From a virus: a DNA stretch of 64,000 nucleotides. Of this stretch, positions 1 through 64,000 are shown one piece after another; positions within the stretch are counted from its first letter, which is position 1; every line of letters begins with the position of its first letter. The stretch is taken from positions 1 to 64,000 of the IMG/VR virus record IMGVR_UViG_3300042337_000526. The stretch is one strand, 5' to 3'. The notes beneath the pieces were generated by a model. That model saw only the letters and a list, made by a program, of their open reading frames with translations. It was not told the origin of the DNA and did no database searches. The position numbers and the translations under genes are program-made.

Positions 1-130
1 ACGGCGAAAGTGGCAGAATAAAAGCTAATAGATCTTGTTTACTATTAAATGTTAACAATTTTTACTTATTGCTTATGGCCGTGATGAAAAATGGTTAAAG
101 GCCAGTATAGGAAATGGCCGATAAACCCTA

Positions 131-159
131 TTGACAAGCCATTGTTTCTGTGGTAAGAT
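131..159 (+). promoter_or_regulatory. sigma70-type early promoter
   Basis: TTGACA-17nt-TAAGAT with extended -10 TG. Confidence 0.7.
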
Positions 160-400
160 GGCTCATTGTGGTAGTGGTATTTTTCTTAATAGGTATAGTG
201 AAAAATGTATAGGAATGTATTGTTGACCGATAAAGAAATCGCCCTCCTTAAAAGAGTAGTTGGTGACTATCTTCACGAAAAAATCACTCCAGAAGCACGA
301 AATTTGACCATTATTCATTCTCGTCTTAGGAGTGTTAAGCCTCTTGTTTCTAATAATCAATTCTTTAATTATGGTAAATAGGGATGTAATGGGCGGGAAA

Positions 401-1021
401 TCAAAATAATATATCATCCTGCGGGCCTTCATCCCACGAATCTGATTTTTTCAGATTTTCTATAGCCCATAATGGTTGCAAATTAGAGAAATGGAAACAT
501 TCTTTAACTTGAGCAGGATCAGATAAATCAAATGAAGATACAGGGCGAATATGGTCAATATGCCAACCATTTAATGACCAATTTTGCCAACACATTCCAT
601 CCTTAAATTGAGACTCTAAATATTCTATTAACTGTATTTTGGAACATCCGACTAACTCCATAGTTGAATCATTTTTCTTTAATCCTTGTTTTTTAAGAGA
701 AATATATAACCTAGTTCTTAATGCGTTGCATAATTTATACTGCAAATTATTTTGATTATATTTTTTATTTCTTTCTCTTTTTTTCTTTAAATAATTATCT
801 CTATTTTTACCATTTCTATATTTTTTACTATATTCTTTACGTTTATCTTTATTATTGTAATAAAATCTTTTTTGACGCCCTATATTTTGTTGTTTTCTTT
901 TTGGGTTATTTTCTCTTGCTCTTAAATATAGTTTTCTGTGTTCTTTATTACAAATATCACAACGTTTTTTTGGCCCTTTAGCATCAACTAATTCTTTGTC
1001 ACAATCTAAACATTTTCTCAT
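401..1021 (-). CDS. HNH endonuclease (free-standing homing-type)
   Basis: C-terminal WHIDHIRPVSSF...HFSNLQPLWAIENLKK HNH motif; N-terminal CxxC pairs and Lys/Arg-rich helix; GAGG SD. Confidence 0.8.
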   Translation of the reverse strand: MRKCLDCDKELVDAKGPKKRCDICNKEHRKLYLRARENNPKRKQQNIGRQKRFYYNNKDKRKEYSKKYRNGKNRDNYLKKKRERNKKYNQNNLQYKLCNALRTRLYISLKKQGLKKNDSTMELVGCSKIQLIEYLESQFKDGMCWQNWSLNGWHIDHIRPVSSFDLSDPAQVKECFHFSNLQPLWAIENLKKSDSWDEGPQDDILF

Positions 1022-1032
1022 GTTAGTGCCTC

Positions 1033-1061
1033 TTGACTACCGATAAGTTCTATGGTAGAAT
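1033..1061 (+). promoter_or_regulatory. sigma70-type early promoter with CCGAT spacer motif
   Basis: TTGACT-ACCGATAAGTTCTATGG-TAGAAT. Confidence 0.8.
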
Positions 1062-1098
1062 ACACCAAAACCCACAAAATCTGTATGAAACCCACAAA

Positions 1099-1275
1099 AT
1101 GATCGAACCTACCATTTATACTCTTGATGAGGGGAAAACTTATCAAATAGATTTTGAACGAACAAAAGATCATGTAAAGTTCCAAACTATTAAAAGGATC
1201 AAGTTCTTGACTATGGATGATCTATTGAAACTAAGAGAGAATATTGATAAGATTACTATTAAGTTTAAAAAGTAA
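1099..1275 (+). CDS. hypothetical protein
   Basis: ORF track 1033..1275; start moved to ATG 1099 because TTG 1033 is the promoter -35. Confidence 0.6.
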   Translation: MIEPTIYTLDEGKTYQIDFERTKDHVKFQTIKRIKFLTMDDLLKLRENIDKITIKFKK

Positions 1276-1291
1276 AATTTGGAGAAAAATA

Positions 1292-1435
1292 ATGACTAAC
1301 GAACTCAAGGATAGAATCAAAAACTTTATTGTTAGTTGGGATAATACTATTGATGATGAGACTATGGGATTGGCCGATTATGATTTATTTTTAGAAACGG
1401 CTATTAGTCTGTTAGAAGAAACTATTGGAGAATAA
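1292..1435 (+). CDS. hypothetical protein
   Basis: ATG 1292 after GGAGA SD, in frame with track ORF 1244..1435. Confidence 0.65.
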   Translation: MTNELKDRIKNFIVSWDNTIDDETMGLADYDLFLETAISLLEETIGE

Positions 1436-1438
1436 CTA

Positions 1439-1633
1439 ATGGAACAAGATGAAATAGGTCGCATGGATATTTGTAGACATTTGCTTCCTCCTCCTGGTGA
1501 TGAAGTTGTTGGACAATTAATTGCAGAGATTCGTAGACTAAAAGAACGAGAAGTGTTATGGGAACAATGTGCTGATAAAACAATGCTAGTATATGGCGGT
1601 TGTTATCGACCAACTGATTTGGAGAATAAGTAA
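1439..1633 (+). CDS. hypothetical protein
   Basis: ORF track; GGAGA SD; part of + gene train. Confidence 0.7.
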   Translation: MEQDEIGRMDICRHLLPPPGDEVVGQLIAEIRRLKEREVLWEQCADKTMLVYGGCYRPTDLENK

Positions 1634-1795
1634 TTATGGATTGGACTATAATACATAAAGTAGTAATAGTCTATTTTAGCACTGCTATTTTTATATGTTC
1701 TCTTTTAGTTTGGAGCGATCCTTTGATTAATATGCTATCTGTTGGATTTTTGTTAGGATTTGTATGGAACGAAACTTTTTTTGCAGGGAAAAGAA

Positions 1796-2011
1796 ATGAT
1801 GATTGAACGAGAGCCTATGGCATGGGCCGTTATGCAACCAGATTCTTATTCTGTTTTTGTATCATATCATCAAGCAGTTGCTCATCGAAATAACTGTTCT
1901 GATGGACATATTATTCCATTGTGGGCGAATCCTAAAGACAACCCTGTGATTTTAAGACCCACTAAAGAACAGAAAGAAAATTTTATGAAAGTCTTTGAGG
2001 AAAAGAAATGA
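1796..2011 (+). CDS. hypothetical protein
   Basis: ATG 1796 in frame with track ORF 1760..2011. Confidence 0.6.
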   Translation: MMIEREPMAWAVMQPDSYSVFVSYHQAVAHRNNCSDGHIIPLWANPKDNPVILRPTKEQKENFMKVFEEKK

Positions 2012-2224
2012 AACTAACTAAAGAGGATATTATAGTATACTCACTATTGATTTTGGGATTTTTGTTTTTTGTAGTAATTGTGCCAATAGGTTTGAGTAGT
2101 ATGATTTGTGAATATTTGGAGAATAACTAATGATAACTATACCTCGTTGGGAATATTATCTTCTTTATTTTATTGCATTTATGCAATGTCTAAAATTTAT
2201 AGATAGGATAGTTGAGTATAACAA

Positions 2225-2425
2225 ATGAATCGTCTACAACAAGCCACCAAAACTTGGATAGAATCTGTGCAGAAATATTATGAGAATACTCCTCGTAATG
2301 AATTGACCCAAATTTATATGAGGGGCTATTTTAGTGGGTGGAGCGAGAGAGAGATTCTAGGATTGGCCGAAAAACTACTAAAGAATGAACAAGACTATCC
2401 TTTGTATAGAGAGAATGAAGAATGA
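2225..2425 (+). CDS. hypothetical protein
   Basis: ORF track; stop overlaps next start. Confidence 0.65.
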   Translation: MNRLQQATKTWIESVQKYYENTPRNELTQIYMRGYFSGWSEREILGLAEKLLKNEQDYPLYRENEE

Positions 2426-2631
2426 ACGATAAACTCAGAAAAAATGTTCAAGAGTTCTTGCTTGACTATGAAGAAAGACTTTTTATGTTAGGACTTCTTA
2501 ATGGTGGTAATATAGAACATACTCTTGCTGATGATTTGAAAACAACTAATTCCTTATTGGAAACTGCTGTTAATCTTTTGCAGAAGTGTGTGGTTGATGA
2601 TTATAAGATAGTTCCTCAAGATGGAGAATAA
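2422..2631 (+). CDS. hypothetical protein
   Basis: ORF track; ATGA overlap. Confidence 0.7.
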   Translation: MNDKLRKNVQEFLLDYEERLFMLGLLNGGNIEHTLADDLKTTNSLLETAVNLLQKCVVDDYKIVPQDGE

Positions 2632-2634
2632 CTA

Positions 2635-2823
2635 ATGAGTATTGTTACTAAAGATTGTTATAAGGCCGATGTTTTTAACTTTAATGTTGAGCATAATGGG
2701 AGCCTTATTGATCTTACTATTAATAATGTTATCTCTTGGGAGTGGATGAAAATGAAGTTGACTAAAGAGGAAGCCAAGGGGTTAGCCGATTTTCTTTATG
2801 GTACTATTGGGGAAAATAAATGA
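2635..2823 (+). CDS. hypothetical protein
   Basis: ORF track; GGAGA SD. Confidence 0.7.
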   Translation: MSIVTKDCYKADVFNFNVEHNGSLIDLTINNVISWEWMKMKLTKEEAKGLADFLYGTIGENK

Positions 2824-3020
2824 ATGGAGTAAATATCAAAAAAGAACTAGAGACTCTGGATCGTAATGATTTTGATCGAACAAATATTCTCGTTACCCAA
2901 ATTATGGAAGATATTAAAGAAACTATGGGGAATGATTATGAAATGGGAATGGGTTTAATTGAGGATTATTTGTTTGATCTAATTAATCCTGAGTTTTTAG
3001 ATTTTGGAGAAAAGAAATGA
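2820..3020 (+). CDS. hypothetical protein
   Basis: ORF track; ATGA overlap. Confidence 0.7.
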   Translation: MNGVNIKKELETLDRNDFDRTNILVTQIMEDIKETMGNDYEMGMGLIEDYLFDLINPEFLDFGEKK

Positions 3021-3226
3021 AAGTCTATGCTGTAATTTGTGAATATGGTGCTGCTAGTATTCGTGAGAGTATAGAGATAGTTTGTAAAACTCGTGAGATT
3101 GCAGAGTCATATTATTTAAATGAGGACTTTATTGGGCGTCCAATTCGTATTGATGAAATGATTGTGTGGGATAAAAAGTGGGAACCTCCTAAGCCAAAAA
3201 AGAAAAAGGTTAAAGGCCGCTCTTGA
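3017..3226 (+). CDS. hypothetical protein
   Basis: ORF track; ATGA overlap, GGAGA SD. Confidence 0.7.
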   Translation: MKVYAVICEYGAASIRESIEIVCKTREIAESYYLNEDFIGRPIRIDEMIVWDKKWEPPKPKKKKVKGRS

Positions 3227-3250
3227 CAACTGCCGATACTATGGTATGCT
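3223..3250 (+). promoter_or_regulatory. sigma70-type early promoter with CCGAT spacer motif
   Basis: TTGACA-ACTGCCGATACTATGG-TATGCT. Confidence 0.8.
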
Positions 3251-3281
3251 CAACGCATAACTCCAAGAGAAAGGTCTGAAT

Positions 3282-3512
3282 ATGAATCTTATTACATGTT
3301 TTAGTAATGTTATTGGTCACAAAGAGGCTCAAGAATTAGTGGTCGATTTGAACCAAATGAAATCAAATTTGTCTGAAGATTTTTATATTAAGTATGATGA
3401 ATACCAAGATTATTCTAAGGATGATAATTATATGGTAATTGGAAATGTTACGCAAGAAGATTGGGATGAACTAAATCTGGATATGGACTTTATGGAAACT
3501 GATATTACCTAA
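3282..3512 (+). CDS. hypothetical protein (acidic)
   Basis: ORF track; downstream of promoter. Confidence 0.7.
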   Translation: MNLITCFSNVIGHKEAQELVVDLNQMKSNLSEDFYIKYDEYQDYSKDDNYMVIGNVTQEDWDELNLDMDFMETDIT

Positions 3513-3687
3513 AATGAGAGACATTAATACTGAATTAGATATTGTTAGTGTTTTTATTAGGGACGCCGATAAATATGGTCTTGTACCAGAGGTTGTTCTT
3601 TTTGCTCTAAAATATATGAAACAACATCCTGAGAGCAATATTGAAGATGCTATGAGTTATGGATTCGATGAATGGGTCAAGTAGCAG

Positions 3688-3716
3688 TTGACAACTGCCG
3701 ATAAGTAGTGTATACT
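3688..3716 (+). promoter_or_regulatory. sigma70-type early promoter with CCGAT spacer motif
   Basis: TTGACA-ACTGCCGATAAGTAGTG-TATACT. Confidence 0.85.
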
Positions 3717-3741
3717 GGCAGCACAACGAAGGAAACAAACT

Positions 3742-3951
3742 ATGGCATACTCGTATAAAGGGCTAATGAGAGTTAATATGAATTACTATATTGAAAAGCA
3801 TGATATGCAAATGATTTTGGATGCTCTTGAGTGTTTGAGCGAACATATCAAGCATTATGAAGATAACAGTCCTAATTATCCTTGGACTTTGGATGAAGTT
3901 GATGCTCTTTTTCAGAGTTTTGATAATGGATATAAGGAGGATTGCAAATGA
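3742..3951 (+). CDS. hypothetical protein
   Basis: ORF track; AAGGA SD, follows promoter. Confidence 0.7.
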   Translation: MAYSYKGLMRVNMNYYIEKHDMQMILDALECLSEHIKHYEDNSPNYPWTLDEVDALFQSFDNGYKEDCK

Positions 3952-4219
3952 TCTATCTTTATCTTAATGAAACACAAAAGTTGGCTGAGATTGTGACCGA
4001 ACTTGTTAAATTGAATATGGGCGTTGTTGCTGAACTTCATGGTAATAAGTGGCATATTGAGGTAACACAATGAAAATCCATGTGGTGATTGATTATCCTA
4101 ATATTGATCCTGACAGTGAAGAAGCAGACAATATTATTCAGTGTCTAGAAATGGACTTGGAAGATTTTGGTGAAGAATATGGTCATAATTGGTATATTGA
4201 TGATACTACAGAGGATTAA

Positions 4220-4621
4220 ATGACTGGTTTAAATATTCAAGCCCCGTGGTCAAGTCTTTTAATTAATGGGCTGAAAAGCGTAGAGACACGTTCATATCAC
4301 TTACCATTAAAGTATGAAGGCGTTGAATTATATCTGGTTGAAACTCCGGGCAAACTTGGCAAATTTAAGGCCAGAGTTATTGGTACTGTTACCTTTAGTC
4401 ATAGTTTTAAATATCCAACTAAGACTGATTGGATTAATGACTATAATAGGCATCTGGTATCACAAAATGATCCGTTTTATAGTTGGAATGATAATCCGAA
4501 ATATGGATGGGTAGTTTGCTCTGTCAAGAAATTTGACGAGCCTCTTGACATTAGTGGCAAACGCGGTATAATCTTTACTAACAACCTAACCCTTTTGGAG
4601 AATGTTTATGTCACCAGTTGA
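4220..4621 (+). CDS. ASCH domain protein
   Basis: GLNIQAPWSSLLINGLKSVETRS N-terminus (GxKxxExR) and IIGTV/YGW motifs typical of ASCH. Confidence 0.8.
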   Translation: MTGLNIQAPWSSLLINGLKSVETRSYHLPLKYEGVELYLVETPGKLGKFKARVIGTVTFSHSFKYPTKTDWINDYNRHLVSQNDPFYSWNDNPKYGWVVCSVKKFDEPLDISGKRGIIFTNNLTLLENVYVTS

Positions 4622-4841
4622 TTATAAGTCCGCTGCTGCTGAATGTGCTAGATATATTTATGATAGTGATTCTGAACAAATTAGTTATCAGGAATATATC
4701 GAGGATGGCAATGATCCACGCGATCATATTTTGTATCATGCTGCTGTGGTTTTGGGTGAATACAAAGAAGAATTTGATAATGACATTAGACTTTATTTGA
4801 ACGAAATTTCTACTGGAGAAGATAATCATGGGAATGGGTAA
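4602..4841 (+). CDS. hypothetical protein
   Basis: ORF track; GGAG SD (start may be 4608). Confidence 0.65.
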   Translation: MFMSPVDYKSAAAECARYIYDSDSEQISYQEYIEDGNDPRDHILYHAAVVLGEYKEEFDNDIRLYLNEISTGEDNHGNG

Positions 4842-5310
4842 TTTTGCTGTTGGAAGTTTTGTTATCGAATATGATGATCTGAAAAAGATTTGTCCAGATG
4901 AAATCAAGGCTCTTGAAAAGGCTAAATATTTCAAGGAAGTTGGTTGGCAAACTGTTGGTCAATGGTTGGCATGGGATGATCCTGACCAGATTAAAGACGC
5001 TTTTTATGATGCTATTCTTGAGGATAAGTCTAAGCCTGTTATTAGACTTGAGTTGAGTGAGGATCAAATTGTAGAGGATATTTTCCAAGAGTATGAAAAA
5101 CTTGTTATTGCTCTGAAAAATACCTTTAATAAAAAGACAGGACTCACTCTGTATTTTGATAGTTATGATGAAGATGGTGGTGGCAGATATGATAATCCTG
5201 GTGATAAGGACGGTTGTATTTTCTGTGTAGATGGAATGGTACAACTAACTCCTGCTGGTGAGAAGTTTAAGGATATTATCGGAGAAAGAAAGTGGACACA
5301 ATTCGGATAA
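4828..5310 (+). CDS. hypothetical protein (acidic)
   Basis: ORF track 160 aa; GGAGA SD. Confidence 0.75.
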   Translation: MGMGNFAVGSFVIEYDDLKKICPDEIKALEKAKYFKEVGWQTVGQWLAWDDPDQIKDAFYDAILEDKSKPVIRLELSEDQIVEDIFQEYEKLVIALKNTFNKKTGLTLYFDSYDEDGGGRYDNPGDKDGCIFCVDGMVQLTPAGEKFKDIIGERKWTQFG

Positions 5311-5317
5311 AAACCTA

Positions 5318-5345
5318 TTGACTAGACCGTTTGGCGTGATATAAT
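5318..5345 (+). promoter_or_regulatory. sigma70-type promoter
   Basis: TTGACT-16nt-TATAAT. Confidence 0.75.
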
Positions 5346-5392
5346 GATTACTGTTACTATTGTTTAGAGTTTGAAACCTTATGGAGACTAAG

Positions 5393-5581
5393 ATGAAAGT
5401 TAGTGATACTTTGTCAGTTGTTGAAAAAAATGGTAAATTTGTTGTTACTCTTGATAATAAACCCATTAATCTTCCCAAGACTGATGGGGCTACTATCGTT
5501 ACTGAATTTGATAGTCGAGAGGATGCTGAAAAGTATATTAGTATTCTTTCCAGACTTAAAAAGCAAAAACAGTATCAGTGA
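5393..5581 (+). CDS. hypothetical protein
   Basis: ATG 5393 after GGAGA SD, in frame with track ORF. Confidence 0.7.
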   Translation: MKVSDTLSVVEKNGKFVVTLDNKPINLPKTDGATIVTEFDSREDAEKYISILSRLKKQKQYQ

Positions 5582-5609
5582 TTCTGGATTTTTAAAGATT
5601 CCCGCCCCA

Positions 5610-5637
5610 TTGACACGATACTAGGTTGTGGTATGAT
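5610..5637 (+). promoter_or_regulatory. sigma70-type promoter
   Basis: TTGACA-CGATACTAGGTTGTGG-TATGAT. Confidence 0.8.
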
Positions 5638-5658
5638 GCCACTACAAGGAGAAAAATT

Positions 5659-5892
5659 ATGAAGTGGAACCTTCAAGAATATACCAATCAGATTGCTGAC
5701 TATATTGATGCTGAGTATGAAAATGGACAGTCATCTCTTGGTAAATTAACCGATGATGAAAAATATACTATTCGTAATATGATTCATCTTCATCACGAAT
5801 GTGAAGATAGTGTGAATAATACTGCTAATTATATTATGAGTTATCTTGTGGAAAGTAGACAGTTTATGAAGGATATTAAGGAGAACGAATAA
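5659..5892 (+). CDS. hypothetical protein
   Basis: ATG 5659 after AAGGAG SD, in frame with track ORF 5626..5892. Confidence 0.7.
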   Translation: MKWNLQEYTNQIADYIDAEYENGQSSLGKLTDDEKYTIRNMIHLHHECEDSVNNTANYIMSYLVESRQFMKDIKENE

Positions 5893-6167
5893 TGACCGTT
5901 CAACAACTGCGTAATAATGGCTATAAGGTTAGGGTTCTACATTGTCGTTTGTATAATGGTTATCATACTTGGCAAAATGGTGGTCATGAATATATTCAAC
6001 GAAATGCTCCTGTTGATCCAGATAGTAAGGGTGGTTCTACTCAGGTAATTATTGACAGTCCAGATGGAAAGCATTTTCGTGGTCTTGCTATGTGTAGTAA
6101 GAAGGACAATTATAATAAGAAGATGGGCGTTAAAATTGCTCTTGGGCGAAGTGGAGTAATTGTATGA
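5892..6167 (+). CDS. conserved phage hypothetical protein
   Basis: GGxT...CSxKDNYNKKxGxxIALGR pattern seen in phage small proteins; TAATG overlap. Confidence 0.7.
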   Translation: MTVQQLRNNGYKVRVLHCRLYNGYHTWQNGGHEYIQRNAPVDPDSKGGSTQVIIDSPDGKHFRGLAMCSKKDNYNKKMGVKIALGRSGVIV

Positions 6168-6373
6168 ACTGGGTTTTTGTTGTTGCTAGAAATAATAGCG
6201 TAGAACAGGTTAAAGTGTTTAAAGATTTTTGGGAAGGGGCAGAATTCACAGATAACTTTATTAAAAGAATTGAGCCGGGAGTTGGAAGTTTGCCAGAGTA
6301 TAATCGTGGAGAGAACTATAGGAATGGTGATCTGTCTGTAGGATTGTATCCAGAACACAAACTTTTATCATAA
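6164..6373 (+). CDS. hypothetical protein
   Basis: ORF track; ATGA overlap. Confidence 0.65.
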   Translation: MNWVFVVARNNSVEQVKVFKDFWEGAEFTDNFIKRIEPGVGSLPEYNRGENYRNGDLSVGLYPEHKLLS

Positions 6374-6384
6374 GACTAATTAAT

Positions 6385-6414
6385 AAAAAAAGACCCGCAT
6401 TTCTGCGGGTCTTT
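6385..6414. terminator. bidirectional intrinsic terminator
   Basis: AAAGACCCGCA-TTTC-TGCGGGTCTTT stem with A/T tracts on both sides, between convergent ORFs. Confidence 0.85.
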
Positions 6415-6443
6415 CTCTGCATTAAAAAATTAATGCGAAACAA

Positions 6444-6761
6444 TTATTCTTTGATAACATCAAGAATTTGTTCAACAGCATTGGAGTCAAAGTTAAGATT
6501 AACAGCAAAGTTATAGGTTTTTCTTAGAGTTGTGGTACTTGGTAATGACGAACCTTCTGATACTGTTATATTGGTTGGTAAACCAGAATTAACAGCAGCA
6601 GCAATAGTATCAATCATACCAAAAACAAAATCATAAACACCAGTATTAGCAGCAGTTGGAATGAAACTACGAATCGCACCAGATGGAATAGTGAGAGTAC
6701 CACTACTACTAACGCTTAAACCTGGGAAAATTTGAGTTAAAGATTCATTAGCAAATGGCAT
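6444..6761 (-). CDS. hypothetical protein (lone minus-strand gene, beta-rich)
   Basis: ATG 6761 with GGAGA SD in frame with track ORF 6444..6794; TTTTGGTGTA motif about 40 nt upstream. Confidence 0.75.
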   Translation of the reverse strand: MPFANESLTQIFPGLSVSSSGTLTIPSGAIRSFIPTAANTGVYDFVFGMIDTIAAAVNSGLPTNITVSEGSSLPSTTTLRKTYNFAVNLNFDSNAVEQILDVIKE

Positions 6762-6829
6762 AAGTAATTCTCCATAAGAAAGAAATGAAACCAATACCCT
6801 TTACACCAAAAGTTCTAAATTAAATACAA

Positions 6830-7105
6830 ATGACCAATATTTTACACTTTTATCTGAATGAACATTTAAGTTCTACTGTTATGATTTCATTATCTATCAA
6901 CGGGAACGAATCGTTTCAATACAATCATTGGAATTGGTTACATGAAATTAGCGAGTTGCGTTTGCTAAAAGATGATTTCTCTATTGGTCATATTATTCAT
7001 ACTGGCTCAATAGAAATTAGAGAAGATGGATCACTACTTCATTCATCTAAATATCATCCTAAAACTTGTGTCATGAACTTTTATTTTGGTGGGGCAACTC
7101 CCTAA
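6830..7105 (+). CDS. hypothetical protein
   Basis: ORF track. Confidence 0.55.
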   Translation: MTNILHFYLNEHLSSTVMISLSINGNESFQYNHWNWLHEISELRLLKDDFSIGHIIHTGSIEIREDGSLLHSSKYHPKTCVMNFYFGGATP

Positions 7106-7299
7106 ACATTGTGACAAAACTACGAACCATAATTTTAGAGTTTGATCTGATTGAGGTTCATTATAATAAAAAGTTAAAAAACAAACCTTATCTTGTGAGA
7201 GTTTTCAATTATAATAATAGTGATCCTCACGAATTAAGGCTAAATGAAGATGATTTGAAGAATTTGTATAATATTCTGAAAGAGTATAAATATCTATGA
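7066..7299 (+). CDS. hypothetical protein
   Basis: ORF track; true start probably about 7110. Confidence 0.55.
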   Translation: MCHELLFWWGNSLNIVTKLRTIILEFDLIEVHYNKKLKNKPYLVRVFNYNNSDPHELRLNEDDLKNLYNILKEYKYL

Positions 7300-7535
7300 A
7301 TCACAAAGTATCTAGTCAAGTAGTTCATTTCTGGAATTGTATTACATGGTATATAGATCATGAATATCCAGACTACTTTAAGTTTTTTGAAGGGTCTTAC
7401 GTTAATAATAGAAAACACTTTGATAAATTGTGGGATATGATGTATGGTTATTATCTTGGAGGTAATAATGCTGAAGATACTGCAAGATATATGGTTGACT
7501 ACTTGAAAGGACAACATAATGGCCGACCGCTTTGA
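7296..7535 (+). CDS. hypothetical protein
   Basis: ORF track; ATGA overlap. Confidence 0.65.
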   Translation: MNHKVSSQVVHFWNCITWYIDHEYPDYFKFFEGSYVNNRKHFDKLWDMMYGYYLGGNNAEDTARYMVDYLKGQHNGRPL

Positions 7536-7746
7536 TTTAGAAAGTAAAATTACAGACACTTATAACTTTGTCAATCATCTGAATGATTTGAGTTATGCTG
7601 TATTAGAGAATAATCTTACTGAGGATGAAATTGCTAATGCTTTGCATGGACTTGCAGTATTGGTAAAGGTTCATTCTGATAAGTTGTTTCAAGTCTTTAG
7701 TGAAGCACTAAAACTGGATGAATATCGTGACAGCACCATTATCTAG
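7519..7746 (+). CDS. hypothetical protein
   Basis: ORF track; AAGGA SD. Confidence 0.7.
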   Translation: MADRFDLESKITDTYNFVNHLNDLSYAVLENNLTEDEIANALHGLAVLVKVHSDKLFQVFSEALKLDEYRDSTII

Positions 7747-7838
7747 AGAATACTTAATTAGTAGGGGTAAATGTTGTTCACATAAATGTGTTAACTGTCC
7801 ATATATTCCCAAATGGATTAAAGGAAGTAGTAAAATAG

Positions 7839-8507
7839 ATGCTAGACGCAATAGTAATAAGTGACACTCATTTAGGAAGCGATGTTTGCGAAAGCAAACA
7901 GTTGTATGCTTTTCTAGAACTAGTATTTTCTAAAACAAATAGACTTATTATTAATGGGGACTTTTTTGACAATCTGGATTTTCGCAGACTAAAGAAGAAT
8001 CATTGGAAGATACTATCTTTACTGCGACGAATGAGTAAATATGTAGAGATTATTTGGATTAGGGGCAACCATGATGGTGATGCTGAAACTATTTCTCATT
8101 TAATTGGTATAGATTTTAAGAACGAATACGTTTTTTCTAGTGGAAATAAAAACTTTTTGTGCTTGCATGGCGACCAGTTCGATGATTTTATCTACAAATA
8201 TCCTAATACTACAAAGATAGCAGATTTTTTCTATAGAACTATTCAAAGATTTGATAAAAGATTTCTGCCACAATTTATCAAGCAGCGATCTAAAATATAT
8301 CTTAGATGTAATGAGCATATGATGCAAAAGTCAAGGGAATATGCTATAGATAAAACTATTGGTTGTGTTTGTTTAGGACATACTCATTATCCAATCATTG
8401 ACAAAGACCATGTTGTGTGGTATGCTAATAGTGGGTGTTGGACAGAAAAGAGTTGCACCTATTTAAGTGTTAAAGACGGCGAAATAAAACTAGAAACTTT
8501 CATATGA
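7839..8507 (+). CDS. metallophosphoesterase, YbbF/LpxH-like (UDP-2,3-diacylglucosamine hydrolase family)
   Basis: SDTHLGS, GDFFD, RGNHD, LHGDQFD, GHTH and ANSGCW motifs. Confidence 0.8.
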   Translation: MLDAIVISDTHLGSDVCESKQLYAFLELVFSKTNRLIINGDFFDNLDFRRLKKNHWKILSLLRRMSKYVEIIWIRGNHDGDAETISHLIGIDFKNEYVFSSGNKNFLCLHGDQFDDFIYKYPNTTKIADFFYRTIQRFDKRFLPQFIKQRSKIYLRCNEHMMQKSREYAIDKTIGCVCLGHTHYPIIDKDHVVWYANSGCWTEKSCTYLSVKDGEIKLETFI

Positions 8508-9124
8508 GTATTACATTGATTGGTGATGTTCATGGAAAGTATGAGCATTACCATAAAATTGTTCGACAAACTGAGCGTCATCCATATACTCTCCAAATTG
8601 GTGACTTTGGGTTTAAATATGATACATTGAAAAATGTAGATTCTACAAGACATCTTATATTGCCAGGTAATCATGACAATTATAATACTTGTTATAATTA
8701 TCCTCATTTTTTGGGAGACTATGGATATACAAGTCTGAACAGAATAGAGTTCTTTTATTATCGTGGTGCTTATAGTATTGACCGACAATATCGTACTATC
8801 GGTATTGATTGGTGGGAAAATGAGCAAGTAAGAATCGAAGATTTTATGAACGCGAGGGAACTATATCGTTTAAAAAAACCAGACCTTGTAATAACTCATG
8901 ATTGTCCACAGGATGTCGCTGCTCAGATGTTACATATGGGTCAAAGAACATATGAGAATATAACCAGTTGGGCTTTGCAGGAGTTATACAATATTCACCA
9001 ACCAAAGTTGTGGTTTTTTGGTCATTGGCATAGGTCTAAGACTATTCAACATGGAAAGACTAAGTTTATGTGTTTAGATGAACTGGAAACTTACCAGTTG
9101 ACCAAAGATGAACTGCTGGTATAA
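8504..9124 (+). CDS. calcineurin-like metallophosphoesterase
   Basis: GDVHG, QIGDFG, PGNHD, ITHDCP, FGHWH motifs. Confidence 0.85.
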   Translation: MSITLIGDVHGKYEHYHKIVRQTERHPYTLQIGDFGFKYDTLKNVDSTRHLILPGNHDNYNTCYNYPHFLGDYGYTSLNRIEFFYYRGAYSIDRQYRTIGIDWWENEQVRIEDFMNARELYRLKKPDLVITHDCPQDVAAQMLHMGQRTYENITSWALQELYNIHQPKLWFFGHWHRSKTIQHGKTKFMCLDELETYQLTKDELLV

Positions 9125-9125
9125 T
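9098..9125 (+). promoter_or_regulatory. sigma70-type promoter
   Basis: TTGACC-16nt-TATAAT with TGG before -10. Confidence 0.7.
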
Positions 9126-9235
9126 AACAATGTTGATGCCGAAAGGTTGGGATCGCGGGTATTCCCACAATCAACTTCCGTAGAGTTTTATGATCCTAAT
9201 TTTCTGTATCGACTGAAAAAGAGATTTATCATACA

Positions 9236-9418
9236 ATGAACCAAACTCAAAAAGACAAAATACTTGAAGTTATCAAGTTATGTAATCAAAAAATCAAAAA
9301 ACAAAAGGATCATGAATCTTCTGCTGGATATGGAGAAGATTATACTGATGGAAGAATTGTCGGTGGTGCTGCGTTAGCCCGACGAATATTAGAGATATTA
9401 AAAGGATTTGAACTATGA
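9236..9418 (+). CDS. hypothetical protein
   Basis: ORF track. Confidence 0.65.
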   Translation: MNQTQKDKILEVIKLCNQKIKKQKDHESSAGYGEDYTDGRIVGGAALARRILEILKGFEL

Positions 9419-9987
9419 ATCCTCATAGAAAATATAAGAGTTATATGCAAGCATCAGACCTTTTACTAATAACTTTGCCAATTATTCTGATACTATTTGC
9501 TGTATTTGGTCTGAATCCAATTCATAAAAAGAATACGGAGAAACTACCCCAAAACAAACCAATTGATAGACAAAAGATAAGTACCGATAATATTACTGGC
9601 AATGTTGAAAGTATTCATCCTTGGGGACGAACAGAAGTTGTTCCCATGAAAAGCGTAGAGTTAGAATACTTTGAATATTGTGATGAATGGGTTATGTATG
9701 GAGAGGTAGTTCAACCAACTGGACGTAAAGGTTATTTTATGCCGGTAATGAATGGTAGACTTAATTTTAAGGCTAGTAAACATCTTACTCAAACTTGGGT
9801 TGAACATGAAATAATTGATACAATGTCTATAGAAAAACCAGAAACTTTTGAGGAATTTAGAGTAGCAGATATTAGAGCAGAAAAAGGAAAAATTATTAAC
9901 ATTCTATACAAACACTACAGACTTGACAATAACAAAACTTGGAGTATAATAGCCGTTTGGGAGGCAAAGTTTAATGAAAACCTATAA
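9415..9987 (+). CDS. membrane-anchored hypothetical protein
   Basis: N-terminal hydrophobic stretch LLLITLPIILILFAVFGL. Confidence 0.7.
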   Translation: MNPHRKYKSYMQASDLLLITLPIILILFAVFGLNPIHKKNTEKLPQNKPIDRQKISTDNITGNVESIHPWGRTEVVPMKSVELEYFEYCDEWVMYGEVVQPTGRKGYFMPVMNGRLNFKASKHLTQTWVEHEIIDTMSIEKPETFEEFRVADIRAEKGKIINILYKHYRLDNNKTWSIIAVWEAKFNENL

Positions 9988-10258
9988 GAAAAAAACAGTT
10001 AAAGTTCTTGACAAGATTCATTGTGATTGTTGTGGAGAAAATTGCTCCAAAGATATAGACCATGAATATGCTGAACTAAGTGCTACTTGGGGATATTGTT
10101 CCAATCAAGATGGTACTCAATATGATATTCAAATTTGTGAAAATTGTTTTGCTGAAGTATTAAATTACATTAAAGACAAACGACGAAAAGTTTTAGGCCC
10201 ATTTAATTTTCCATATGAAAAAGACCCATTAGAAGGGAAGTGTTATTTTCCATTATGA
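9974..10258 (+). CDS. Zn-finger hypothetical protein
   Basis: CDCC ... ICENC Cys pairs. Confidence 0.7.
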   Translation: MKTYKKKTVKVLDKIHCDCCGENCSKDIDHEYAELSATWGYCSNQDGTQYDIQICENCFAEVLNYIKDKRRKVLGPFNFPYEKDPLEGKCYFPL

Positions 10259-10482
10259 AAGCCACATTTAATTTTGATCTGGATATTCCAGAAGATAAGG
10301 TTCAGTATGACATAATGAACCAAGCACAAAAATCTCAGCGTATGTTGTGGCAATTTAGTCAACAATTACGAGAGTGGGAAAAATATGGTCATCAGTTTAA
10401 TAGTGCTGATAATGCTGTATATAGTATAAGAGAAGAATTCTATAAGATGCTCAACAATTACGAAGTAAATATTGATCTATAA
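10240..10482 (+). CDS. hypothetical protein
   Basis: ORF track; likely start ATG 10255. Confidence 0.65.
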   Translation: MLFSIMKATFNFDLDIPEDKVQYDIMNQAQKSQRMLWQFSQQLREWEKYGHQFNSADNAVYSIREEFYKMLNNYEVNIDL

Positions 10483-11213
10483 TGTTTAAACTACTTAAAA
10501 GAAGTCGAATCAATTACTGGAGTTGTTCAAACTTCGCTAATCTTATTAGAGGCGAAGAAAAACCTTGTGCTTTGCCTTGGGACGAATGGGAAACTTGGCG
10601 ACAAGAATCAGCAAAGAAACATCCTTATCGTTATTGGTTAGCAGAAAAAGGACTGGATTTTTTGCAAGACATTGTGAATCTTCCAATGGATATTTATCAT
10701 ACTATAGAAGTTTATATTCGCAATAGATTCATTGATAAACTTCATTATCTTCGTACAGGATTAAAGCCTGGAGAGTATTATGATCCTGACTATCGTATTC
10801 TTCATGGATTGTTCAATGAGTTGGTTATTTTTGTTGAGAGTGAGCAGGCTCATTTGATGAAAGCATATCCAGAACGAAAATATAAGTTCGTTAAAGGACG
10901 ATGTAAACAAGCGGGTTTGGATTATCTAAACTGGGCAGGTCAATTAAAACTGAATGAAGATTATGGTTTCAATCCAGACGATGAAGATTATAATAAGCCA
11001 ACAGCACAGGCTATAGACTCTCAGAAGATTTTACAACTTTACAATTGGTGGTTGGATAGAGATTATAGGGCTAGTCCATACGATTTGTTTACCAAAGAGA
11101 AAGACGGTAAATATTACTATCGTAAAATTGATGAGATGGAACATAAGTATGATGAAGAAGATACTGAAAAACTAATTGAACTAATTAAGATAAGGAGTTC
11201 GTTGTGGACTTAG
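10482..11213 (+). CDS. conserved phage hypothetical protein
   Basis: 243 aa ORF; TAATG overlap; no function recognised. Confidence 0.75.
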   Translation: MFKLLKRSRINYWSCSNFANLIRGEEKPCALPWDEWETWRQESAKKHPYRYWLAEKGLDFLQDIVNLPMDIYHTIEVYIRNRFIDKLHYLRTGLKPGEYYDPDYRILHGLFNELVIFVESEQAHLMKAYPERKYKFVKGRCKQAGLDYLNWAGQLKLNEDYGFNPDDEDYNKPTAQAIDSQKILQLYNWWLDRDYRASPYDLFTKEKDGKYYYRKIDEMEHKYDEEDTEKLIELIKIRSSLWT

Positions 11214-11575
11214 AACAACATCTGATTAATAATGAACGCATTGTGACTAAATGTAAAACTAGCGACATTTACTCTCAAAATCTTTACGCTGCTCTTTGTA
11301 ACAATCAATTCTTGTATGGAGATAAAGAATGGACTTGCTCATGGAGAATGAGTGGTGGAATAATTGCTGATATTAGAGATCGTGGAGAATCATATTTAGA
11401 TTTTTATTGTTCTGGAATTGGTGGTGAAGAAGGAGATGTTGGAGAAGGTTTTGTTACTGACGAAATTAAACTTGATCTAATGATGATGGGCTGGACAGTA
11501 AGAGATCATGATGAATATATGAATGCAAGTCGTAAACTTTTAAAAGGATTAAATAATGAAGAAGAAAGTTTCTAA
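11204..11575 (+). CDS. conserved phage hypothetical protein
   Basis: YSQNLYAALCNN...CSWR..GGIIA...YLDFYCSG pattern typical of large-phage hypotheticals; start uncertain (GTG). Confidence 0.7.
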   Translation: MDLEQHLINNERIVTKCKTSDIYSQNLYAALCNNQFLYGDKEWTCSWRMSGGIIADIRDRGESYLDFYCSGIGGEEGDVGEGFVTDEIKLDLMMMGWTVRDHDEYMNASRKLLKGLNNEEESF

Positions 11576-11756
11576 AAAGAAAAAACCCGTCAAGCAAAAG
11601 ATTGATGTTGTAATAGAGTCATTAGTTCATCTTGAAAAAAGAGTGAAGGAACTAATAGATGGAGTAAAAGATTTGCATACACAAAGGTATTATCATCCAT
11701 ACAACGCCGAACCCAAAAAATATTGGCCCAACTGGAATCCACCAGAGTATAACTAA
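11556..11756 (+). CDS. hypothetical protein
   Basis: ORF track. Confidence 0.6.
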   Translation: MKKKVSKKKKPVKQKIDVVIESLVHLEKRVKELIDGVKDLHTQRYYHPYNAEPKKYWPNWNPPEYN

Positions 11757-12055
11757 TGACGAGTTTAACAACTGAACAAAAGTTTGCTATCTTTTGGTGT
11801 TTCAATAACGCTATGAAATATATGGAAATTGATGAATATGATTCTGACAAAAATATGGTTGTAAACGGAATCAATATTAATGAAACTATTGCAGAATTAC
11901 TAAAGGACAGATTATTTGTATGAGTATTGATATTAATAAAAATGAAGCATGGAAGATACTGGATGCTCTAGCATCCTATAAAAAAGACTACGCATTAAGT
12001 GGGGCGGTTGTTAAAATAATCGACTCTGCTATTAAGAAAATGAAGGATTTTGTAA

Positions 12056-12253
12056 ATGAAAATTAATAACAATACCCATATAACTATGAGCGAGGAAGAT
12101 GTTAAGGATGCTATTATAAAATATCTTTATCAAAACCAAGGAGTGAGCGGAATATTCAATGTACAATTTAAGTTAGGTTACGCAACAAATGGACTTGGTA
12201 CAGAGTGTTCTTTTGATGGAGCAGAAATAATGGTGGATCTAAATGAAAAATGA
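12056..12253 (+). CDS. hypothetical protein
   Basis: ORF track; AAGGA SD. Confidence 0.65.
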   Translation: MKINNNTHITMSEEDVKDAIIKYLYQNQGVSGIFNVQFKLGYATNGLGTECSFDGAEIMVDLNEK

Positions 12254-12473
12254 AACAATCAACTTTATCCTAATCTGTGTAGCATATTTCTCTATAGGAT
12301 TAATACTGGCAGGGAATTATGTTCAAGATAAAACATTAAAAATCACACAGGATACTCTGGAAACTCTTATTAAAATTGAAATGGTAACTGAAAAACAGTT
12401 TAGTAATTTACAAGATAGAGTAAAGGAATTAGAAGATGATGGCTCAAGAAGAATCGCCAATATTAGGAAGTAG
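12243..12473 (+). CDS. membrane-anchored coiled-coil protein
   Basis: N-terminal TM-like segment FILICVAYFSIGLILAG. Confidence 0.65.
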   Translation: MKNETINFILICVAYFSIGLILAGNYVQDKTLKITQDTLETLIKIEMVTEKQFSNLQDRVKELEDDGSRRIANIRK

Positions 12474-12535
12474 TATAAATGATGGAGTTAATGCTCCTTT
12501 TGCTGATTTGTATTTATTAGATTTTCCGGAGTGGT

Positions 12536-12757
12536 ATGATGTCGAATAAAATTTCATTTAAAGATTTTCTACAACTTGCTGACGATACTTATAATCATTA
12601 CTCTTTTGAGTTAAGATATGGTCAAACTATTATGAATACTCTATATAGTGTCTGGCCTGAAAAATACAAAGAATTAGTAGCAAGCAAAGAAGATTGTTTT
12701 TATGATGACAGTATGGTTAAGTTAACGCTAGATAAGTTAGAAAAAGCATGGACATAG
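12536..12757 (+). CDS. conserved phage hypothetical protein
   Basis: LRYGQTIMNTL...DCFYDD pattern. Confidence 0.7.
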   Translation: MMSNKISFKDFLQLADDTYNHYSFELRYGQTIMNTLYSVWPEKYKELVASKEDCFYDDSMVKLTLDKLEKAWT

Positions 12758-12939
12758 ACGATTATATTAATTCTCTGATAAAGGATAATGAGAACTTAAA
12801 AAATACTGTTGAGTCTCTTAAAAATGAAATAAGAACTCAACGAAAAGAAATTGCTGTTCTTAGAGAAGAAAGGAGGCTTATTCTAGACAAAGATAAAGGA
12901 CCGAATGTTATAACATGGAAAGAAAATAATAACGATTAA
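12748..12939 (+). CDS. coiled-coil hypothetical protein
   Basis: heptad-like sequence; ORF track. Confidence 0.6.
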   Translation: MDIDDYINSLIKDNENLKNTVESLKNEIRTQRKEIAVLREERRLILDKDKGPNVITWKENNND

Positions 12940-12956
12940 TTTCAAGGAGGAAAAAT

Positions 12957-13301
12957 ATGAAAAAGCTTATTTTAGGACTAATGTTTGCAGGATTGATCGC
13001 TGGAGTTTGTGAGGCACGACCAAGATACTATTCTAATAATGGTAATAAGGTTTATTCTTACACAAATAACTCATCTGGAAATAACTCAACAGCACAAGGT
13101 GTTGCGGAAATTATGGCATCAAGAGGAACTGTGGGTCATTTTGGTGGAAATTCTGGTTATGAAGGATGTGGTAGCGGATTTTCTCAGCAACAAGCATATG
13201 GGAATTGCTGTTTCGCTAATAGTGGCATGACAACAGTAGATGTTGGTTATGCTCAAGGCAAAGATGGAAGATGGTATTGTTGCCGACGATATTCTAGGTA
13301 A
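12957..13301 (+). CDS. secreted Cys/Gly-rich protein, possible minimal CAP-like domain
   Basis: signal peptide MKKLILGLMFAGLIAGVCEA; GH.GG..YEGCG...CC...G.DGRWYCC.RY; strong AAGGAGG SD. Confidence 0.6.
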   Translation: MKKLILGLMFAGLIAGVCEARPRYYSNNGNKVYSYTNNSSGNNSTAQGVAEIMASRGTVGHFGGNSGYEGCGSGFSQQQAYGNCCFANSGMTTVDVGYAQGKDGRWYCCRRYSR

Positions 13302-13339
13302 TTTGTACTATCTAATCTATCAAGATTGATTTGACTAAG

Positions 13340-13370
13340 GGGGGCTGCGGAGCATTTTTCCGTAGCCCCC
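13340..13370 (+). terminator. strong GC hairpin (terminator or 3' stabilising stem)
   Basis: GGGGGCTGCGGA / TCCGTAGCCCCC 12-bp stem directly before next promoter; no clear U-tract. Confidence 0.55.
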
Positions 13371-13377
13371 TAAAGTC

Positions 13378-13406
13378 TTGACAACGGATTGTCGATATGG
13401 TATACT
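13378..13406 (+). promoter_or_regulatory. sigma70-type promoter
   Basis: TTGACA-17nt (with CGAT)-TATACT, TGG extended -10. Confidence 0.8.
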
Positions 13407-13430
13407 AAAGAGAACCATTGGAGATAATGT

Positions 13431-13706
13431 ATGAATACTATTGAGGCAATTTGGACGATTCAAAGTAGTTTGGTTGAAAAAGACAACACCATTAAGAATA
13501 TGGAAGAAAGAAATTCTGCTCTAACAAAAGTTGTGGCTGCTGTTAGATCAAATTTGGAACGTGCTATCAAGGGACATATTCCTCTTAATCAAGCAGTATA
13601 CGACTCTGTTGACCTTTGCAGAGCAAACTTTAAATACATGGACTACAGTTCGGGTCAGATTAAACAAGACCCGCCACTGACCGAATCGGATAAGATTTTA
13701 AAATGA
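13431..13706 (+). CDS. hypothetical protein
   Basis: ORF track; GGAGA SD. Confidence 0.7.
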   Translation: MNTIEAIWTIQSSLVEKDNTIKNMEERNSALTKVVAAVRSNLERAIKGHIPLNQAVYDSVDLCRANFKYMDYSSGQIKQDPPLTESDKILK

Positions 13707-13906
13707 AGAATAATGACCAATTAAAACAATTTATCAGTGAAATAGGATTTGATAGAACACTTCAGTGTTTGATTGAAGTGCTTGATGATTCTATACATAA
13801 TGAGAATATTATTCCTTTATGGAAACTAAAGGTTGTCGAGTATCTGGAGCAGGCTTATGATGGGTACATGAACCCTGACAACGACCCATCATACGAAAAT
13901 GCTTAA
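13703..13906 (+). CDS. hypothetical protein
   Basis: ORF track; overlap. Confidence 0.65.
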   Translation: MKNNDQLKQFISEIGFDRTLQCLIEVLDDSIHNENIIPLWKLKVVEYLEQAYDGYMNPDNDPSYENA

Positions 13907-14507
13907 AATAAAAAGTCAACCATATAACAGCGTCTGGATAAGTGCCGATTCTCAAGAAGAATTGGGGCGAACTTTTATTCGTTTCCAAGAATATTATGAA
14001 AGTCCCAACCCGGATTTTAGAGGTAAAATATTCACATTAGGAATGGTACGACAGTGGTATTCTGTTCAATATGGTGCTGATACTTATCATCATGATTGGA
14101 CAGGATTTAACTTTCCAAGTAGAATATTGCTTCCATTTAAGCAAGGACTATTTGATCCGTTAACTAGTGAAGAAATCGAGTTGTTAAATCTGTTTAAATA
14201 TCGACATGATAACTTTTACATTATGGGCGCTCAAAATAACGCTACTTTAAGACATGAATTATCTCATGCTCTTTATGATTCTAATGAAAAATATAGGAAC
14301 GAGATTGATTCTTACATTAAAAAGAATAAAAGAGGACTAGCAAAAACAAGAAAGTATATTCTTGATAAAGGATACGCTGAAGAAGTCATAAATGATGAGT
14401 TGCAGGCTTATATTACAGATAATGATGATCAAACTATTATAACCAATACTGATCCTAATATTATTTTAGGCATAAATAAAATATACAAGAAATATAGGAA
14501 GTCATAA
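13899..14507 (+). CDS. putative zincin-like metallopeptidase
   Basis: LRHELSHA (HExxH) followed by DELQAY third-ligand-like motif. Confidence 0.55.
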   Translation: MLKIKSQPYNSVWISADSQEELGRTFIRFQEYYESPNPDFRGKIFTLGMVRQWYSVQYGADTYHHDWTGFNFPSRILLPFKQGLFDPLTSEEIELLNLFKYRHDNFYIMGAQNNATLRHELSHALYDSNEKYRNEIDSYIKKNKRGLAKTRKYILDKGYAEEVINDELQAYITDNDDQTIITNTDPNIILGINKIYKKYRKS

Positions 14508-14692
14508 TGATTGAAGATGAGGACTTTAGTGATGAAGAAAAAAGTTACCATGAATGGGTAAGTAAGAATCTCTCCTTTATCAGTCAAAATAAACAAAGTG
14601 TTAATGTTATGAAAAGATTATATTTGGAAGGTTTTGCTGCCGGATGGCAATACCGAAAAGAATATGACGCAAGAGAATGGCTACAAAAATGA
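14507..14692 (+). CDS. hypothetical protein
   Basis: ORF track; TAATG overlap. Confidence 0.65.
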   Translation: MIEDEDFSDEEKSYHEWVSKNLSFISQNKQSVNVMKRLYLEGFAAGWQYRKEYDAREWLQK

Positions 14693-15000
14693 GTCCAAAT
14701 TATGATCCTGACTGGAATCCAGATGACTATGATATGACTCTTAAATATGAGCCAATGGATCAATCTAAAATTTCTTTTATCCTAGCGATGTATCAAAAGG
14801 AACCAGTATTAGACTATATCAAACAGTTATGGAAACTTATTGATTATCAAAAACAAGAAATTTGGAAACAAAGAAAAGAAATTATCTCAGTCAAGCATAA
14901 AATAGCATGGAAACATTATGACAAAGAAATAGACTATGCTGATCCTGTAAATAGAGTCAATACTAATAAACCAAAACGTACAGATGAAATGGGTTGCTAA
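14677..15000 (+). CDS. hypothetical protein
   Basis: ORF track. Confidence 0.65.
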   Translation: MATKMSPNYDPDWNPDDYDMTLKYEPMDQSKISFILAMYQKEPVLDYIKQLWKLIDYQKQEIWKQRKEIISVKHKIAWKHYDKEIDYADPVNRVNTNKPKRTDEMGC

Positions 15001-15255
15001 ATGTTTAAGATTACAGAAGTAAAAAGTTGGGCTAAAACTTGGGGTTATTCTATCATTAAAGAGAAAGATGATAGTGTTAATGGTGCTAGTTATTACTGGT
15101 GCAAAAACGACGATCCAAATGCTACAGGAGTTGCTCTTAGTGTGAGTAAAGTTGCAACCGCTATTTATAATCATATGACTAATGATAAATATGTAGAACA
15201 TCAAAAACAATATCAAGAGAAAAAAGATGATACAAAATTCTCAACAGCAGAATAA
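15001..15255 (+). CDS. hypothetical protein
   Basis: ORF track; abuts previous stop. Confidence 0.7.
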   Translation: MFKITEVKSWAKTWGYSIIKEKDDSVNGASYYWCKNDDPNATGVALSVSKVATAIYNHMTNDKYVEHQKQYQEKKDDTKFSTAE

Positions 15256-15406
15256 TGATATTGAAAATCAATGTTTAGTACCAGTTGTTGTTACTGCTCC
15301 TATAATAAATGGTATAATTGGTGGAATATCCAGTGTAATTACTGCTTATTTTTTTAAGCCAGTATGGGAAAAAATAACAAAATTATGGAAAAATAAGGAT
15401 AAATAA

Positions 15407-16048
15407 ATGAGTCAAGTAAAATTAGTTAGTGTTACTCCAGATGCTGAAAAATTAATGGCCTATTGTGCGAGAGTAAGTAATCCGAATAATCAAAACAACG
15501 ATAACTATGCTAAACTTTTAAAGTATTGTATTGATCATAAGCATTTTTCCATATTCGAGCAAAGTTTTATGACTGTGGAAATTAATACAACTAGAGGTCT
15601 TGCTGCCCAAATTCTACGACATAGATCGTTCACTTTTCAGGAGTTTAGTCAACGATATGCAGATGCGACATTATTGAGTGAAGAAATTCCATTATTTGAA
15701 CTTCGTCGCCAAGACAATAAGAACAGACAGAATAGTATTGATGATATTGATCATGAAATAGTAGTTAAGTGGAATACTCAAATAAGAGAACATTTTTCAA
15801 AAGCAAAAGCGATATATGATAGCATGATTAAAGACGGGGTGGCTAAAGAGTGTGCCAGATTTATACTGCCATTAGCAACTCCAACAAGACTTTATATGAG
15901 CGGAACAGTTCGTTCGTGGCTACATTATATTGAATTACGTTCTGGTCATGGTACTCAAAAAGAACATATGATTATTGCTAATGAATGTAAGAAAATTTTT
16001 GTTGAACAATTTCCTACTATTGGAGAGGCATTAGGATGGACACTTTGA
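15407..16048 (+). CDS. thyX: FAD-dependent thymidylate synthase
   Basis: RHRSFTFQEFSQRY ThyX signature; H.SIFE, ECARFILP, TQKEH motifs. Confidence 0.95.
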   Translation: MSQVKLVSVTPDAEKLMAYCARVSNPNNQNNDNYAKLLKYCIDHKHFSIFEQSFMTVEINTTRGLAAQILRHRSFTFQEFSQRYADATLLSEEIPLFELRRQDNKNRQNSIDDIDHEIVVKWNTQIREHFSKAKAIYDSMIKDGVAKECARFILPLATPTRLYMSGTVRSWLHYIELRSGHGTQKEHMIIANECKKIFVEQFPTIGEALGWTL

Positions 16049-16566
16049 CCATTAATATTACTCCAGAGATTTATCAAGAAGCAGAACAACGTAATCTGTC
16101 TTATAAAAACAAATATGGAAATACTGGCACTCATAGATTAAACAAAGATCGTCAAAGAATGACGGGGTATCTAGCAGAAGCCAGTATTAGATCGTATTTT
16201 CCTCAACTAAATTATAGCGATAATGATAATGTAGATTTCATAATTGATTCAATAACAATTGATTCAAAAGCACAAGGATGTAATACGAAACCATTAGATA
16301 ATTATGTTGGAACACTTTATGAAGAACAAAAAGCAAGAGATGTAGATTATTATGTTTTTAGTAGAATAAAAAATGATTTTACCATCGCATGGATATGTGG
16401 GGCTATTTCAAAAAAAGACTTTTTCGATCTTTCGACCTTAGTAAAGGCTGGAACGACCAATAATAATTTTACATACGATCAAAGTAGGTATGAGATACAA
16501 TATAATAAATTAATAGATATCAAGTCATTTCTTAACCAGATTGGATCATATAATGAAACTGTTTAA
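16036..16566 (+). CDS. PD-(D/E)XK restriction-endonuclease-like protein
   Basis: GYLAE ... VDF ... IDSK catalytic-like pattern, DYYVF, WICGAI; overlaps thyX 3' end. Confidence 0.5.
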   Translation: MDTLTINITPEIYQEAEQRNLSYKNKYGNTGTHRLNKDRQRMTGYLAEASIRSYFPQLNYSDNDNVDFIIDSITIDSKAQGCNTKPLDNYVGTLYEEQKARDVDYYVFSRIKNDFTIAWICGAISKKDFFDLSTLVKAGTTNNNFTYDQSRYEIQYNKLIDIKSFLNQIGSYNETV

Positions 16567-16747
16567 TATTACTGCTCAGGTTTATAAGAATAATGATCTT
16601 TCAAAACAGAATCTATTAATAAATGAGGTTCACGATGGCTTGTCCTCTGAAGAAGCATTAAATAATTTTAAGCTTCATTTTCCTTCCATAGAATACTCTT
16701 TAGTAAAAATCCTATCTGTTGAACAAATTTCTAAAGTTTTTGCTTGA
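16541..16747 (+). CDS. hypothetical protein
   Basis: ORF track; likely start about 16553. Confidence 0.6.
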   Translation: MDHIMKLFNITAQVYKNNDLSKQNLLINEVHDGLSSEEALNNFKLHFPSIEYSLVKILSVEQISKVFA

Positions 16748-16772
16748 CTGTAGCCGATGCTTGTGGTATGCT
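16744..16772 (+). promoter_or_regulatory. sigma70-type early promoter with CCGAT spacer motif
   Basis: TTGACT-GTAGCCGATGCTTGTGG-TATGCT. Confidence 0.8.
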
Positions 16773-16791
16773 GGTCAAAAACGAGGAAACT

Positions 16792-17703
16792 ATGCGTTAC
16801 GGATTGTGTTGTATTTCGCTCAAACTTAAAGAGCAGGGTATTGGTCATCAGACCATGACTTTTAAACGCTTCAATTCTCTGCCGCGAGAAGAAGCCATAG
16901 CAATACTTGGAGATAGGATTCTTAATAATCTTATTACTACTCGTAAAACTATTGAGTTTTGCGGACAAAGTGACTATGTTTATCGTGTTAGTAGCGATAT
17001 TTTTCCTCTCATTACTTATGATGAGGCTAATGTAAGTTTGGAAGATTTGCCAAACCATGATGAAATTCAAGATGAGTTTGATAATATTGCACAAAGCATT
17101 ATTGATAGTAATGTAAGAGTTTCTGCACATCCTTCTGAATTTAACAGTTTGTCTAGTTTGACTCCTAGAGTTGTTGAAAAGACTATTACAGAATTGAATT
17201 TCTATAGTAGTTTTTTTGACAGAATCGGACTGCCAGCAGATACTAATTCACCAATGAATCTTCATGTTCATAATAATAACGGAACCAGAGAAGAAATCTC
17301 TCGTCGTTTTTACGAAAACTTTAAGCGTCTTGATGAAAATTGTCAGACACGACTTACTATTGAAAATGATGATAAACTTAATTGCTGGAGCGTGAAAGAA
17401 CTGGTTGATATTTTTCATCCTATTACTCGCATCCCAATCTGTTTCGATTATCTGCATCATAAGTGTCATCCTAATAATTTGACAGAGTGTGAGGCTATTA
17501 ATATGTGCTTTGACACTTGGCAAACTCGTCCATTATTTCATTATAGTGAGAGTAGGCTTGGAAATAATCCAAGGGCTCATTCTGATTATTCAGAAAATGC
17601 TTTTAATACTTACGGACTAGAATTTGATGTGGACATGGAACTAAAAGCAAAAGACTTGGCTATAGAAAATCATATAGAAATTACTAAAGGGGTTGCAGTA
17701 TGA
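16792..17703 (+). CDS. uvsE: UV damage endonuclease (UvsE/UVDE)
   Basis: YGLCC, YRVSSDIFP, SAHPSEF, ENDDK, DYLHH, HYSES, AHSDY, ELKAKD motifs; ATG 16792 with GAGG SD. Confidence 0.92.
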   Translation: MRYGLCCISLKLKEQGIGHQTMTFKRFNSLPREEAIAILGDRILNNLITTRKTIEFCGQSDYVYRVSSDIFPLITYDEANVSLEDLPNHDEIQDEFDNIAQSIIDSNVRVSAHPSEFNSLSSLTPRVVEKTITELNFYSSFFDRIGLPADTNSPMNLHVHNNNGTREEISRRFYENFKRLDENCQTRLTIENDDKLNCWSVKELVDIFHPITRIPICFDYLHHKCHPNNLTECEAINMCFDTWQTRPLFHYSESRLGNNPRAHSDYSENAFNTYGLEFDVDMELKAKDLAIENHIEITKGVAV

Positions 17704-17849
17704 GTCATAATTTAATTTTAATCACAGGACTAATTTATATCTGGGTGGCTTTTGAGCAAGGAATCTTGCACAAGAACTATGGTATGCTTATTACATATAT
17801 TGGCTATGCTTTTGCAAATATCGGCTTATATATGTTAGCATCAAAATAA
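17700..17849 (+). CDS. small membrane protein (49 aa)
   Basis: hand-translated MSHNLILITGLIYIWVAFEQ...YAFANIGLYMLASK; below ORF-track cutoff. Confidence 0.65.
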   Translation: MSHNLILITGLIYIWVAFEQGILHKNYGMLITYIGYAFANIGLYMLASK

Positions 17850-17859
17850 GGACAAAACA

Positions 17860-18060
17860 ATGAAAGAACCAGTAAGAATAAAACTAACAGACTCCCCAGA
17901 AAATAAAAAAGTTAATCTAACTCCTTTACCTTCATTAGAAGATAAATATTTTGACAGAATGGATGATGATGTTTACATAAAACCATTGGAAATATATGAA
18001 GATAATCAACAAAACAATACGCAAAGCATATCAAAATTGGAATCCGAATCGTCTGATTAG
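17860..18060 (+). CDS. hypothetical protein
   Basis: ORF track; AAGGA SD. Confidence 0.55.
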   Translation: MKEPVRIKLTDSPENKKVNLTPLPSLEDKYFDRMDDDVYIKPLEIYEDNQQNNTQSISKLESESSD

Positions 18061-18454
18061 ATGCTACCACTATGCTGCCGCATTTGATGGAACCAAACTA
18101 ATTTGTTTCACCCAAAACAACCCGATTAAGACTCATACTGGTGCTTATAGAATCGGTGAAGATTTTAATCTGGAAAAATATAAGGAGTTCCCATATTATC
18201 ATTCTGAATCTCGTCTTATTTCTAAACTTTTGGATAAGTATAATACCATTGATTCTAATTGGTCAATTGTTGTATTGCGTATCAACCGAAAGGGACTTAT
18301 TTTAGGAAGTAAACCTTGTAAAAATTGTGATAAACTTCTTAATGCTGTAGGATTGAATAGTGTCTATTATAGTACCGACGATGGGAATTTTATTGACAGT
18401 GTTGGAAATTTGATTGAAGGCAACGAGTTGACAATGCCGATGGTTATGGTATAA
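17996..18454 (+). CDS. cytidine/dCMP deaminase-like Zn protein
   Basis: HSE ... SKPCKNC (HxE/PCxxC); ending ...VYYST. Confidence 0.75.
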   Translation: MKIINKTIRKAYQNWNPNRLIRCYHYAAAFDGTKLICFTQNNPIKTHTGAYRIGEDFNLEKYKEFPYYHSESRLISKLLDKYNTIDSNWSIVVLRINRKGLILGSKPCKNCDKLLNAVGLNSVYYSTDDGNFIDSVGNLIEGNELTMPMVMV

Positions 18455-18455
18455 T
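18428..18455 (+). promoter_or_regulatory. sigma70-type early promoter with CCGAT spacer motif
   Basis: TTGACA-ATGCCGATGGTTATGG-TATAAT. Confidence 0.85.
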
Positions 18456-18475
18456 CCGCTATACGGAGGCTACCT

Positions 18476-18694
18476 ATGAATTGTATTTATTGTCAAGAAA
18501 ATGTTGGATTTGATCGCTACGAGTTTCTGGTTGAAACTGGTCGCAAAATGATTTGCAAGGATTGTAGTGTAGAAAATCGTGCTGTGGGATTTATGGATTG
18601 GGGACATAAAACTGCACCTAGTCTTGTTATGGTTCCCGCTAATGCTACACAAACTATTCGTAAACTTGATCGTGCCAACAGGAGAGCAAGATGA
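18476..18694 (+). CDS. DksA/TraR-like C4 zinc-finger protein
   Basis: CIYC-x-DRYEFL-x-CKDC resembles the C4 finger (CxxC..I..ERL..CxxC); GGAGG SD. Confidence 0.5.
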   Translation: MNCIYCQENVGFDRYEFLVETGRKMICKDCSVENRAVGFMDWGHKTAPSLVMVPANATQTIRKLDRANRRAR

Positions 18695-18903
18695 AAAATA
18701 ATATGACTTGGTTACAACTGTATAACTTTCTTTATGAACGAGCAAACGATATTAATAATCCCGGCAGTTTTCCTTGGCAAGAAAATGTGCAAGTATTTGA
18801 TTTTGAAACTCTAGAATATTATCCTACTGATTTTATTCAAATGCCGGATAATAAAATTTCTTTGAGTATTGATACTTCTAACACAAATATGGAGACTGTT
18901 TAA
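18691..18903 (+). CDS. hypothetical protein
   Basis: ORF track; ATGA overlap. Confidence 0.7.
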   Translation: MKNNMTWLQLYNFLYERANDINNPGSFPWQENVQVFDFETLEYYPTDFIQMPDNKISLSIDTSNTNMETV

Positions 18904-18904
18904 A

Positions 18905-19150
18905 ATGGATTTAGAAATTGAAAGCCTCTTGTTTAAGCAAGTTGAAAAGCCTAAAAATCATCTTATGACTAAGATTATTAATGTCTGGGAGAATCGCTAT
19001 CGTATTAATGTTTATACTGAAATTTTTGATGAAACCATTCAACTAACCAAGCGTAAGATTAGTGCTAGTTATTTTTGTCATTATAGTTCCGGTAAACTAG
19101 AAATAAAGGATAGTCCAAATGGATCAGGAATTACAGCAACAACTATTTGA
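18905..19150 (+). CDS. hypothetical protein
   Basis: ATG 18905 after GGAGA SD, in frame with track ORF. Confidence 0.7.
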   Translation: MDLEIESLLFKQVEKPKNHLMTKIINVWENRYRINVYTEIFDETIQLTKRKISASYFCHYSSGKLEIKDSPNGSGITATTI

Positions 19151-19532
19151 TAAATATCCAGACTTTTTCAGTAATAAAGATAAAAGTCCTATGGAAAGTT
19201 GTATGAGTATGGGTATAGAGTGCGGAAATGGATGGTATGATCTTATAAATTCAATTTGCCAGATAGTAGAGAGTCTTAATAAGAATATCAAAGATAGAAA
19301 TAGACTTATTGCTGGTAACAATGAAACAATTATTGATTTCAAATTTGATCAGATTAAAGAAAAGTTTGGCGGACTTAGGGCTTATTATTCTGGTGGAAAT
19401 GATTACATTCGTGGTTTGGTTACTATGGCTGAAACGATGAGTTATAAAATTTGTGAAGTTTGTGGGAATAAAGGAAAAGCAAATAAAAGTGGCTGGATTA
19501 TCACACTTTGCGATGGCTGTAGAAAATCTTAA
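19119..19532 (+). CDS. conserved phage protein with C-terminal Zn ribbon
   Basis: GWYDLI...QIKEKFGGLRAY...ICEVCG...TLCDGC, a widespread phage family pattern. Confidence 0.75.
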   Translation: MDQELQQQLFDKYPDFFSNKDKSPMESCMSMGIECGNGWYDLINSICQIVESLNKNIKDRNRLIAGNNETIIDFKFDQIKEKFGGLRAYYSGGNDYIRGLVTMAETMSYKICEVCGNKGKANKSGWIITLCDGCRKS

Positions 19533-19542
19533 AGAAACCGAC

Positions 19543-19570
19543 TTGACAACGCCGATAATCTTGTTATACT
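19543..19570 (+). promoter_or_regulatory. sigma70-type early promoter with CCGAT spacer motif
   Basis: TTGACA-ACGCCGATAATCTTGT-TATACT. Confidence 0.85.
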
Positions 19571-19610
19571 TGGAGCATAAGGCTTAACAAACGCACCGGA
19601 GATAAATAAA

Positions 19611-20018
19611 ATGGGTAAGGGACAAAAGGCTTGTGAGAATTGTGGTCAAACTACTGGCCCCCGTGCTTATGCGTGTAAGAAGTGTAATACTCCTTTCGTC
19701 TTTAAGGCAAAGAGTAAGGAACATAAAAATACAAGGGCTATCCAGAATGTTAATTGGCGTGAACTGGTAAAGGGAGATAGAATTAAGGTTGGTGGCGGGC
19801 CTTATTTTTTTAGCAAGGGGGAGTTTATCCCTATGGGCTATAGGGGTAAGTTTGTGGTTGAATCAGTAGATAAGAATGGTATTCTTGCTTGGGGCATTGA
19901 CAAGAACGCTGGATTTGCACATATTTATATGGCTGGAGATATTCAGAATAAGGAAACTGGTGTTTGGAAAACCAAGCACAAGTTGATCAAATTGAAGCAG
20001 AGAGAGCAGGCCGTATGA
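19611..20018 (+). CDS. Zn-ribbon protein with SH3-like C-terminus
   Basis: CENC...ACKKCNTPF; GDRIKV beta-barrel-like region. Confidence 0.65.
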   Translation: MGKGQKACENCGQTTGPRAYACKKCNTPFVFKAKSKEHKNTRAIQNVNWRELVKGDRIKVGGGPYFFSKGEFIPMGYRGKFVVESVDKNGILAWGIDKNAGFAHIYMAGDIQNKETGVWKTKHKLIKLKQREQAV

Positions 20019-20293
20019 GTTTAAGTCCTCAACAAAAAGAAGCACTAGAAAATCTATATTCTCATAGAGATCATATAGAAGATCATCTCAATAAAATTGA
20101 CACTATTTTAAAGATGTCTTTTCCAAAAGAATATGCTCTAGCCTATCAGCATTGGTTGCCACAAATAAAAACTGGCCTAAGAGATAATACTAAATGGCTT
20201 CCTAGAGGACAATACTCAATGGACTATACTCTAAATAGTTTAATTGACCATGTGATTAATGATTTGGATAAAGGTGTAAGTAAGTATATCTAA
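20015..20293 (+). CDS. hypothetical protein
   Basis: ATG 20015 overlapping previous stop; in frame with track ORF. Confidence 0.7.
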   Translation: MSLSPQQKEALENLYSHRDHIEDHLNKIDTILKMSFPKEYALAYQHWLPQIKTGLRDNTKWLPRGQYSMDYTLNSLIDHVINDLDKGVSKYI

Positions 20294-20304
20294 TAAATTA
20301 CTTT

Positions 20305-20724
20305 TTGGAGAGTATGAACATGAGCGACGTTTATGCGATTACTGATCTTGAAGGATACGCCACAGAAATGCGTGAGGCTGCGGCTAAAAGTCTATCACAG
20401 TCTTATGAAGAAAATCTTGATGATTTTATTAGCATCGGACAAATGATTAATCTTGTAAATAGCGAATGTGTTGGATTCGATAATAAAGATCGTCCGTTAC
20501 TCAATGAAGATGCAAATGAAACAATCTATGAGCGTACTGTAACATGGATTCATAATGTTGGATTGGCAAAACTCGCTGCTAAAGGATTGGTAGAATGTGC
20601 TTGGGATGAAAAAAGCAACGAGATGGTTTTTTGGGCTAATCCAGAAATCACAAAAACAACAAAGAAAAAGAGAAAATCAAATGACCAATCCATCAAACGA
20701 AGAAATAAGAAGAAAGATTCGTGA
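20305..20724 (+). CDS. hypothetical protein, paralog of 44686..45120 (winged-helix-like C-terminus)
   Basis: YAITDL N-terminus and LAKLAAKGLVECAWDEKSNEMVFW C-terminus shared with 44686 ORF. Confidence 0.7.
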   Translation: MESMNMSDVYAITDLEGYATEMREAAAKSLSQSYEENLDDFISIGQMINLVNSECVGFDNKDRPLLNEDANETIYERTVTWIHNVGLAKLAAKGLVECAWDEKSNEMVFWANPEITKTTKKKRKSNDQSIKRRNKKKDS

Positions 20725-20860
20725 TCTAGAAGATAAGATTCATGATTGTAAAGCATATATCTCATCTGATTTTTGTGTGAGTTGTAATGAGATGTATGAA
20801 AATATTAAAAAGTATGAAGCAGATATTAAATCTCTCAAGGAATTATACCACAACGACTAA
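20681..20860 (+). CDS. hypothetical protein
   Basis: ATG 20681 in frame with track ORF. Confidence 0.6.
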   Translation: MTNPSNEEIRRKIRDLEDKIHDCKAYISSDFCVSCNEMYENIKKYEADIKSLKELYHND

Positions 20861-20877
20861 AAAAATATTCTCAAGAG

Positions 20878-20905
20878 TTGACAAGCCGCTAGTCGATGAT
20901 ATAAT
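20878..20905 (+). promoter_or_regulatory. sigma70-type promoter for tRNA-Ile
   Basis: TTGACA-16nt-TATAAT. Confidence 0.8.
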
Positions 20906-20938
20906 GGTGGCAGGACGGTGATTGATCTTTAACAATAC

Positions 20939-21014
20939 GGGGCGGAAGGTAAGCCGGTTGCATCCGACACTCTTATAAGGTGTTCATAGGTTGGTTCGAC
21001 TCCAACTCGCCCTA
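20939..21014 (+). tRNA. tRNA-Ile(UAU)
   Basis: cloverleaf: acceptor GGGGCGG/TCGCCCT+A73, anticodon stem ACACT-CTTATAA-GGTGT (TAT at 20974-20976), T-arm GTTGG-TTCGACT-CCAAC; CCA not encoded. Confidence 0.9.
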
Positions 21015-21098
21015 TTTTTATTTTATAACTTGCTATAAAGAATAAATTATCTATTATTTGAATAGAGTAAAATTCATTATAACAAGCAAGGAAATTTT

Positions 21099-21356
21099 AT
21101 GACTCATCGTTCATTATGCTGTATGCCAATAGTAACTCTTTTATTTGGTCTATTAGTTTTATCGGTTGGTTTCAATTTTATATTCGTTGAAAAAATCAAT
21201 CAACTACATCATATCGTTAATAGTACAACTTCGCCAGTAGATGATGACGAACTGAAGAAATTGATGGAAGAAGTTAAAAGGCTATCAAAGCAAACATATA
21301 CTTCAGGCACTAAATACGATATTAAAACTAGAGAACCGATACAAAATGATTTCTGA
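21099..21356 (+). CDS. membrane-anchored hypothetical protein
   Basis: N-terminal TM-like segment. Confidence 0.7.
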   Translation: MTHRSLCCMPIVTLLFGLLVLSVGFNFIFVEKINQLHHIVNSTTSPVDDDELKKLMEEVKRLSKQTYTSGTKYDIKTREPIQNDF

Positions 21357-21558
21357 AATTATATACGATAGAGAATGGACATTAAAATATTCTCTATTTA
21401 ATAGAAAATGTTATTTTAGTGGACAATCTTTAAGGTTTCAACCATGTTATGTTGGAAGAAAAAAGATTCGTTCATTATTGTCAAAAAGGTATCAGAATGA
21501 TGATATTTGGATAAGTAAAGAACACTATCTGGATATGATTAAGAATGGAATGGTGTAA
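21346..21558 (+). CDS. hypothetical protein
   Basis: ORF track. Confidence 0.6.
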   Translation: MISEIIYDREWTLKYSLFNRKCYFSGQSLRFQPCYVGRKKIRSLLSKRYQNDDIWISKEHYLDMIKNGMV

Positions 21559-21618
21559 CTTATGATAACCTTCCTTCATATTAGTTAAGTAACTAACCCG
21601 CCTAAAAGAAAGATTATC

Positions 21619-21795
21619 ATGAAATACAGACTTCTGTTTATATGTCTATTATCAGTTTTATTTGCTTCTTTAACAATGAATGTTATTCATTCAGAATCTT
21701 TGGAGGCTGTTAAAGAAGTTAATAAGATCAATGATATGATACATACAAAAATGGTCAGTAATCTACACGATAGATTGATTGAACTGGAAAACTAA
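21619..21795 (+). CDS. small secreted or membrane protein (58 aa)
   Basis: hand-translated MKYRLLFICLLSVLFASLT...; stop abuts tmRNA 5' end. Confidence 0.6.
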   Translation: MKYRLLFICLLSVLFASLTMNVIHSESLEAVKEVNKINDMIHTKMVSNLHDRLIELEN

Positions 21796-22147
21796 GGGGG
21801 CGAAAGGTATCGACAGGTAAATAGAGATATGGATGGCATCGACTGGTTGAATAACAGGCCAGTATAAAAGTTATTCAAAAAATGTTAATTGGCGAAGTAA
21901 ATCTCGCTCTCGCTGCCTAATTAATTAGGTACGAGTGGGGCTATATGGGCCTTATTACCCAATCATATTGACTCAGATAATTCTGATAAGGAAGTCTAAC
22001 CCGAAAACATAGGCAATGATCGTAATCGATCTGATGAAGATAATTCTTCTAGGTTTGTCTAATGTCCAAATTACAATAGACTAACGATGTAGATGTTTAT
22101 ATTGAAATTACTCTGGACGCGATTTTCAAAGATCGCCGCCTCCACCA
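21796..22147 (+). ncRNA. ssrA: tmRNA, tag (A)GEVNLALAA
   Basis: 5' GGGGGCG...ATCGAC pairs with 3' CGCCTCC-A-CCA (G3.U70); PK1 ACTGG/CCAGT + TGAATAAC/GTTATTCA; tag ORF 21891-21920 ending LALAA-TAA. Confidence 0.93.
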
Positions 22148-22158
22148 TATTTTTATCG

Positions 22159-22195
22159 CCTCCATTGCTATTTTTGGTGTATATAGTAATGGAGG
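22159..22195 (+). promoter_or_regulatory. RBS-occluding hairpin with TTTTGGTGTA motif in the loop
   Basis: CCTCCATTGCTAT pairs with ATAGTAATGGAGG (13 bp, one G.U), masking the GGAGG SD of the 22203 ORF. Confidence 0.75.
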
Positions 22196-22202
22196 TAATG
22201 CT

Positions 22203-22772
22203 ATGAAAACAATAAGTTTAATGTGCCATACTTGTGGAAAAACTATTTCCAAACCCAAAAATGAAATAAATAGACAGTTAAAAAATGGGAGAACAGAATT
22301 TTATTGTAATTTAAGTTGTTCTGGAAAAAATAAAAATAATATTGAACATTTAAAAAACTTCAAAGACAATTTCAAAAATATAAGATATATAAAACAGACA
22401 GATGAATATTCTAATTTTAGATGGTACATGAAAGTTATAAGAAAAAGTTCTAAAAGAAAAAATCAAAAACATAATGTCAATTGTCAATATCTTAAAGATT
22501 TATGGGAAAAGCAAAATGGTATATGTCCATTTACACATAAAAAATTAGATTTAAGGACACATTCAAAAGATAGTCTTAAAAATCCATATTCTGCATCTAT
22601 AGATAGAATTGATAATACTAAAGGATATATAGAGGGAAATATTAGATTTGTCGCTTTAATATACAATTACGCAAGAAATACTTTCTCAGATGATGAGGTA
22701 ATGGATTTTTGTAAAAACGTGTGGAACAGACTTGACAATGGCTTCAATGCCAACGCCTCCACTTTATTATGA
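22203..22772 (+). CDS. His-Me finger (HNH-like) homing-type endonuclease
   Basis: N-terminal CHTC...FYC..SC Zn motif; CPFT...SIDRIDNTKGYIEGNIRFV..IYN. Confidence 0.75.
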   Translation: MKTISLMCHTCGKTISKPKNEINRQLKNGRTEFYCNLSCSGKNKNNIEHLKNFKDNFKNIRYIKQTDEYSNFRWYMKVIRKSSKRKNQKHNVNCQYLKDLWEKQNGICPFTHKKLDLRTHSKDSLKNPYSASIDRIDNTKGYIEGNIRFVALIYNYARNTFSDDEVMDFCKNVWNRLDNGFNANASTLL

Positions 22773-23134
22773 TTAGAAAAATTTGTTCATACTGTGGCAA
22801 AAGGAAAAACTGTAAAAGTTTCCCCAAGCATAGTATGTATAAAGATAATCTGGATAGTAGATGTAGAAGTTGTGTTAAGAAACAAACTAAAGTTCGTGGA
22901 AAACTTCACAAAAAAGCCCCTCCTCGCCCAGAGGTATGTGAGTGCTGTAAAAAAGCCCCATTAAAATGGTGCTTGGATCACGATCATTCTGATGATTCTT
23001 TTAGAGGATGGCTCTGTGATAGGTGTAATACTGGCATAGGTAAACTTGATGACAATTTAAACGGTGTAATTAAGGCTGTAAACTATTTAATTATGGCAAA
23101 AAATAGGAAACAGCAAAATGATAACAATCCATAG
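22769..23134 (+). CDS. endonuclease VII-like protein
   Basis: CECC...LDHDH...FRGWLCDRCNTGIG EndoVII motif; N-terminal CxxC pairs. Confidence 0.8.
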   Translation: MIRKICSYCGKRKNCKSFPKHSMYKDNLDSRCRSCVKKQTKVRGKLHKKAPPRPEVCECCKKAPLKWCLDHDHSDDSFRGWLCDRCNTGIGKLDDNLNGVIKAVNYLIMAKNRKQQNDNNP

Positions 23135-23936
23135 TTTTTTCCCTAATGATATTTCTAGCATCAGGGCTAATACTTTATCAGCAAGTAAACAAGCAGAATT
23201 GTCAAATAAATTCTTAAAAAAGCATCAATATACTACAATATTATATACTGACGCAGAAAGCATATCTTATTTTAAACATATACCATATGATGATATAAGA
23301 ATATTAGATTTAAAAGATTATCAATTACCAAATACTTTTGACTTTTGGTCTGTTACTAAACTTGTTTCTTGTTTGTCTGTTAATGAGCCATTTTATCATG
23401 TAGATTTAGATTTATTTTTAGTAGAAGATATTATACAACAATATAAAAATGAACCCTTTATAGCTTTGCATTATGAACCATGGATCAAAGATTGTTTTTT
23501 TAGTAAGTTGCCTAAAGATAAAATAGACGAATGGTTTAATATAGATAATGACATTGCTCAATGTTATAATTTTGGTATTTTTGGCGGAATGGATCATACT
23601 ACCATTAAAAACAGCATAGAACATCTAATAACGGGTGTTAATACTCATAATAATGAGATAACTGAATTTTTATCAACACTAGAAACAGACGGATATAATT
23701 GGAAGACATCAGTGTTTTTAGAGCAATATATATTGCCATCAATTATTGCGAAAAAATTGAACGTACAGAATTTACCAGTTTTAGTACCAGAATCCATAAC
23801 AGCAAAAGGTGAAATCGGAATCAGACACAGACTTAAAAAACATAAAATATTACATTTGTGGGGATTAAAGAATACGTTTGAAGAATTTATGGGACTAAAT
23901 TTATTTTTAGATATGATAAACAAATATTATTTATAA
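23118..23936 (+). CDS. nucleotide-diphospho-sugar transferase-like protein (DUF6734-like)
   Basis: FWSVTKL...PFYHVDLDLFL (DxD), NFGIFGG, LEQ motifs; in glycan cluster. Confidence 0.5.
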   Translation: MITIHSFFPNDISSIRANTLSASKQAELSNKFLKKHQYTTILYTDAESISYFKHIPYDDIRILDLKDYQLPNTFDFWSVTKLVSCLSVNEPFYHVDLDLFLVEDIIQQYKNEPFIALHYEPWIKDCFFSKLPKDKIDEWFNIDNDIAQCYNFGIFGGMDHTTIKNSIEHLITGVNTHNNEITEFLSTLETDGYNWKTSVFLEQYILPSIIAKKLNVQNLPVLVPESITAKGEIGIRHRLKKHKILHLWGLKNTFEEFMGLNLFLDMINKYYL

Positions 23937-23939
23937 CAT

Positions 23940-24626
23940 ATGAATATTCCAATATTTTGTATTAATCTTGAACGAGCAACAGAAAGAAAATCTTTAATAC
24001 AGAAAGAATGGATAGATAAACTAAATTTAGATATTGTTTTTTGGAAAGGTTATGATAGAAAAAATATAACAAATAATAAATTTATATATCCATATGATAA
24101 AAAATTAGCAATAAGTTTTATGGGCAGACAACTGAGCGAAGGAGAGATAGCATGTGCTACAAGTTTTTGCCTTCTCTATGAGCACTTATTAGAGAATAAT
24201 TATGAAGAAGTAATTATTATGGAGGATGATATAACTCCATTAATAAAAAACAAAGACGAATTATTTAATACAATATCTGAGGGAAAAAAAGAATTTCCTA
24301 CAGCAGATATGATGCTTTTACACGAATATCCACACGCAAATAAGAAAAAAGTCTATAGTATAAAAAAAGAGATATTTTCAATGTGTGATGAAAGTCCATG
24401 GGGGAATCAATTATTTTATACAAAAAAATTAGCAATATTAGAACTTTATTTATTATTAAGAACCATGTCTATGCCAGCAGACCATCCTCAGAGACAACTT
24501 TCTAGTCAACAAAGAGTGATTATAGTAAACAAAGCATTATGTCATCACGAATGGACTGGGCCAAAATCTACAACATATATTGGTAACGAATACAGAAATT
24601 CAAATAGAAAATTTATTGATAATTAA
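23940..24626 (+). CDS. glycosyltransferase family 25
   Basis: CINLERATERK, LSEGEIAC..S, IMEDD motifs. Confidence 0.85.
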   Translation: MNIPIFCINLERATERKSLIQKEWIDKLNLDIVFWKGYDRKNITNNKFIYPYDKKLAISFMGRQLSEGEIACATSFCLLYEHLLENNYEEVIIMEDDITPLIKNKDELFNTISEGKKEFPTADMMLLHEYPHANKKKVYSIKKEIFSMCDESPWGNQLFYTKKLAILELYLLLRTMSMPADHPQRQLSSQQRVIIVNKALCHHEWTGPKSTTYIGNEYRNSNRKFIDN

Positions 24627-24628
24627 AT

Positions 24629-25474
24629 ATGAATAAAAATATTCTTATCACAGGAGGTGCTGGATTTGTGGGGTCAAATCTTGGAAAAAGATTATATTCT
24701 TTAGGATGTTCTGTAGTGTCTATAGATAATTATTCTACCGGATCAGAAAATAATCACACAGAAGGCATAGAATATATTAAGAATGACATTATATCAACCA
24801 TAGATTACCATAGATATGGTAAGTTTGATGCTATAGTTCATTGTGCAGCAAAGGCCAGGATAAAACAATCTTTTATTGACGATAAAGAATATTTCCATAC
24901 TAACATTCTTGGGACATATAATATTACAAAGTATGCTGCTCAAAATAGTATTCCAATAGTTTATATTGGAACAAGTTCTCATCATAGCGGCAAATTTAGT
25001 AATCCATATACTTTTACGAAAGATGTTGGAGAAGACATAATAAGACTATATCAACAAAATTTTAGTTTATTAGCATCTATTGCTAGATTATATAATGTGT
25101 ATGGACCGAATGAATTGATGGATGATAATGGAACATTAATTGGTAAATGGAAATATAATTATAAAAATAATTTACCTTTTATCATTTATGGTGATGGATC
25201 TAAACGCCGTGACTTTACTCATGTTGATGATGTATGTGATGCAATAATTAAAATTATAATAAATCTCAAATACGGATTTGAATTTGAATTAGGCAGAGGT
25301 GAGAATTATAGCGTATCTGAAGTAGCAGATATGTTTCAATACAATAATATAATATACAAACCAGATTTGGTTGGAGAAGCACCAACTACTCTGGCAGAAA
25401 ATAATGAAACAAAAACCATTTTAAATTGGAATCCAAAAAATAATTTATCAGTATATATAAAAAGCATTAAATAA
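24629..25474 (+). CDS. NAD-dependent epimerase/dehydratase
   Basis: ITGGAGFVGS, YTFTK (YxxxK), RLYNVYGP, RDFTHVDD. Confidence 0.92.
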   Translation: MNKNILITGGAGFVGSNLGKRLYSLGCSVVSIDNYSTGSENNHTEGIEYIKNDIISTIDYHRYGKFDAIVHCAAKARIKQSFIDDKEYFHTNILGTYNITKYAAQNSIPIVYIGTSSHHSGKFSNPYTFTKDVGEDIIRLYQQNFSLLASIARLYNVYGPNELMDDNGTLIGKWKYNYKNNLPFIIYGDGSKRRDFTHVDDVCDAIIKIIINLKYGFEFELGRGENYSVSEVADMFQYNNIIYKPDLVGEAPTTLAENNETKTILNWNPKNNLSVYIKSIK

Positions 25475-25477
25475 TTT

Positions 25478-26155
25478 ATGAAACAATTTTGTAATCTAAT
25501 CTATAATACAAATCCAACTATTTTTCATGCTCATGGAATACCACAAAAATCCCCTTTGTGGCAAAGAATTAAAGATTTATGTAACAACGATGTTTTTATA
25601 CCTCATAATCTACAAATAGTCACATTTAATAATGGATCATCACACTGCAATAAAGATGTCGGGAGTTTAGAGAACTCAATTCAAAATAGATGCACAGTTA
25701 TGGGAGCCGATATAAAAAAATGGAATAATATTCACAAAATATCACTAATAATAGATTACTTAAAGTCGAATCAGACCGATTATGTTCTCAGTATGGATTC
25801 CTCAGATGTTGTTGTTTTTTGTTTGGACGAAATTATAGAAAAGTTTTTATTGAAAAATTGTGATATTCTGTTTAATGCCGAAATAAATTGTTGGCCTAAA
25901 GATTATAGCGATGAAAAAAAATGGTTTCGTGAACCCTTTTGTTATTTAAATGCTGGAGCGTGTATCGGCAAAAAAGAATCAATGCTTAAATTTTATAGCC
26001 AGTGCCTATCTTTTGTAAAGGTCGAAGATTACTCTGAACAAAAAATTGTTAAACAAAATTTTTATAAATGGTACCCTAAAATTTTAATTGACGATAATTG
26101 TAGTATTTTTCAAACACTTAACGGAACAACCGAAGACATATTACATATCCCATGA
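25478..26155 (+). CDS. PLOD-type (procollagen lysyl hydroxylase GT domain-like) glycosyltransferase
   Basis: DSSDV, ILFNAEINCWP, YLNAG..IG, EQ, ID..CSIFQTL. Confidence 0.7.
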   Translation: MKQFCNLIYNTNPTIFHAHGIPQKSPLWQRIKDLCNNDVFIPHNLQIVTFNNGSSHCNKDVGSLENSIQNRCTVMGADIKKWNNIHKISLIIDYLKSNQTDYVLSMDSSDVVVFCLDEIIEKFLLKNCDILFNAEINCWPKDYSDEKKWFREPFCYLNAGACIGKKESMLKFYSQCLSFVKVEDYSEQKIVKQNFYKWYPKILIDDNCSIFQTLNGTTEDILHIP

Positions 26156-26880
26156 TAAATACAGTTTTAGCATCATATTTCTGTTCAACGCCTGATCCTT
26201 TATCCCTTAATGATTATAGAAAACATGTTGTTAGAGATGATCAAAGGATAGATTTTTGGAAAAATGATTATACTCTAATACTTCCACTAATTGATAGTGT
26301 TCTAAAAAATGGATCTAATATTGTTGTATTCCATGATTGTTTTGATAATATTCCGAATATAGATGGTTGTTTATGGGTAAGAATTGAAAACAATGAAAAA
26401 TATACTCCAACAACATATAGATGGTTTGTTTATTATGAGTATTTAAAAAAACATAAATTTTCAAATTTATTTATGGTTGATAGTACCGACGTGCTTATGT
26501 TAAAAAATTATGATATAAAAAATAATACTTTATATTGTGGTAGTGAATATAAAGACAAACTTTTATCTACTTATATGAAAAAAAAATTTAAATATATAAC
26601 CATATCAGATTTTGATGAAGTATTAAATCAATATAGAGATCATACTTTACTAAATGCAGGTGTAGTTGGTGGAGACTATAACATATGTATTAGATTATTA
26701 GAAAAATTAACACAATATCATTCTCAAGTTTCAAAAAATATAAAGATATCTTTAGATATGCCAATTTTTAATTATGTATTATTTAAATATTTTAAAGAGA
26801 ACATTGATTATGGCATTCATATAAATACTAGATTTTGGTGTAATGAATACAATAATATTTCTATTTGGAAACACAAGTGA
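26152..26880 (+). CDS. putative glycosyltransferase (GT-A like)
   Basis: FMVDSTDV (DxxD), LLNAGVVGG, DMPIFN. Confidence 0.55.
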   Translation: MINTVLASYFCSTPDPLSLNDYRKHVVRDDQRIDFWKNDYTLILPLIDSVLKNGSNIVVFHDCFDNIPNIDGCLWVRIENNEKYTPTTYRWFVYYEYLKKHKFSNLFMVDSTDVLMLKNYDIKNNTLYCGSEYKDKLLSTYMKKKFKYITISDFDEVLNQYRDHTLLNAGVVGGDYNICIRLLEKLTQYHSQVSKNIKISLDMPIFNYVLFKYFKENIDYGIHINTRFWCNEYNNISIWKHK

Positions 26881-26916
26881 TCTTATTAAAGAAAAAACTA
26901 ATAGAAAGTTTATTGA

Positions 26917-27630
26917 ATGAAAATAAATATAGTAGTAACCTGTATAGATCATACAGATAATTATAAATACATAAATATGTTAAAATATTGGATATATAAA
27001 TATAATAAATCTAATACAGATGCAAACTTAATAGTTCTATCTGACACAAAAACTGACTTATCATTTTTAGACAAAAAAATTGATTGTATTAGATACGATC
27101 TAGATTATGATAAAGAGTATCAAGAAATTAAAAAAAAATATATATCATGTAACAATAAATGGTATGACCACAATATGGTAATATCAGATATTTTACGGTT
27201 TGGAAAAATGCCAGCAATGTTTCAAAATTTATTAATTATTGATTTAGACGCTATTGTGGAAAAAACAATAAATATTCCTGATGATATCGTATCAAAACCA
27301 ATGGCAGGATGTGATCATGGGGAGTACAGCAAAAAATTAAATGCTGGATTTACATATATTAATACTAATTTAGGGCCCGAACTTTTAAATAAAGTAATTA
27401 ATACCAATTTAAATTATCCTTGGCTTTGTGAGGATCTTATATCTGAGATATGGATCGATAAATATTATCATAAACTACCCCCAGAATATAATTGGTTAGT
27501 AGGCTTATATGGATTTAACCCTAAAGCATATGTTAATCATTATTGGAACCATAGATATCCTAAATTTTTTGCAAAAAAAATGCTAGAATATAAAGTTAAT
27601 AATTTCATAAAAGGAAGTCAAATTATATGA
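26917..27630 (+). CDS. putative glycosyltransferase (GT8/GT34-like)
   Basis: IIDLDA (DxD), LNAGF, PEYNW, HY motifs. Confidence 0.6.
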   Translation: MKINIVVTCIDHTDNYKYINMLKYWIYKYNKSNTDANLIVLSDTKTDLSFLDKKIDCIRYDLDYDKEYQEIKKKYISCNNKWYDHNMVISDILRFGKMPAMFQNLLIIDLDAIVEKTINIPDDIVSKPMAGCDHGEYSKKLNAGFTYINTNLGPELLNKVINTNLNYPWLCEDLISEIWIDKYYHKLPPEYNWLVGLYGFNPKAYVNHYWNHRYPKFFAKKMLEYKVNNFIKGSQII

Positions 27631-28160
27631 GCCGTCTTGAAGAACTTTTAAAATGTAAAAGAATGGATTACGGCTATCCTGTAGACGGTAATTTATTGCA
27701 TGGATTATATGATTTGGTTTGTGATAATATAACAAAAGACAGCACTATAGTAGAGATAGGTAGTTATTCTGGAATTTCGTCAGAATTATTTGCATTATTC
27801 TGTAACAAATTATACTGTGTTGATATTTGGGAGGGTTTCTCCGCACCGGCAGAAAAAACATTTGATGAGCTAATTATTAAATACAACAATATTGTAAAAA
27901 TAAAATTAAATAGTAGCAATGCTGCAAAAATTTTTCAGAATCATTTTATAGACCTAGTATATATTGATGCGGAACATAGTTATCATGCTACTAAAAATTA
28001 TATTCTTTCATGGATGCCAAAGATTAAACCAAATGGAATAATTTCTGGCCATGATTATTATTGGCCAGGAGTAAACCAAGTAGTTAATGAAATATTTTCT
28101 AACAAACAGATTAAAATTTATAAAGATGACTCTTGGCTTGTAAAACTTAATAGCGATTGA
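27627..28160 (+). CDS. class I SAM methyltransferase (Methyltransf_24-like)
   Basis: VEIGSYSG.S, YIDAEHSY, SGHDY. Confidence 0.85.
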   Translation: MSRLEELLKCKRMDYGYPVDGNLLHGLYDLVCDNITKDSTIVEIGSYSGISSELFALFCNKLYCVDIWEGFSAPAEKTFDELIIKYNNIVKIKLNSSNAAKIFQNHFIDLVYIDAEHSYHATKNYILSWMPKIKPNGIISGHDYYWPGVNQVVNEIFSNKQIKIYKDDSWLVKLNSD

Positions 28161-28173
28161 GTCAAGTTTCTGC

Positions 28174-28202
28174 TTGACAACGACGATATTGTATGGTATC
28201 GT
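28174..28202 (+). promoter_or_regulatory. sigma70-type promoter for ligase
   Basis: TTGACA-ACGACGATATTGTATGG-TATCGT. Confidence 0.65.
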
Positions 28203-28230
28203 AGAAGGACACAACAAGGAGAAATTGGGA

Positions 28231-29556
28231 ATGATTCACGATTTTAATTATGTTTGGGGAATGGTTCGTGATCTTAGGGCGACCAGTAGCACTATTGATA
28301 AGGTGGGTATTATTGAGGATTATTGTGCTGGTGGACGATCTGATCCATCTGCTGCTAATTTTACTAAAAAGATTCTACTCTATACTTATCATCCCGCTTG
28401 GCAGTATTTTGTTACGAGTGATAATCTTAAAAAGAAAAGTTCTCTCAGGGGCAAATCTTACAAGAATTTCTTTGATCTTCTGAATGACCTAAAGAATCGT
28501 GTTATAACTGGTCACGATGCTATCGGAGCAATACATACTTTTATCGATTCTTGTTCTGATAAGTCGAACATAGAAGAACTAGTTTACTGCATTATCGACA
28601 AAGATTTAAAAACCCGTGCTGGGGATAAGATTATTAATAAGGCTATTCCCGATCATATTCCAGAGTTTAGTGTTGCTCTTGCTGATAAGTATGAGCCTAA
28701 ACTTGTAGACTGGAAAGACTCTTGGTTTGTCTCACGCAAACTAGACGGATTGAGATTGATTGCTGTTGTTGATGAGAATGGTAACTCCACTTTCTTTTCA
28801 CGAACAGGCAAAGTATTTGATACTCTAGATATTATTTCTGGTGGTATTAAGGCTTTGGGTATTACTAATGTTGTATTTGATGGTGAACTATGTTTGGTAG
28901 ATGATGATGGTAATGAAGATTTTCAGGGCATTATGAAAGAGATTAGAAAGAAAGACCATACTATTCCTAATCCATCATATAAGATGTTCGACATGATTAG
29001 CCATGACGAGTTTTATAGTAAGAAGGGAGAGAAGAATAAGACTTATAGCCACAGATACAATAATCTGAGAGAAGTTATGAAAGAAAATACTTGCGTTTGT
29101 CTTAGCGTATTAGGTCAAGAAAAAATTAAAGATGATGAACATTTTCAAGAATGGGTTAAAAAAGCAGCAGATTATGGCTGGGAAGGAATTATGCTACGAG
29201 CAGATGAGCCATATAAAGGTAAGCGTAGCAAAGATTTGCTAAAAGTTAAGAAATTTTTTGATGACGAATATGAAGTAGTTGATACTGAGATGGGGCCATT
29301 TCGTTATGTTAAAGATGGTGCAGAACATGAGGAGCCTATGCTTTCTTGCGTTATGATTCAGCATAAGGATCATACAGTTAGGGTTGGTAGTGGATTTAGT
29401 ATTGAACAGCGTCAAGAATTCTACAAAAATCCTAAAAAGATTTTGGGTAAACAAATAACTGTACAATATTTTGAAGAGACCAATAACCAAGATGGAGGTA
29501 TCTCTCTTAGATTCCCTACTTTCAAAATTCTGCATGGCAAACGCAGAGACACATAA
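28231..29556 (+). CDS. lig: ATP-dependent DNA ligase
   Basis: SRKLDGLR (motif I), FDGEL, MFDM, EGIMLR, LLKVK, C-terminal OB with SLRFP; ATG 28231 after AAGGAG. Confidence 0.95.
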   Translation: MIHDFNYVWGMVRDLRATSSTIDKVGIIEDYCAGGRSDPSAANFTKKILLYTYHPAWQYFVTSDNLKKKSSLRGKSYKNFFDLLNDLKNRVITGHDAIGAIHTFIDSCSDKSNIEELVYCIIDKDLKTRAGDKIINKAIPDHIPEFSVALADKYEPKLVDWKDSWFVSRKLDGLRLIAVVDENGNSTFFSRTGKVFDTLDIISGGIKALGITNVVFDGELCLVDDDGNEDFQGIMKEIRKKDHTIPNPSYKMFDMISHDEFYSKKGEKNKTYSHRYNNLREVMKENTCVCLSVLGQEKIKDDEHFQEWVKKAADYGWEGIMLRADEPYKGKRSKDLLKVKKFFDDEYEVVDTEMGPFRYVKDGAEHEEPMLSCVMIQHKDHTVRVGSGFSIEQRQEFYKNPKKILGKQITVQYFEETNNQDGGISLRFPTFKILHGKRRDT

Positions 29557-29573
29557 AATTTTAGGTAAAATGT

Positions 29574-31562
29574 ATGGTATTATCTATAGACAATTTTAAT
29601 ATCAACACACATTACGATGTTAAAGATAATCAGATATATAATAATCCAATATTTAAGATCAGTTATTGTATAACTTGTCACAACAGAACATGGCAGTTAA
29701 AACAAACTCTTGCTCATAATATTCTAGGTCTTAAAGACGATGAACAAATTGTTTTAGTTAATTATAGCAGTAACGATGGGCTAGACGAGTTTATAAAAAC
29801 TAATCATATACAAAATATTGTAAACAACAAATTAAAATACATATATGTTTGTGATCAAAATTATTATAATTGCTCAATTGCTAAAAATATTGCTCATTAT
29901 TTTGCAGATAGCGAATATGTAGTTAATTTAGACGGCGATAATTTTATAGATGAATTTAGAGCAACTATTGATTACACTATTGGTAACTTCAAAAATAACT
30001 TTATTCTTCATCTAGCCGTTTTGGAAAAAGATTTTCACGATTCCCATAAACAACTAAAAGGATACGAAGGAAGTTTTGGTAGAATTTGCTGTCATAAAGA
30101 AGATTTTATTTCTCTTGGAGGTTATAATGAAAGTTTTTTGCCAATAGCGTATCAAGATTCAGACTTGCTATTACGAGCAATAGCAAAAAAAATGAACTAT
30201 ATTAATATACCTATTAAAACCAAGTGTTTGAAAAATAATAAGAGCATAACCTATAAAACTAAAAACAACCATCAATATTCATGGATCGATTGTAAAAAAA
30301 TTAACCAATTAATTTCAAATTATAATATCTCTAATAATAAACTAATAGCACCAAACATTATAAAAAATTTTAAGTGCTACTTTAATTTGCATAGTACGCC
30401 CGAAAGAATTACTTATAATAATACCAAGGATATAGTATCTGACTGGCAAATAATAGAGCAAACAGAACATACAGAACCATTAGAAATGCAAAATATTATA
30501 GAATTTTATAAATACAATGTATTAGACCAAGAATTTGATAGTAAATTTTATCAGACAAATTATCCTGAAACGATCAACTACTATCAGCCATTTTGTTTAC
30601 AAAATAACGTACCTGAACAACAAAGATTATTTCATCATTATGTCTTATATGGTAAAAAATCTGGCTATCTCAAAAATTTAAAAGACTTTATTCAACAAAA
30701 TCTTTCTGTATTAGATATGACCAAAATAGATACTGGGGATGTGGATCAAATTTATCCAGTATCCCCCGGTTATGTTGAGCAATATATGATACAAACACAA
30801 AATGGTAAGGACATTGCTGCTAAAAGTAAAATAGGCATAGTTTCCTTGGCGAGAAATTGTTCTAAAAATATTATTAAGTCTATAAAAAATATACAAAAAA
30901 TAATATGTAAAGATTGGAGAATGATAATTTATGAGAATGATTCTATAGATAATACAAAAAATCTTTTACAAAGCGTTGAGGATAATAGAATACATACTAT
31001 TAGTATAGACGATAATAGCTCCTATTTAATAGACAGATCGCAAACTAGAACAAACAATTTGGCAAGATATAGGAATTTCTGCATAGACTGGATTGATAAA
31101 AACTATTCAGATTGTGATTATGTTATTGTTTTAGATTTGGATGCTGATCTTGGTTTTTCTATAGAAGGAATTTATAATAGTATTAGTTGGTTAAGTTCAC
31201 TAGACGATGCTGGTGGCATAGGATCGTACTCGCCTCTTTTGTCTATAGAAAATAGTAAAATTGTATTTGTTCACTATGATTCGTTTGCTGTTAGAATGAA
31301 TGATTGGGAACCCATAGTCAATAACAAAGATATTCATAATCCTTGGTTTAAACACTGGCATCCTGTGGTTGGATCAAATCCTGTGCCTATTTATTCTTGT
31401 TTTGGGGGTTTGGCTGTTTATAAAACAAAAGCATTTCTTAAAGGAAGATACGACGGTAATTTAGGATCAGAACATATTGCATTTCATAAAAGCCTCAGAG
31501 ATGAAGGATATAATATGTACTTAAATCCTAGTAGCCGATTTTTTCTATATACAAATCAATGA
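29574..31562 (+). CDS. multidomain glycosyltransferase (GT2/GT7C-like N-terminus + CAP59-like mannosyltransferase C-terminus)
   Basis: NLDGDN, GGYNESF..YQDSDL; central FD..FY...YP...HY..YG module; LARNC, YENDS, LARYRN, VYSCFGGLAVY, SEH. Confidence 0.75.
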   Translation: MVLSIDNFNINTHYDVKDNQIYNNPIFKISYCITCHNRTWQLKQTLAHNILGLKDDEQIVLVNYSSNDGLDEFIKTNHIQNIVNNKLKYIYVCDQNYYNCSIAKNIAHYFADSEYVVNLDGDNFIDEFRATIDYTIGNFKNNFILHLAVLEKDFHDSHKQLKGYEGSFGRICCHKEDFISLGGYNESFLPIAYQDSDLLLRAIAKKMNYINIPIKTKCLKNNKSITYKTKNNHQYSWIDCKKINQLISNYNISNNKLIAPNIIKNFKCYFNLHSTPERITYNNTKDIVSDWQIIEQTEHTEPLEMQNIIEFYKYNVLDQEFDSKFYQTNYPETINYYQPFCLQNNVPEQQRLFHHYVLYGKKSGYLKNLKDFIQQNLSVLDMTKIDTGDVDQIYPVSPGYVEQYMIQTQNGKDIAAKSKIGIVSLARNCSKNIIKSIKNIQKIICKDWRMIIYENDSIDNTKNLLQSVEDNRIHTISIDDNSSYLIDRSQTRTNNLARYRNFCIDWIDKNYSDCDYVIVLDLDADLGFSIEGIYNSISWLSSLDDAGGIGSYSPLLSIENSKIVFVHYDSFAVRMNDWEPIVNNKDIHNPWFKHWHPVVGSNPVPIYSCFGGLAVYKTKAFLKGRYDGNLGSEHIAFHKSLRDEGYNMYLNPSSRFFLYTNQ

Positions 31563-32296
31563 TAAAAAAATATTTTGTAATATACGGAGAAAGAAACAGT
31601 GGAACTAATTATTTAGAAACCGTTCTGACTGGAAAATCTTATCATTTATCATATACGTCTTCTTGTTTTGAAACTATTGTAATTAATTCATCAATTGCAG
31701 AAATTTATAATGATAAATATGGACACAAACATTTTTTTGGATTTTATGATAAAATAATTAAGAACACAAGCAGTAATATTGTATTCGTTGGAATAGTTAG
31801 AAATCCTTATGATTGGATTATGGCTTTAAATAAATCCAAACACCATATTCCTCCAGACAATCAAAATATTGAAAGTTTTGTAAAAAATGAGTGGTATTCT
31901 ATACAACACAACACAAAACACGTTGACTATGGTAGAGAATTCATGGATGACAGAGATTTTACAACTGGGCATCTTCTTGATAACTTATATGGTTATTCTA
32001 ATCTACCAAAACGTTACAAAAATATATTTGATATGAGAAGTAAAAAACTTAGATATTTATTATATACAATGCCAACACTAGTAACTAATTATGAACTAAT
32101 CAAGTATGAAGATTTTATAATGGATCCTACGAGTATACTTACTGAATGGTCTAAAAAATATAATCTTGAATTAAATTCAACATTCATGCCACCAATTAAA
32201 AAAGAAGCCTATCCAATACCAGAAGAAATTAAAAAAAGTATCAATGAGGGAGTAGACTGGGAAATAGACAATAAATTAGGATACTATATTAAGTAG
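31559..32296 (+). CDS. sulfotransferase-like protein
   Basis: GERNSGTNYL (5'-PSB loop-like), KH, VRNPYDW, YEDF. Confidence 0.65.
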   Translation: MIKKYFVIYGERNSGTNYLETVLTGKSYHLSYTSSCFETIVINSSIAEIYNDKYGHKHFFGFYDKIIKNTSSNIVFVGIVRNPYDWIMALNKSKHHIPPDNQNIESFVKNEWYSIQHNTKHVDYGREFMDDRDFTTGHLLDNLYGYSNLPKRYKNIFDMRSKKLRYLLYTMPTLVTNYELIKYEDFIMDPTSILTEWSKKYNLELNSTFMPPIKKEAYPIPEEIKKSINEGVDWEIDNKLGYYIK

Positions 32297-32308
32297 GCGA
32301 GAACCTTT

Positions 32309-32506
32309 ATGAGTGACGAAACTACAAATTACCAATTCTATACTGACGGATATACTGATGGCTACGCAAATAAAGAATATAATCCATATCGTCTATTAAC
32401 AAAGGTAACACAAGAAAACGATATAGATATTATGATAAAAGAATATGCTAAAGGATATGAAACTGGTAAATTTAATGCTGAAATAGATGAAAAAAATTAT
32501 GAATAA
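32309..32506 (+). CDS. hypothetical protein
   Basis: ORF track; GY.DG repeats. Confidence 0.65.
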   Translation: MSDETTNYQFYTDGYTDGYANKEYNPYRLLTKVTQENDIDIMIKEYAKGYETGKFNAEIDEKNYE

Positions 32507-33182
32507 ACAAGAAAAAAAACAACTCGTTGATTCATATCGCCATTGGTGGCACTCTATAGATTTTGGTGATGGTATAATTTCTCAAGGAGAAAAAAGCACC
32601 ATTGTTCACGAAAGAGAAAAAACTCAATGGTTTCCAAGTGATTTTTTTAAAGACAAAAGAGTTTTAGACGTAGGAACATGGGATGGATATTATGCGTTTT
32701 ACGCAGAACAGGCTGGGGCATCAGAGGTTATAGCGGTGGATAAATTTGTATGGGAAGGAACTAGGGGCAGATGTAAACTAGGATTTGATATTGCTAAACA
32801 AATTTTGAACTCTAAAGTTAAAGAACATGTCTTATATATTGAAGATATGACGCCTGAAATATTAGGAACATTTGATTCTATCATATTTACTGGAGTTTTT
32901 TATCATCTTCAAAATCCTTATTGTGCATTAGAAATATTGGATAAGCTATTAAATAATAATGGAAGAATAATTATAGAAACTACAATGCGAAATTTAGAAA
33001 TTGATAAACCATTGATGGAATTTCATCCAAAAAAAACATTAAATAATGATCCAACTAATTTTTGGTCACCTAATACATTATGTTTAAGATTAATGTTTGA
33101 AGAAATTGGTAATTATGTTGTTGAGAAAATACACGAAGGAAAGCGTGGCATTATGATAGTAAAAAAGGGGATCACGATTTAA
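32487..33182 (+). CDS. class I SAM methyltransferase (CmoB/DUF1698-like)
   Basis: WWHSIDFGDG, VLDVGTWDG, GVFYHL.NP, NFW.PN. Confidence 0.85.
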   Translation: MKKIMNKQEKKQLVDSYRHWWHSIDFGDGIISQGEKSTIVHEREKTQWFPSDFFKDKRVLDVGTWDGYYAFYAEQAGASEVIAVDKFVWEGTRGRCKLGFDIAKQILNSKVKEHVLYIEDMTPEILGTFDSIIFTGVFYHLQNPYCALEILDKLLNNNGRIIIETTMRNLEIDKPLMEFHPKKTLNNDPTNFWSPNTLCLRLMFEEIGNYVVEKIHEGKRGIMIVKKGITI

Positions 33183-33214
33183 AAATCCCATCTATCAGAT
33201 TCAAGTAGTGGCTC

Positions 33215-33243
33215 TTGACAAACCGATACCTGTAGTGTAGAAT
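33215..33243 (+). promoter_or_regulatory. sigma70-type early promoter with CCGAT spacer motif
   Basis: TTGACA-AACCGATACCTGTAGTG-TAGAAT. Confidence 0.8.
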
Positions 33244-33278
33244 CGTAGCATCGTGCTATTAAACTTTTGGAGAAAGCC

Positions 33279-33980
33279 ATGATTGTTGAGAACTCTGTTA
33301 TTCCTGTTCAGAATAATACTTTGGATAAGACTAAGGCCGATATTTTCTTTGAGAATTTCCCTAAAGATAAGGTTGTTTCATACAAGGAATACTGGGAGAG
33401 TGTTCGTCCTCAGAATGCGGAGGATATTTTTCGTCGCTATCTCTTTGCCTATTGCTCTGTTCATACCACTTGGAAGGGTAATTGCTCAGGATATAATGCT
33501 ATCAAGAATTTTAACGAGTGGATTGACAATAAAGAGACTCTGCTAAATAAACTCCACAAGAGCGGCGTTGGACTTCACAATAATCGCACCAACTATATTT
33601 GGGATTTTAGTGAGAAGTTTTGGGCTAATCCTAAAGACTTTTACTTTACATCTAAGAAGGGTCATGTTAAGAAGCGTGACAGTATTCTGAATAAGATTAG
33701 TGGGATTGGTCTTGCTAAGATTAGTTTTGCTCTTGAAATGATTCATCCTAATGAGGCTAGGGTATTGTGTTTGGATGTTCATATGCTTCGTCTGTATGAT
33801 ATGGAACATTTGAAGTATAATAAGAGTAAAAATGGATCAACTACCTATAAAAAGGCTGAACGCCATTGGATGGTGAATTGTGGAAAAAATAAAATCCCAT
33901 CTTATATTGCCAGATGTGCTTATTGGGATAAGTTGCAGGGTAAAGAAGATTCTCGTTATTGGTCATTTTGTCTTGAATAA
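33279..33980 (+). CDS. HhH-GPD DNA glycosylase (Ogg-like)
   Basis: ISGIGLAKISFAL helix-hairpin-helix followed by LCLDVHMLR; ATG 33279 after GGAGA. Confidence 0.7.
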   Translation: MIVENSVIPVQNNTLDKTKADIFFENFPKDKVVSYKEYWESVRPQNAEDIFRRYLFAYCSVHTTWKGNCSGYNAIKNFNEWIDNKETLLNKLHKSGVGLHNNRTNYIWDFSEKFWANPKDFYFTSKKGHVKKRDSILNKISGIGLAKISFALEMIHPNEARVLCLDVHMLRLYDMEHLKYNKSKNGSTTYKKAERHWMVNCGKNKIPSYIARCAYWDKLQGKEDSRYWSFCLE

Positions 33981-34625
33981 ATTATATGGAGAAAGACTCC
34001 AACCTTCTGTGGATTTGTATTTTCCGCTGATTAGACAACAAATACTACTATGTCTCATATTATATTTTTGTCTTAAATCATATGCTCTACCAACAAAAAT
34101 AGTTCCATTTTTATGATAGAATGTATGTATAGTAGGATTAATTAAATGAGTCTGTTCAGGTCTTTCTTTTATTTCATTTCGAATATCTACTAATAAGTAT
34201 TGAATTAATAACAAACCAAAACCATATTTTTGTTTAGCATATTTGAAAGTAGCAGCAGTATTATTATTGAGCCAATAATTTTTTATATCTTGTTTTTGTT
34301 TTTTAGTTACATTTTTTGGTTCTTGTCCACCAGCATGATATGTAGAATTGTAGTATTGTTTTCGATTCAGTTTCGCCTTATCCAAAAATGATTGCTCAAG
34401 ACTAATTAAATTATCCTTTGTACATTTTGCTTCAATATGGAATACAAAATTATTTTTGCCATATTTATTCCACGCTCTTTGAAGATAAATACAGTGATGA
34501 ATTCCTTTATTTAAATTTTGCTCGTGATGTCTCCATCTGCGAATTATATCACAACTAGAGCCGATATAACTTTTTCCATTAATTTTATTTGATATTGAAT
34601 ATATTCCATGAATCTTATTATTCAT
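33963..34625 (-). CDS. GIY-YIG homing endonuclease
   Basis: GIYSISNKINGKSYIGSS..IIRRW..H...E..YYN; C-terminal HTH-like module. Confidence 0.9.
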   Translation of the reverse strand: MNNKIHGIYSISNKINGKSYIGSSCDIIRRWRHHEQNLNKGIHHCIYLQRAWNKYGKNNFVFHIEAKCTKDNLISLEQSFLDKAKLNRKQYYNSTYHAGGQEPKNVTKKQKQDIKNYWLNNNTAATFKYAKQKYGFGLLLIQYLLVDIRNEIKERPEQTHLINPTIHTFYHKNGTIFVGRAYDLRQKYNMRHSSICCLISGKYKSTEGWSLSPYNLFKTK

Positions 34626-34684
34626 ATTGACTCCTTGCTAATCGTCTTTGAACATACTATAATAGGTAGTACACCAAAAGACTA

Positions 34685-35248
34685 TTGGAGTTTTGTTCTA
34701 GAATGATAAATTATAAGTCTGTAAGATTTTTTCCTAGTTGGCAAACAGAAAACTCTACCCAAGTAGTTGGTCTTCTCAATATGTTAAACTATATTGTATC
34801 TATTAATCCTAATATAGAACATTATGTAGAAATAGGCTGCTATATTGGAGAATCCACAGCCTTGGTTTTGGGATTTCCTCAGATAAAAAATCTGCATTGT
34901 GTAGATGTATGGCCAGATTTAAATGTTAAAAATCTTTTTGATACTAGAATATCTACATCGGGTAAAAATCATGTTAAAATTCACCACACTTCTTCTAAAA
35001 AATTTGCAGAAACAGTCAACTACGAAATTGACGTTGTTTATATCGATGGAGATCATTCGTATAATTCTGTAAAACAAGACATATCTGTATGGTATCCAAA
35101 AATTAAAAAGGGTGGGTTTTTATGCGGTCATGATTATAATCAGGAATCTTGGCCCGACTGCAAAAGAGCAATAGACGAATTTATAAATAGCAATAATTTT
35201 CATTTACAAACTTTCTGTGATTGTAGTTGGTTAATTCAAAAGGTTTAA
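34685..35248 (+). CDS. class I SAM methyltransferase (Methyltransf_24-like)
   Basis: VEIGCYIGEST, YIDGDHSY, LCGHDY; paralog of 27627 ORF; start uncertain. Confidence 0.85.
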   Translation: MEFCSRMINYKSVRFFPSWQTENSTQVVGLLNMLNYIVSINPNIEHYVEIGCYIGESTALVLGFPQIKNLHCVDVWPDLNVKNLFDTRISTSGKNHVKIHHTSSKKFAETVNYEIDVVYIDGDHSYNSVKQDISVWYPKIKKGGFLCGHDYNQESWPDCKRAIDEFINSNNFHLQTFCDCSWLIQKV

Positions 35249-35254
35249 GATATT

Positions 35255-35383
35255 ATGAGCGAGAATGGTAAAGGTTCTAAAAAAAGACCGCGATCAGTAA
35301 GTCAAGAAACATGGGACAAAAACTATGAAAGAATCTTCAGAAAAAGCAAAAATACTAAACATGGTAAAGTTCGAAAAAAATAA
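35255..35383 (+). CDS. small basic phage protein (42 aa)
   Basis: hand-translated MSENGKGSKKRPRSVSQETWDKNYERIF...; GKGS.PR..S...YE.IF pattern common in phage small proteins. Confidence 0.6.
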   Translation: MSENGKGSKKRPRSVSQETWDKNYERIFRKSKNTKHGKVRKK

Positions 35384-35627
35384 AACCACATTCATATTGT
35401 GTGATTGTAGGAGTGAGGTTCTGGTATTAGAACACGATATTGAATATGAAATAACAGAACTGTCAATATATGAGAATATGTCATCTTATGGTCATAAAAT
35501 GTCATTTTGGCAGAAATTAAGGTATATTTATCAGGTTTTAATTCATAATCGCCCATACTCTGATCAAATTATTCTTAATAAAGACCAACTAAAAGATTTA
35601 GGTATGTTTATTAATGGGTGTATATAA
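35325..35627 (+). CDS. hypothetical protein
   Basis: ORF track; CDC..E motif. Confidence 0.65.
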   Translation: MKESSEKAKILNMVKFEKNKTTFILCDCRSEVLVLEHDIEYEITELSIYENMSSYGHKMSFWQKLRYIYQVLIHNRPYSDQIILNKDQLKDLGMFINGCI

Positions 35628-35659
35628 TACTGTCTCTTAATACTATCAAGGAGGCTACT

Positions 35660-35845
35660 ATGATAATGAAAAATTATGTTGCTGATGAACTAGCAAATAA
35701 AGTATATCATCTAACTAAGGCTCTTAATCAGGCAGAGTCGATTATTAAAACTCTTGAAGTAGAGAATGATAATCTTAAAGAAACATTATCATTAATATAT
35801 GATAGAGAAAATTCAGTAAACAACGACTTTTTAGTAGAGGTATAA
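35660..35845 (+). CDS. coiled-coil hypothetical protein
   Basis: ATG 35660 after AAGGAGG; in frame with track ORF. Confidence 0.7.
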   Translation: MIMKNYVADELANKVYHLTKALNQAESIIKTLEVENDNLKETLSLIYDRENSVNNDFLVEV

Positions 35846-35846
35846 T

Positions 35847-36032
35847 ATGGGTCGCCTAGCCAAAAATAGTCACGACAAAATGATATTCGGAGTTTGTGGA
35901 GGATTAGCCAAGGCCACGGGCATAGATTCATCACTAATAAGATTAGGATTTGTATTTGGAGCAATTTTTACAGGAAGTATTTTATTTTGGATTTATCTTC
36001 TACTTGGAATAGTTCTACCTATTGACGAATAA
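35847..36032 (+). CDS. PspC domain protein
   Basis: RLAKNSHDKMIFGVCGGLA...IRL...YLLLGIVLP PspC signature. Confidence 0.88.
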   Translation: MGRLAKNSHDKMIFGVCGGLAKATGIDSSLIRLGFVFGAIFTGSILFWIYLLLGIVLPIDE

Positions 36033-36595
36033 TGATTTATTTTATCTCCGATACCCACTTTGGACACAAGAATATTGTGGGTTATTGCAAAAGACCATTT
36101 ACTGATACTCACGAAATGAATAAGACCATTATTGATAATATCAATAGTGTTGTTAAGCCAAAGGATACTCTTTATTTTCTTGGAGATTTTTGTCATAGGG
36201 GTGGTGATCCTAAGAAATATAGAAAACAAATAAATTGTGAAGATATTCATGTGATTCTTGGCAACCATGACAATGAGGATAAATTTAGTGAAAAAGATTT
36301 TTCTTCTATAGCACTAATGAAAGAAATAACCTACTGTAATCAAAAGATAATTCTGTTTCACTATCCTATGAGAGCATGGAACAAAAGTTATCGTAAAAGT
36401 TGGATGCTTTATGGTCATGTTCACGGCAGACTTCACAATGAGGATGAATCACTAGGACGCTTTACGCTTGATGTGGGCGTGGATAATAAAAGGGAAGGTG
36501 TTGGGTTTGGCACTCCGTATAGTTTTAAAGAGATTCAGAAACTATTTGGCGACAGAGAGAAAAAATTCAAGGTCGCCCAGTTGACAAGCCGATAA
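36032..36595 (+). CDS. metallophosphoesterase (phage AQ1575-like)
   Basis: FISDTHFGH, LGDF, LGNHD, FHYP, YGHVHG, DVGVD. Confidence 0.88.
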   Translation: MIYFISDTHFGHKNIVGYCKRPFTDTHEMNKTIIDNINSVVKPKDTLYFLGDFCHRGGDPKKYRKQINCEDIHVILGNHDNEDKFSEKDFSSIALMKEITYCNQKIILFHYPMRAWNKSYRKSWMLYGHVHGRLHNEDESLGRFTLDVGVDNKREGVGFGTPYSFKEIQKLFGDREKKFKVAQLTSR

Positions 36596-36608
36596 TGGAT
36601 GTTAGAAT
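36581..36608 (+). promoter_or_regulatory. sigma70-type early promoter with CCGAT spacer motif
   Basis: TTGACA-AGCCGATAATGGATGT-TAGAAT. Confidence 0.85.
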
Positions 36609-36683
36609 GAAGGAGTCAAGCGAGAGTATCAGTCATGCGACTGACTCGCAAGACAAGACTTGGAAATGATTTGGAGGTTGATT

Positions 36684-36965
36684 ATGGCTGAAGTTACTAC
36701 GGTTGATAAGCAGAGTCGTGTTCGTTGCAGTGACGAGCAGTTCCTTGAGGCGGTTTTCTCCAGCAAGACTTATGCTGAGATTGCCGTTAAGACTGGTCAG
36801 AAGGTTGCTAGTACGATGGCTCGTTATGCTCGTACAAAGTCCGCTCTGACCAAGAAGGGTATTGAACTGCCCGCTATGGAACGTGCGAAGCCAACCAAGA
36901 CGGTTGACAACGTAGAGGCTATGGCAGAGGTTGTTCGTCGCCTCAAGGCTCATGCGAACGGTTGA
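36684..36965 (+). CDS. HTH DNA-binding protein (sigma region-4-like)
   Basis: KTYAEIAVKTGQKVASTMARYAR resembles S..EIA...G.S..TV..R; ATG 36684 after GGAGG. Confidence 0.55.
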   Translation: MAEVTTVDKQSRVRCSDEQFLEAVFSSKTYAEIAVKTGQKVASTMARYARTKSALTKKGIELPAMERAKPTKTVDNVEAMAEVVRRLKAHANG

Positions 36966-36976
36966 TTAAAACCAAA

Positions 36977-37058
36977 AGGTGATCGGCTACAACGGTTTAA
37001 ATGCTTGAGGCACACAAGTTTTCAACCTCAAATCATTGATTGTTGTAGTCGGTCACTT
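36977..37058 (+). ncRNA. long imperfect hairpin (candidate small RNA or tRNA leader)
   Basis: GTGATCGGCTACAAC pairs with GTTGTAGTCGGTCAC (15 bp, two G.U); inner TTGAGG/CCTCAA. Confidence 0.45.
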
Positions 37059-37062
37059 ATAT

Positions 37063-37137
37063 GGGAGCGTAGTCCAATTGGCAGCAGACAAAGGACTTAA
37101 AATCCTTCCAGTGTGGGTTCGACTCCCACCGCTCCTA
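37063..37137 (+). tRNA. tRNA-Leu(UAA), short variable loop
   Basis: acceptor GGGAGCG/CGCTCCT+A73; anticodon stem AAGGA-CTTAAAA-TCCTT (TAA 37098-37100); T-arm GTGGG-TTCGACT-CCCAC. Confidence 0.88.
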
Positions 37138-37170
37138 TTTGTAGAATGATAATTATCGAAAGGAAAACCA

Positions 37171-37401
37171 ATGAGCAAAAATGTTCTAGAACTATATAAG
37201 ATTGGTAGTAAGGTTAAGTTGACAGGAGAAGGCACTGAATCTATTTATGGAAGTATTATTGGTATTAATATAACTGGAGATAATACAGTTACCTATTCTT
37301 GTGGCTGGTGGAATGGTCGCTCATACGATGTTCATGATTTTTCACCAAACCAGATCGAAGTTGTATTAGCAGAAAAGTTTAAGATAGGATTCTCCACATG
37401 A
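37171..37401 (+). CDS. hypothetical protein (SH3/KOW-like)
   Basis: YKIGSKVKL...G.IIGI...Y..GWWNG beta-barrel pattern. Confidence 0.65.
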   Translation: MSKNVLELYKIGSKVKLTGEGTESIYGSIIGINITGDNTVTYSCGWWNGRSYDVHDFSPNQIEVVLAEKFKIGFST

Positions 37402-37814
37402 ATGAAAACTCCAATCCACTAGACTATTTAATTCAGTGCTGTGAAACAGCAATAAATACTGGGCGTTGGAATTTAACACGATTCACAGTATTAAATGCCA
37501 AGAATGAATTAGAAAAGTTACGAGAAGCCAAAAGAGATTTAGCACAAAATGCTTTCAATGCTAATCAGAATAGTGTTGAAGATAATAATCGTTGGTTAAG
37601 TTGTGAAAAAGAATTGGTCGCTCTGAAGGAAAAAATTAAAACCATTTTTAGTCAACCTGTTGCCTATGGTTTAATTAACGACAGACATGATCTATACAAT
37701 CTAACTTTGCATTATAATAGGTTTGATGACAAGGATGATAAACTAATACCTCTCTATTCAAACAGAGAAGAATTTCTAAAAGGGGATTGGAAAAGTGGTA
37801 AGTTATCCAAATAG
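37398..37814 (+). CDS. coiled-coil hypothetical protein
   Basis: ORF track; ATGA overlap. Confidence 0.7.
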   Translation: MNENSNPLDYLIQCCETAINTGRWNLTRFTVLNAKNELEKLREAKRDLAQNAFNANQNSVEDNNRWLSCEKELVALKEKIKTIFSQPVAYGLINDRHDLYNLTLHYNRFDDKDDKLIPLYSNREEFLKGDWKSGKLSK

Positions 37815-38133
37815 GTATTTTAAGGGATGGTGTTCTAATGAAGGTAATCCACGATCTCATATTCTTCATTATCATATTCTCACTATTCGAGATATTAGTG
37901 ACTATAATGGCGGACTTATACCAGAAGAAGTAAATTCTTTAGAAGAATACTTTAATGTTGATGGTATAGGAATTGATGATCCATATTATATGGTTACTGG
38001 AACATTCAAGTTTGATTTTGCACGAACTCCTATTAAAATTCTGGAAACAAGTGAACTAAAAATAGCCATTGATATTGTTGAACAACTAACAGGGAATATT
38101 ATCAGAGAAGATGAAGTATACAATTCACGATGA
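37795..38133 (+). CDS. hypothetical protein
   Basis: ORF track; GTG start. Confidence 0.65.
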   Translation: MVSYPNRYFKGWCSNEGNPRSHILHYHILTIRDISDYNGGLIPEEVNSLEEYFNVDGIGIDDPYYMVTGTFKFDFARTPIKILETSELKIAIDIVEQLTGNIIREDEVYNSR

Positions 38134-38641
38134 TGGTTTTGGTTGTTTTGAAGAAGGTGGTTGTGCTGAATTCTATTGGATAAAAGAGGATAAAACTCTT
38201 GGATTCAAACAATTTGGCAGCAAAAAGAGTGCCACAGTTACTTACAACAAACAAAAACTACTAAGTAAATTTGATCTTGCCCCAAAAGTTATTGGCAAAA
38301 TCACCAAATTAAAATATGAATGGGGAGATGAAACAAATTGGGGATATGTTACAGAAAGAGCTAAAATTCTCGACGAAAAGGTGATGAAAAAACGATTACG
38401 AGATATTCAGAATCTTGTGGAAACTATTGAGAACAAAACTCGTCTAAGATTTTGGGATTGTCATTATTGGAATATTGGTTATGTGAAACGAAATAATAAG
38501 GCTAAACTGGTCTGTATTGATACTGGGCCTGAGAGTTTTAATCGTGATGCTGATGCTTGGGGCATGGGAACTCCTGGCCCAAAATGCGGTTATTGTAGTA
38601 GGTATCAATGTCGTTGTAGCGATTCTTATTGGTGTGATTAG
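38111..38641 (+). CDS. protein-kinase-like (ePK/APH fold) protein
   Basis: GFKQF (VAIK-like Lys), LAPKV, YVTE, DCHYWNIG (DxxxxN), IDTG (DFG-like). Confidence 0.65.
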   Translation: MKYTIHDDGFGCFEEGGCAEFYWIKEDKTLGFKQFGSKKSATVTYNKQKLLSKFDLAPKVIGKITKLKYEWGDETNWGYVTERAKILDEKVMKKRLRDIQNLVETIENKTRLRFWDCHYWNIGYVKRNNKAKLVCIDTGPESFNRDADAWGMGTPGPKCGYCSRYQCRCSDSYWCD

Positions 38642-38674
38642 ATGGTGTATTCTTTAGTATAAGGAGTATTATTT

Positions 38675-39028
38675 ATGTCTAAAGAATTTAACGATATAAT
38701 CAGAGAAATCAATAAGCAAAATAAAGAACTACATAGTATAGATAATAGCATATCTAAAGAAGTAGTTAAAGAAATATCTGATCTTAAAAAAAGTGTCAAA
38801 AACATAGAAAATAAAATACGATCTATGGATGACACTCTGATTAAATTATTTGACATACTCAATACTATAACTGTTTTTATTGAGGACGCTGAATCCATGA
38901 ATGGAGATGATTTAGACGATGAAGAAGACTGGACTCCTTATGATGAAAGAAATTTTTCATACAACAATGACGAAGATGATGATGATGAGGAGGAAAGCGA
39001 ATGGAATATTCATGAGGACGAAAGTTAA
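38675..39028 (+). CDS. coiled-coil protein with acidic tail
   Basis: ORF track; AAGGAG SD; GGTGTA 26 nt upstream. Confidence 0.7.
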   Translation: MSKEFNDIIREINKQNKELHSIDNSISKEVVKEISDLKKSVKNIENKIRSMDDTLIKLFDILNTITVFIEDAESMNGDDLDDEEDWTPYDERNFSYNNDEDDDDEEESEWNIHEDES

Positions 39029-39270
39029 TGGCTAGTTTGGCATTACTAGTAACACTAATGTTTTTATTTGTGGTGCTACTTGGGCCAGCAACGTGGTTAT
39101 TAAGTAAATCAAGATTCATTCCAAAATTCGTAATATACATAATGGGACTTTTGAGCATTTTAATAGGAATATATTGGTGTTTTTTACCAGTTAATTTACT
39201 CAGATTTTTTGGACTCCTTACGGCATATTTAGGATGGATGGCGATACAATCTAAAGATAGAGGGGCTTGA
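39028..39270 (+). CDS. membrane protein (3 TM)
   Basis: three hydrophobic segments; TAATG overlap. Confidence 0.7.
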   Translation: MASLALLVTLMFLFVVLLGPATWLLSKSRFIPKFVIYIMGLLSILIGIYWCFLPVNLLRFFGLLTAYLGWMAIQSKDRGA

Positions 39271-39294
39271 CAACCGATAACACTGTGGTATGAT
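39267..39294 (+). promoter_or_regulatory. sigma70-type early promoter for rIIA-rIIB
   Basis: TTGACA-ACCGATAACACTGTGG-TATGAT. Confidence 0.85.
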
Positions 39295-39339
39295 TGGACT
39301 ATCACAGGAACGATTCACAGGACATTTGGAGACATAAAG

Positions 39340-42000
39340 ATGAAGTTGGCAGATCGCGTTATTGAGACTCATAGTGCTGGTGTTCGTAGCGAGTCTGGTT
39401 TTACAATCGCTCAGACTAGCAAAATGTTTAAAATCCTTTCGGACTCTCTTTATTCCGATAAGGTGATGGCAGTTATTCGTGAACTGTCTACTAATGCTTA
39501 TGATAGTCATATTAGTGCTGGTAATAAGAATCCCTTCAAGGTGATCTTGCCAACATCTGCTAATCCTTCTTTTACCGTGCGTGATTATGGCACTGGTCTT
39601 AGTCAGGGAGATATGGAGAACCTGTATACAACTTACGGTGCTTCTAATAAGAATGATAGCAACGATTTTGTAGGTTGTCTTGGTCTTGGTAGCAAGAGTC
39701 CGTTTGCTTATACCAAGAGTTTTACCACCAGTTCTTATTTTAATGGAACTAAGTATACTTATATCGCCGCTATTGATGACAGCGGTGTTCCTACTCTGAA
39801 TCTTTTTAATACTTGTGAAACTGATGAGGCTAATGGTCTTGAAATCAGTTTTGCTGTTAAGAACCATGATTTTAGTGAGTTTACCAATAAGGCTATCAGG
39901 ATTTTCCATTATTTCCGAATGAAACCTATTATTGAGGGTGGACTTGGAGATAATCTGCAAGATCATAAGTATAGCAATACTAATATTGTGATCAGCGGTA
40001 ATGGCTGGAGAGTTTGCAGACTTAATAACGATACTCAGTATTATCCTAATAATTATCATCGTATTGATAGTGGTGTTGTTGCTATCATGGGAAATATTGC
40101 ATATCCTGTTCAGACCGCTCAGATTATTGGTCAGGAAAAGGAAGATCAACCAGATCATATTGCCAAGTGGAATAGGGCTTTCCAGAAAGCCGATATTGAT
40201 TCGTGGAAGAGTTTCGTTACTGAGATCATTAACTCTGGTCTTTATCTGGAACTTGATTTTGGTATTGGCGAACTGGAAATGGACGTTTCCCGTGAAGGTT
40301 TGCAGTATACTAAGAGCGTTATTAAAACTCTGCGTCAAAAGACTCAAGAGATTTATCTTGAGATGAAGGATGAATTTAGTAAGAAGATTTCTGCTGCTAA
40401 GACCAAGATTGAGGCTATCACAACATATTATCAGATGAATGAATTGTCTGGTGGATGGGGTGTTGGTGCATCTTGGACTGACCCTAATGGTAAGAGCCAC
40501 AATATTAATAGTGGTGCTGACCTTGAATATAAAATCAAGGCTGGCAAGAACCTGTACGTTTTTAATTACAAGAGCAGCGGGTATCGTTCACGACGCCTTA
40601 TTTCTCTAACAGACAAAATCCATCATGATACTCTTACTGGTAAGGGATATTCTTACTGGAATAGTCAGAAGAAGAATGGGAAAATTGCTTTTTTTGTTTG
40701 TGACGTTAAGGGTGAAGAAACTGCCAAGAAGATTGTGACACGTTATTGTAATCAAAATGATTGTTTTGCTTACATGATTATGGACACAAAGGATCATACT
40801 CAAAGCGACAAGGGTTTTGATGATCTGATTAATGATGTCGGTAGTGAGAATCTGCTCAAGGTTTCTGATTATAAACATCTTACTCAAAGTTCTGGCCCTC
40901 GTAAAAGTGGAGTCAGAAATAGTAATGGTAGTGTGAGCGATCAAGATATATTCTTTATTCATGGTCAGTCTAAGGATTCTGGTAAACTTAGTGTCGAATA
41001 TAACGATGCTCTTAGTTTGAAAACTCTTACAAGTGACGAACTAGACGAATTGAGTGATAGTGATTCTATCATTTATGTTCCTATTCTTCGTTATCAAAGC
41101 ACACCAGAGTTTCCTAAGATTAATAATATTGTATCGCTATTTGATAATGAGAATATCAAGGGACTATTTGGAGATGTGAAGGTTTATGCTATCAAGAGCA
41201 ATTTTGTAGCAAAAATGACCAGTGAAGGACACAATCTTGTTGACTTTAATACTTGGTTTAAAAAGATTCTCTCAACAAAGATTAAGAGTTATTTTAACAA
41301 TACCAATGAGTACAACTCTATTGTTGAATTCTACAAAAAGGAATTTATCAGTAAGGATGGTGATAACGATAATTATTATTACAATCATGGAACATTGGTT
41401 AGTCAGTTCTCTTGTCATATGTTGAGTATTTTTGGTCTTGAATATAAGAAATATATCAAGAATACTGAACTATCCAATATTATTGATAGTTTTCTTGTAA
41501 TGGAATTCTTTGCCGATACTATGCACAGAGCAACTTTTGATCTGAAACGATTCTCTCAGACTGAATATTTTGACCATATCAACTCTTTGCTCAAGGATCG
41601 AGGTATTGATCATCTTGATAGTAAGGAACTCAAGAAGAAAAATGTACAATATAACACTCTTATAAATATTCAACATCAGATGTTTGACCATTCTGATGAT
41701 ATTGAGGGATATACTAAATTGTTTAAGTCTGATGCTAAAGCAATCAAGTATAATTTGACCAAAGCGGCAGACTTGAAGAAAATTCTTAAAGTCGAGGTTG
41801 ACAAGAACCCGATGCTGAAGTATATTATGGGAAGCAACCAGATTAATGGCAATCTTAGAGATTTGGACAGCAAGTATAATCCTATCTCTCAATTTGCTGA
41901 TAATTATTATGGTAAGAGAAATAATGCTGTATGGGTTGAGAGTATGGATAGCGACAAGGTTGAATTGTTTAAGATTCAGTTGAGTAGTTTGATCAAGTAA
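39340..42000 (+). CDS. rIIA: rIIA-like protein (N-terminal GHKL ATPase)
   Basis: LSDSLYSDK.AVIRELSTNAYD, VRDYGTG, GCLGLGSKSPFAY; adjacent to rIIB-like gene. Confidence 0.85.
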   Translation: MKLADRVIETHSAGVRSESGFTIAQTSKMFKILSDSLYSDKVMAVIRELSTNAYDSHISAGNKNPFKVILPTSANPSFTVRDYGTGLSQGDMENLYTTYGASNKNDSNDFVGCLGLGSKSPFAYTKSFTTSSYFNGTKYTYIAAIDDSGVPTLNLFNTCETDEANGLEISFAVKNHDFSEFTNKAIRIFHYFRMKPIIEGGLGDNLQDHKYSNTNIVISGNGWRVCRLNNDTQYYPNNYHRIDSGVVAIMGNIAYPVQTAQIIGQEKEDQPDHIAKWNRAFQKADIDSWKSFVTEIINSGLYLELDFGIGELEMDVSREGLQYTKSVIKTLRQKTQEIYLEMKDEFSKKISAAKTKIEAITTYYQMNELSGGWGVGASWTDPNGKSHNINSGADLEYKIKAGKNLYVFNYKSSGYRSRRLISLTDKIHHDTLTGKGYSYWNSQKKNGKIAFFVCDVKGEETAKKIVTRYCNQNDCFAYMIMDTKDHTQSDKGFDDLINDVGSENLLKVSDYKHLTQSSGPRKSGVRNSNGSVSDQDIFFIHGQSKDSGKLSVEYNDALSLKTLTSDELDELSDSDSIIYVPILRYQSTPEFPKINNIVSLFDNENIKGLFGDVKVYAIKSNFVAKMTSEGHNLVDFNTWFKKILSTKIKSYFNNTNEYNSIVEFYKKEFISKDGDNDNYYYNHGTLVSQFSCHMLSIFGLEYKKYIKNTELSNIIDSFLVMEFFADTMHRATFDLKRFSQTEYFDHINSLLKDRGIDHLDSKELKKKNVQYNTLINIQHQMFDHSDDIEGYTKLFKSDAKAIKYNLTKAADLKKILKVEVDKNPMLKYIMGSNQINGNLRDLDSKYNPISQFADNYYGKRNNAVWVESMDSDKVELFKIQLSSLIK

Positions 42001-42036
42001 TTCACAAGGTAACTAAAAACAATAGGAGTTTATATC

Positions 42037-42897
42037 ATGAGTGTTCCGTTTATGTTTGTCGATGGTAATCTGACAGTTGTGCTGAACAACAAGAGTTTTC
42101 AAGTTCTGCCTGACCACCTTAACTACAAGATGATTCTGGAGGCATTGCCTACTGCAACATCTGACGAGTTGATTGAAATGATTGATATTGAGAAGGCGGT
42201 TGCTACTTTTAGTGACGGTCTTGTTGAGATCAAGAATGGTCAGGTAACTTATGAGGGTGAGGTTGTTCATGGGTCGATTAGCAAGAGAATTCTGGAGTTT
42301 ATGAGCAAGGGTCTGCCTTTTCAGCCTCTTGTTAATTTCCTGAATAATCTTATGGGTAATCCTAGTATGCAAAGTCAAAAGGAACTCTATGATTTCCTTG
42401 AGCATGAGCATCTGCCCATTACTGAGGATGGTTATTTCCTTGCTTATAAGGCAGTCAGAGCAGATTACATGGACAAATATCGCGGAGTATTTGATAATCA
42501 TGTTGGTAATGTTTGTGAAATGACCCGATCAAAGGTTGATGATGATCGTGGCCGAGGTTGCTCTAATGGGCTTCATGCTGGTGCATTGAATTATGTGGCC
42601 GGTTATGGCAGTCTTGAAAATGGCGATAAGATCGTTATCGTTAAGATTAATCCTGCTGATGTTGTGAGTGTTCCTAGTGATTGTAACTATGAGAAACTTC
42701 GCACTTGCCGATATGAAGTTGTCGGAGAGTATCAAGGCGAACTTCTCAAGCCTCTTTATTCATCTGTCTTTAGTGAGGATGATTACGAGGATGAGGATGA
42801 AGATTATGATAATGATTATGATTGGGGATGGAATGAGGATGATGACGAAGAGGCTTATGCTGAAGATGATGAGGAAGATTACGACGATTATAACTGA
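42037..42897 (+). CDS. rIIB: rIIB-like protein
   Basis: LYDFL...PIT.DG.FLAYK.V..DY.D, VDDD....CS.GLH, VKINP.DVVSVP.D...KLRTCRYEVVGE. Confidence 0.88.
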   Translation: MSVPFMFVDGNLTVVLNNKSFQVLPDHLNYKMILEALPTATSDELIEMIDIEKAVATFSDGLVEIKNGQVTYEGEVVHGSISKRILEFMSKGLPFQPLVNFLNNLMGNPSMQSQKELYDFLEHEHLPITEDGYFLAYKAVRADYMDKYRGVFDNHVGNVCEMTRSKVDDDRGRGCSNGLHAGALNYVAGYGSLENGDKIVIVKINPADVVSVPSDCNYEKLRTCRYEVVGEYQGELLKPLYSSVFSEDDYEDEDEDYDNDYDWGWNEDDDEEAYAEDDEEDYDDYN

Positions 42898-42910
42898 TTA
42901 ATAAAAATAA

Positions 42911-42996
42911 AGTGGAGTCTGGTGACTAAGATAATAGCCTCTGGTTGGGAAACTCAACAAACGCTATTTGAGAGAGGTTCAATTCCTCTCCCGCTA
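42911..42996 (+). ncRNA. tRNA-like RNA without canonical anticodon arm
   Basis: T-arm AGAGG-TTCAATT-CCTCT; acceptor-like AGTGG/CCGCT+A; mini D-arm GTC-TGGT-GAC; central AATAGC/GCTATT helix. Confidence 0.5.
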
Positions 42997-43075
42997 TTTT
43001 ATATCGCTAATGATAGTAGAGGTTGCTATCCCGATATTGGTTTGGGTTGTTTACAATTACAGGTAATGGTGAAAT

Positions 43076-44263
43076 ATGTTTAAGATGGAACTTGGTTTTA
43101 ATCCGTATGACAAGGCTAACAGCAGTGCTGAAAAGCGTTATGCTAATTCGTGGAATGGACTGCAAGAGCAGTTTCTAAATTCTTTTAATCTGGTTGGTCA
43201 TATCTTTTGCTATAATGGAGATCCTCGTAGAAAGATTAGTAGTATGAAGCATACTAATGATCTTGTTGAGGTTCGTAATGCTAATGAGAATAGCAACTCT
43301 GATGCTTACTTCTATGTTAACGGTGGACGAAAGCAGTATGCTATCAATACCATTGCTTGTTGTTTTGTAGATATTGATGCTGGACGAGACGCTGCTGGAA
43401 ACTATCTGCCCAGTAAAGAGGTTATGAAGTTTAAGCAGTCTGCTCTTGATAAGATCAATAACTTTGCTGTTAAGCCAAGTTGGGTAGTTGATACTCGTAA
43501 TGGTTATCAGATTTATTGGATTCTGGACGATCAGAGTCGAACTCTAGTTAATCAAACCACATGGAATGGTATTCAGAAGAAACTGGTAAATTACTTTGGT
43601 GGAGATGCACGAGCCATCAAGATTAATCAGATTTATCGAGTTCCTTATACTTGGTGGCGTAAGTGCTGGGAAAAGAAAGCATCTTACTTTACAAGTATTC
43701 TGACTGGCTCAACTGGTCATAGAATTAATGTTCAAGATTTAATCTCTGCATTAAATGGTCAGCCAGCAACAGTAACCATTGTTCCTAATGCTACTAGTGA
43801 TGCTTGGTTTGACCAGTGGAGAAAAACCTATAAGAAGTCTGATGCTACTGGACTTCCTGTAACGGTTGATGCTGCTGCAAAGATTCTGAATGAACTTAAT
43901 AGTCAAAGAGCAGTCTATACAAATAGCAGTGCCGATTATTGTGGTCAAAAGAATACTCAGGATAGTGTGTGGGTAGACTTTAATAAGGAACTTAACAGTC
44001 CACAAAAGCATAGTGACTATAAGTGCAACAACTTTTATACTAATAATTACGAGAAGGCTTATGGTGATCCGTCGCCAGTGTTGCCTTCTCATGCTGGTGA
44101 CAGTGGTTTAGTTTTGAGTGGGGAGCAGGCCAAACTTTTAAAAACGGTGGTCGAGTACCTCAACCAAGCATCTACAGCGTTGTATTTCAGTAACAACCGA
44201 TTCCTTTCTGGTGCTGCCAGAGACTTGGCAAGCCAGATTAGTGATAAGTTTTGCGTAGGTTGA
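43076..44263 (+). CDS. RepB-type primase (AEP-like) domain protein
   Basis: FVDID, PSWVVDTRNGYQIYW, FGGD...INQIYRVP. Confidence 0.7.
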   Translation: MFKMELGFNPYDKANSSAEKRYANSWNGLQEQFLNSFNLVGHIFCYNGDPRRKISSMKHTNDLVEVRNANENSNSDAYFYVNGGRKQYAINTIACCFVDIDAGRDAAGNYLPSKEVMKFKQSALDKINNFAVKPSWVVDTRNGYQIYWILDDQSRTLVNQTTWNGIQKKLVNYFGGDARAIKINQIYRVPYTWWRKCWEKKASYFTSILTGSTGHRINVQDLISALNGQPATVTIVPNATSDAWFDQWRKTYKKSDATGLPVTVDAAAKILNELNSQRAVYTNSSADYCGQKNTQDSVWVDFNKELNSPQKHSDYKCNNFYTNNYEKAYGDPSPVLPSHAGDSGLVLSGEQAKLLKTVVEYLNQASTALYFSNNRFLSGAARDLASQISDKFCVG

Positions 44264-44266
44264 ATT

Positions 44267-44677
44267 ATGAACAATCAAGAATATCCAGAAAATAATGATC
44301 CTTATAAATTCTACTTTCAGATAGATACTGAATGGGTTAAGAAATATATGGATAGTCTGCTTAATAAGATAGAATATAAATGGATAACTAAGGATATTAT
44401 AGAGGATGTGTTGAATAAACTACCTCAATATAAGGTTGAACCTGTTGATGGATTTCCGTTTGTTTCGTTACCTGTGAATGATTACTTCTCCAATACAGCG
44501 GGGGATAAAACCTCCCTGTATTTGGGGAATAATCATTACAACGAAGGAATATGGAAAATTAAATATTTTGTTTATAAGAAACTTCAAAAAGAATATGAAT
44601 TACATTTACAGGCTCATGCTAAACATGTGGTTAGTCAGCCAAGATATTACGAATGTTTATTTGAAATACTTAATTAG
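44267..44677 (+). CDS. hypothetical protein
   Basis: ORF track. Confidence 0.7.
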   Translation: MNNQEYPENNDPYKFYFQIDTEWVKKYMDSLLNKIEYKWITKDIIEDVLNKLPQYKVEPVDGFPFVSLPVNDYFSNTAGDKTSLYLGNNHYNEGIWKIKYFVYKKLQKEYELHLQAHAKHVVSQPRYYECLFEILN

Positions 44678-44685
44678 GAAGACTT

Positions 44686-45120
44686 ATGAAAGATAACTGG
44701 TATGTAATTCACGACATGGATGCGTTCACTAACCACGCCAGAGTATTAGTTTATAATGCTTTTGGCAGTGGTTTATCGGAAGATAAAGATGATCCAGAAA
44801 TTGATGATCTAATATCTGTTAAGCCAGAAGATAAGGATGAATTAGATAAAATATTATCTTTTGAAGAATCTTTGAATATCACAACCCAAATCGTTAAAAA
44901 ACAGAAAAACAAAAAGACAAATAGTATACGATATGTTGTAAACGATATTATATTTTCAGAAGTATTAGATTCTTTGAATGACAGAATGGTGAGTAATCTG
45001 TTGAATAACTTGGTAAATAAGGGAGTTCTTGAAACGGGATTTGATAATGAGACTAATGATTTCCTATTTTGGATAAAAGAAAATGATAAAAACAAATCTG
45101 AAAAGCCAGAAACCGATTGA
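44686..45120 (+). CDS. hypothetical protein, paralog of 20305..20724
   Basis: WYVIHDM...LNNLVNKGVLETGFDNETNDFLFW. Confidence 0.7.
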   Translation: MKDNWYVIHDMDAFTNHARVLVYNAFGSGLSEDKDDPEIDDLISVKPEDKDELDKILSFEESLNITTQIVKKQKNKKTNSIRYVVNDIIFSEVLDSLNDRMVSNLLNNLVNKGVLETGFDNETNDFLFWIKENDKNKSEKPETD

Positions 45121-45493
45121 GACTGATGCCTCTTTTAAATATCAGTGTCCTTCAGAAGATTGTAATAATAAACATTGGCTATTTATAAGACAGGCTCAGG
45201 TTAAAAACTTTAAGATAGTCTGTGAGTGTGGTTTGGTTTTCAAGCCAAAACAGATAAAACATATTAAAATAATTTACGAAAAGCCCAAAAGGAAACGAAA
45301 GACATCAGAAGATATTGTTGATAGTATTCCTGTTGACCTTTTGAATCAATGTGCTAAAGTTCTGTCTGGCTATGGATTTGATTTGGACGAGTCTAAAGAA
45401 TTAATTAAGCAATCATATAATTCTTGCAAGACTAATGATATTGGATCTTTAATTAAAAACGCTTTAAAATCTTTTGGAGAAAAAAATGGCTAA
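45083..45493 (+). CDS. Zn-ribbon + RuvA C-terminal domain (domain III)-like fusion
   Basis: CPSEDC...CECG N-terminus; C-terminal QCAKVLSGYGF..DESKELI...SLIKNALKS matches RuvA_C pattern A..AL..LGY...EA...V....LIR.AL. Confidence 0.65.
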   Translation: MIKTNLKSQKPIETDASFKYQCPSEDCNNKHWLFIRQAQVKNFKIVCECGLVFKPKQIKHIKIIYEKPKRKRKTSEDIVDSIPVDLLNQCAKVLSGYGFDLDESKELIKQSYNSCKTNDIGSLIKNALKSFGEKNG

Positions 45494-46397
45494 AGGTATT
45501 CGACCATCAACTTTTGACGAGATCATTGGACAGGATAATGTCAAAGAGCGTCTACGAGTCTCTGTGAGGGGTTGTAAAAACACAGGCACGGTGATGCCTC
45601 ACGTTTTAATAGACGGCCCTCCTGGCCTTGGAAAGACCACCATAGCGAGTGCCATAGCCAACGAGTTGGGGGTGAACCTTTATACCACCAATGCGGCAAA
45701 CATACGCAGCATCAAAAATATACTTCCGTATATTATGGGTATTGAGCCAAGATCAGTTTTGTTCATTGATGAAATCCACAGATTGCCTAAGATTGTGGAA
45801 GAATTTCTATATCCGATCATGGAAGATTTTGTTCTTAATATTACTGTTAAGAATGACGAAGATAAAGATGTTCCAGAAACTATTGATCTGCCAGTATTTA
45901 CTGTGGTTGGGGCCACAACTAGTGGCGGAAGTTTAAGTCAACCCTTTTATGATCGTTTCTGCATTAAAGAACATTTATCTTTTTATAATACTGATGATCT
46001 AGCTAAACTAGCAAGGTTGAACTCGTCTAAATTAGGGGTAGTCATAGAGGATTGCGACCTCTTGGAGATTGCTAAACGAAGCAAAGGAACTCCACGAATT
46101 CTAAATGCTAGATTGCAGTGGTATAAGAACTATATGTCTTGTAATCCTGATAAGGTTATTTCTATAGATGAGATATTTAATGTTCAAGGTATTGATCATA
46201 ATGGTCTTGATATTTATGACAGGTTATATATTGATATCTTGAAAAAGAGTAAAGGATCCCCACTTGGATTAAAAGCAATATCATCAATGACAGGCATCGC
46301 CATTGAAACCATTGAGAATAGTATTGAGCCTTTTCTTGTTAGACGAGGATATGTAATCAGAACCCAAAAGGGAAGAGTCTTAGGATCTCAACCATAA
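45486..46397 (+). CDS. ruvB: Holliday junction branch-migration ATPase RuvB
   Basis: RP.TFDEIIGQ, GPPGLGKTT, FIDEIHRL, GATT...L..PF.DRF, RSKGTPRI, IEPFL...RT.KGR. Confidence 0.93.
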   Translation: MAKGIRPSTFDEIIGQDNVKERLRVSVRGCKNTGTVMPHVLIDGPPGLGKTTIASAIANELGVNLYTTNAANIRSIKNILPYIMGIEPRSVLFIDEIHRLPKIVEEFLYPIMEDFVLNITVKNDEDKDVPETIDLPVFTVVGATTSGGSLSQPFYDRFCIKEHLSFYNTDDLAKLARLNSSKLGVVIEDCDLLEIAKRSKGTPRILNARLQWYKNYMSCNPDKVISIDEIFNVQGIDHNGLDIYDRLYIDILKKSKGSPLGLKAISSMTGIAIETIENSIEPFLVRRGYVIRTQKGRVLGSQP

Positions 46398-46434
46398 TAA
46401 TTTAATATCAATAAATATATAATGTCAAGATACT

Positions 46435-46460
46435 AAAGGGGCCTTTTTGGCCCCTTTTTT
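46435..46460 (+). terminator. intrinsic terminator
   Basis: AAAGGGGCC-TTTTT-GGCCCCTTT followed by T tract. Confidence 0.88.
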
Positions 46461-46471
46461 ATTGGCATGGT

Positions 46472-46477
46472 GGTGTA
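46472..46477 (+). promoter_or_regulatory. GGTGTA putative late-promoter motif
   Basis: just after terminator and 20 nt before ATG 46498; the same motif precedes several other genes. Confidence 0.5.
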
Positions 46478-46497
46478 AATCTACTTTAGAGGAAACT

Positions 46498-46812
46498 ATG
46501 GTAGATACTATACGCATACTATTGATCGTATTAATACTATTAAATATAGTATTTTTCTTTTTGGGATACTCTATTGGCCGATTAAATAATAGTCAGGCCA
46601 ATATTGAGAGTCAGCCAGTTTCTTTTTTTGGCAAACAAAAGTTAGTATCTGATGACAAAATAACAAATAAAGTTACTATTGATGAGAGCAAATTTGTAAC
46701 AGATATTAAAACGTCTGGCATGGAGAAAAAATACGAAAATCTTGGTGAAACTAAAATTTCTACTGAAAATATAGAATCTTCAATCAATAAACTAAAAAAT
46801 ATAAAGAGGTAA
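46498..46812 (+). CDS. single-pass membrane protein
   Basis: ATG 46498 after GAGG; TM ILLIVLILLNIVFFFLGYSIG; charged C-terminus. Confidence 0.75.
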   Translation: MVDTIRILLIVLILLNIVFFFLGYSIGRLNNSQANIESQPVSFFGKQKLVSDDKITNKVTIDESKFVTDIKTSGMEKKYENLGETKISTENIESSINKLKNIKR

Positions 46813-46815
46813 ATT

Positions 46816-47817
46816 ATGAGTAAAGGTTTAGATGTTGGAACTAGTTATATTGTTTTATCTCAAGATTCTAAAGATGGCATCGTCTATAAAGATTTTAGGG
46901 ATGCTTTCTATATTATAAAACCAACTACTCCTGTTGCAACCAAAATGATTGAAAAAGGACTATCGGGAAAAGTTTTTGTTAAGGATGCAGACGGATCATT
47001 TTTAATTTTAGGTAAGGATGCCATAGAAAAAGCCATTGAACGTAACGACAACGCTAAAAGACCCATGAGCAAAGGCGTTGTGTCTGCTAAAGAGAAGGAC
47101 GCAAAGCGTGTGCTGGCTTTCATTTTAAAAGAAGTGGCTGGTCAGGCATCAGAACTAAATGAAAAACTGGTATTCTGCGTACCCGCACAGCCTGTTGATC
47201 AAGAAGATGAGGATTTTGACGTTGGATATCATGAAGATGTAGTCAAGGCCATTTTGGGTGAATGTGGATATGATGCTAAAGCCATTAATGAGGCTGAAGC
47301 TTTATGCTATGCTGAATTGGGTGATGAAGATTATACTGGTATTGCCGTATCATGTGGTGCAGGAATGACTAATGTTTGTGTTATGTTGAATGGTGAACCA
47401 ACGGTGGTATTTAGTACAACAAAGTCGGGCGATTGGGTAGATCGTATGAGTGCTGTTGCAACAGGAGAAAAGGATAGTGTTGTTCAAGCCGAAAAAGAAG
47501 GTGGTGGATTTACAATTGGCGAACATAGTGATAATCCTGTTTTATCTGCTGTATCTTCATATTATGAAAGATTAATTGATTATACTACTAAACAATTAAC
47601 AGCAGCATTATCTGATCATAAAGCACTACCAAAATTTAAAAGCCCATTAACCGTTGTTGTTGCTGGTGGAACTTCTCAAGCAAAGGGTTATGTTGAGAAT
47701 TTTACTAAAAAACTATCAGAAAATAATTTTCCTTTACAGGTTAAGGTAGTCAAGCACGCCTCAGACCCCTTACATGCGGTTTCTAAAGGTTGTTTAATAG
47801 CAGCAAAAGTTCTTTAA
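46816..47817 (+). CDS. actin-fold ATPase, volactin-like
   Basis: GLDVGT (phosphate 1), INEAEA (connect 1), SCGAGMTNV (phosphate 2), GDWVD, VAGGTS (adenosine), AVSKG (connect 2). Confidence 0.85.
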   Translation: MSKGLDVGTSYIVLSQDSKDGIVYKDFRDAFYIIKPTTPVATKMIEKGLSGKVFVKDADGSFLILGKDAIEKAIERNDNAKRPMSKGVVSAKEKDAKRVLAFILKEVAGQASELNEKLVFCVPAQPVDQEDEDFDVGYHEDVVKAILGECGYDAKAINEAEALCYAELGDEDYTGIAVSCGAGMTNVCVMLNGEPTVVFSTTKSGDWVDRMSAVATGEKDSVVQAEKEGGGFTIGEHSDNPVLSAVSSYYERLIDYTTKQLTAALSDHKALPKFKSPLTVVVAGGTSQAKGYVENFTKKLSENNFPLQVKVVKHASDPLHAVSKGCLIAAKVL

Positions 47818-47829
47818 GGATTATTTAAA

Positions 47830-48036
47830 ATGATTCCGAATAAAAAAATAAAATCAGATTGTTTTAAATGTACACAAGGACCAACACCAACACCAACAAG
47901 AACTCCTAGACCAACAATTACTCCTAGCAGAACGCCAAAACCAACAATTACTCCTAGTAGAACAAATAGGCTTATTACTCCAACACCAAGTTCTAGCTAT
48001 AATATAAAAATAAAAACTTTAAATTTCATACCATAG
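47830..48036 (+). CDS. short Thr/Pro-rich protein with KIKSDC motif
   Basis: ORF track; shares N-terminal motif with downstream large ORFs. Confidence 0.6.
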   Translation: MIPNKKIKSDCFKCTQGPTPTPTRTPRPTITPSRTPKPTITPSRTNRLITPTPSSSYNIKIKTLNFIP

Positions 48037-48077
48037 GATATGTATGATACTACAATAATCTTTGAGATTTTAATGTT

Positions 48078-49853
48078 ATGAAAATAAAATCAGATTGTTG
48101 TGGTGGAAAATGGGTAGTCAATAAAACACCAACACCAACCCAAACACCCAAACAAACAGTAACACCAAGCATAACAGTTACAGCAACGCCATCGTCAATA
48201 AGCGGTGACACTCCTACTCCAACGCCAAGCATAACAGTTACAGCAACGCCATCATCAACAAGCGGCGACACTCCTACTCCAACGCCAAGCATAACAGTCA
48301 CAGCAACGCCATCGTCAACAAGCGGCGACACTCCTACTCCAACGCCAAGCATAACAGCCACAGCAACGCCATCATCAACAAGCGGTGACACTCCTACTCC
48401 AACGCCAACGATAGGCAGTACTCAAACACCAACCAGAACAACAACCAACACTAACACACCCACCAAAACAATCATAAACACAAAAACGCCAACACCAAGT
48501 GTCACGCCAAGCATTAGTTTAAGCCCTACTGTTACTCCCACTATAACAAACACGCCCACTATAACGGTTAGTATTAGTCCAACAAAGAGTACTACTCCAA
48601 GCGTAACTCCAACGGTCACTACTACGGTAACAAACACCCCAACAGTAACTCCAACCATAACATCGAATTTTGCGCAACCAATAAACATAAAATGCATAAC
48701 CGATATGGGCAAGCAGTGGGGAATAACCTATAATGTAAGAGATTATTCTGTTGTGTATGGGCTAGATTCTGGAGCACAATGGAGAAACATAGCTTCTGAA
48801 GAATATCCTTATTCAATAGTTCAAACAGAAACAACCATAAAAAACTCAATTGATTTTGAAATAAATGAACCATTAATGATATTTGTCGCACAGACCACAA
48901 GTTCTTCTGATGGCATAACTGATAATTACATATTAAAACAAAAAACAATTAATAAAAATAATAAAAACATATTAGTTTTAGATTGTATAGATAAAAATAA
49001 AACACAAATTGAAAAATCAGATAAATTTAATTCTAAATATGCTCCTGCTAATTTTAATGTTTTAGTATATGGTTCTATGTGTGTTGTAGATTGGTCCTAT
49101 CCAATTGAAGCACCTAGTCGATTTGATACACCTAACTTGTATAGGCTGAATATGTCTAGCACAAATGATCTTTCAAAGATAAAACAAATCGACTCGTGGC
49201 TAACTGGAGATTTTGATCTAGAAAATAGTTTTATTATTAAACCGGGTGGTGGAGGTTTGAGCGTTCTTACATCGTTTACTGTTTTTTGTAAAAGGCCTGA
49301 TTATAATCCTAAAGCGTCTTTTATAACTGTGTTTGCAGACTATAATAGGCCTGTTGATTTAAACATACAAGATCCTTGGGATATGAATAATAATAATGGC
49401 AAAATTTGGCCTGCGGGGTCTTATGCTATTATATGGGGCGATAGTTCACCTTATGATACTGTATCAACGATTGCCCCAAAATTGACAACGGCCCCACTTA
49501 CATCGTACGATGGCAGGATTAGGATGGTGTGGAATGGATCATCATACAGAGTTGCTCAAATGATAAACATAAATGGAGTATGTTTAGATAATGATTTTAA
49601 TTATTATAGAATTGGAATGTATAAATATAATGCAAGTACTATGGAATATGATTTTTATAAAGCTGTTAAAATTAGAAAAACAGTATTAAATCAGATTTAT
49701 AGCTATGAATTTGACAACATTCTTAACGGACTTTATAAGGTGTATGTCTTTGCAGACTATAGCGTGGATGATGGTGCGTTTGGTGATAATATTGATCCAT
49801 TTTCAATAACATCTACCATAGCTTCTAATGTTTTTATTTATTCAGTAATATAA
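48078..49853 (+). CDS. Thr/Pro/Ser-rich (mucin-like) putative virion surface protein
   Basis: KIKSDCC N-terminus, about 190-aa T/P tract, beta-rich C-terminus. Confidence 0.75.
   Translation: MKIKSDCCGGKWVVNKTPTPTQTPKQTVTPSITVTATPSSISGDTPTPTPSITVTATPSSTSGDTPTPTPSITVTATPSSTSGDTPTPTPSITATATPSSTSGDTPTPTPTIGSTQTPTRTTTNTNTPTKTIINTKTPTPSVTPSISLSPTVTPTITNTPTITVSISPTKSTTPSVTPTVTTTVTNTPTVTPTITSNFAQPINIKCITDMGKQWGITYNVRDYSVVYGLDSGAQWRNIASEEYPYSIVQTETTIKNSIDFEINEPLMIFVAQTTSSSDGITDNYILKQKTINKNNKNILVLDCIDKNKTQIEKSDKFNSKYAPANFNVLVYGSMCVVDWSYPIEAPSRFDTPNLYRLNMSSTNDLSKIKQIDSWLTGDFDLENSFIIKPGGGGLSVLTSFTVFCKRPDYNPKASFITVFADYNRPVDLNIQDPWDMNNNNGKIWPAGSYAIIWGDSSPYDTVSTIAPKLTTAPLTSYDGRIRMVWNGSSYRVAQMININGVCLDNDFNYYRIGMYKYNASTMEYDFYKAVKIRKTVLNQIYSYEFDNILNGLYKVYVFADYSVDDGAFGDNIDPFSITSTIASNVFIYSVI
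48162..48407 (+). repeat. in-frame tandem repeat, 60 bp x4
   Basis: unit encodes TPSITVTATPSSTSGDTPTP. Confidence 0.9.
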
Positions 49854-49861
49854 GGGCTGGT

Positions 49862-52800
49862 ATGAATAACAAAATTAAATCAAATTGTTGTGACTGTGTA
49901 ATAATTTCTCCAACACCAACACGCACACCAAGACCAACAGCAACACCAACAAAAACCCCAAAACCAACAGTAACTTCAAGTCGAAAACTTAAAGTTCCAA
50001 CTCCAACGCCAACCACTTCGCTGAGAGCAACAGTAACGCCAACAGCCACGCTAGGAGCAACAACAACACCAACAACCACGCTAAGAGCAACAGTAACGCC
50101 AACAGCCACGCTAGGAGCAACAACAACACCAACAACCACGCTAAGAGCAACAGTAACGCCAACAACTACGCTAAGAGCAACAACAACGCCGACAACCACG
50201 CTAGGAGCAACAACAACGCCAACATCAACATTGCAAAGAACAGCAACTCCAACTCTTACGGTCACACCAACAAAAACAACCGAATCATTGACATGTCCAC
50301 CTATAGATTCATGGCCTATGGGTATGGTTGGCTATCAAAGAGAGGCTGGTATGTCCATTGTTGGTTTAACATCTGGAGCAATAAGAACATCGAGCACAAC
50401 AAGAACAGAAGGACAATATCAATGGACATTTATCAAGGCTTTAGGACCTAATCCACAACAAGGAACAATTACTTCCGCAGAATTATTTGTTAATGATGCT
50501 GGCAGTAATAATATTCCGTTCATTATTGGAGAACGCATAACAGTATATACTATGGCTCTAAATATACAGAATCATAACGGAACATACTATTTACATAACT
50601 ATAGAATTATTGATTCGCCAGATGGTCAATTGGGAGAGATAACGGTATCTTGTAGTCAATTAAGTCAAACGACTTTAACACCAACTCCAACAGCCACGCT
50701 ACAGCAAACACCAACTCCAACAGCCACGCTACAGCAAACAGCAACTCCAACAGCCACGCTACAGCAAACACCAACCCCAACTAAAAGATCACAGTCAGGA
50801 GGAGCATTTCCAGCAGCTCCTTCTAATCTTGTTGCTCTGGAGGGTAACCTAGCAATTGACCTTAGTTGGGATGCTCCGGTCAGTATTAGACCAGGAGATA
50901 CAGGATATGCATTCGCACACAGAGTTAAAGGAGCAGCTAATTGGATATACTATGGTTATAACACTTTAAACGAAAGAAGAAAAATTATCACAGGACTAAT
51001 TAACGATACAGAGTATGAGATAAAAGTTGGAACAACTAGTGGCGGACCATTTGATAATGCTGTATGGTCAGTGCCAATATTTGCTACGCCAACAGCACAA
51101 AATATTCCGCCAACTCCGCTTAATCTAATCGCTCTTGAAGGCAACCAAGCAATTGACCTCAGTTGGGATGCTCCGGCAAGCATTAGGCCAGGAGATACAG
51201 GATATGCATTCGCACACAGAGTTAAAGGAGCAGCTAATTGGATATACTATGGTTATAACACTTTAAACGAAAGAAGAAAAATTATCACAGGACTAATTAA
51301 CGATACAGAGTATGAGATAAAAGTTGGAACAACTAGTGGCGGACCATTTGATAATGCTGTATGGTCGTTGTCAATCTTTGCTACGCCTCGTAGCGGAGGT
51401 GGCGGAGGATCATCGCCCATTAACGGTACTCCTAGTAATATAGATTCAATTATTGTTACTGATACATCACGATCATCCGTTATGGTTTCGTGGACGGTTC
51501 CAGTTAGCGCCGGGAGTTCTGAAATAACAGACTATATACTGGAATACAGTAGTAATAATAAAGCCTCATGGACAACCGCAAGTCGTCCAGCTGGAACAAG
51601 CACAAAAGCTGATATTAATTTAGGAAACGCTGTCTACTTTTTTAGAGTAGCAGCGGTAAATAAAGCGGGACGTGGGCAGTATTCGACAACTTCTGATGGT
51701 CATGCTAAGCCCAGCAAAGTTATTATTCCAACCACAAGACTTAATCCCGTAACAAAGATTTTTATGCTTTTACTAGGCAAAACTAACGACCTATATTTAG
51801 ACGATGATACGGTAGGATTTGATGAGCAACAGAGTTTACAACAAGTATTTAGTAATGCAACCCCTTTTGATGCCATGGAGCGACCCGACCGTTGGTTTTA
51901 CACAGATAAAATAACTCTTGGAAATCCCCCACTTAGATCTCTTTGGAGATTAACAGATGGGAAGACTGTAAATAGATTTTTTAGTATTAATGATATTAAG
52001 GTTGGAATGGGAGTTAGCGCAGCAGGTATTCCGTTCGGCACGACCGTTAAAGCTGTTGATATTTATAATAACAGAATTACTCTTAGCAAAGAGCTTCGTA
52101 CAGGATCACCTAATTTGATACTCACCGGTGGCGGAGATCCTAGTCCGGTAATAATTACTCTACCAGAAGCCGAAAGTAATTTTTATCAGAGTATTTATGC
52201 AACTGACACAACGGTATATGCCGGAACGAACACTGGTTTAAAAATATCTACGTTAGATGGACTTGGTTGGAATACTTTCACTACAGTTAATGGTTTAGGA
52301 AATAATGTAGTTAGAGACGTTTATGTTATTGATACTACTATCTATGCGGCAACCAATGGAGGTTTGAGTATCTCAAATGATAATGGATTAAATTGGACTA
52401 ATTTTACTACAGAAAATGGTTTATCTAGTTCTGTTGTGAAAAAAGTTTTTGTTGATAATAATAAAATTTATGTTGCAACAGCTAATGGGATAAGCATCTC
52501 TAACAATAATGGATTAAATTGGACTAATTTTACTACAGCAAATGGTTTGGGTAGCAATGAAATAAGAGATATTCAAATTATAAATAATAAAATTTATGCA
52601 GCAACCACCGCTGGGGTCAGTATATCTAGTAACGATGGATTAACATGGACTAATTCGACTACTTCTAATGGTTTAGGAAGCAATAGTATTCAAAAAATAT
52701 ATTGCGTACAGAATACTATATATGCAGCTACGGACAATGGACTAAGTATTTCTACTAACGATGGTTCAACTTGGGTTAACCGTAATGAATATGATGGATT

Positions 52801-54241
52801 AGCCGGAAATAAAGTTATAAATGTTTATACTAAAAATAATAAGGTTTATGCATTAACTGATAAGGGTTTTTATGATTCCAGTGACTTAGGTAATAATTGG
52901 AGATATGAAGGATTTGGGTTAAGCTATAATTCAATATATAATTCTAAAATTAAAGATTTTAAAGTAATAAGTACAGAAACCAAAGAAATTCCCAGACTCA
53001 CAGTTTATAGAGGTATTTCAACGAACTACAGAGGTCAGGTCGAAATCTCTTATGATACAGGAGCAACTTGGAAATCAACAGTACTAACTGATATCCAAAC
53101 TTTTAAAGTGATTGACAATTCAATTTTTGCAATTACCGATAAGAATTTATTACTTTCAAATGATGGTGGAGAAAGTTTTAATAGTTATTCTACGCCAGGA
53201 ATTTTAAATAGCAATTTATTTGTTGATAAAACAAAAATTTGTATATCATCTTTAAACGGATTGCATATTTCAACAGATAACGGGGTTAGCTTTAGCACTA
53301 AGACAATGAGTGATGGTTTGGGTTCTAATCTAGTACGAGACGTATATGCATCCGGTAATACTATTTATGCCGCTACTAGTAACGGCTTAAGCTTTTCAAT
53401 AAATAATGGTTTGACATTTGATAATATTTTATCTGATAGTAGTAACCCTAATGATTATAGTCTCTCTTCAAATAATATTCGTCGTGTATATTTAGATACT
53501 GTTAGACGCAGACTCTATATTCAGAACGACAAAGGTATACAAGTTAATGATGGTCCATTAGACGAAAATGGAATACCTTTACTAACTCTGGCTCCTCTGC
53601 TTAATGGAAATTTGCAAATAGAACTATTGAGATGGAGTACATTATCCGACGATACAGGAGAGTTATCAAAAAATTATTTTTATTCACAAAAATGGAGAGG
53701 ACCATATGCATTTTCTCCATCAGGATATTTACCGTACAACGGTGTGCTCAGCGGGACGGTCGATTTTCCCAAAGGAAGACCACAGCCTGTGCCTCCGTTA
53801 ATACCTATAATTAGGGCTACAGCAGTTGATCCATTATATCCATTTGATCCCAATAGCCACATTCCTGCAACAGCCGCAAACTATGCTACGGATTATCCTC
53901 CTCCTGTAATGGGTCCGGTTCCTGCTAAGCCGATAATTCCAATAAATGTAAGATGCTATAAACCATCAACAGCACCCTTATCAGCAGAGGTGTTATGGTC
54001 AACTGATAACTTTAATGACGTAAAAAGTTATTTTGTAGAATATAAAAATATAACACTCCAATCTAATTGGACAAGATATTCAAGCAATATTCCAAAATCA
54101 ACTAATGTTGGTATTTCAAGTTCAAGTGAGTCTTCAGTCAGAATACCAATAAACCACCTACATAAGTACATATTTAGAGTTGGAGCAACCAACGCTAAAG
54201 GACAGTCATTCGTCCAAGAGTCAAATATACTTGATCCATAA
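49862..54241 (+). CDS. large putative virion fibre/adhesin: T/P tracts, FN3 domains, Asp-box/BNR propeller
   Basis: KIKSNCC N-terminus; FN3 (P.NL.A..G...I.LSWDAP...Y...V) x2 plus further FN3 modules; repeated S.D.G..W..FT..NGL. Confidence 0.8.
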   Translation: MNNKIKSNCCDCVIISPTPTRTPRPTATPTKTPKPTVTSSRKLKVPTPTPTTSLRATVTPTATLGATTTPTTTLRATVTPTATLGATTTPTTTLRATVTPTTTLRATTTPTTTLGATTTPTSTLQRTATPTLTVTPTKTTESLTCPPIDSWPMGMVGYQREAGMSIVGLTSGAIRTSSTTRTEGQYQWTFIKALGPNPQQGTITSAELFVNDAGSNNIPFIIGERITVYTMALNIQNHNGTYYLHNYRIIDSPDGQLGEITVSCSQLSQTTLTPTPTATLQQTPTPTATLQQTATPTATLQQTPTPTKRSQSGGAFPAAPSNLVALEGNLAIDLSWDAPVSIRPGDTGYAFAHRVKGAANWIYYGYNTLNERRKIITGLINDTEYEIKVGTTSGGPFDNAVWSVPIFATPTAQNIPPTPLNLIALEGNQAIDLSWDAPASIRPGDTGYAFAHRVKGAANWIYYGYNTLNERRKIITGLINDTEYEIKVGTTSGGPFDNAVWSLSIFATPRSGGGGGSSPINGTPSNIDSIIVTDTSRSSVMVSWTVPVSAGSSEITDYILEYSSNNKASWTTASRPAGTSTKADINLGNAVYFFRVAAVNKAGRGQYSTTSDGHAKPSKVIIPTTRLNPVTKIFMLLLGKTNDLYLDDDTVGFDEQQSLQQVFSNATPFDAMERPDRWFYTDKITLGNPPLRSLWRLTDGKTVNRFFSINDIKVGMGVSAAGIPFGTTVKAVDIYNNRITLSKELRTGSPNLILTGGGDPSPVIITLPEAESNFYQSIYATDTTVYAGTNTGLKISTLDGLGWNTFTTVNGLGNNVVRDVYVIDTTIYAATNGGLSISNDNGLNWTNFTTENGLSSSVVKKVFVDNNKIYVATANGISISNNNGLNWTNFTTANGLGSNEIRDIQIINNKIYAATTAGVSISSNDGLTWTNSTTSNGLGSNSIQKIYCVQNTIYAATDNGLSISTNDGSTWVNRNEYDGLAGNKVINVYTKNNKVYALTDKGFYDSSDLGNNWRYEGFGLSYNSIYNSKIKDFKVISTETKEIPRLTVYRGISTNYRGQVEISYDTGATWKSTVLTDIQTFKVIDNSIFAITDKNLLLSNDGGESFNSYSTPGILNSNLFVDKTKICISSLNGLHISTDNGVSFSTKTMSDGLGSNLVRDVYASGNTIYAATSNGLSFSINNGLTFDNILSDSSNPNDYSLSSNNIRRVYLDTVRRRLYIQNDKGIQVNDGPLDENGIPLLTLAPLLNGNLQIELLRWSTLSDDTGELSKNYFYSQKWRGPYAFSPSGYLPYNGVLSGTVDFPKGRPQPVPPLIPIIRATAVDPLYPFDPNSHIPATAANYATDYPPPVMGPVPAKPIIPINVRCYKPSTAPLSAEVLWSTDNFNDVKSYFVEYKNITLQSNWTRYSSNIPKSTNVGISSSSESSVRIPINHLHKYIFRVGATNAKGQSFVQESNILDP
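50021..50226 (+). repeat. in-frame tandem repeat, 30/60 bp units
   Basis: alternating LRATVTPTAT / LGATTTPTTT. Confidence 0.85.
50681..50780 (+). repeat. in-frame tandem repeat, 30 bp x3
   Basis: CCAACTCCAACAGCCACGCTACAGCAAACA (PTPTATLQQT). Confidence 0.85.
50891..51366 (+). repeat. FN3 duplication, 297-bp period with 179-bp identical core
   Basis: 50891-51069 equals 51188-51366. Confidence 0.9.
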
Positions 54242-54268
54242 AATATATTTTTAAATTAGGACGATCTG

Positions 54269-56803
54269 ATGGCCAAAATAAATGTTTTTGATAAATCAGA
54301 ACCAGATAAAATTATTCCTAAAAAATCAAAGTTATTTTCTAACTGCTGTTCATGTGTCACGGATGAAAAAGAAGAACCAGTAATTTCGCCAACCCCAACT
54401 TCAAGTGTTGCTATTACTGCCACCTCAAAAGGAATACTAACTCCAACGCCAACCGCAAAAAATATACCAACTCAAACTCCAACAACGAGTATTACTCCCA
54501 GCCCATCATCATCATTAATTCCTTCTAGTCCAACACCAACCTCGAAATTGATAATAACGGCAACACCAACCTCAACATTTAAAATACCTTCTACACCAAC
54601 AAAAACAGCAACGCCCACAAAGAGTATATCACCAACATCAACATCTCAAGCAACCCCAACCCCAACAAAAACAGCAACGCCAACAAAGAGTACAACCCCA
54701 ACCAAAAGTATCACTCCTACCAAAACAGTAACACGAACGCCCACAAAAAAACCAATAATTATTTCATCTCAACCTCTTTTTGACAAATCCTCTTGGTCAT
54801 CTGTGCCAGAACCATATTTAAGCTATTTAAATGAAGCAGCAGATCGATGGTCTAGGTATATAAAATATAATTCAACAACATACCAACTTATAAAAAATGA
54901 TTATGCTAAAAGTAACAAGATATGGAATGGACTAGCCTTAGATTTAACTAAATTTACTTTTTATAATGACGTATCAGTTACGACGATAGCATCATGTGGG
55001 CCGCTTGATGGATATGATTTAGACGATGGAAAAGGAATTAAATTTAATTCATCAACATTTCAATTAAAAATAAATAGTTATTATAGTGGACCATGGGTAG
55101 TAGATGGTAAGACGTATATTTTTAATGATAAAGATTGGATAAACATTATAACGCATGAGCTAGGACATGCTTTAGGTATTGGCATATTTTGGAGAAAAGA
55201 AGTAATATCTTATACAGATGGCGTACCACCAATAAATAATTTATTAGATGGAAGTGTATACACTAACGCTAAAAATGCTTATAATTCTATAACATCATTA
55301 ACTAGAACAAAAATACCACTAGAAAACAGTAGCGAAGACGGCGGCGTCGATGGACATTGGGAAAATTCTTACAGATTTCCATTAAATGGAGAACAAGTAT
55401 ATTATGGTTTATCAAATGAATTAATGGTAGGAGAAGTGTCTCCTGGAGCAACTAGAATAATTTCATCTTTAAGTATTAAAACTTTAGTTGATTTTGGTTA
55501 TGAAGAAGTATTTCCAGGGTCTAGCGAGGGAAAACCAACAGTAATATCTTCTGCTTTTAATCCATTCGGGTTGATGTCTATAGAAAATAATTTATCAACC
55601 ATTAAAATGAATTGCTCTTGTGAGTATAAACCAATAATTAAAAAACTAGCAAAAGATGATAAACAAAAAATTAATGTTGTAATAAAAAATACAGATTGGA
55701 ATATAAAAACTGAATGTGAACCAAGGTTATTTTCTAATTGTTGTGAATGTTCTGATCCTTTTATTCGTCCAAGTAGAACACCGCGGCCAACAATTACTCC
55801 CACAAAAACCCCGAAACCAACAACATCTCCAACCAGAACACCAACTAAAACAGCAACGCCAACAAAAAGCATCACACCAACTAAGACAACAACGCCAACC
55901 AATAGCATTACGCCAACTAAAACAACGACACCAACTAAAACAGCAACACCAACAATCACAGTAACGCCAACAGCCACGGTAACACCAACGGTCACAGTAA
56001 CGTCAACTAAAACAGCAACGCCAACAAAAAGCATCACACCAACTAAGACAACAACGCCCACCAATAGTATTACGCCAACTAAAACAGCAACGCCAACTAA
56101 AACAGCAACGCCAACAAAAAGCATCACACCAACTAAGACAACAACGCCAACCAATAGTATCACGCCAACTAAAACAGCAACGCCAACAACCACAGTAACT
56201 CCAACAGTCACAGCAACGCCAACAGTCACAGCAACGCCAACAGTCACAGCAACGCCAACAACCACAGCAACGCCAACAGTCACAGCAACGCCAACAACCA
56301 CAGTAACTCCAACAGTCACAGCAACGCCAACAGTCACAGCAACGCCAACAGTCACAGCAACGCCAACAGTCACAGCAACGCCAACAACCACAGCAACGCC
56401 AACACTCACACCAACGCCAACAGTCACAGCAACACCAACAGTTACAATAACGGCCACAAATACGCTAACTCCATCAACAACACTAACAGCAACTCAAACA
56501 AAAACTCCTACTCCAACCCTAACTCCAACGTCAACAGATACTACTCCCGTATTGCCAACTTTTGTTGCTTGTGATAATATAAATAATATAATAGATAATC
56601 CATGGGATCCTGCTAATTCCTGCGATGCAGCAATCGATAATGGCCTAGTGTTTAATATAACATTACCTGTCAATAATTATATTTATGGAATTGATGATAC
56701 TATTGTTTTCTTAGCAACCTATAGTCAAATACAACCAGACACATTAATTAATATGGTAGCAAGCTTATATACAAGATATTACACTCCAAAAATATGTGAA
56801 TAA
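54269..56803 (+). CDS. T/P-rich protein with leishmanolysin (M8)-like metalloprotease domain
   Basis: HELGHALGIG, IPLE..G..GHWE, NELM; two LFSNCC modules each followed by T/P tracts. Confidence 0.8.
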   Translation: MAKINVFDKSEPDKIIPKKSKLFSNCCSCVTDEKEEPVISPTPTSSVAITATSKGILTPTPTAKNIPTQTPTTSITPSPSSSLIPSSPTPTSKLIITATPTSTFKIPSTPTKTATPTKSISPTSTSQATPTPTKTATPTKSTTPTKSITPTKTVTRTPTKKPIIISSQPLFDKSSWSSVPEPYLSYLNEAADRWSRYIKYNSTTYQLIKNDYAKSNKIWNGLALDLTKFTFYNDVSVTTIASCGPLDGYDLDDGKGIKFNSSTFQLKINSYYSGPWVVDGKTYIFNDKDWINIITHELGHALGIGIFWRKEVISYTDGVPPINNLLDGSVYTNAKNAYNSITSLTRTKIPLENSSEDGGVDGHWENSYRFPLNGEQVYYGLSNELMVGEVSPGATRIISSLSIKTLVDFGYEEVFPGSSEGKPTVISSAFNPFGLMSIENNLSTIKMNCSCEYKPIIKKLAKDDKQKINVVIKNTDWNIKTECEPRLFSNCCECSDPFIRPSRTPRPTITPTKTPKPTTSPTRTPTKTATPTKSITPTKTTTPTNSITPTKTTTPTKTATPTITVTPTATVTPTVTVTSTKTATPTKSITPTKTTTPTNSITPTKTATPTKTATPTKSITPTKTTTPTNSITPTKTATPTTTVTPTVTATPTVTATPTVTATPTTTATPTVTATPTTTVTPTVTATPTVTATPTVTATPTVTATPTTTATPTLTPTPTVTATPTVTITATNTLTPSTTLTATQTKTPTPTLTPTSTDTTPVLPTFVACDNINNIIDNPWDPANSCDAAIDNGLVFNITLPVNNYIYGIDDTIVFLATYSQIQPDTLINMVASLYTRYYTPKICE
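55846..56450 (+). repeat. in-frame 18-bp-unit low-complexity repeat
   Basis: ACGCCAACAGTCACAGCA-type units encoding TPTVTA/TPTKTA. Confidence 0.85.
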
Positions 56804-58697
56804 AAGGAAATTTATGACTCAAGATCTGTACTTATCAACTAAAATAACAATTAAAATACCAAATGATCCAATATTTAGTGGCACATATACTTTTAGTAGA
56901 AATCAGTCTACTAACAAATGGGAATTAATGACCGGGGCAAGTCTTCCATTGTACGGCCCAGGGTGGCCAGATCCTAATGTTAACACCCTTTTATTTGACA
57001 CTTCTCTGCCAAAGTATTCGCATGCTGGTAATCCCCTTAATAATACATATCTTATTAAATTAAATTCAGTTTTTGACGCTGGCGCATCGCCTTATTATCC
57101 AGGATATCTTGAAACATTGGCAAAATATAACGACCTAAGTCCGGAAGCAGGATTCACTTATACAAGTGGATTTGCTTGGCCAGCACATTTTATTATGACA
57201 GCCATAAAACCACCGTGTTCCAGTTGCTCTGATTATCAAAGCGGATATGGAGATGGGGCCAACAGACCATCAGGATCGGGACACAGACTTGTTGTTGGTT
57301 TTTCTCTTCCTTTAAGATATAGAGAAATAACTCAAAATTGGATAGTTGTAGACTACCCTGCTCAAACAGAACCAAACAGATATCATGCATTAAGCGGTAT
57401 TAATAATAGTAATGTTAATACATTTAATTATATAACAGGAGTGCCCCCAATAATAAGTAACTCAAATGGGGATTTCTGTCAGATAAAAGACTTTAAAACA
57501 ACAAATAATCCACTGTTTGATCCCAATCCCAATAGCTTATTTGATCTGTCTGTATCTGCTCCTACTTCAGATTTACAACTGGTATGTACCGGAATTAAAG
57601 ATATTGGATTTGCTTTTAGGTCCAGTGGAAGCGGATTAGGGTATGCTAGTCCATCTAATATTGAAACTAATATAATAGACGGTTGGGGAGACTTTAGAAA
57701 TAACTTTTATGTTGCGTCAGATTCATATGCTACAGATACATATGATGGTAATGGTAGATATTTTAACGGAGCTTTTTATGATAAAGTTAGTGTAGACGCA
57801 TCTGTAAAATTTTACAGTTCTTGCAGAGTAGGAGTTGCCTGTGAAGCAATCATACCTGATGCTCCCCATAGTGTTACTGGAGTTTTGTGTGTTACTAGCT
57901 CTCAAATTTTTGCAAACTCAGAATGTAACGGGAGTGAAATAGATAATTCTTATATAAATAATTACAACTCTAACACTAATTTAAATACTGTTGATGTTTT
58001 TTTTATTGGACCATCTGGATTCTGTCCTTGCATAAAAAGACCATCATCCTCGCCTCAGGACTATATCATATATGAGTCTGTAAACCAAGAGACTTTAAAG
58101 GTTAAGATACCATATGCCGGATCATTACAGTATAACAGTCTTCTGTCTTGGATAAAGGATGATTTTGCGATTATTAAGCCTTATGCCGGGATTGGATTAT
58201 TAAAAAATCTTTCAAATATAAATAATTTATGTTATAATCAATATCCTGTTATTGATGTTTCTTGGAATTTTCAGTCTAATGCTACTAGTGGAAGCATAAT
58301 TATTAAACCAACAGACATAAGAATAAAATATCCAAGAATATCTGTAACGGGGGCAAATATTAGCGTATTAAATGGCGACTACTCTTGGGCTGATAATCAT
58401 CAGTCATTTATTAAGTATGTTTACGATGCCGGTGGCTCTCAGATTATTAATTCTTTAATTATTAAAAAAGTTAATGAATCATATTTAAGCAATACATACA
58501 ACTATGTGCTAGGTTCTGGATCTTTTGCTAATTGTAATGATAAAATACCATACTCATTTAAATCTTTATATTTTTTACCTAATCTTTCACCCGGAGTTTC
58601 TCCGTTATTGAATACTCAACAATATCATTTATGGTCGAATAATCCTCCAACAACCTACGGTCTTAGTCCAGTACCGTCATCTATTGCTAAATTATGA
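56796..58697 (+). CDS. large hypothetical (probable structural) protein
   Basis: 633-aa ORF rich in Ser/Asn/Gly/Pro with Cys pairs; possible start ATG 56814. Confidence 0.7.
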   Translation: MNKRKFMTQDLYLSTKITIKIPNDPIFSGTYTFSRNQSTNKWELMTGASLPLYGPGWPDPNVNTLLFDTSLPKYSHAGNPLNNTYLIKLNSVFDAGASPYYPGYLETLAKYNDLSPEAGFTYTSGFAWPAHFIMTAIKPPCSSCSDYQSGYGDGANRPSGSGHRLVVGFSLPLRYREITQNWIVVDYPAQTEPNRYHALSGINNSNVNTFNYITGVPPIISNSNGDFCQIKDFKTTNNPLFDPNPNSLFDLSVSAPTSDLQLVCTGIKDIGFAFRSSGSGLGYASPSNIETNIIDGWGDFRNNFYVASDSYATDTYDGNGRYFNGAFYDKVSVDASVKFYSSCRVGVACEAIIPDAPHSVTGVLCVTSSQIFANSECNGSEIDNSYINNYNSNTNLNTVDVFFIGPSGFCPCIKRPSSSPQDYIIYESVNQETLKVKIPYAGSLQYNSLLSWIKDDFAIIKPYAGIGLLKNLSNINNLCYNQYPVIDVSWNFQSNATSGSIIIKPTDIRIKYPRISVTGANISVLNGDYSWADNHQSFIKYVYDAGGSQIINSLIIKKVNESYLSNTYNYVLGSGSFANCNDKIPYSFKSLYFLPNLSPGVSPLLNTQQYHLWSNNPPTTYGLSPVPSSIAKL

Positions 58698-59056
58698 AAA
58701 AGATATTTAATTTTTACACTAGTAGATCATCAAAATGGACCAATGTTAGAAAACAACACTTAACAGAAAATAACAGTTGTTGTGGATGTGGCAAGAAAGA
58801 CAAATTGGAAGTTCATCATATTGAGCCCGTTCATGTTAATTCGAATAGAGAATTAGATCCGTCAAATCTGGTCACATTGTGCAAAAGTTGCCATTTCACA
58901 ATTGGTCATTTAATGGATTGGAGCAGTTGGAATATTGATGTTGTGAGTGACTGTAGGGTGTATCTAAATAAAGTGAGTAACAGACCATATAAGTTAACCT
59001 CTCAAAACTTAAGTTTTATTCAAAAAATCAAAAATTATATTAACATTAGGATATAA
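58694..59056 (+). CDS. HNH endonuclease
   Basis: CCGCG...LEVHHI...NLVTLCKSCH...GH. Confidence 0.88.
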   Translation: MKKIFNFYTSRSSKWTNVRKQHLTENNSCCGCGKKDKLEVHHIEPVHVNSNRELDPSNLVTLCKSCHFTIGHLMDWSSWNIDVVSDCRVYLNKVSNRPYKLTSQNLSFIQKIKNYINIRI

Positions 59057-59058
59057 AT

Positions 59059-62000
59059 ATGGCCGAATCTGATATTAGTTTTACAGCCCTTGCTGATTTT
59101 CAGCCGCTAACATGGTATAATTTAGATAGTCAAAAGGTCTTTAAGCGCATTTATTATATTAGCGATGATGGAAATACTGCTGTTGGAATACCAAAAAATG
59201 ATCAGTACAATAGACTATATACTTTTAAAAAATCTATAAATAATGGAACGATAGTTTGGAATACTGATAAATATATAGCTTTACCAATACCCACAACAGG
59301 ATCTATTGAAGTATATAATAATACTATTATATATAAAGATTATGCTAATGTAAATATTACAATATATAAATTCGATATTGTGTCAGGACAGGCTAGTTTA
59401 TTGAGTCAGTACACAACCCCAAGAGAAAGTATTGGATATAATTTATATAATATAGAAATTTTTAAAATATTAGTTTCAGATAATGGTTCTACAATATGTT
59501 ATGCTGCTAAGAAACCAACTAATATGGGGGTATCTGTTGCTTATGTATATTGCTCTAAAGACTATGGAAAAACTTTTACTAAAATAACAGAAGATGAATA
59601 TATTGTTAATTTTAATTTTAGTCCAAAAATTTTATTATCTGCAGATGGCAGTATAGTATGTTTTAATAATAAATATATAAGTTCTCAAAATGGTTCAACA
59701 GTTATAAAAAATGAAATTTTTAAATTTAATACATCAACACAAAAATTTAACAATATACCAGTAACATTTCCAATAATATCAGTACAACCACCAGTAAGAA
59801 TACAAAATCGTCGAATGTATGATATTTATAGTATATCTAAAAATAATACCATATATGGGCGCATGGTTGCAACCTCAATTTCTGATGTAAATTTTAATAT
59901 TAGTGACTCAGAATATAACATAGTTAGCAAAGATGGTGGATTGACTTGGGATTTTAGTGGTGGCGAAGCAGCTTCAAGGCCGGGATATACTAGAGTGGGA
60001 ACATTCGCCAATGATGCTGGTGATAGGTATTTGTTAGCCTATGAATTTTCTAATAAAACAATATCGAATTTACCACTTGTTGTGAATTCTGTAATATATG
60101 AAAATTATGGAAAAACAGTCTATGATCTGCCATTATTAACAATAAATAATGCAGCAATAGGTATGAGTATTGATATTAAATTTATAAATAATACCATATA
60201 TTTATATACAACAAATCAATCAGGATACGGATCACCAGAATATTACTATTATGTTTTATATTTGTCTTCAACTTCTGCGCCCACTAATCCAAACAATCCT
60301 ATAGCAATAACTCCAACCCCAACAAAAAAAGCAAATCAATCATTTATTCCTTTAAAATTATATGATCTTGATCCAGAAAATAGATTTGAAAGAATTTTTC
60401 ATATAAGCGAAGATCTTAATGAAATTATTGCTATTGAAAGAAACGACAACCAATTATGTTCGTATATTAGAAATGAATATAATACCTGGAATTTAAAAAA
60501 TAATTATAACCTTAGAATAGCACTTACAGACATACGCGATGTATATATATCTAAGAATAAAAAAATAATAGGAATATTAGGAGAAACATCCTCTAATTAT
60601 TGGAAAAATTCTGCTCAACCACGAATCCGCAATCTACTTATCTACGATATTTCCACGGGGGTAGCAATATTTACAAATAATATTTCTGGAGATATTGATT
60701 TATTTTCAAGATTTGGAGCACCAAGCGAATATGATTCCCCTCCTTATTCTAATTTTTCCATGTCTGATGATGGAAAAGTAATGATTCTTGTTCGATCTCA
60801 ACAAAAAAATGTTATTTATATTAGTGGGGCAGGCAAAACGAGTGAAAAGCAATTTGCTTACAGAACAAGTATTTCTACTGATTATGGTAAAAGTTTTGTC
60901 GCTGTACCATTTTTACAAAATATACTTAAGATTTCCTATGCAAATATTGATTTTAAAATATCTAAAGATAATACTGAATTTTTATTTTTTATTTGGTATG
61001 ATACGGAAACAGATAATGCTTTGTTGAGAACCAGTCCTTTAACATTATATAAAGGTAAAATAAATGGTTCAAATATAATAGATAATGGTTCAAATATAAT
61101 AAATTACTCAAATTGGGAAAATAAATTTAAATCAGCATCTGATGATTTAAAGACTATTTATATATCTAATACTAATCCTACAGAAACATCGACATCTTCA
61201 GCATCTACATACACAGAAAAAGGACTGTTATCAAAAGACGGTGGAGCAACGTTTGTAGAATCATATGCCCCCAACGGAACGAGAGAATATGGCAACGGAA
61301 TTTCACTAAGGAACGATGTGACAATTTGCAATCCAGACGGAGATAAGTATTTCTCTATTGTTAGAAACGATTTTCTTTGGGCTGGGTACAAAGATAATTT
61401 ATCTTTAACATATTTTGAAAATTATGGACAAAAACTTATTACAGAAATATCATTAAATGAAGATAATGACCCAATTAAAAATCAGTATTTTGGAGTTTGG
61501 GGAACCTATATTGGTGCAAAATGGTTGAATAATAATACTGTTGTTGTAAACTATGCTTTTCAAGGACCAGGTAGATCTGGTTATCTATACAAAAGTCGTA
61601 TTTTTTTAACGGGGTCAAGTACGTCACTACCAGTAACTCCAACCCCCACAAAAAAGGCAACAAACTTAGGCATTACAAGGACACCAACCAGAACAAAAGC
61701 AGCAATAACCCCAACAAGAACTCCCACCAGAACAAAAGCAGCAATAGTTCCAACAAGAACACCATCATCAACGATACCAGGAAAAACTGTTAGGAATATT
61801 GTAGCAACTGGCGGAAATGAATGTGTTCGCTTAACATGGGATATGCCAGAAGATACCAGTAATCTTCTTGGATATAAATTATATTATTCTTATTCTACAA
61901 CGAACTTTCAATTTGTGCCAGCATTTGATCCAACATATGGCGACACTCTCACTCCTAATATAACGAGTGCCACAATAACAAATGTTCCAAATGATACCGG

Positions 62001-64000
62001 ATATCAAGTTCAAATTAGAATTGAAACTGTATATTCTAATGGAAAAACATATCCAGCAGAAATTATGCAGTTTACAGACAAAACAAAATCTGTTCTAAAT
62101 TCCTCTATATTAACTTTAACAAATCCATCAACTAGCTCTACAGCAAATTTAACATGGACTCCTCCGATAGTTCAAAGGATTGGTCGCTTTACATGGACAA
62201 CTCAATTATCTCTATTAATTTATAATAATGACGTACTAGAATTTCAATCTGATTATTTATCTAATTTTTATTCATATACTATTACTAATAAAAATGGAAA
62301 TTATTCTTTTGAAATATCAGCAAGATATGTAAATGATTTTACCAATTCTTCTTTGATATATGTTAAATCTAATAGAGTAACTAAAACTTTAAATGCTGTA
62401 ATAGCAACCTCAACTCCTACTCCAACCAACACTGTAACTCCCACAGTAACCCCAACAACAACTCCAATAATTTTACCTGAATTTGTTAATATTTTCTTAC
62501 AAGAAAATAGCTTTAATAAATCTAATAACTATTTTAATATAGATATATCAAACATATCATCTAATTATCCAGTATTAGTATCTGATAGTTATGATATAGA
62601 AATCAATGGGCCTTATCCATTTGATGATATTCTTCATGTTGCAGCAATACAGTCGAATGAGGCTAGCGAAGAAATTATTACCCAACCTTGGAGAAAAACA
62701 GAAACAAGAACAGCAAATGCGATATCGGATAAAATCTACATAACTCCAGAAGTTTTGGGAATATATTATGTTAGAATCAAACGAATAGTATCTAATACAT
62801 ATTCTAATATTCAATCGTTCTTTAGATCTTTTGATATTATAGAAGTGCCTCCAACACCAACAGTCACTCCTACAGCAACAAATACGCCGACAGTAACAAA
62901 TACGCCATCGGTAACTCCACAAATTAATCCAACTCCTACTAGAACTCCAACAAAACAAATTCCTGGATTAACAGCTATACCAACTAGTACTCCTAGTCAA
63001 ACACCCACTAGAACACCATTTGTACCAAGACCCATAAATGAACTTGATTATACAACAGCTCAGATCGCGGTAAGAGATAGTAGCACTCCGGGAGCAGGAT
63101 ACTCACTAGACTGCAACATATCATTTAATCAACCAATAAGTTACGGTGGACAAAATTGGGAACAAGTATTCTTAAATTTTAATGGTAATTATATAAAAGC
63201 TCTATATGATAATGAAAATTTACCCAAAACACATAGAACATATACAACAACAGAAGCATTCTTTAAAACAAACACCTCTAATGTATTAGGTCTTCATCAG
63301 TTAAAAAATACAACTCTGGTCATAGAACCTAAAGGAAACAATAAATATTTATGGATAGTAAAAACACAATACGATAAAAATAGTTTTAATTTATCAACGC
63401 CAATGTATGCTGCTGGTACAGTATTAACTTTTGAAATATTGTTAGATTATAGTCAAGGCAAAAAAACAAGTGCTACTTTTCTTAGCGCACGAGCAAATGC
63501 TCCTTACCCATATAGTGTTTGGGAATATTCTTATGATCCGTCACAATTTTTAATAGATTTTGATATTAACGTAGATGCTACATCAATACCTGTAACGCCA
63601 ACAGTGACGCCAACAGTTACTCCAACAATATCATTAACTCCCACAAATACTCAAACAAATACTCCAACAAATACTAGCACACCATCAGCAACAGTTACTC
63701 CAACCCCAACTAATATTGATACTAGCGTAACTAGAACACCAACCCCTACTAATACAATAACTTCGACAAATACAGCAACTCCTACAATTACAGCAACGCC
63801 AACAGTAACTCCGTCAACGTCGGCTGCTCCAAGTCTTGAAGTATATTCTGCTGGAGATAATCTTTATGGACAATTATCTAATCCGTTCGTAAGTTTTTCT
63901 TCAGAGTTCTCTAAAACTTATGATTCATTATTTATGAGTAGTAAAGAAATTTCGTGCGGAAATTATCATACATGTTTTGTAGCCAACGATGGAAATGTTT
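59059..64000 (+). CDS. very large (>1640 aa, 3'-partial) protein: Asp-box propellers, FN3, T/P tracts, start of RCC1-like repeats
   Basis: absent from ORF track because it has no stop in the window; ATG 59059 is in frame with the final GDNLYGQL...ISCGNYHTCFV; SKDYGKTF/SKDGGLTW/STDYGKSF boxes; ATGGNECVRLTWD FN3. Confidence 0.85.
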   Translation, partial: MAESDISFTALADFQPLTWYNLDSQKVFKRIYYISDDGNTAVGIPKNDQYNRLYTFKKSINNGTIVWNTDKYIALPIPTTGSIEVYNNTIIYKDYANVNITIYKFDIVSGQASLLSQYTTPRESIGYNLYNIEIFKILVSDNGSTICYAAKKPTNMGVSVAYVYCSKDYGKTFTKITEDEYIVNFNFSPKILLSADGSIVCFNNKYISSQNGSTVIKNEIFKFNTSTQKFNNIPVTFPIISVQPPVRIQNRRMYDIYSISKNNTIYGRMVATSISDVNFNISDSEYNIVSKDGGLTWDFSGGEAASRPGYTRVGTFANDAGDRYLLAYEFSNKTISNLPLVVNSVIYENYGKTVYDLPLLTINNAAIGMSIDIKFINNTIYLYTTNQSGYGSPEYYYYVLYLSSTSAPTNPNNPIAITPTPTKKANQSFIPLKLYDLDPENRFERIFHISEDLNEIIAIERNDNQLCSYIRNEYNTWNLKNNYNLRIALTDIRDVYISKNKKIIGILGETSSNYWKNSAQPRIRNLLIYDISTGVAIFTNNISGDIDLFSRFGAPSEYDSPPYSNFSMSDDGKVMILVRSQQKNVIYISGAGKTSEKQFAYRTSISTDYGKSFVAVPFLQNILKISYANIDFKISKDNTEFLFFIWYDTETDNALLRTSPLTLYKGKINGSNIIDNGSNIINYSNWENKFKSASDDLKTIYISNTNPTETSTSSASTYTEKGLLSKDGGATFVESYAPNGTREYGNGISLRNDVTICNPDGDKYFSIVRNDFLWAGYKDNLSLTYFENYGQKLITEISLNEDNDPIKNQYFGVWGTYIGAKWLNNNTVVVNYAFQGPGRSGYLYKSRIFLTGSSTSLPVTPTPTKKATNLGITRTPTRTKAAITPTRTPTRTKAAIVPTRTPSSTIPGKTVRNIVATGGNECVRLTWDMPEDTSNLLGYKLYYSYSTTNFQFVPAFDPTYGDTLTPNITSATITNVPNDTGYQVQIRIETVYSNGKTYPAEIMQFTDKTKSVLNSSILTLTNPSTSSTANLTWTPPIVQRIGRFTWTTQLSLLIYNNDVLEFQSDYLSNFYSYTITNKNGNYSFEISARYVNDFTNSSLIYVKSNRVTKTLNAVIATSTPTPTNTVTPTVTPTTTPIILPEFVNIFLQENSFNKSNNYFNIDISNISSNYPVLVSDSYDIEINGPYPFDDILHVAAIQSNEASEEIITQPWRKTETRTANAISDKIYITPEVLGIYYVRIKRIVSNTYSNIQSFFRSFDIIEVPPTPTVTPTATNTPTVTNTPSVTPQINPTPTRTPTKQIPGLTAIPTSTPSQTPTRTPFVPRPINELDYTTAQIAVRDSSTPGAGYSLDCNISFNQPISYGGQNWEQVFLNFNGNYIKALYDNENLPKTHRTYTTTEAFFKTNTSNVLGLHQLKNTTLVIEPKGNNKYLWIVKTQYDKNSFNLSTPMYAAGTVLTFEILLDYSQGKKTSATFLSARANAPYPYSVWEYSYDPSQFLIDFDINVDATSIPVTPTVTPTVTPTISLTPTNTQTNTPTNTSTPSATVTPTPTNIDTSVTRTPTPTNTITSTNTATPTITATPTVTPSTSAAPSLEVYSAGDNLYGQLSNPFVSFSSEFSKTYDSLFMSSKEISCGNYHTCFVANDGNV

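Follow-up and report, generated by a model that had tools for sequence, protein, structure and literature searches.

A probable homing-endonuclease cassette at the T-arm of a phage tmRNA gene, with a replacement 3' end and a displaced original

The locus described here lies in a 64,000-nt stretch of viral DNA (positions 1 to 64,000 of IMG/VR record IMGVR_UViG_3300042337_000526), referred to in the following as the window. The surrounding genome, which encodes rIIA, a ligase and a clamp loader, belongs to a large T4-like phage. On the plus strand, a tmRNA gene at 21796-22147 matches Rfam family RF00023 over the full model (model positions 1-374) with 84.5 bits, compared to a gathering score of 47. 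This bears out the first-pass annotation of an intact tmRNA that ends at 22147 and features an 8-nt T-loop; relative to the RF00023 model, this loop is an insert. The acceptor stem is tRNA-Ala-like, with G3 facing U across the paired 5' and 3' strands (G3:U70), and the tag ends in ...LAA. ARAGORN calls no tmRNA in the window or in one related locus, L008, though Rfam finds the full window gene; the miss is a limit of the detector with 8-nt T-loops, not an absence of the gene. In an endonuclease-free allele of the locus (L012), whose tag region is identical to that of the window, ARAGORN does call the tmRNA, with the tag GEVNLALAA*. Past the tmRNA follow a hairpin, an endonuclease-like ORF, a second tmRNA 3' end that is read as the tail of this ORF, and a resident gene of the EndoVII family. 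The coordinates of these features, together with homologues of the ORF from other genomes, are collected in Table 1.

Table 1. Features of the tmRNA locus in the window, and homologues of its endonuclease-like ORF at other loci (coordinates of homologues refer to their own loci).
Feature	Coordinates	Strand	Basis or relation
Hybrid tmRNA, resident body plus imported 3' end	21796-22147	+	Rfam 84.5 bits; tag frame GEVNLALAA*
Resident-type tmRNA body, 5' acceptor strand to GGAC before the T-arm	21796-22118	+	Near-identical to L012, L015, L003
33-nt block, identical in resident lineage and donor-like L008; would hold the left homologous crossover	22086-22118	+	Alignment
Cassette (insert), 620 nt	22119-22738	+	blastn breakpoints 22118/22739
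Imported T-arm (5-bp stem, 8-nt loop), acceptor 3' strand, discriminator A, encoded CCA	22119-22147	+	L008/L018 type
Hairpin, 14-bp stem, arms 22158-22171 and 22183-22196	22158-22196	+	-20.4 kcal/mol, z -4.36
Endonuclease-like ORF, 189 aa; residues 1-180 native, 181-189 acquired	22203-22772	+	phrog_3322 E 4e-21; stop overlaps ATG at 22769
Displaced resident 3' end: most of T-stem 5' strand, 6-nt loop, T-stem 3' strand, acceptor 3' strand, AC	22739-22762	+	Identity to six relatives
Tail FNANASTLL, from displaced tmRNA end and trailer (old T-loop, T-stem, acceptor strand)	22743-22769	+	Tail in no homologue
Resident EndoVII-family gene	22769-23134	+	Pfam PF02945 E 1.2e-10; phrog_2633 1e-20
Calothrix sp. 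HK-06 chromosome, 321 aa, two nuclease domains	L039:3001-3966		42% identity to window ORF; 54 nt past chromosomal tmRNA
L043 homologue			39% identity to window ORF; after a tmRNA
L044 homologue			48% identity to window ORF; after a tmRNA
L041 homologue			37% identity to window ORF; adjoins tmRNA 3' end, convergent
Region of L045 homologue and tmRNA	1501-2556		34% identity to window ORF; upstream of standard tmRNA, stop inside tmRNA 5' acceptor strand
L031 homologue			42% identity to window ORF; between acceptor piece (CCA end) and coding piece of permuted two-piece tmRNA
L042 homologue			29% identity to window ORF; away from tmRNA, after ribonucleotide reductase
L046 homologue			35% identity, partial match; away from tmRNA, after nucleoside deoxyribosyltransferase-like gene, beside rIIB

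Scanning IMG/VR with the tmRNA 5' end and the neighbouring DUF6734 gene yielded 21 related loci, and the insert is missing from eight of them (L001, L002, L003, L011, L012, L013, L015, L021). These eight relatives are 90-94% identical to the window over 21000-22118, where the blastn alignment stops; it resumes at 22739, but at 22758 in L001 and L002, which bear another T-arm. Since the alignments break at 22118 and resume at 22739, the sequence from 22119 to 22738 constitutes a 620-nt insertion. The first-pass annotation had predicted that in relatives without the ORF the tmRNA would be joined directly to the EndoVII-like gene, and this is the arrangement found in six contigs (L003, L011, L012, L013, L015, L021): the tmRNA body is followed by one T, the sequence corresponding to window 22739-22762, six bases and the start of the EndoVII-family gene, which in these endonuclease-free relatives begins 6 nt past the tmRNA end. 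Relatives lacking the ORF do not carry both 3' ends, the outcome that the first-pass annotation had named as refuting; they have one each, the one displaced in the window. The alignments thereby uphold the proposed entry of an endonuclease cassette at the 5' edge of the tmRNA's T-arm, where it provided a new 3' end and displaced the old one. With RF00023, endonuclease-free alleles of the resident type score 84-85 bits, level with the 84.5 bits of the hybrid tmRNA.

The endonuclease-free arrangement is also found in RNA. Lake metatranscriptome contigs that are 95-99% like the window and lack the endonuclease contain the 22118-T-22739 join at depths of 273 and 65, which shows that the end displaced in the window serves as an RNA end in the relatives. 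The imported 3' end and the ORF were absent from the contigs of four RNA runs, a result that concerns contigs and is silent on the end used by an ORF-bearing phage. Two metatranscriptome contigs show further details: in X15, the trailer at 22764 is joined via AA back to 21794, which may stem from a molecule in circular or tandem form or from an artefact of assembly, and X17 stops at 22762, directly ahead of an Illumina adapter. At the DNA level, an exact 1.2-kb stretch is present in 14 lake and freshwater metagenome runs from 2016 to 2024, some of which are possibly the source sample. Among the INPHARED phages, no close relative of the locus was found.

The first-pass annotation had also described a diverged second tmRNA 3' end that is translated as the tail of the endonuclease, and several observations confirm its presence within the ORF at 22203-22772. 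The 9-mer that closes the acceptor strand of the tmRNA, CGCCTCCAC, occurs at just two sites in the 64 kb, 22137 and 22754, with an expected count of 0.04 and two matches in 0 of 100 shuffles, and the likeness of both 3' ends extends downstream of the 9-mer, over 20 nt at 80%. In addition, positions 22739-22762 match the functional tmRNA 3' end of the six relatives with the direct join at every base. Chance similarity of the two 3' ends was considered and is ruled out by the shuffles and by this exact identity to the relatives' functional end. Judged by the identity, the displaced 3' end is the original, formerly functional tmRNA end of the window's lineage. It retains just a 4-bp stem. Its first four bases, TGGC (22739-22742), are common to the end of the ORF and the resident T-stem and form a microhomology at the junction.

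The extent of the acquired tail needed correction. It had been given as DNGFNANAST at 22734-22762; FNANASTLL (22743-22769) is indeed derived from the tmRNA, whereas the codons GAC-AAT-GGC (22734-22742), encoding D-N-G, are native to the endonuclease ORF, because homologues end in ...RLDNGKQQ* and ...RLDNSN*. The old T-stem has in common with 22734-22742 only TGGC, and the tmRNA-derived tail is therefore FNANASTLL. More generally, homologous ORFs end in ...RLDNGKQQ*, ...RLDNSN* or ...RLDNGN*, within a promoter-like end of the cassette. L016, L023 and L007 show this native end, which breaks off in the window after ...AATGGC, at the Gly codon. Position 22765 is T in the window and A in all relatives; the T destroys an in-frame TAA, so that the stop of the ORF now overlaps the ATG of the next gene.

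What did the insertion bring with it? Its content is a foreign T-arm, an acceptor 3' strand, CCA, a hairpin that hides the SD and 180 native codons of the ORF. The imported T-arm, acceptor strand, CCA and spacer show one or two mismatches to L008 and L018 (one from the T-arm to CCA) and are unlike the resident T-arm. In these two loci, the tmRNA body is very unlike that of the window outside the 33-nt block at 22086-22118. The flanks were thus co-converted: the donor-type T-arm, CCA and spacer arrived with the ORF, and the tmRNA body kept its resident type. The imported type of T-stem is found in six ORF-bearing loci and is 100% paired over four distinct alleles, with compensatory double changes in two of its five pairs, albeit in a small sample. 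We infer that the hybrid tmRNA stays functional via its imported 3' end. A different exchange is seen in L001 (5297-5649) and L002, both 93% identical to the window, in which both tmRNA acceptor strands and the T-arm have been replaced, with compensatory 5'/3' changes; from the pattern of these changes, the whole tRNA-like domain is swapped between close relatives.

The layout of body, element-borne 3' end, element and displaced 3' end is also that of islands integrated at ssrA, and the two ends have a 9-nt identical core. The duplication could consequently be read as the attL/attR pair left at the 3' end of ssrA by an integrase-type element with that target. However, the sole ORF of the 620-nt insert is that at 22203-22772, which leaves no tyrosine or serine recombinase, the junctions lie 20-35 nt upstream of the common core and not in it, and sister cassettes insert without a duplication. 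With no recombinase and with the junctions outside the 9-nt core, this model was ruled out, and we grant it next to no probability. Group I introns were searched for as well: at the Rfam gathering threshold, no Intron_gpI match is present in the window. Elsewhere in two of the relatives, group I intron matches do occur (L003:12019-12215, 61 bits; L015:10915-11102, 52 bits).

The ORF itself matches PHROGs families named 'endonuclease', 'endonuclease VII' and 'HNH', with a best E of 4e-21, and has zero matches in Pfam and NCBIfam. No GIY-YIG domain was found for it in Pfam, PHROGs or NCBIfam; the fold is beta-beta-alpha instead. The AF2 model (pLDDT 89.8, 63 sequences) consists of an N-terminal four-Cys ribbon and a C-terminal PacI-like beta-beta-alpha domain, with strands at residues 130-135 and 147-151 and a helix at 152-158. 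PacI tops the VIA-align comparison (Z 8.3, rmsd 4.3, 109 aligned residues) and is followed by Cas9 HNH, Gme HNH, McrA, Cap5, GVE2 HNH and T4 EndoVII, with Z of 3.7-5.4 for Cas9 HNH, Gme HNH, McrA, Cap5 and EndoVII. The top Foldseek matches are all HNH and are again led by PacI (E 0.08), all at E 0.08 or more, with none at E 0.001 or better. Sequence searches of the PDB, with the single protein and with the profile, returned nothing significant, the best relevant match being PacI at a profile E of 0.36. Matches of the DRID block to HisF in the PDB search look spurious and were set aside.

In all 63 members of the family, three Cys of the N-terminal ribbon are invariant, as are C108, A131, S132, D134, R135, Y142, N146 and N155. 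The invariant Arg135, part of a D-R-I-D block, takes the place of the HNH catalytic His where the first strand ends, and not a single His is invariant in the 63 members. By the alignment and the AF2 model, Tyr142 is invariant and falls in the loop that connects the two strands. PacI-type proteins are a known active His-less group in which a loop Tyr takes over (PMC5714182). Given the His-less position, the placement of Y142 in the inter-strand loop and the PacI precedent, a PacI-like active site with Tyr142 is plausible by analogy. The label 'His-Me endonuclease' of the first-pass annotation hence holds for the HNH-type fold, as reflected in the Z of 8.3 to PacI, but the protein is without the canonical catalytic His and is PacI-like, not a standard His-Me/HNH enzyme. 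As modelled, the cassette ORF probably encodes a DNA-cutting enzyme.

Upstream of the ORF, the hairpin repeats the acceptor 3' strand in miniature in its 5' arm and has the SD, GGAGG (22191-22195), in the 3' arm. This design is shared: in all ORF-bearing loci, the SD is preceded by a copy of the acceptor 3' strand to which it is complementary. From its sequence, the hairpin that buries the SD probably keeps translation of the nuclease low or timed, and it resembles the translational control of T4 mobile nucleases. A scan for sigma-70 promoters and terminators returned 12 sites versus 9.5 in shuffles, which is no excess, and zero in the hairpin loop. A promoter-like sequence (-35, 17 nt, -10) makes up the spacer between the tmRNA and the next tRNA in the endonuclease-free loci L006, L010, L014, L019 and L020, and in L007, L016 and L023 the nuclease ORF has the same sequence at its 3' end. 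This spacer is either the scar of a cassette loss or a native promoter into which the ORF grew.

In a search of 5.8 billion proteins, 98 homologues of the ORF were recovered, none with a Pfam domain or a name, and the exact 189-aa fused protein is encoded on 32 contigs; together with the 14 metagenome runs that contain the exact 1.2-kb stretch, this speaks for an allele that persists. An alignment-based scan of IMG/VR viral contigs retrieved 13 full-length homologues; 13/13 begin 40-70 nt past an Rfam tmRNA, and the genes downstream of the ORF vary by lineage among them. Altogether, a tmRNA gene end adjoins the ORF in 19 of the 21 loci examined, the two without an adjoining tmRNA being L042 and L046, which are also the two most distant members. 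The side and orientation of the ORF relative to the tmRNA vary, with downstream, upstream and convergent placements. The usual seat of the family is revealed by L023, which has the ORF, and L038, which does not: the two are 97% identical, and a 965-nt insert sits exactly past the tmRNA end in L023, with no duplication. As this insert lies directly past an unduplicated end, the normal position of family members is immediately beyond the tmRNA end. Measured against that pair, the window is a variant of the usual seat, in which an off-register right-hand join would have fallen inside the resident T-arm.

Several of these loci show features of their own. The 965-nt insert of L023 also contains a second small HNH-like ORF (L023:3012-3410), followed by a tRNA-Ser with the unusual anticodon ACT (3410-3496). 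The Calothrix homologue carries two tandem copies of the nuclease domain in one protein. The Rfam tmRNA match in L045 is unusually long, at 539 nt. In L031 (2385-3190), the acceptor piece of the two-piece tmRNA has its CCA end at 2447, the ORF occupies 2501-3028 and the coding piece, with a tag ending in ...YALAA*, starts at ~3014; the 5' acceptor strand of the coding piece supplies the last four codons of the ORF as well as the stop. Just past this two-piece tmRNA, at L031:3240-3282, lies a weak type III hammerhead-like match of 27.5 bits, below the gathering score of 48.5. An Endonuclease_7 gene also lies beside the tmRNA of L041, and in the window the EndoVII-family gene (22769-23134) sits 6 nt from the resident tmRNA end; genes from at least two nuclease families seem to accumulate in the flank 3' of the tmRNA.

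How should this association with tmRNA ends be understood? The insertion could have arisen by ordinary illegitimate or short-homology recombination between co-infecting phages, with the ORF as a passenger and possibly an inactive, His-less DNA-binding relic. The lack of an invariant His at the HNH position and the 4-nt microhomology at the right junction agree with this, and a pattern of one homologous and one microhomology junction would also be expected from nuclease-independent illegitimate recombination. Yet family members are found at tmRNA ends in 19/21 loci, in phages as well as in a cyanobacterium, with differing other neighbours; D134, R135, Y142, N146 and N155 are invariant over 63 diverged members; and the SD-hiding hairpin is conserved, which together make a mere passenger unlikely. 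A second alternative takes the protein to be a functional partner of the tmRNA, acting in its processing, protection or regulation, so that the two form a co-inherited module and the ORF is not selfish. The strict adjacency to tmRNA, which extends to a bacterial chromosome and to the space between the pieces of a two-piece tmRNA, and the pairing of the ORF's SD with a copy of the acceptor 3' strand would suit such a role. However, near-identical phages do without the ORF and their tmRNA is abundant in RNA libraries, the side and orientation of the ORF are variable, the fold is of the DNA nuclease type, and the end of the ORF is made of whatever flank it landed in. We thus regard a partnership with the tmRNA as very improbable.

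Our favoured interpretation, to which we assign a probability of roughly 0.8, is that 22119-22738 is a free-standing homing-endonuclease cassette of the family found at tmRNA ends, acquired by double-strand break repair with one homologous and one microhomology end. The enzyme would have acted during co-infection on a tmRNA allele without the endonuclease, cutting it at the T-arm or upstream of it. Next, the left end would have invaded the donor inside the 33-nt block and copied the donor T-arm, acceptor strand, CCA, hairpin and ORF; the left crossover lies within 22086-22118, with no longer foreign tract. The right end would have been without homology, because the downstream genes differ, and we propose that it was therefore joined at the TGGC microhomology, between the last codons of the ORF and the resident T-stem. 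Such a join would have removed the cassette's own stop codon and its promoter-like 3' end, so that the ORF became fused with the old tail of the tmRNA. A break-induced event would place the cut at the T-arm or 5' of it, given that to the right of the insert the old T-loop and acceptor strand are still present. The donor itself is not among the sequences covered; the best donor-like match is L008, which is 88% identical in protein but has a different ORF end.

One part of the original proposal does not find support, namely that the imported 3' end with its 8-nt T-loop resists cleavage. L023 and L038 have an identical, canonical T-arm, so immunity or resistance need not reside in the T-arm. Besides L023, five further ORF-bearing loci (L028, L029, L030, L032, L033) have canonical 7-nt T-loops. 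By these comparisons, cleavage resistance via the 8-nt loop is not a supported rule. Moreover, the displaced copy is intact from TGGC on, and if the site of the enzyme lies wholly inside it, the genome would still be a target.

The probable homing cassette in the window provides a natural before/after case of a nuclease cassette in a structured-RNA gene, with no intron or integrase, in which a spare 3' end would keep the gene alive. For annotation, an unannotated family of about 100 members with no Pfam domain is of use, as its position predicts a tmRNA gene end and ARAGORN misses alleles with an 8-nt loop. The family is also a candidate source of rare-cutting, His-less HNH enzymes that would recognise the conserved tRNA-like end of ssrA, and the loci examined here point to the tRNA-like domain of phage tmRNAs being swapped between lineages. 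Going further, the family could be a dedicated parasite or remodeller of phage and bacterial tmRNA termini, with the window and L031 as stages on a route to the permuted two-piece tmRNA. We put this forward as a speculative idea with the odds clearly against it, which nonetheless connects the family, in a way open to test, with how permuted tmRNA genes arose: if true, nuclease-driven end duplications would be a route to circularly permuted two-piece tmRNA genes. In the searchable literature, we found no description of a family of free-standing, PacI-like nucleases associated with the ends of tmRNA genes.

Finally, we would like to compare the cassette with known systems. At the level of the enzyme, the reference is the PacI restriction endonuclease, a member of His-Me finger group 20 (PDB 3ldy/3m7k) with a Tyr in its omega-loop (PMC5714182). 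The window protein likewise features zinc-binding Cys motifs around a beta-beta-alpha core and no catalytic His, the equivalence of Tyr142 being drawn by analogy. In contrast, PacI serves restriction and recognises a palindromic 8-bp site, and the sequence match between it and the family is not significant (profile E 0.36). In genetic terms, the closest setting is that of T4 SegB, a free-standing GIY-YIG homing endonuclease within a tRNA gene cluster, whose 27-bp site includes the T-psi-C stem-loop motif (PMC2330249). SegB is inherited together with flanking RNA-gene markers and is missing from related phages, and its cleavage and homing were shown experimentally (PMC2330249). Both cases concern a free-standing nuclease gene beside a structured-RNA gene in a T4-like phage; they differ in that the window enzyme is PacI-like beta-beta-alpha and SegB is GIY-YIG, in the tmRNA here versus the tRNA targets of SegB, and in that we infer homing here. 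Splitting of the target gene or a replacement gene end, as seen for the window cassette, has also not been reported for SegB.

Other mobile elements are known to aim at the tRNA-like 3' part of tmRNA. Group I introns reside in the T-psi-C loop of tmRNA genes, a few of them with LAGLIDADG homing endonuclease genes (PMC11915505), and as with the cassette, gene function is kept; here, however, it would be kept by a duplicate 3' end and not by splicing. PMC11915505 further mentions genomic islands and prophages that integrate at the ssrA 3' end. These elements also bring a replacement 3' end and leave a displaced fragment, but they rely on tyrosine integrases and a common att core and are kilobases long, whereas the cassette comprises 620 nt with one ORF of nuclease fold and no recombinase. 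The architecture of the window locus is matched in fungal mitochondria, where mORFs have been described that carry foreign gene C-termini, affecting atp6 in Allomyces macrogynus and atp6, atp9, cox2 and nad3 in Glomus (PMC3630166). The order of elements is the same in both: a gene core, an imported divergent 3' end, an endonuclease ORF and the displaced native 3' end, which is the one closest to that of the relatives. Even the stop-less ORF in phase with the adjoining sequence has its counterpart among the mORFs. They act on protein-coding genes of mitochondria and encode LAGLIDADG or GIY-YIG enzymes, whereas the window presents the arrangement in a structured-RNA gene, in a phage and with an enzyme of another family.

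Follow-up and report, generated by a model that had tools for sequence, protein, structure and literature searches.

A zinc ribbon joined to a RuvA domain III homologue is encoded next to ruvB in a family of uncultured phages

Results and Discussion

The mini-RuvA and ruvB genes

The DNA analysed here (the window) is a stretch of 64,000 nucleotides, positions 1 to 64,000 of the IMG/VR virus record IMGVR_UViG_3300042337_000526, and the locus described below comes from an uncultured lake-water phage. A small gene, which we call mini-RuvA, runs into the start of a phage ruvB and is itself overlapped by the gene before it:

44267..44677, + strand: upstream cassette gene, 136 aa, conserved
44686..45120, + strand: upstream gene for an acidic protein of 144 aa, its 3′ end overlapping the mini-RuvA start by 38 nt; found in 80/80 loci
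45083..45493, + strand: mini-RuvA gene, 136 aa, comprising zinc ribbon, linker and RuvA domain III-like three-helix bundle (from the ORF, the family and an AF2 model)
45083..45277, + strand: basic four-Cys zinc ribbon, residues 1-65, with C22, C27, C47 and C49 (from column counts and a domain model)
45278..45331, + strand: flexible linker, residues 66-83 (KPKRKRK... here), variable across the family
45332..45490, + strand: three-helix bundle homologous to RuvA domain III, residues 84-136, with helices 84-96, 101-114 and 120-134 (from profiles, folds and relatives)
45476..45479, + strand: GGAG, a Shine-Dalgarno-like motif 6 nt 5′ of the ruvB ATG and within the mini-RuvA coding sequence (from sequence reading)
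45486..46397, + strand: ruvB (from Pfam domains and catalytic motifs)
46435..46467, + strand: terminator-like hairpin of 9 pairs (6 G-C) with a T run after it, 38 nt past the ruvB stop, the strongest in the region

The TAA stop of mini-RuvA (45491-45493) falls inside ruvB, so that stop and start overlap by 8 nt and the two genes are arranged for translational coupling; we place the ruvB start at ATG 45486 (ATGGCTAA) and not at TTG 45474 as in the ORF list, because homologues begin MxNxIRP. The original prediction had described a 136-aa gene overlapping the ruvB start, with the motifs CPSEDC (residues 22-27), CECG (47-50) and KPKRKRK (67-73) and a C-terminus reading ...CAKVLSGYGFDLDESKELIKQS...IGSLIKNALKS, and all of these are found as described in the ORF at 45083..45493. 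By sequence comparison mini-RuvA is no chance reading frame, because its homologues fall into 41 clusters at 90% identity, and there are 437 cluster representatives at 50% identity (E ≤ 0.001). A Pfam scan of mini-RuvA returned only DUF7911 (E=0.037), a PHROGs scan only phrog_36664 (E=0.024), and tblastn against 50,697 phage records nothing at E ≤ 1. Proteins of 239-2000 aa were searched for longer or fused versions of mini-RuvA and none turned up, which counts as weak evidence; a mini-RuvA-RuvB fusion made by frameshifting at the A7 run (45480-45486) was considered and rejected, the overlap geometry differing between loci and fused proteins not being found. A primase-like gene also lies near mini-RuvA.

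The phage RuvB

The protein encoded downstream resembles RuvB of the bacterial RuvAB systems (E. coli/S. typhimurium; T. thermophilus, 1IXR and 1IXS; 7PBL-7PBT, PMC9477746) in its three domains, its catalytic motifs and its presensor-1 hairpin. Pfam RuvB_N matches at 7.5e-49 over profile positions 1-159 of 159 (166 bits, cut-off 27), AAA_lid_4 at 1.7e-08 (34.5 bits, cut-off 27), and RuvB_C at 3.9e-17 (62.4 bits, cut-off 24.7); in an alignment with six bacterial RuvBs the phage residues GPPGLGKTT (Walker A), DEIH (Walker B), MEDF, ATT, DRF and GTPRI are invariant, and the presensor-1 hairpin segment is present. It differs from the bacterial proteins in being about 30 residues shorter, without their N-terminal extension and C-terminal tail. 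As far as sequence can tell, the phage RuvB is genuine and intact. RuvB matches in the phage collection were rejected as further examples of phage RuvB: the seven top-ranked records are pieces of bacterial chromosomes or host genes flanking prophages, in which ruvB usually has ruvA directly upstream and some of which also carry annotated genes of the host, for housekeeping or other functions.

The C-terminal bundle is a RuvA domain III homologue

The C-terminus of mini-RuvA had been matched by eye to RuvA domain III in the original prediction, and profiles, folds and relatives bear this out: i) the family profile A3, searched against 177,635 PDB sequences, ranks first 1ixs_A, the domain III chain of T. 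thermophilus RuvA (E=3e-4), and second 1ixr_A (E=0.0024), with RuvA accounting for 7 of the 10 top matches and no UBA domain among the 12 sequences listed at E ≤ 10, and the shallower profile A1 gives an identical ranking; ii) hhalign aligns A3 with residues 145-198 of 201 in a 6-species RuvA alignment (probability 87%, P=4e-6) at a score of 40.9, as against 12.7 for the reversed alignment and at most 18.4 for 40 column shuffles, while two neighbouring gene families compared with RuvA in the same way give P=0.6 and 0.96; iii) 11 of 143 relatives match Pfam RuvA_C directly (E ≤ 0.01, best 3.2e-5), the runner-up family matching 2 members; and iv) the ten best Foldseek matches to the bundle are all RuvA, yet at E values of only 0.3-1.7, with 1ixs_A superposing at TM 0.76 (rmsd 1.8, 48 residues), and VIA, a search independent of Foldseek, finds 2ztc_A (Z 7.2, rmsd 2.0 over 51 residues), 7pbp_G (Z 6.9, rmsd 1.6 over 48) and 1ixs_A (Z 6.1). 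The window protein has no match to RuvA_C (PF07499) at E ≤ 1, so that the check proposed along with the original prediction comes out positive in relatives and negative in the protein for which it was proposed, and the homology rests on profiles and relatives for that reason. A 6-sequence RuvA HMM run on the window ORFs gave mini-RuvA E=0.31, and ESM Atlas scores of 0.79 serve as leads only, one viral cluster having RuvA_C on 50% of its members. We conclude that the C-terminal bundle of mini-RuvA is homologous to RuvA domain III.

The small size of the domain keeps the fold scores modest, and chance alone can give small helical bundles scores of this order (Z about 7, Foldseek E > 0.3). Such a short domain, matched by UBA, CUE and EF-Ts domains as well at Z 4-5, with no Pfam RuvA_C match for the window sequence and Foldseek E values above 0.3, could instead be a generic UBA-like domain of an unrelated protein with another partner, its likeness to RuvA being convergent or too weak to count. 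We regard this as very improbable: the sequence profiles single out RuvA domain III, and no UBA domain, among the PDB sequences; the shuffle and neighbouring-gene controls fail to match RuvA; Pfam RuvA_C matches the 11 relatives at E ≤ 0.01; and mini-RuvA occupies the exact position of ruvA in bacteria.

The conserved positions of the bundle are L94 (L/M in 140/143 relatives), Y97 (Y/F/L in 139/143), G98 (invariant), F99 (F/Y in 142/143), E103 and L128 (L/I in 135/143), which align with L167, L170, G171, Y172, E176 and L199 of E. coli RuvA; L167, L170, Y172 and L199 are hydrophobic positions that contact RuvB. According to PMC2628435 (citing Nishino 1998), the RuvA substitutions L167A and L170A leave junction binding unaffected but eliminate the activity of RuvB in vivo. 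Like bacterial RuvA, then, mini-RuvA ends in a domain III carried on a flexible linker, with the equivalents of L167, L170, G171 and Y172 kept.

A basic zinc ribbon stands where RuvA has its DNA-binding domains

In the model of residues 1-65 (pLDDT 88 when modelled alone) a zinc ribbon takes the place of RuvA domain I; it has two Cys knuckles (CPxxxC ... CxC), strands at 17-21 and 30-34, and short strands around C47-C49. The AF2 model of the whole protein has a pLDDT of 82, falling below 50 at linker residues 72-77. In the alignment of relatives C22, C27 and C47, together with G98 of the bundle, are invariant and C49 is present in 142/143; Y20, H31, W32, F43, K44, K56 and Y65 are conserved in the ribbon besides the cysteines. 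A fold search found generic zinc ribbons only (Z ≤ 3.2), ZitP being the best (Z 3.2), followed by LysW and S27e, and Pfam matches to the ribbon among the relatives are scattered singles only. ZitP is a protein-binding finger. Across the family the ribbon has a mean net charge of +6, and the linkers, of 7-60 residues, average about +0.6; the basic linker of the original prediction is thus a feature of the window protein, with its KPKRKRK, and not of the family, in which the basic part is the zinc ribbon.

RuvA domains I and II are missing, as had been predicted. Domain I (OB fold, PF01330) has no Pfam match in mini-RuvA, and the hhalign alignment covers RuvA 145-198 only; domain II (two helix-hairpin-helix motifs, PF14520) has neither a Pfam match nor an aligned region there. 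A canonical RuvA was also sought elsewhere: none is encoded in any of the six frames of the window, and RuvA_N, RuvA_C, RuvC and RusA are absent from two relatives rated 100% complete by CheckV (about 224 kb; controls positive), whose mini-RuvAs are 41-45% identical to that of the window and which are relatives of, not the same as, the window's own genome. A six-frame scan of these two genomes for RuvA_C gave nothing at E ≤ 10, and HHH_5 gave a single sub-threshold match, elsewhere in one of them (G002). The phage may use the RuvA of its host.

The neighbouring upstream genes were considered as diverged domains I and II of a split RuvA, and this was rejected: neither the 144-aa protein (hhalign P=0.6; no significant match in PDB or Pfam) nor the 136-aa cassette protein at 44267..44677 (P=0.96; PDB search empty) resembles RuvA, and no PDB match fell below E=0.17. 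A T-arm-like hairpin further upstream (42972-42990) came nowhere close to the gathering score of any Rfam family.

The pairing with ruvB is conserved

Gene order mini-RuvA-ruvB is kept at 78/80 IMG/VR loci, the remaining two ending before ruvB, and it is kept in three distant relatives (27-37% identical to the window mini-RuvA) taken from among the weakest of the profile matches listed. The synteny search suggested with the original prediction therefore finds the pair intact, and we conclude that the mini-RuvA/RuvB pairing is conserved throughout a large phage family. Bacterial RuvAB systems have the same arrangement, with the partner gene directly upstream of ruvB and overlapping it (compare the ruvA/ruvB overlap of Wolbachia). 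Because adjacency, overlap and co-termination are strictly conserved, mini-RuvA and the phage RuvB presumably share a job. The strictness of this arrangement across 27-97% identity argues against a host-directed decoy, in which the domain III module would bind host RuvB and so hijack or inhibit host RuvAB, its adjacency to ruvB reflecting shared ancestry only; nor would a pure decoy need an invariant zinc ribbon. We find the decoy hardly credible, even though isolated RuvA domain III, in work by Nishino et al. in 2000, reportedly binds and modulates RuvB in vitro. A further point in its favour is that the RuvA-RuvB interface permits cross-species pairing (PMC9477746).

When mini-RuvA and the phage RuvB were modelled together by ESMFold2, the ipSAE was 0.53 (best control 0.00). 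Of the reference pairs, 58/80 solved complexes and 2/110 mismatched pairs attain the ipSAE mark, and those attaining it at ≤ 0.60 comprise only 7/80 solved complexes plus both passing mismatches. Contact agreement between the runs was at least 88% and partner pLDDT at least 81. The pass may reflect likeness only, because of the complexes already solved (1IXS, 7PBL series), and the model suggests, weakly, that mini-RuvA binds the phage RuvB.

A proposed cut-down RuvA for phage recombination

RuvAB is a textbook recombination motor, and we think it rather probable that mini-RuvA is a cut-down RuvA which works with the phage RuvB for branch migration in phage recombination, most likely as a minimal adaptor that docks on RuvB and activates it. 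The C-terminal bundle would dock on the phage RuvB, at the alpha3/presensor-1 hairpin surface of the canonical interface; the basic zinc ribbon would replace the OB-fold and HhH domains of RuvA and, through the flexible linker, may anchor the complex to DNA or to a partner bound there; RuvB hexamers would thereby be loaded and kept active; and mini-RuvA and RuvB would supply branch migration beside a RecA/UvsX-like recombinase and an endonuclease VII-like resolvase. Genes for both of the latter are found in the complete relatives, along with DnaB, rIIA and rIIB, and ordinary branch migration is the simplest job for the pair because the relatives carry this recombinase and this resolvase. Bacterial RuvA domain III is a tether, a nucleotide-exchange factor and an ATPase stimulator (PMC9477746).

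Bacterial RuvA is a tetramer that shapes the junction; the mini-RuvA adaptor is probably monomeric, and a monomeric adaptor may fail to support true branch migration. It is possible, if doubtful, that such an adaptor gives nucleotide exchange and a tether only, the ribbon picking duplex or forked DNA or a co-translated protein of the cassette.

A re-targeted motor, as the original prediction proposed, is an unlikely reading: the domain III module would recruit RuvB, acting as a general dsDNA translocase or remodeller, and the zinc ribbon would direct it away from the Holliday junction to another target, for which plain duplex, forked DNA, a particular site, the co-translated 144-aa product and the neighbouring primase-like protein are candidates. 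The relatives' recombinase and endonuclease VII-like resolvase create and resolve junctions that require branch-migration activity, which speaks for an ordinary role, and neither a DNA-junction nor a RuvA-like feature can be recognised in the upstream proteins; on the other side, the junction-specificity domains I-II of RuvA are gone, their replacement is a small basic zinc ribbon in which no junction-shaped oligomer is evident and whose top fold match, ZitP, binds protein, and mini-RuvA is overlapped by, and always 3′ of, two conserved genes, with the primase-like gene near. The phage RuvB was also considered as a replicative helicase and rejected on the finding of DnaB in relatives, the presence of which makes such a role for a re-targeted RuvB unneeded.

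Comparison with known systems

The phage pair differs from bacterial RuvAB in its partner protein, in which domain I (OB fold, tetramerisation) and domain II (HhH, DNA binding) are missing and a basic four-Cys zinc ribbon is found, and which has 136 aa where RuvA has about 200; RuvC, too, was not found in the two complete relatives of this phage. In lacking domains I-II mini-RuvA resembles the laboratory fragment of RuvA domain III that contacts RuvB in 1IXS, which is the best sequence match of the phage domain and among its best fold matches; that fragment is an artificial construct without a part that targets DNA, whereas mini-RuvA is a natural, conserved product with an added zinc ribbon. 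The 1ixs_A chain is RuvA domain III as co-crystallised with RuvB. By analogy only, mini-RuvA also recalls the UBA/UBX-type adaptors of AAA+ proteins (p47 for p97), in which a small helical module on a flexible tether couples the ring to its substrate; the p47 UBA domain 1v92 matched the bundle at Z 4.3, but there is no sequence relationship beyond the UBA-like fold class, and motor, docking site and substrates all differ.

The RecA/UvsX-like, endonuclease VII-like, rIIA and rIIB genes of the relatives resemble the recombination set of phage T4. T4 uses the UvsW helicase for branch migration, and RuvB with mini-RuvA would fill this slot; UvsW is an SF2 helicase, whereas the motor here consists of an AAA+ RuvB ring and its adaptor. 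An abundant freshwater phage lineage here has RuvB together with endonuclease VII.

In the literature searched we found no description of a zinc ribbon joined to RuvA domain III, in keeping with the original prediction, whose author knew of none. The mini-RuvA family keeps only domain III, with a zinc ribbon swapped in, and so offers a minimal system for the role of domain III itself, in which one can ask whether RuvB needs a RuvA tetramer in order to migrate junctions, and in what way an AAA+ ring can be re-aimed. Should the less likely reading of a re-addressed motor be true, domain III alone would suffice to run the RuvB converter, and the AAA+ RuvB would be re-addressable by exchange of one small domain. 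As regards annotation, names can now be given to 437 clusters of "hypothetical proteins".

Outside the phage records, a scan of contigs with profile A1 gave one match, on a 1.1-kb contig from an Alphaproteobacteria MAG of Lake Lanier that is too short for naming a host. Terminator-like sites in the region of the locus number 8, compared with 1.7 expected.

Gene layout at the mini-RuvA-ruvB locus

The genes around mini-RuvA, the 136-aa product of particular interest here, are:

44267..44677, + strand, gene for a 136-aa protein (ORF list)
44686..45120, + strand, gene for a 144-aa protein (ORF list)
45083..45493, + strand, mini-RuvA gene, 136 aa (ORF list)
45486..46397, + strand, ruvB, from its ATG start

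The TAA stop of the mini-RuvA gene lies 8 nt inside ruvB (ATGGCTAA), and a GGAG motif is found 6 nt 5' of the ruvB ATG; we place the ruvB start at ATG 45486 rather than at TTG 45474 of the ORF list because homologues begin MxNxIRP. Directly 3' of ruvB, a terminator-like hairpin (46435-46457) followed by a T run is the strongest such site in the region. The 144-aa gene overlaps the start of the mini-RuvA gene by 38 nt. This overlap (45083..45120) is read in two frames, as ...EKPETD, the conserved C-terminus of the 144-aa protein, and as KSQKPIE, conserved in mini-RuvA; since the upstream protein lacks KPETD in two related loci where the genes do not overlap (L050 and L063), while mini-RuvA there retains KPxxxD, KPETD may be a by-product of the overlap.

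The mini-RuvA family

The motifs cited in the original prediction were all found in mini-RuvA, at residues 22-27, 47-50, 67-73, and 84-130. An AlphaFold2 model (pLDDT 82) places a small beta zinc ribbon at residues 17-55, disorder at 66-83, and one helix each at 84-96, 101-114, and 120-134. Homologues form 41 clusters at 90% identity; at 50% identity the family has 437 representatives (E<=0.001, and E<=1e-10 in 245 of them); among the best 150 of the 437, nearly all match the profile over its full length, and a few are shorter or match in the zinc ribbon part only. A search for fused or longer forms found none. The family appears to be essentially viral, as the sole match in 185,579 species genomes is a 1.1-kb contig of an Alphaproteobacteria MAG. 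In a 143-sequence alignment C22, C27, C47, and G98 are invariant, and C49, Y20, H31, W32, P11, and E103 nearly so. Averaged over the family, the basic ribbon domain carries a net charge of +6, and the bundle is slightly acidic; linkers are 7-60 residues long and of inconsistent charge, so that the predicted basic linker, although present in the window protein (67-73), is local to this phage rather than a family trait.

Homology of the C-terminal bundle to RuvA domain III

The proposed homology to domain III, the RuvB-docking module of RuvA, found no echo in a direct Pfam run on the window protein, which gave no RuvA_C match, and was therefore tested by several independent routes, through which it did emerge. 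Specifically, i) of 177,635 distinct PDB sequences, a 22-sequence profile matched six at E<=10, five of them RuvA domain III, the top one being 1ixs_A, the Thermus thermophilus domain III crystallised on RuvB; ii) a 143-sequence profile matched 1ixs_A (E=3e-4) and 1ixr_A (0.0024), with RuvA in 7 of the 10 top PDB matches and no UBA domain among the matches listed; iii) hhalign against six bacterial RuvAs, taken from ruvA genes adjoining ruvB in mislabelled "phage" records, gave P=2.6e-5 with a shallow profile and P=4e-6 (probability 87%) with a deep one, the match spanning exactly RuvA 145-198 of 201 and scoring 40.9 as against 12.7 for the reversed alignment and at most 18.4 for 40 column shuffles, while two neighbouring gene families gave P=0.6 and 0.96; iv) the top ten Foldseek matches to the bundle were all RuvA (1ixs_A, TM 0.76, rmsd 1.8 over 48 residues), with E-values of only 0.3-1.7 for a domain this small; v) the Foldseek-independent VIA search ranked 2ztc_A first (Z 7.2), 7pbp_G second (6.9), and 1ixs_A/1ixr_B fourth and fifth (6.1); and vi) 11 of 143 relatives matched Pfam RuvA_C on their own sequence (best 3.2e-5), any other family being matched by at most 2, and an ESM Atlas lead agreed with the RuvA_C link. 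UBA domains came next in the VIA search, at Z 4-5; that the bundle is instead an unrelated UBA-like domain, missing from the listed profile matches, is a less likely reading that we consider very improbable.

Conserved L94, Y97, G98, F99, E103, and L128 align with L167, L170, G171, Y172, E176, and L199 of Escherichia coli RuvA, and some relatives read SLGY, as in bacterial RuvA. One study reports loss of RuvB activity in vivo, with junction binding unharmed, for the E. coli mutants L167A and L170A (PMC2628435). We regard homology of the bundle to RuvA domain III as well supported, on the strength of profiles rather than of the window sequence by itself.

Neither RuvA domain I (OB fold) nor domain II (HhH) is present, as had been predicted, both by Pfam and by the span of the hhalign match. 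Modelled alone (pLDDT 88), the N-terminal domain has only generic zinc ribbons as fold matches (ZitP, LysW, and ribosomal S27e; Z<=3.2). We conclude that mini-RuvA is not a RuvA but a new body carrying a domain III homologue.

The phage RuvB

Pfam matches are RuvB_N (7.5e-49, entire profile), AAA_lid_4 (1.7e-08), and RuvB_C (3.9e-17). In an alignment with six bacterial RuvBs, the phage protein falls short by about 30 residues over its two ends, has the presensor-1 hairpin, and keeps Walker A, Walker B, the MEDF acidic pair, sensor 1, the DRF arginine, sensor 2 (GTPRI), and the winged-helix RT..GR motif; it is a genuine RuvB and, judged by these residues, looks active. Relatives of about 300 aa are numerous in a large protein collection (identity at least 74% among the best 120), many from contigs of 100-240 kb.

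The RuvB matches ranking highest in the GenBank phage collection (L082-L088: MK448681, MN180249, CAKLQF020000007, OR844993, OR846600, OR846825, and MT835478) have ruvA directly upstream of ruvB in 6 of 7 records, Javan141 having ruvB without ruvA; annotated records carry housekeeping or other host genes beside ruvB, and several are UNVERIFIED. We rejected these as phage RuvBs; they are bacterial genes in records that bear phage labels, and the DNA looks like that of a host or like mis-assigned contigs.

Conservation of the pair

The anticipated conservation of the pair was borne out: among 80 IMG/VR loci encoding a mini-RuvA relative (40-97% identity), ruvB is directly 3' in 78, and the other two end before ruvB. 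RuvB is the more conserved partner (69-98%). The recurring order is rIIB, an optional primase-like gene, the 136-aa gene, the 144-aa gene, mini-RuvA, ruvB, a small gene, and an actin-like gene, and three representatives taken from among the weaker listed profile matches (27-37% identity to the window protein) share it.

RuvB binding and possible function

In bacterial RuvAB, domain III docks on a hydrophobic surface formed by helix alpha3 and the presensor-1 hairpin of RuvB, and serves as a tether of the motor to the RuvA-junction core, as a subunit wedge for ADP release, and in distant stimulation of hydrolysis (PMC9477746). The phage protein retains the domain III module and a flexible tether. 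A complex prediction with RuvB and mini-RuvA residues 78-136, both as alignments, gave an ipSAE of 0.53, the best of three controls scoring 0.00, on a scale where 58 of 80 solved complexes and 2 of 110 mismatched pairs attain the pass mark, yet passes at or below 0.60 comprise only 7 of the 80 solved complexes and both mismatches. Runs share at least 88% of contacts, with partner pLDDT at least 81, and the output listed no interface; the pass may reflect likeness only, because a like complex has already been solved. The prediction lends weak support to, and modestly raises, the expectation that the bundle binds the phage RuvB.

Canonical ruvA was sought in the window and in two relatives of 223 and 224 kb, each rated 100% complete. 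A RuvA HMM found nothing significant in six frames of the 64-kb window, and neither RuvA_N, RuvA_C (at Pfam level), RuvC, nor RusA was found in the two complete relatives, with positive controls in well-known genomes; the sole HHH_5 match there was sub-threshold and away from the locus. Both encode a RecA-like gene, an endonuclease VII-like gene, and DnaB, the last arguing against RuvB as the replicative helicase. A recombinase and a resolvase are thus available to the phage, and RuvB with mini-RuvA would supply the intervening step.

We think it probable that mini-RuvA is a minimal docking and activating adaptor for phage recombination: the domain III-like bundle would dock on the phage RuvB and activate the motor, the basic zinc ribbon would keep the adaptor on DNA, and the pair would serve phage recombination between recombinase and resolvase. 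The stronger claim of the original prediction, that the motor has been redirected to another structure or partner, has on its side the missing domains I and II; it gained no positive evidence here and, as a distinct alternative, seems possible at rather long odds. A decoy for host RuvB, which would likewise use a domain III-like bundle, is a less likely reading that we find hardly credible, given that mini-RuvA lies next to the phage's own ruvB in nearly every locus.

Habitat and novelty

Near-identical DNA occurs in 20 metagenome runs (2016-2024) from lake water or freshwater. No close cultured phage was found, the best rIIB match being 43% identical. Full-text literature searches turned up no account of such a phage RuvB partner, in keeping with the supposition that the architecture is undescribed; in a jumbo-phage survey, phage RuvC is reported to lack coupling to a RuvB-like ATPase (PMC7824862).

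Other features of the window

20939..21014, + strand, tRNA-Ile (anticodon TAT)
23118..32296, + strand, sugar-modifying gene block (family 25 and family 2 glycosyltransferases, NAD-dependent epimerase, PLOD-type GT, DUF6734)
28174..29556, ATP-dependent DNA ligase, inside the sugar-modifying block
37062..37138, + strand, tRNA-Leu (anticodon TAA)
39340..42897, + strand, rIIA-sized T4-like ORF (886 aa, no Pfam match), then clear rIIB homologue (PHROG 609, 2.4e-71)
42972..42990, + strand, tRNA T-arm-like hairpin GAGAGGTTCAATTCCTCTC in the rIIB-primase spacer
46816..47817, + strand, Volactin-family actin-fold protein (Pfam PF25216, 4.2e-64, full length)
47830..54241, + strand, three consecutive ORFs (68, 591, and 1459 aa) with a shared N-terminal motif

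The Volactin family was described from haloarchaea. The gene here lies two genes after ruvB, a position shared by many related phage loci; matches in the phage collection come only from two uncultured megaphages (485 and 595 kb, 33-35% identity), and an actin-like filament protein borne by a phage may merit attention by itself. The 68-, 591-, and 1459-aa ORFs, with no PHROG matches, each open with a KIKSDC / KIKSNCC-like motif followed by long Pro/Thr-rich repeats and, in the 1459-aa ORF, repeated beta-rich modules; they may be surface or fibre proteins. The C-terminal tail of the rIIB homologue is extremely acidic (Asp/Glu/Tyr). At the 42972..42990 hairpin ARAGORN calls no tRNA and Rfam gives no near-threshold match; a tRNA remnant or a mere terminator-like hairpin may be present here. 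Both tRNAs decode A-ending codons, which fits a genome of 27-39% G+C.

Follow-up and report, generated by a model that had tools for sequence, protein, structure and literature searches.

A volactin-family actin encoded beside a predicted single-pass membrane protein in lake-water jumbo phages: a candidate membrane-tethered filament system

Introduction

Most of what is known about phage cytoskeletons concerns the PhuZ/TubZ tubulins and a single prophage actin, AlpC. Outside phages, RodZ binds MreB via an N-terminal helix-turn-helix domain. The PhuZ/TubZ proteins are cytoskeletal polymers that phages larger than 200 kb encode (PMC8314001, PMC7950403). In the prophage CGP3 of Corynebacterium glutamicum, filaments of the AlpC–AlpA system point to the membrane and bring phage DNA to it, and the phage replicates efficiently only when they are present (PMC4446434). 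A further actin, volactin (VolA, HVO_2015) of Haloferax volcanii, forms dynamic filaments, the tips of which touch the membrane (PMC10869688), and its gene adjoins a four-TM CdpA-like gene (PMC12126565).

Here we describe a two-gene cassette of an uncultured lake-water jumbo phage. It encodes an actin-like protein of 333 aa, which belongs over its full length to the same Pfam family as volactin, and a protein of 104 aa, which we call the adaptor. In layout, the cassette may correspond to the volactin/HVO_2016 pair, an actin with a neighbouring membrane partner; however, HVO_2016 is by description a CdpA-like protein with four TM helices while the phage partner is predicted to be single-pass, and volactin is carried by an archaeon whereas the cassette is carried by a bacteriophage. 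The cassette shares with AlpC–AlpA the combination of a phage-borne actin-like protein with a small, co-transcribed adaptor encoded upstream. However, AlpA binds DNA repeats in its own promoter, whereas the phage adaptor is a membrane protein without a DNA-binding part and no such repeats lie near the cassette, and AlpC is of a different actin family, for which Pfam and BFVD searches revealed no relationship. A parallel is offered by MreB–RodZ, in which the envelope is linked through a single-pass membrane protein to an actin in the cytoplasm (PDB 2wus is among the structure matches), although RodZ makes its contact N-terminally and the phage adaptor would bind through its C-terminal helix. 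The PhuZ/TubZ tubulins belong to a different protein superfamily from the phage volactin.

Results

The window, that is the whole stretch of DNA analysed, covers 64,000 nucleotides of the IMG/VR record IMGVR_UViG_3300042337_000526, and the features of the cassette are collected in Table 1. The initial annotation had taken the actin to be phage-encoded, which is borne out by the presence of rIIA, rIIB, ligase and RuvB in the genome (Pfam/PHROG matches). A complete relative is 243,821 bp in length with terminal repeats, and the source phage itself recurs in lake-water sequencing, in at least 20 runs dated 2020 to 2024. IMG/VR contains at least 295 loci of this kind, and the carriers, uncultured freshwater phages of ~150–245 kb, form an abundant group. 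No cultured phage is similar to the region at the DNA level, and a search with rIIA returned distant matches only (29–36% identity).

The cassette follows ruvB, and the terminator and GGTGTA motif that had been noted before it were both found. Giant Thr/Pro-rich proteins are encoded directly downstream, in agreement with the earlier view that the cassette heads a region of large surface proteins. None of mreC, mreD and rodZ was found near the actin gene, nor was an elongasome context (also PBP2/RodA), and the complete relative gave no tubulin-family match. Frequent neighbours of the cassette are genes that code for a thioredoxin-like protein or for exported proteases.

Table 1. Coordinates of the cassette and its signals within the window
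Feature	Position	Strand	Basis or remark
Intrinsic terminator closing the ruvB unit	46435..46457	+	9-bp G+C-rich stem, then T run; inverted repeat found again separately
GGTGTAAAT, promoter-like element	46472..46480	+	26 nt upstream of the anchor start codon; putative promoter role
Ribosome-binding site AGAGGA of the anchor gene	46488..46493	+	Sequence reading
Adaptor ('anchor') gene, 104 aa	46498..46812	+	Acidic short N-terminus, one TM helix, disordered tether, conserved C-terminal module
Adaptor transmembrane helix, residues 4–26	46507..46575	+	Hydropathy; predicted N-out/C-in
Conserved cytoplasmic module of the adaptor, residues 57–104	46666..46809	+	Alignment A2, AF2 model
Predicted helix, proposed actin-docking tail, residues 92–103	46771-46806	+	End of the adaptor module
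Ribosome site AAGAGG of the actin gene, within the last adaptor codons	46804..46809	+	Sequence reading
Volactin-family actin-like ATPase, 333 aa	46816..47817	+	Pfam, fold, conservation

The 333-aa open reading frame with the actin motifs quoted in the initial annotation was confirmed, and the phage protein is a volactin-family actin and not an MreB, ParM or FtsA. Its likeness to volactin over these three, noted in the initial annotation, is matched by a full-length Pfam assignment to PF25216 (Volactin; E 4.2e-64, 217.5 bits with a cut-off of 35), in which residues 1–330 lie on profile positions 1–321 of 321; the family match holds likewise for related phage records. MreB_Mbl (PF06723) reached 26.1 bits, under its cut-off of 27, over residues 59–209 only, Salactin (PF25229) reached 22.1 bits, under its cut-off of 27.1, over the C-terminal third only, and the same search gave no match to ParM/StbA, FtsA or actin families at E<=0.1. 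Among 14 control genomes, Haloferax alone passes the volactin cut-off. The ATP-site residues D6, G8, T9, E159, G181, G183, D206, D209, G284, G285 and T286 are kept in 69 diverse relatives, with D6, G8, E159, G181, G183, D206, D209, G284 and G285 invariant. The family comprises 912 clusters. In a tree that includes 86 metagenomic representative ('REP') rows, most of them without an assigned origin, the phage actins form a well-supported clade of their own, separate from the sampled cellular actins. The actin of 'Candidatus Uab amorphum' (PMC6906331) was set aside as a relative, being a different, eukaryote-like actin.

The AF2 model of the 333-aa protein (pLDDT 97.4) has its nearest solved folds in MreB/Mbl, MamK (TM 0.73) and BeeR (TM 0.72), which occupy the top 20 places of the structure search but at 15–20% identity. 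These proteins are also the nearest in sequence profiles; the family profile found MamK at 1e-16, BeeR at 1e-11, MreB at 1e-9 and FtsA at 3e-6 in the PDB, and there was no ParM/StbA- or Alp-type actin among the matches. EutJ follows at structural rank 21 (TMq 0.56), and BFVD contained no close viral structure, its best matches being mostly Hsp70-like. These observations could speak for a non-polymerising ASKHA ATPase of the chaperone or EutJ type, for which the adaptor tail would be a client or regulator, the pair acting as a membrane-bound, ATP-driven chaperone or gate. However, the PDB profile matches are all filament formers, with Hsp70, EutJ and sugar kinases all missing E 1e-3, the structural ranking is headed by MreB, MamK and BeeR, and polymerisation in vivo is established for the family's founding member (PMC10869688). 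Clustering with non-polymerising ASKHA enzymes, named beforehand as an outcome that would speak against a filament system, was seen in neither the structure nor the PDB profile searches, and we consider such an enzyme highly unlikely.

The membrane protein noticed directly upstream in the initial annotation is the 104-aa adaptor, with a hydrophobic stretch at residues 4–26. We take the ATG at 46498, preceded by a GAGG ribosome site, as its credible start; a longer start at TTG 46447 was rejected, as it falls inside the terminator. No Pfam or PHROG family was matched. In the AF2 model, a helix at residues 2–33 (pLDDT above 90) is followed by a disordered tether and a C-terminal helix. The consensus of the conserved module is I.IDD.K.V.DIKT..LEKKYD.LGE.K.S.ENI..SINKLKN.K (alignment A2), and the tail of the source phage reads SINKLKNIKR. 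Within the tail, A2 shows I92, K98 and K103 to be almost invariant and L99 to be fully so. We predict that the adaptor is single-pass with an N-out/C-in topology, because the charges flanking the TM helix fit the positive-inside rule (for 47 homologues, K+R 0.09 and D+E 0.87 in the N-flank and K+R 2.26 in the C-flank) and because one phage lineage possesses a natural fusion, in which a secreted trypsin-like domain lies N-terminal of the adaptor TM helix and tail. The adaptor stop codon TAA (46810–46812) lies just before the actin ATG (46816), the gap being 0–8 nt in nearly all relatives, and since AAGAGG stands in the last adaptor codons, the two genes are, on this reading of the sequence, translationally coupled.

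An anchor gene that is not conserved next to the actin had likewise been named as an outcome speaking against the system, but conservation there is what was found. An ORF of at least 60 aa ends at the actin start in 95 loci, about 90 of which have an adaptor-type single-pass protein, which supports the earlier proposal of a dedicated membrane-anchored partner. Across 80 IMG/VR loci, identity is 82–95% for the actin and 36–85% for the adaptor, and the pairing persists despite changed flanks, with proteases in L086 and L099 and RuvB plus a thioredoxin-like gene in L100 and L101.

The tail, of the form ..L.KLK.L.., recurs in two other jumbo-phage clades. It ends the genes upstream of the actin in loci L108–L112, L081 and L114, and its carriers include a jumbo-phage clade (L108–L112), the huge phage LR745208 and one Planctomycetia MAG. 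In the huge phage LR756511, the upstream gene has neither a clear tail nor a membrane helix. A contig search with P0148, an acidic sequence guessed to be haloarchaeal, returned one Planctomycetia MAG and no haloarchaeal locus. Within the Planctomycetota, a volactin-family actin (258–320 bits) occurs in 112 of the 301 genomes sampled, and at least 22 of 30 loci examined have a tail-bearing gene upstream. This cellular module resembles the phage cassette in its actin of the same family, in a partner encoded directly upstream and in an aligning tail. However, the planctomycete partner is a protein of 230–450 aa with a conserved N-terminal ELAKRGxRKVKVL domain, a long coiled coil and no TM helix, whereas the phage partner has kept the tail module alone, behind a membrane helix. 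The planctomycete partner has no Pfam family, and the literature searched contained no description of the pair.

The planctomycete C-terminus ..ESNLxxVxVKxxKAGGVxxxLxKLKxLxxG aligns with the phage ..LEKKYDxLGExKxSxENIxxSINKLKNxK, and hhalign gave an E-value of 0.002 over 32 aligned columns at a probability of only 13.7%. In cross HMM searches, partner ORFs took the first three places among 1626 ORFs and the first five among 1619, with individual E-values of 0.02–4 and with the source phage's own adaptor tenth of 1626. The similarity of the two tails is short.

A prediction of the complex of anchor C-terminus and ATPase had been suggested as a check, and in this respect the outcome was a weak pass. 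With adaptor residues 50–104, the actin scored 0.54 against 0.02 for the best control. For comparison, 58 of 80 solved complexes attained this mark, as did two of 110 mismatched pairs, and passes at 0.60 or under comprise only seven of the 80 solved complexes together with both passing mismatches. Three runs had at least 61% of contacts in common, with a partner pLDDT of at least 51. The model thus hints, weakly, that the adaptor tail may bind the actin.

These results bear on the idea that only the actin is a filament former and that the small membrane protein, beyond a common transcript, is unrelated to it, being for example an exclusion protein or a lysis component of the spanin, holin or antiholin kind. 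Phage lysis genes typically encode small proteins that are anchored by their N-terminus and carry charges in the C-terminal part. The adaptor is built in this manner, rIIA and rIIB lie 4 kb upstream of the cassette, no family match names the adaptor, the complex prediction is weak, and loci L007–L009 tolerate a 4.4-kb block of other genes between adaptor and actin. On the other hand, the pair persists while its flanks change, adaptor stop and actin start are coupled, the conserved part is predicted to be cytoplasmic, unlike that of an i-spanin or antiholin, and the tail is also found upstream of planctomycete actins, which are non-phage and have no lysis context. A partner that is unrelated to the actin is therefore unlikely in our view, and the spanin/holin reading of the adaptor in particular was rejected on its topology and on the tail common to cellular partners.

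A second use of an actin and a small upstream adaptor would be partition or positioning of phage DNA in the manner of ParMRC or AlpAC, for instance while the phage persists as a carrier or pseudolysogen, with the adaptor linking phage DNA, and not the membrane alone, to the filament. The gene layout is that of AlpA–AlpC in prophage CGP3 (PMC4446434), and replication and recombination genes, namely a primase-like gene, RuvB and a mini-RuvA, lie beside the cassette. Yet neither a DNA-binding domain nor a basic region for binding DNA is present in the adaptor, which is made up of a TM helix, a tether of low complexity and a short tail, no iterated centromere-like repeats adjoin the cassette, no ParM/StbA family was matched, and no lysogeny genes were noticed in a non-exhaustive look through the window. 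We therefore regard a DNA-partition role as very improbable.

The initial annotation had further proposed that the cassette is used late in infection, which our data do not bear out. Wherever related loci have the spacer (16 of 16), the GGTGTA element is kept 20–30 nt 5' of the anchor ATG, and GGTGTAAAT may act as a promoter. In the window alone, the GGTGTA motif is not enriched (five found against six expected), and counts of GGTGTAAA or GGTGTAWWW likewise gave no enrichment. In the complete relative, 14 of 29 motif copies fall in the 6.5% of DNA that is intergenic (P = 7e-10), and these copies are oriented with the gene behind them. The motif signal is seen only in the cross-locus conservation and in this complete relative. 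There the element heads PhoH-like, HNH-endonuclease and secreted-protease genes and unknowns, and PHROG found no recognisable virion gene behind it, which does not support an assignment of the motif to late genes. Many relatives have no spacer, and in them the cassette is read on directly from ruvB.

Discussion

Our preferred reading, to which we give a probability of about 60%, is that the cassette is a phage version of a widespread adaptor-plus-volactin module, which tethers dynamic filaments to the inner membrane. Since the actin belongs to the volactin family and the tail of its partner is common to planctomycete partner genes, the infected host cell probably contains membrane-tethered filaments built from the phage actin. 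The initial annotation had arrived at a membrane-tethered filament system as well, and this stands as the best reading, which we infer from the behaviour of the Haloferax family member, the fold, the synteny, the tail and the weak complex prediction. No description of membrane-tethered phage volactin filaments was found in the literature searched.

According to this proposal, both genes would be transcribed from one phage-specific promoter-like element and be translationally coupled, so that adaptor and actin would be made together. The 333-aa protein would bind and hydrolyse ATP and polymerise into dynamic filaments like its Haloferax relative. The adaptor would span the host inner membrane, its short N-terminus facing outwards and its C-terminal ~75 residues lying in the cytoplasm, where the final short helix (..SINKLKNIKR) may dock on the actin. 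Flexible tethers would thereby hold the actin filaments at the inner membrane. Our preferred guess is that such filaments organise the envelope or the interior of the infected cell; they might, for instance, keep sites of phage replication or assembly at the membrane or place exported phage enzymes across it. In the planctomycete partners the tail belongs to long coiled-coil proteins that lack a membrane helix, so that the phage may have replaced the adaptor's cargo end by a membrane anchor.

A broader version of this proposal is possible but on balance doubtful. The tail could be a portable filament-docking tag of an ancient and widespread two-gene module, present in Planctomycetota, several jumbo-phage clades and perhaps haloarchaea, which the abundant lake phages have refitted with a TM helix so that filaments position things across the inner membrane. 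If this were true, the trypsin fusion and the neighbouring protease and thioredoxin-like genes would mean that an actin track places envelope-remodelling enzymes, and the cassette would be a viral analogue of MreB–RodZ.

The Planctomycetota have an unusual cell biology and are without FtsZ, and the volactin family is common among them. The cassette would add a third type of phage cytoskeleton, built on an actin from the volactin family, which was defined only recently. With a 17-residue peptide and a 333-aa protein it offers an easy biochemical test system, and the search of the Haloferax work for 'unknown volactin-binding factors' gains a testable candidate in the adaptor tail.

Results

The window is phage DNA, with almost all genes on the + strand, and encodes, besides the genes listed in the table, an ATP-dependent DNA ligase, an endonuclease and two tRNAs. 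A close IMG/VR relative, G001, is complete at 243,821 bp with direct terminal repeats, and at least 20 sequencing runs of lake water, dated 2020 to 2024, contain near-identical DNA; no cultured phage resembling the region was found. The ribosome site of the actin gene, AAGAGG, lies inside the last codons of the 104-aa partner gene, and genes for giant Thr/Pro-rich proteins follow the actin gene with no terminator between. The leader at the N-terminus of the next giant protein recurs in the 68-aa ORF directly after the actin gene, with the 19-nt AAAATAAAATCAGATTGTT identical at both places, and this ORF resembles a duplicated, truncated start of the Thr/Pro-rich protein.

Coordinates of the features discussed (window positions unless a locus is named)
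Feature	Position	Remark
Glycosyltransferase-endonuclease VII-ligase operon	22176-32296	second copy of GGTGTATAT 27 nt before it
rIIA	39340-42000	
rIIB	42037-42897	
RuvB	45474-46397	
Intrinsic terminator	46435-46457	after RuvB
GGTGTAAAT	46472-46480	between terminator and partner ribosome site
104-aa ORF (partner)	ATG at 46498	own ribosome site precedes
333-aa ORF (actin)	46816-47817	starts after partner TAA and three bases
68-aa ORF	47830-48036	directly after actin
19-nt repeat	47845 and 48081	in 47830-48036 and 48078-48100
Protease-partner fusion	L070:3884-4993 and L073:3884-4993	identical DNA in two assemblies, one phage lineage

The initial annotation likened the 333-aa protein to volactin, and rightly so, as the protein matches Pfam Volactin (PF25216) across its whole length (E 4.2e-64). 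That it is not of the ParM, FtsA or MreB type is likewise borne out by the Pfam search, in which MreB_Mbl and Salactin fell short of their thresholds and none of the ParM, FtsA and eukaryotic-actin families matched; no PHROG family matches it either. Residues of the phosphate-1, phosphate-2, catalytic and adenosine sites are invariant or nearly so in 69 diverse relatives, and the AlphaFold model is of very high confidence (pLDDT 97.4). Clustering with non-polymerising ASKHA enzymes, which would have spoken against a filament system, is not what we find, since the solved structures nearest to the model are MreB/Mbl, MamK and BeeR, with EutJ first at rank 21, and the family profile matches only filament-forming actins in the PDB (MamK 1e-16, BeeR 1e-11, MreB 1e-9, FtsA 3e-6). 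The viral structure library gave no close match. To our knowledge, no volactin-family structure has been solved so far. Several family members (P0122, P0131, P0149, P0153 and other representatives) are about 700 aa long, and their alignment to the actin breaks into two segments near residues 180-205, a pattern that an intein or other insert in the phosphate-2 region would give.

A word-based search at 90% clustering gave 1758 proteins at E<=1e-5, the best 120 being 83-98% identical, and with clustering at 50%, 912 clusters belong to the family at E<=1e-3, 268 of them at E<=1e-30. Close relatives occur at no fewer than 295 IMG/VR loci on contigs of up to 244 kb; a second jumbo-phage clade, whose contigs measure 196-298 kb, encodes a form of 443 aa that is extended at its N-terminus, and the published huge phages LR745208 (485 kb) and LR756511 (595 kb) encode relatives that are 33-35% identical. 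Among 301 sampled Planctomycetota genomes 112 scored above the PF25216 cut-off, and among 14 control genomes only Haloferax did. A FastTree phylogeny with E. coli MreB as root, where most rows outside the named clades are metagenomic without assigned origin, unites the window clade and the 443-aa clade in a well-supported group of 29 rows, separate from the main Planctomycetota clade, and places the two huge phages elsewhere. The extension of the 443-aa form (L108-L113) is basic, about 110 aa long, and resembles the N-terminal motif of planctomycete partners (..LRELHEKGVV..IRVI..). The Planctomycetota actins are often two tandem paralogues (L118-L147, L114), one of which, in L114, carries an N-terminal zinc ribbon.

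The gene upstream of the actin has no match in Pfam or PHROGs. Its conservation as a membrane-anchored neighbour, as anticipated in the initial annotation, holds: a homologue is present in 78 of the first 80 loci, and where an ORF of 60 aa or more ends at the actin start, as it does in 95 loci, it is a single-pass ORF of this type in about 90 of them (gap 0-8 nt). The pair is kept despite different flanks, with proteases on both sides (L086/L099) or with RuvB and a thioredoxin-like gene (L100/L101). In the exceptions, inserted DNA separates the two genes: L048 has a gene for a GIY-YIG-like homing endonuclease there, and L007-L009 have 4.4 kb of sugar-modification-like genes, some of them on the opposite strand. 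Among relatives the actin is 82-95% identical and the partner only 36-85%. The partner is always built in the same way: a short acidic N-terminus, one TM helix with K or R immediately after it, a variable low-complexity tether and a conserved 48-residue module ending ..SINKLKNxK. AlphaFold places the TM helix at residues 2-33, disorder at 34-91 and a terminal helix at 92-103. Over 47 non-redundant homologues the N-terminal flank averages 0.09 K+R and 0.87 D+E, and the 15 residues after the helix 2.26 K+R, which by the positive-inside rule means a predicted N-out/C-in orientation. Independent support for this topology comes from a natural 370-aa fusion of signal peptide, trypsin domain (Pfam Trypsin, residues 49-243), TM helix and adaptor tail module, as its trypsin domain must be exported and the tail module is thus cytoplasmic.

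A similar tail ends the gene directly upstream of volactin-family actins in four other settings: the 443-aa clade (..SDKLDKLRKLKGNG), where the partner is soluble (176-194 aa) and follows a multi-TM protein of roughly 150 aa, whose helices are hydrophobic; the huge phage LR745208 (..DAMGALKAVRKKS); a Planctomycetia MAG in which the actin is present as two tandem paralogues (..STVERLKQIKQQ); and Planctomycetota, where a strict pattern finds it in at least 22 of 30 loci (e.g. ..SLNKLKSLKGDD). Planctomycete partners are 230-450 aa long, with a conserved N-terminal domain and a coiled coil, and have no TM helix and no Pfam family. Such an unannotated coiled-coil protein, with an N-terminal ELAKRGxRKVKVL and a tail ..LxKLKxL.., stands before each actin in L118-L147 and L114; we found no description of this module in the literature. 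The tail similarity is a short one. Alignment of phage and planctomycete C-termini by hhalign covered 32 columns (E 0.002) at a probability of only 13.7%. Against the 1626 ORFs of the whole window and nine phage or MAG loci, the planctomycete-tail HMM ranked partner ORFs 1-3 (E 0.018-0.037) and the window partner tenth, and in the reverse search partner ORFs filled ranks 1-5 among 1619. Each of these scores is marginal by itself; the ranks are hard to attribute to chance when combined with the constant location of the tail, at the very end of the gene that immediately precedes the actin. Complex prediction for the actin and partner residues 50-104 gave 0.54 against 0.02 for the best control, a weak grade of support, the range up to 0.60 containing only 7 of the 80 solved complexes together with both of the passing mismatched pairs; runs had at least 61% of contacts in common, with a partner pLDDT of at least 51.

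GGTGTA(A/T)(A/T)(A/T) is not enriched across the window overall. In each of the 16 related loci with a spacer it lies 20-30 nt ahead of the partner ATG, and 14 of its 29 copies in the G001 genome are in intergenic DNA, which is 6.5% of that genome (P = 7e-10), on the same strand as a gene and 12-50 nt before it. On this kept position and intergenic bias, GGTGTAWWW is very probably a promoter element specific to the phage. It is followed by genes for PhoH-like proteins, HNH endonucleases, a secreted protease and unknowns and, in the window, by the glycosyltransferase operon, with no recognisable virion gene among them, and in many relatives the cassette directly follows ruvB with no spacer; the proposal that the system is used late in infection is therefore unsupported. 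The window operon comprises endonuclease VII, several glycosyltransferases (GT25, GT2 and PLOD-type), an NAD-dependent sugar epimerase/dehydratase and a DNA ligase. Taken with the giant Thr/Pro-rich proteins encoded after the actin, it suggests that surface proteins of the phage are O-glycosylated and mucin-like.

Discussion

The cassette is best described as a putative actin-plus-adaptor module of the volactin family, in which the phage-borne setting and the membrane-anchored adaptor would be new. Among known systems it comes closest to Haloferax volactin and its CdpA-like neighbour with four TM segments (PMC10869688; PMC12126565). None of the papers mentioning volactin that we found concerns phages or Planctomycetota, and searches for phage actins returned only AlpC and ParM-type plasmid prophages. 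AlpC-AlpA (PMC4446434) is the closest phage precedent. A partition role of the ParMRC or AlpAC type is disfavoured, as the DNA shows no centromere-like repeats and the partner lacks a DNA-binding part.

We favour instead a membrane-tethered filament. The analysis establishes the family, the fold and an intact ATP site of the actin, the phage origin of the cassette, the coupled and syntenic arrangement of the pair, the build of the partner and the recurrence of its tail. Filaments of Haloferax volactin are dynamic and span the cytoplasm, their tips touching the membrane (PMC10869688), and from this family behaviour we infer that the phage actin polymerises. If the partner tail also docks on the actin, the pair would tie actin filaments to the inner membrane. 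A separate gene for a secreted trypsin-like protease lies no more than 5 kb from the actin at 74 of 108 phage loci, though there is none in the 64-kb window, and a subtilase and an exported thioredoxin-like protein are other frequent neighbours; with the protease-partner fusion, one may speculate about a link to envelope remodelling. Since the complete relative G001 encodes no tubulin, the cassette would be its only recognisable cytoskeletal polymer.
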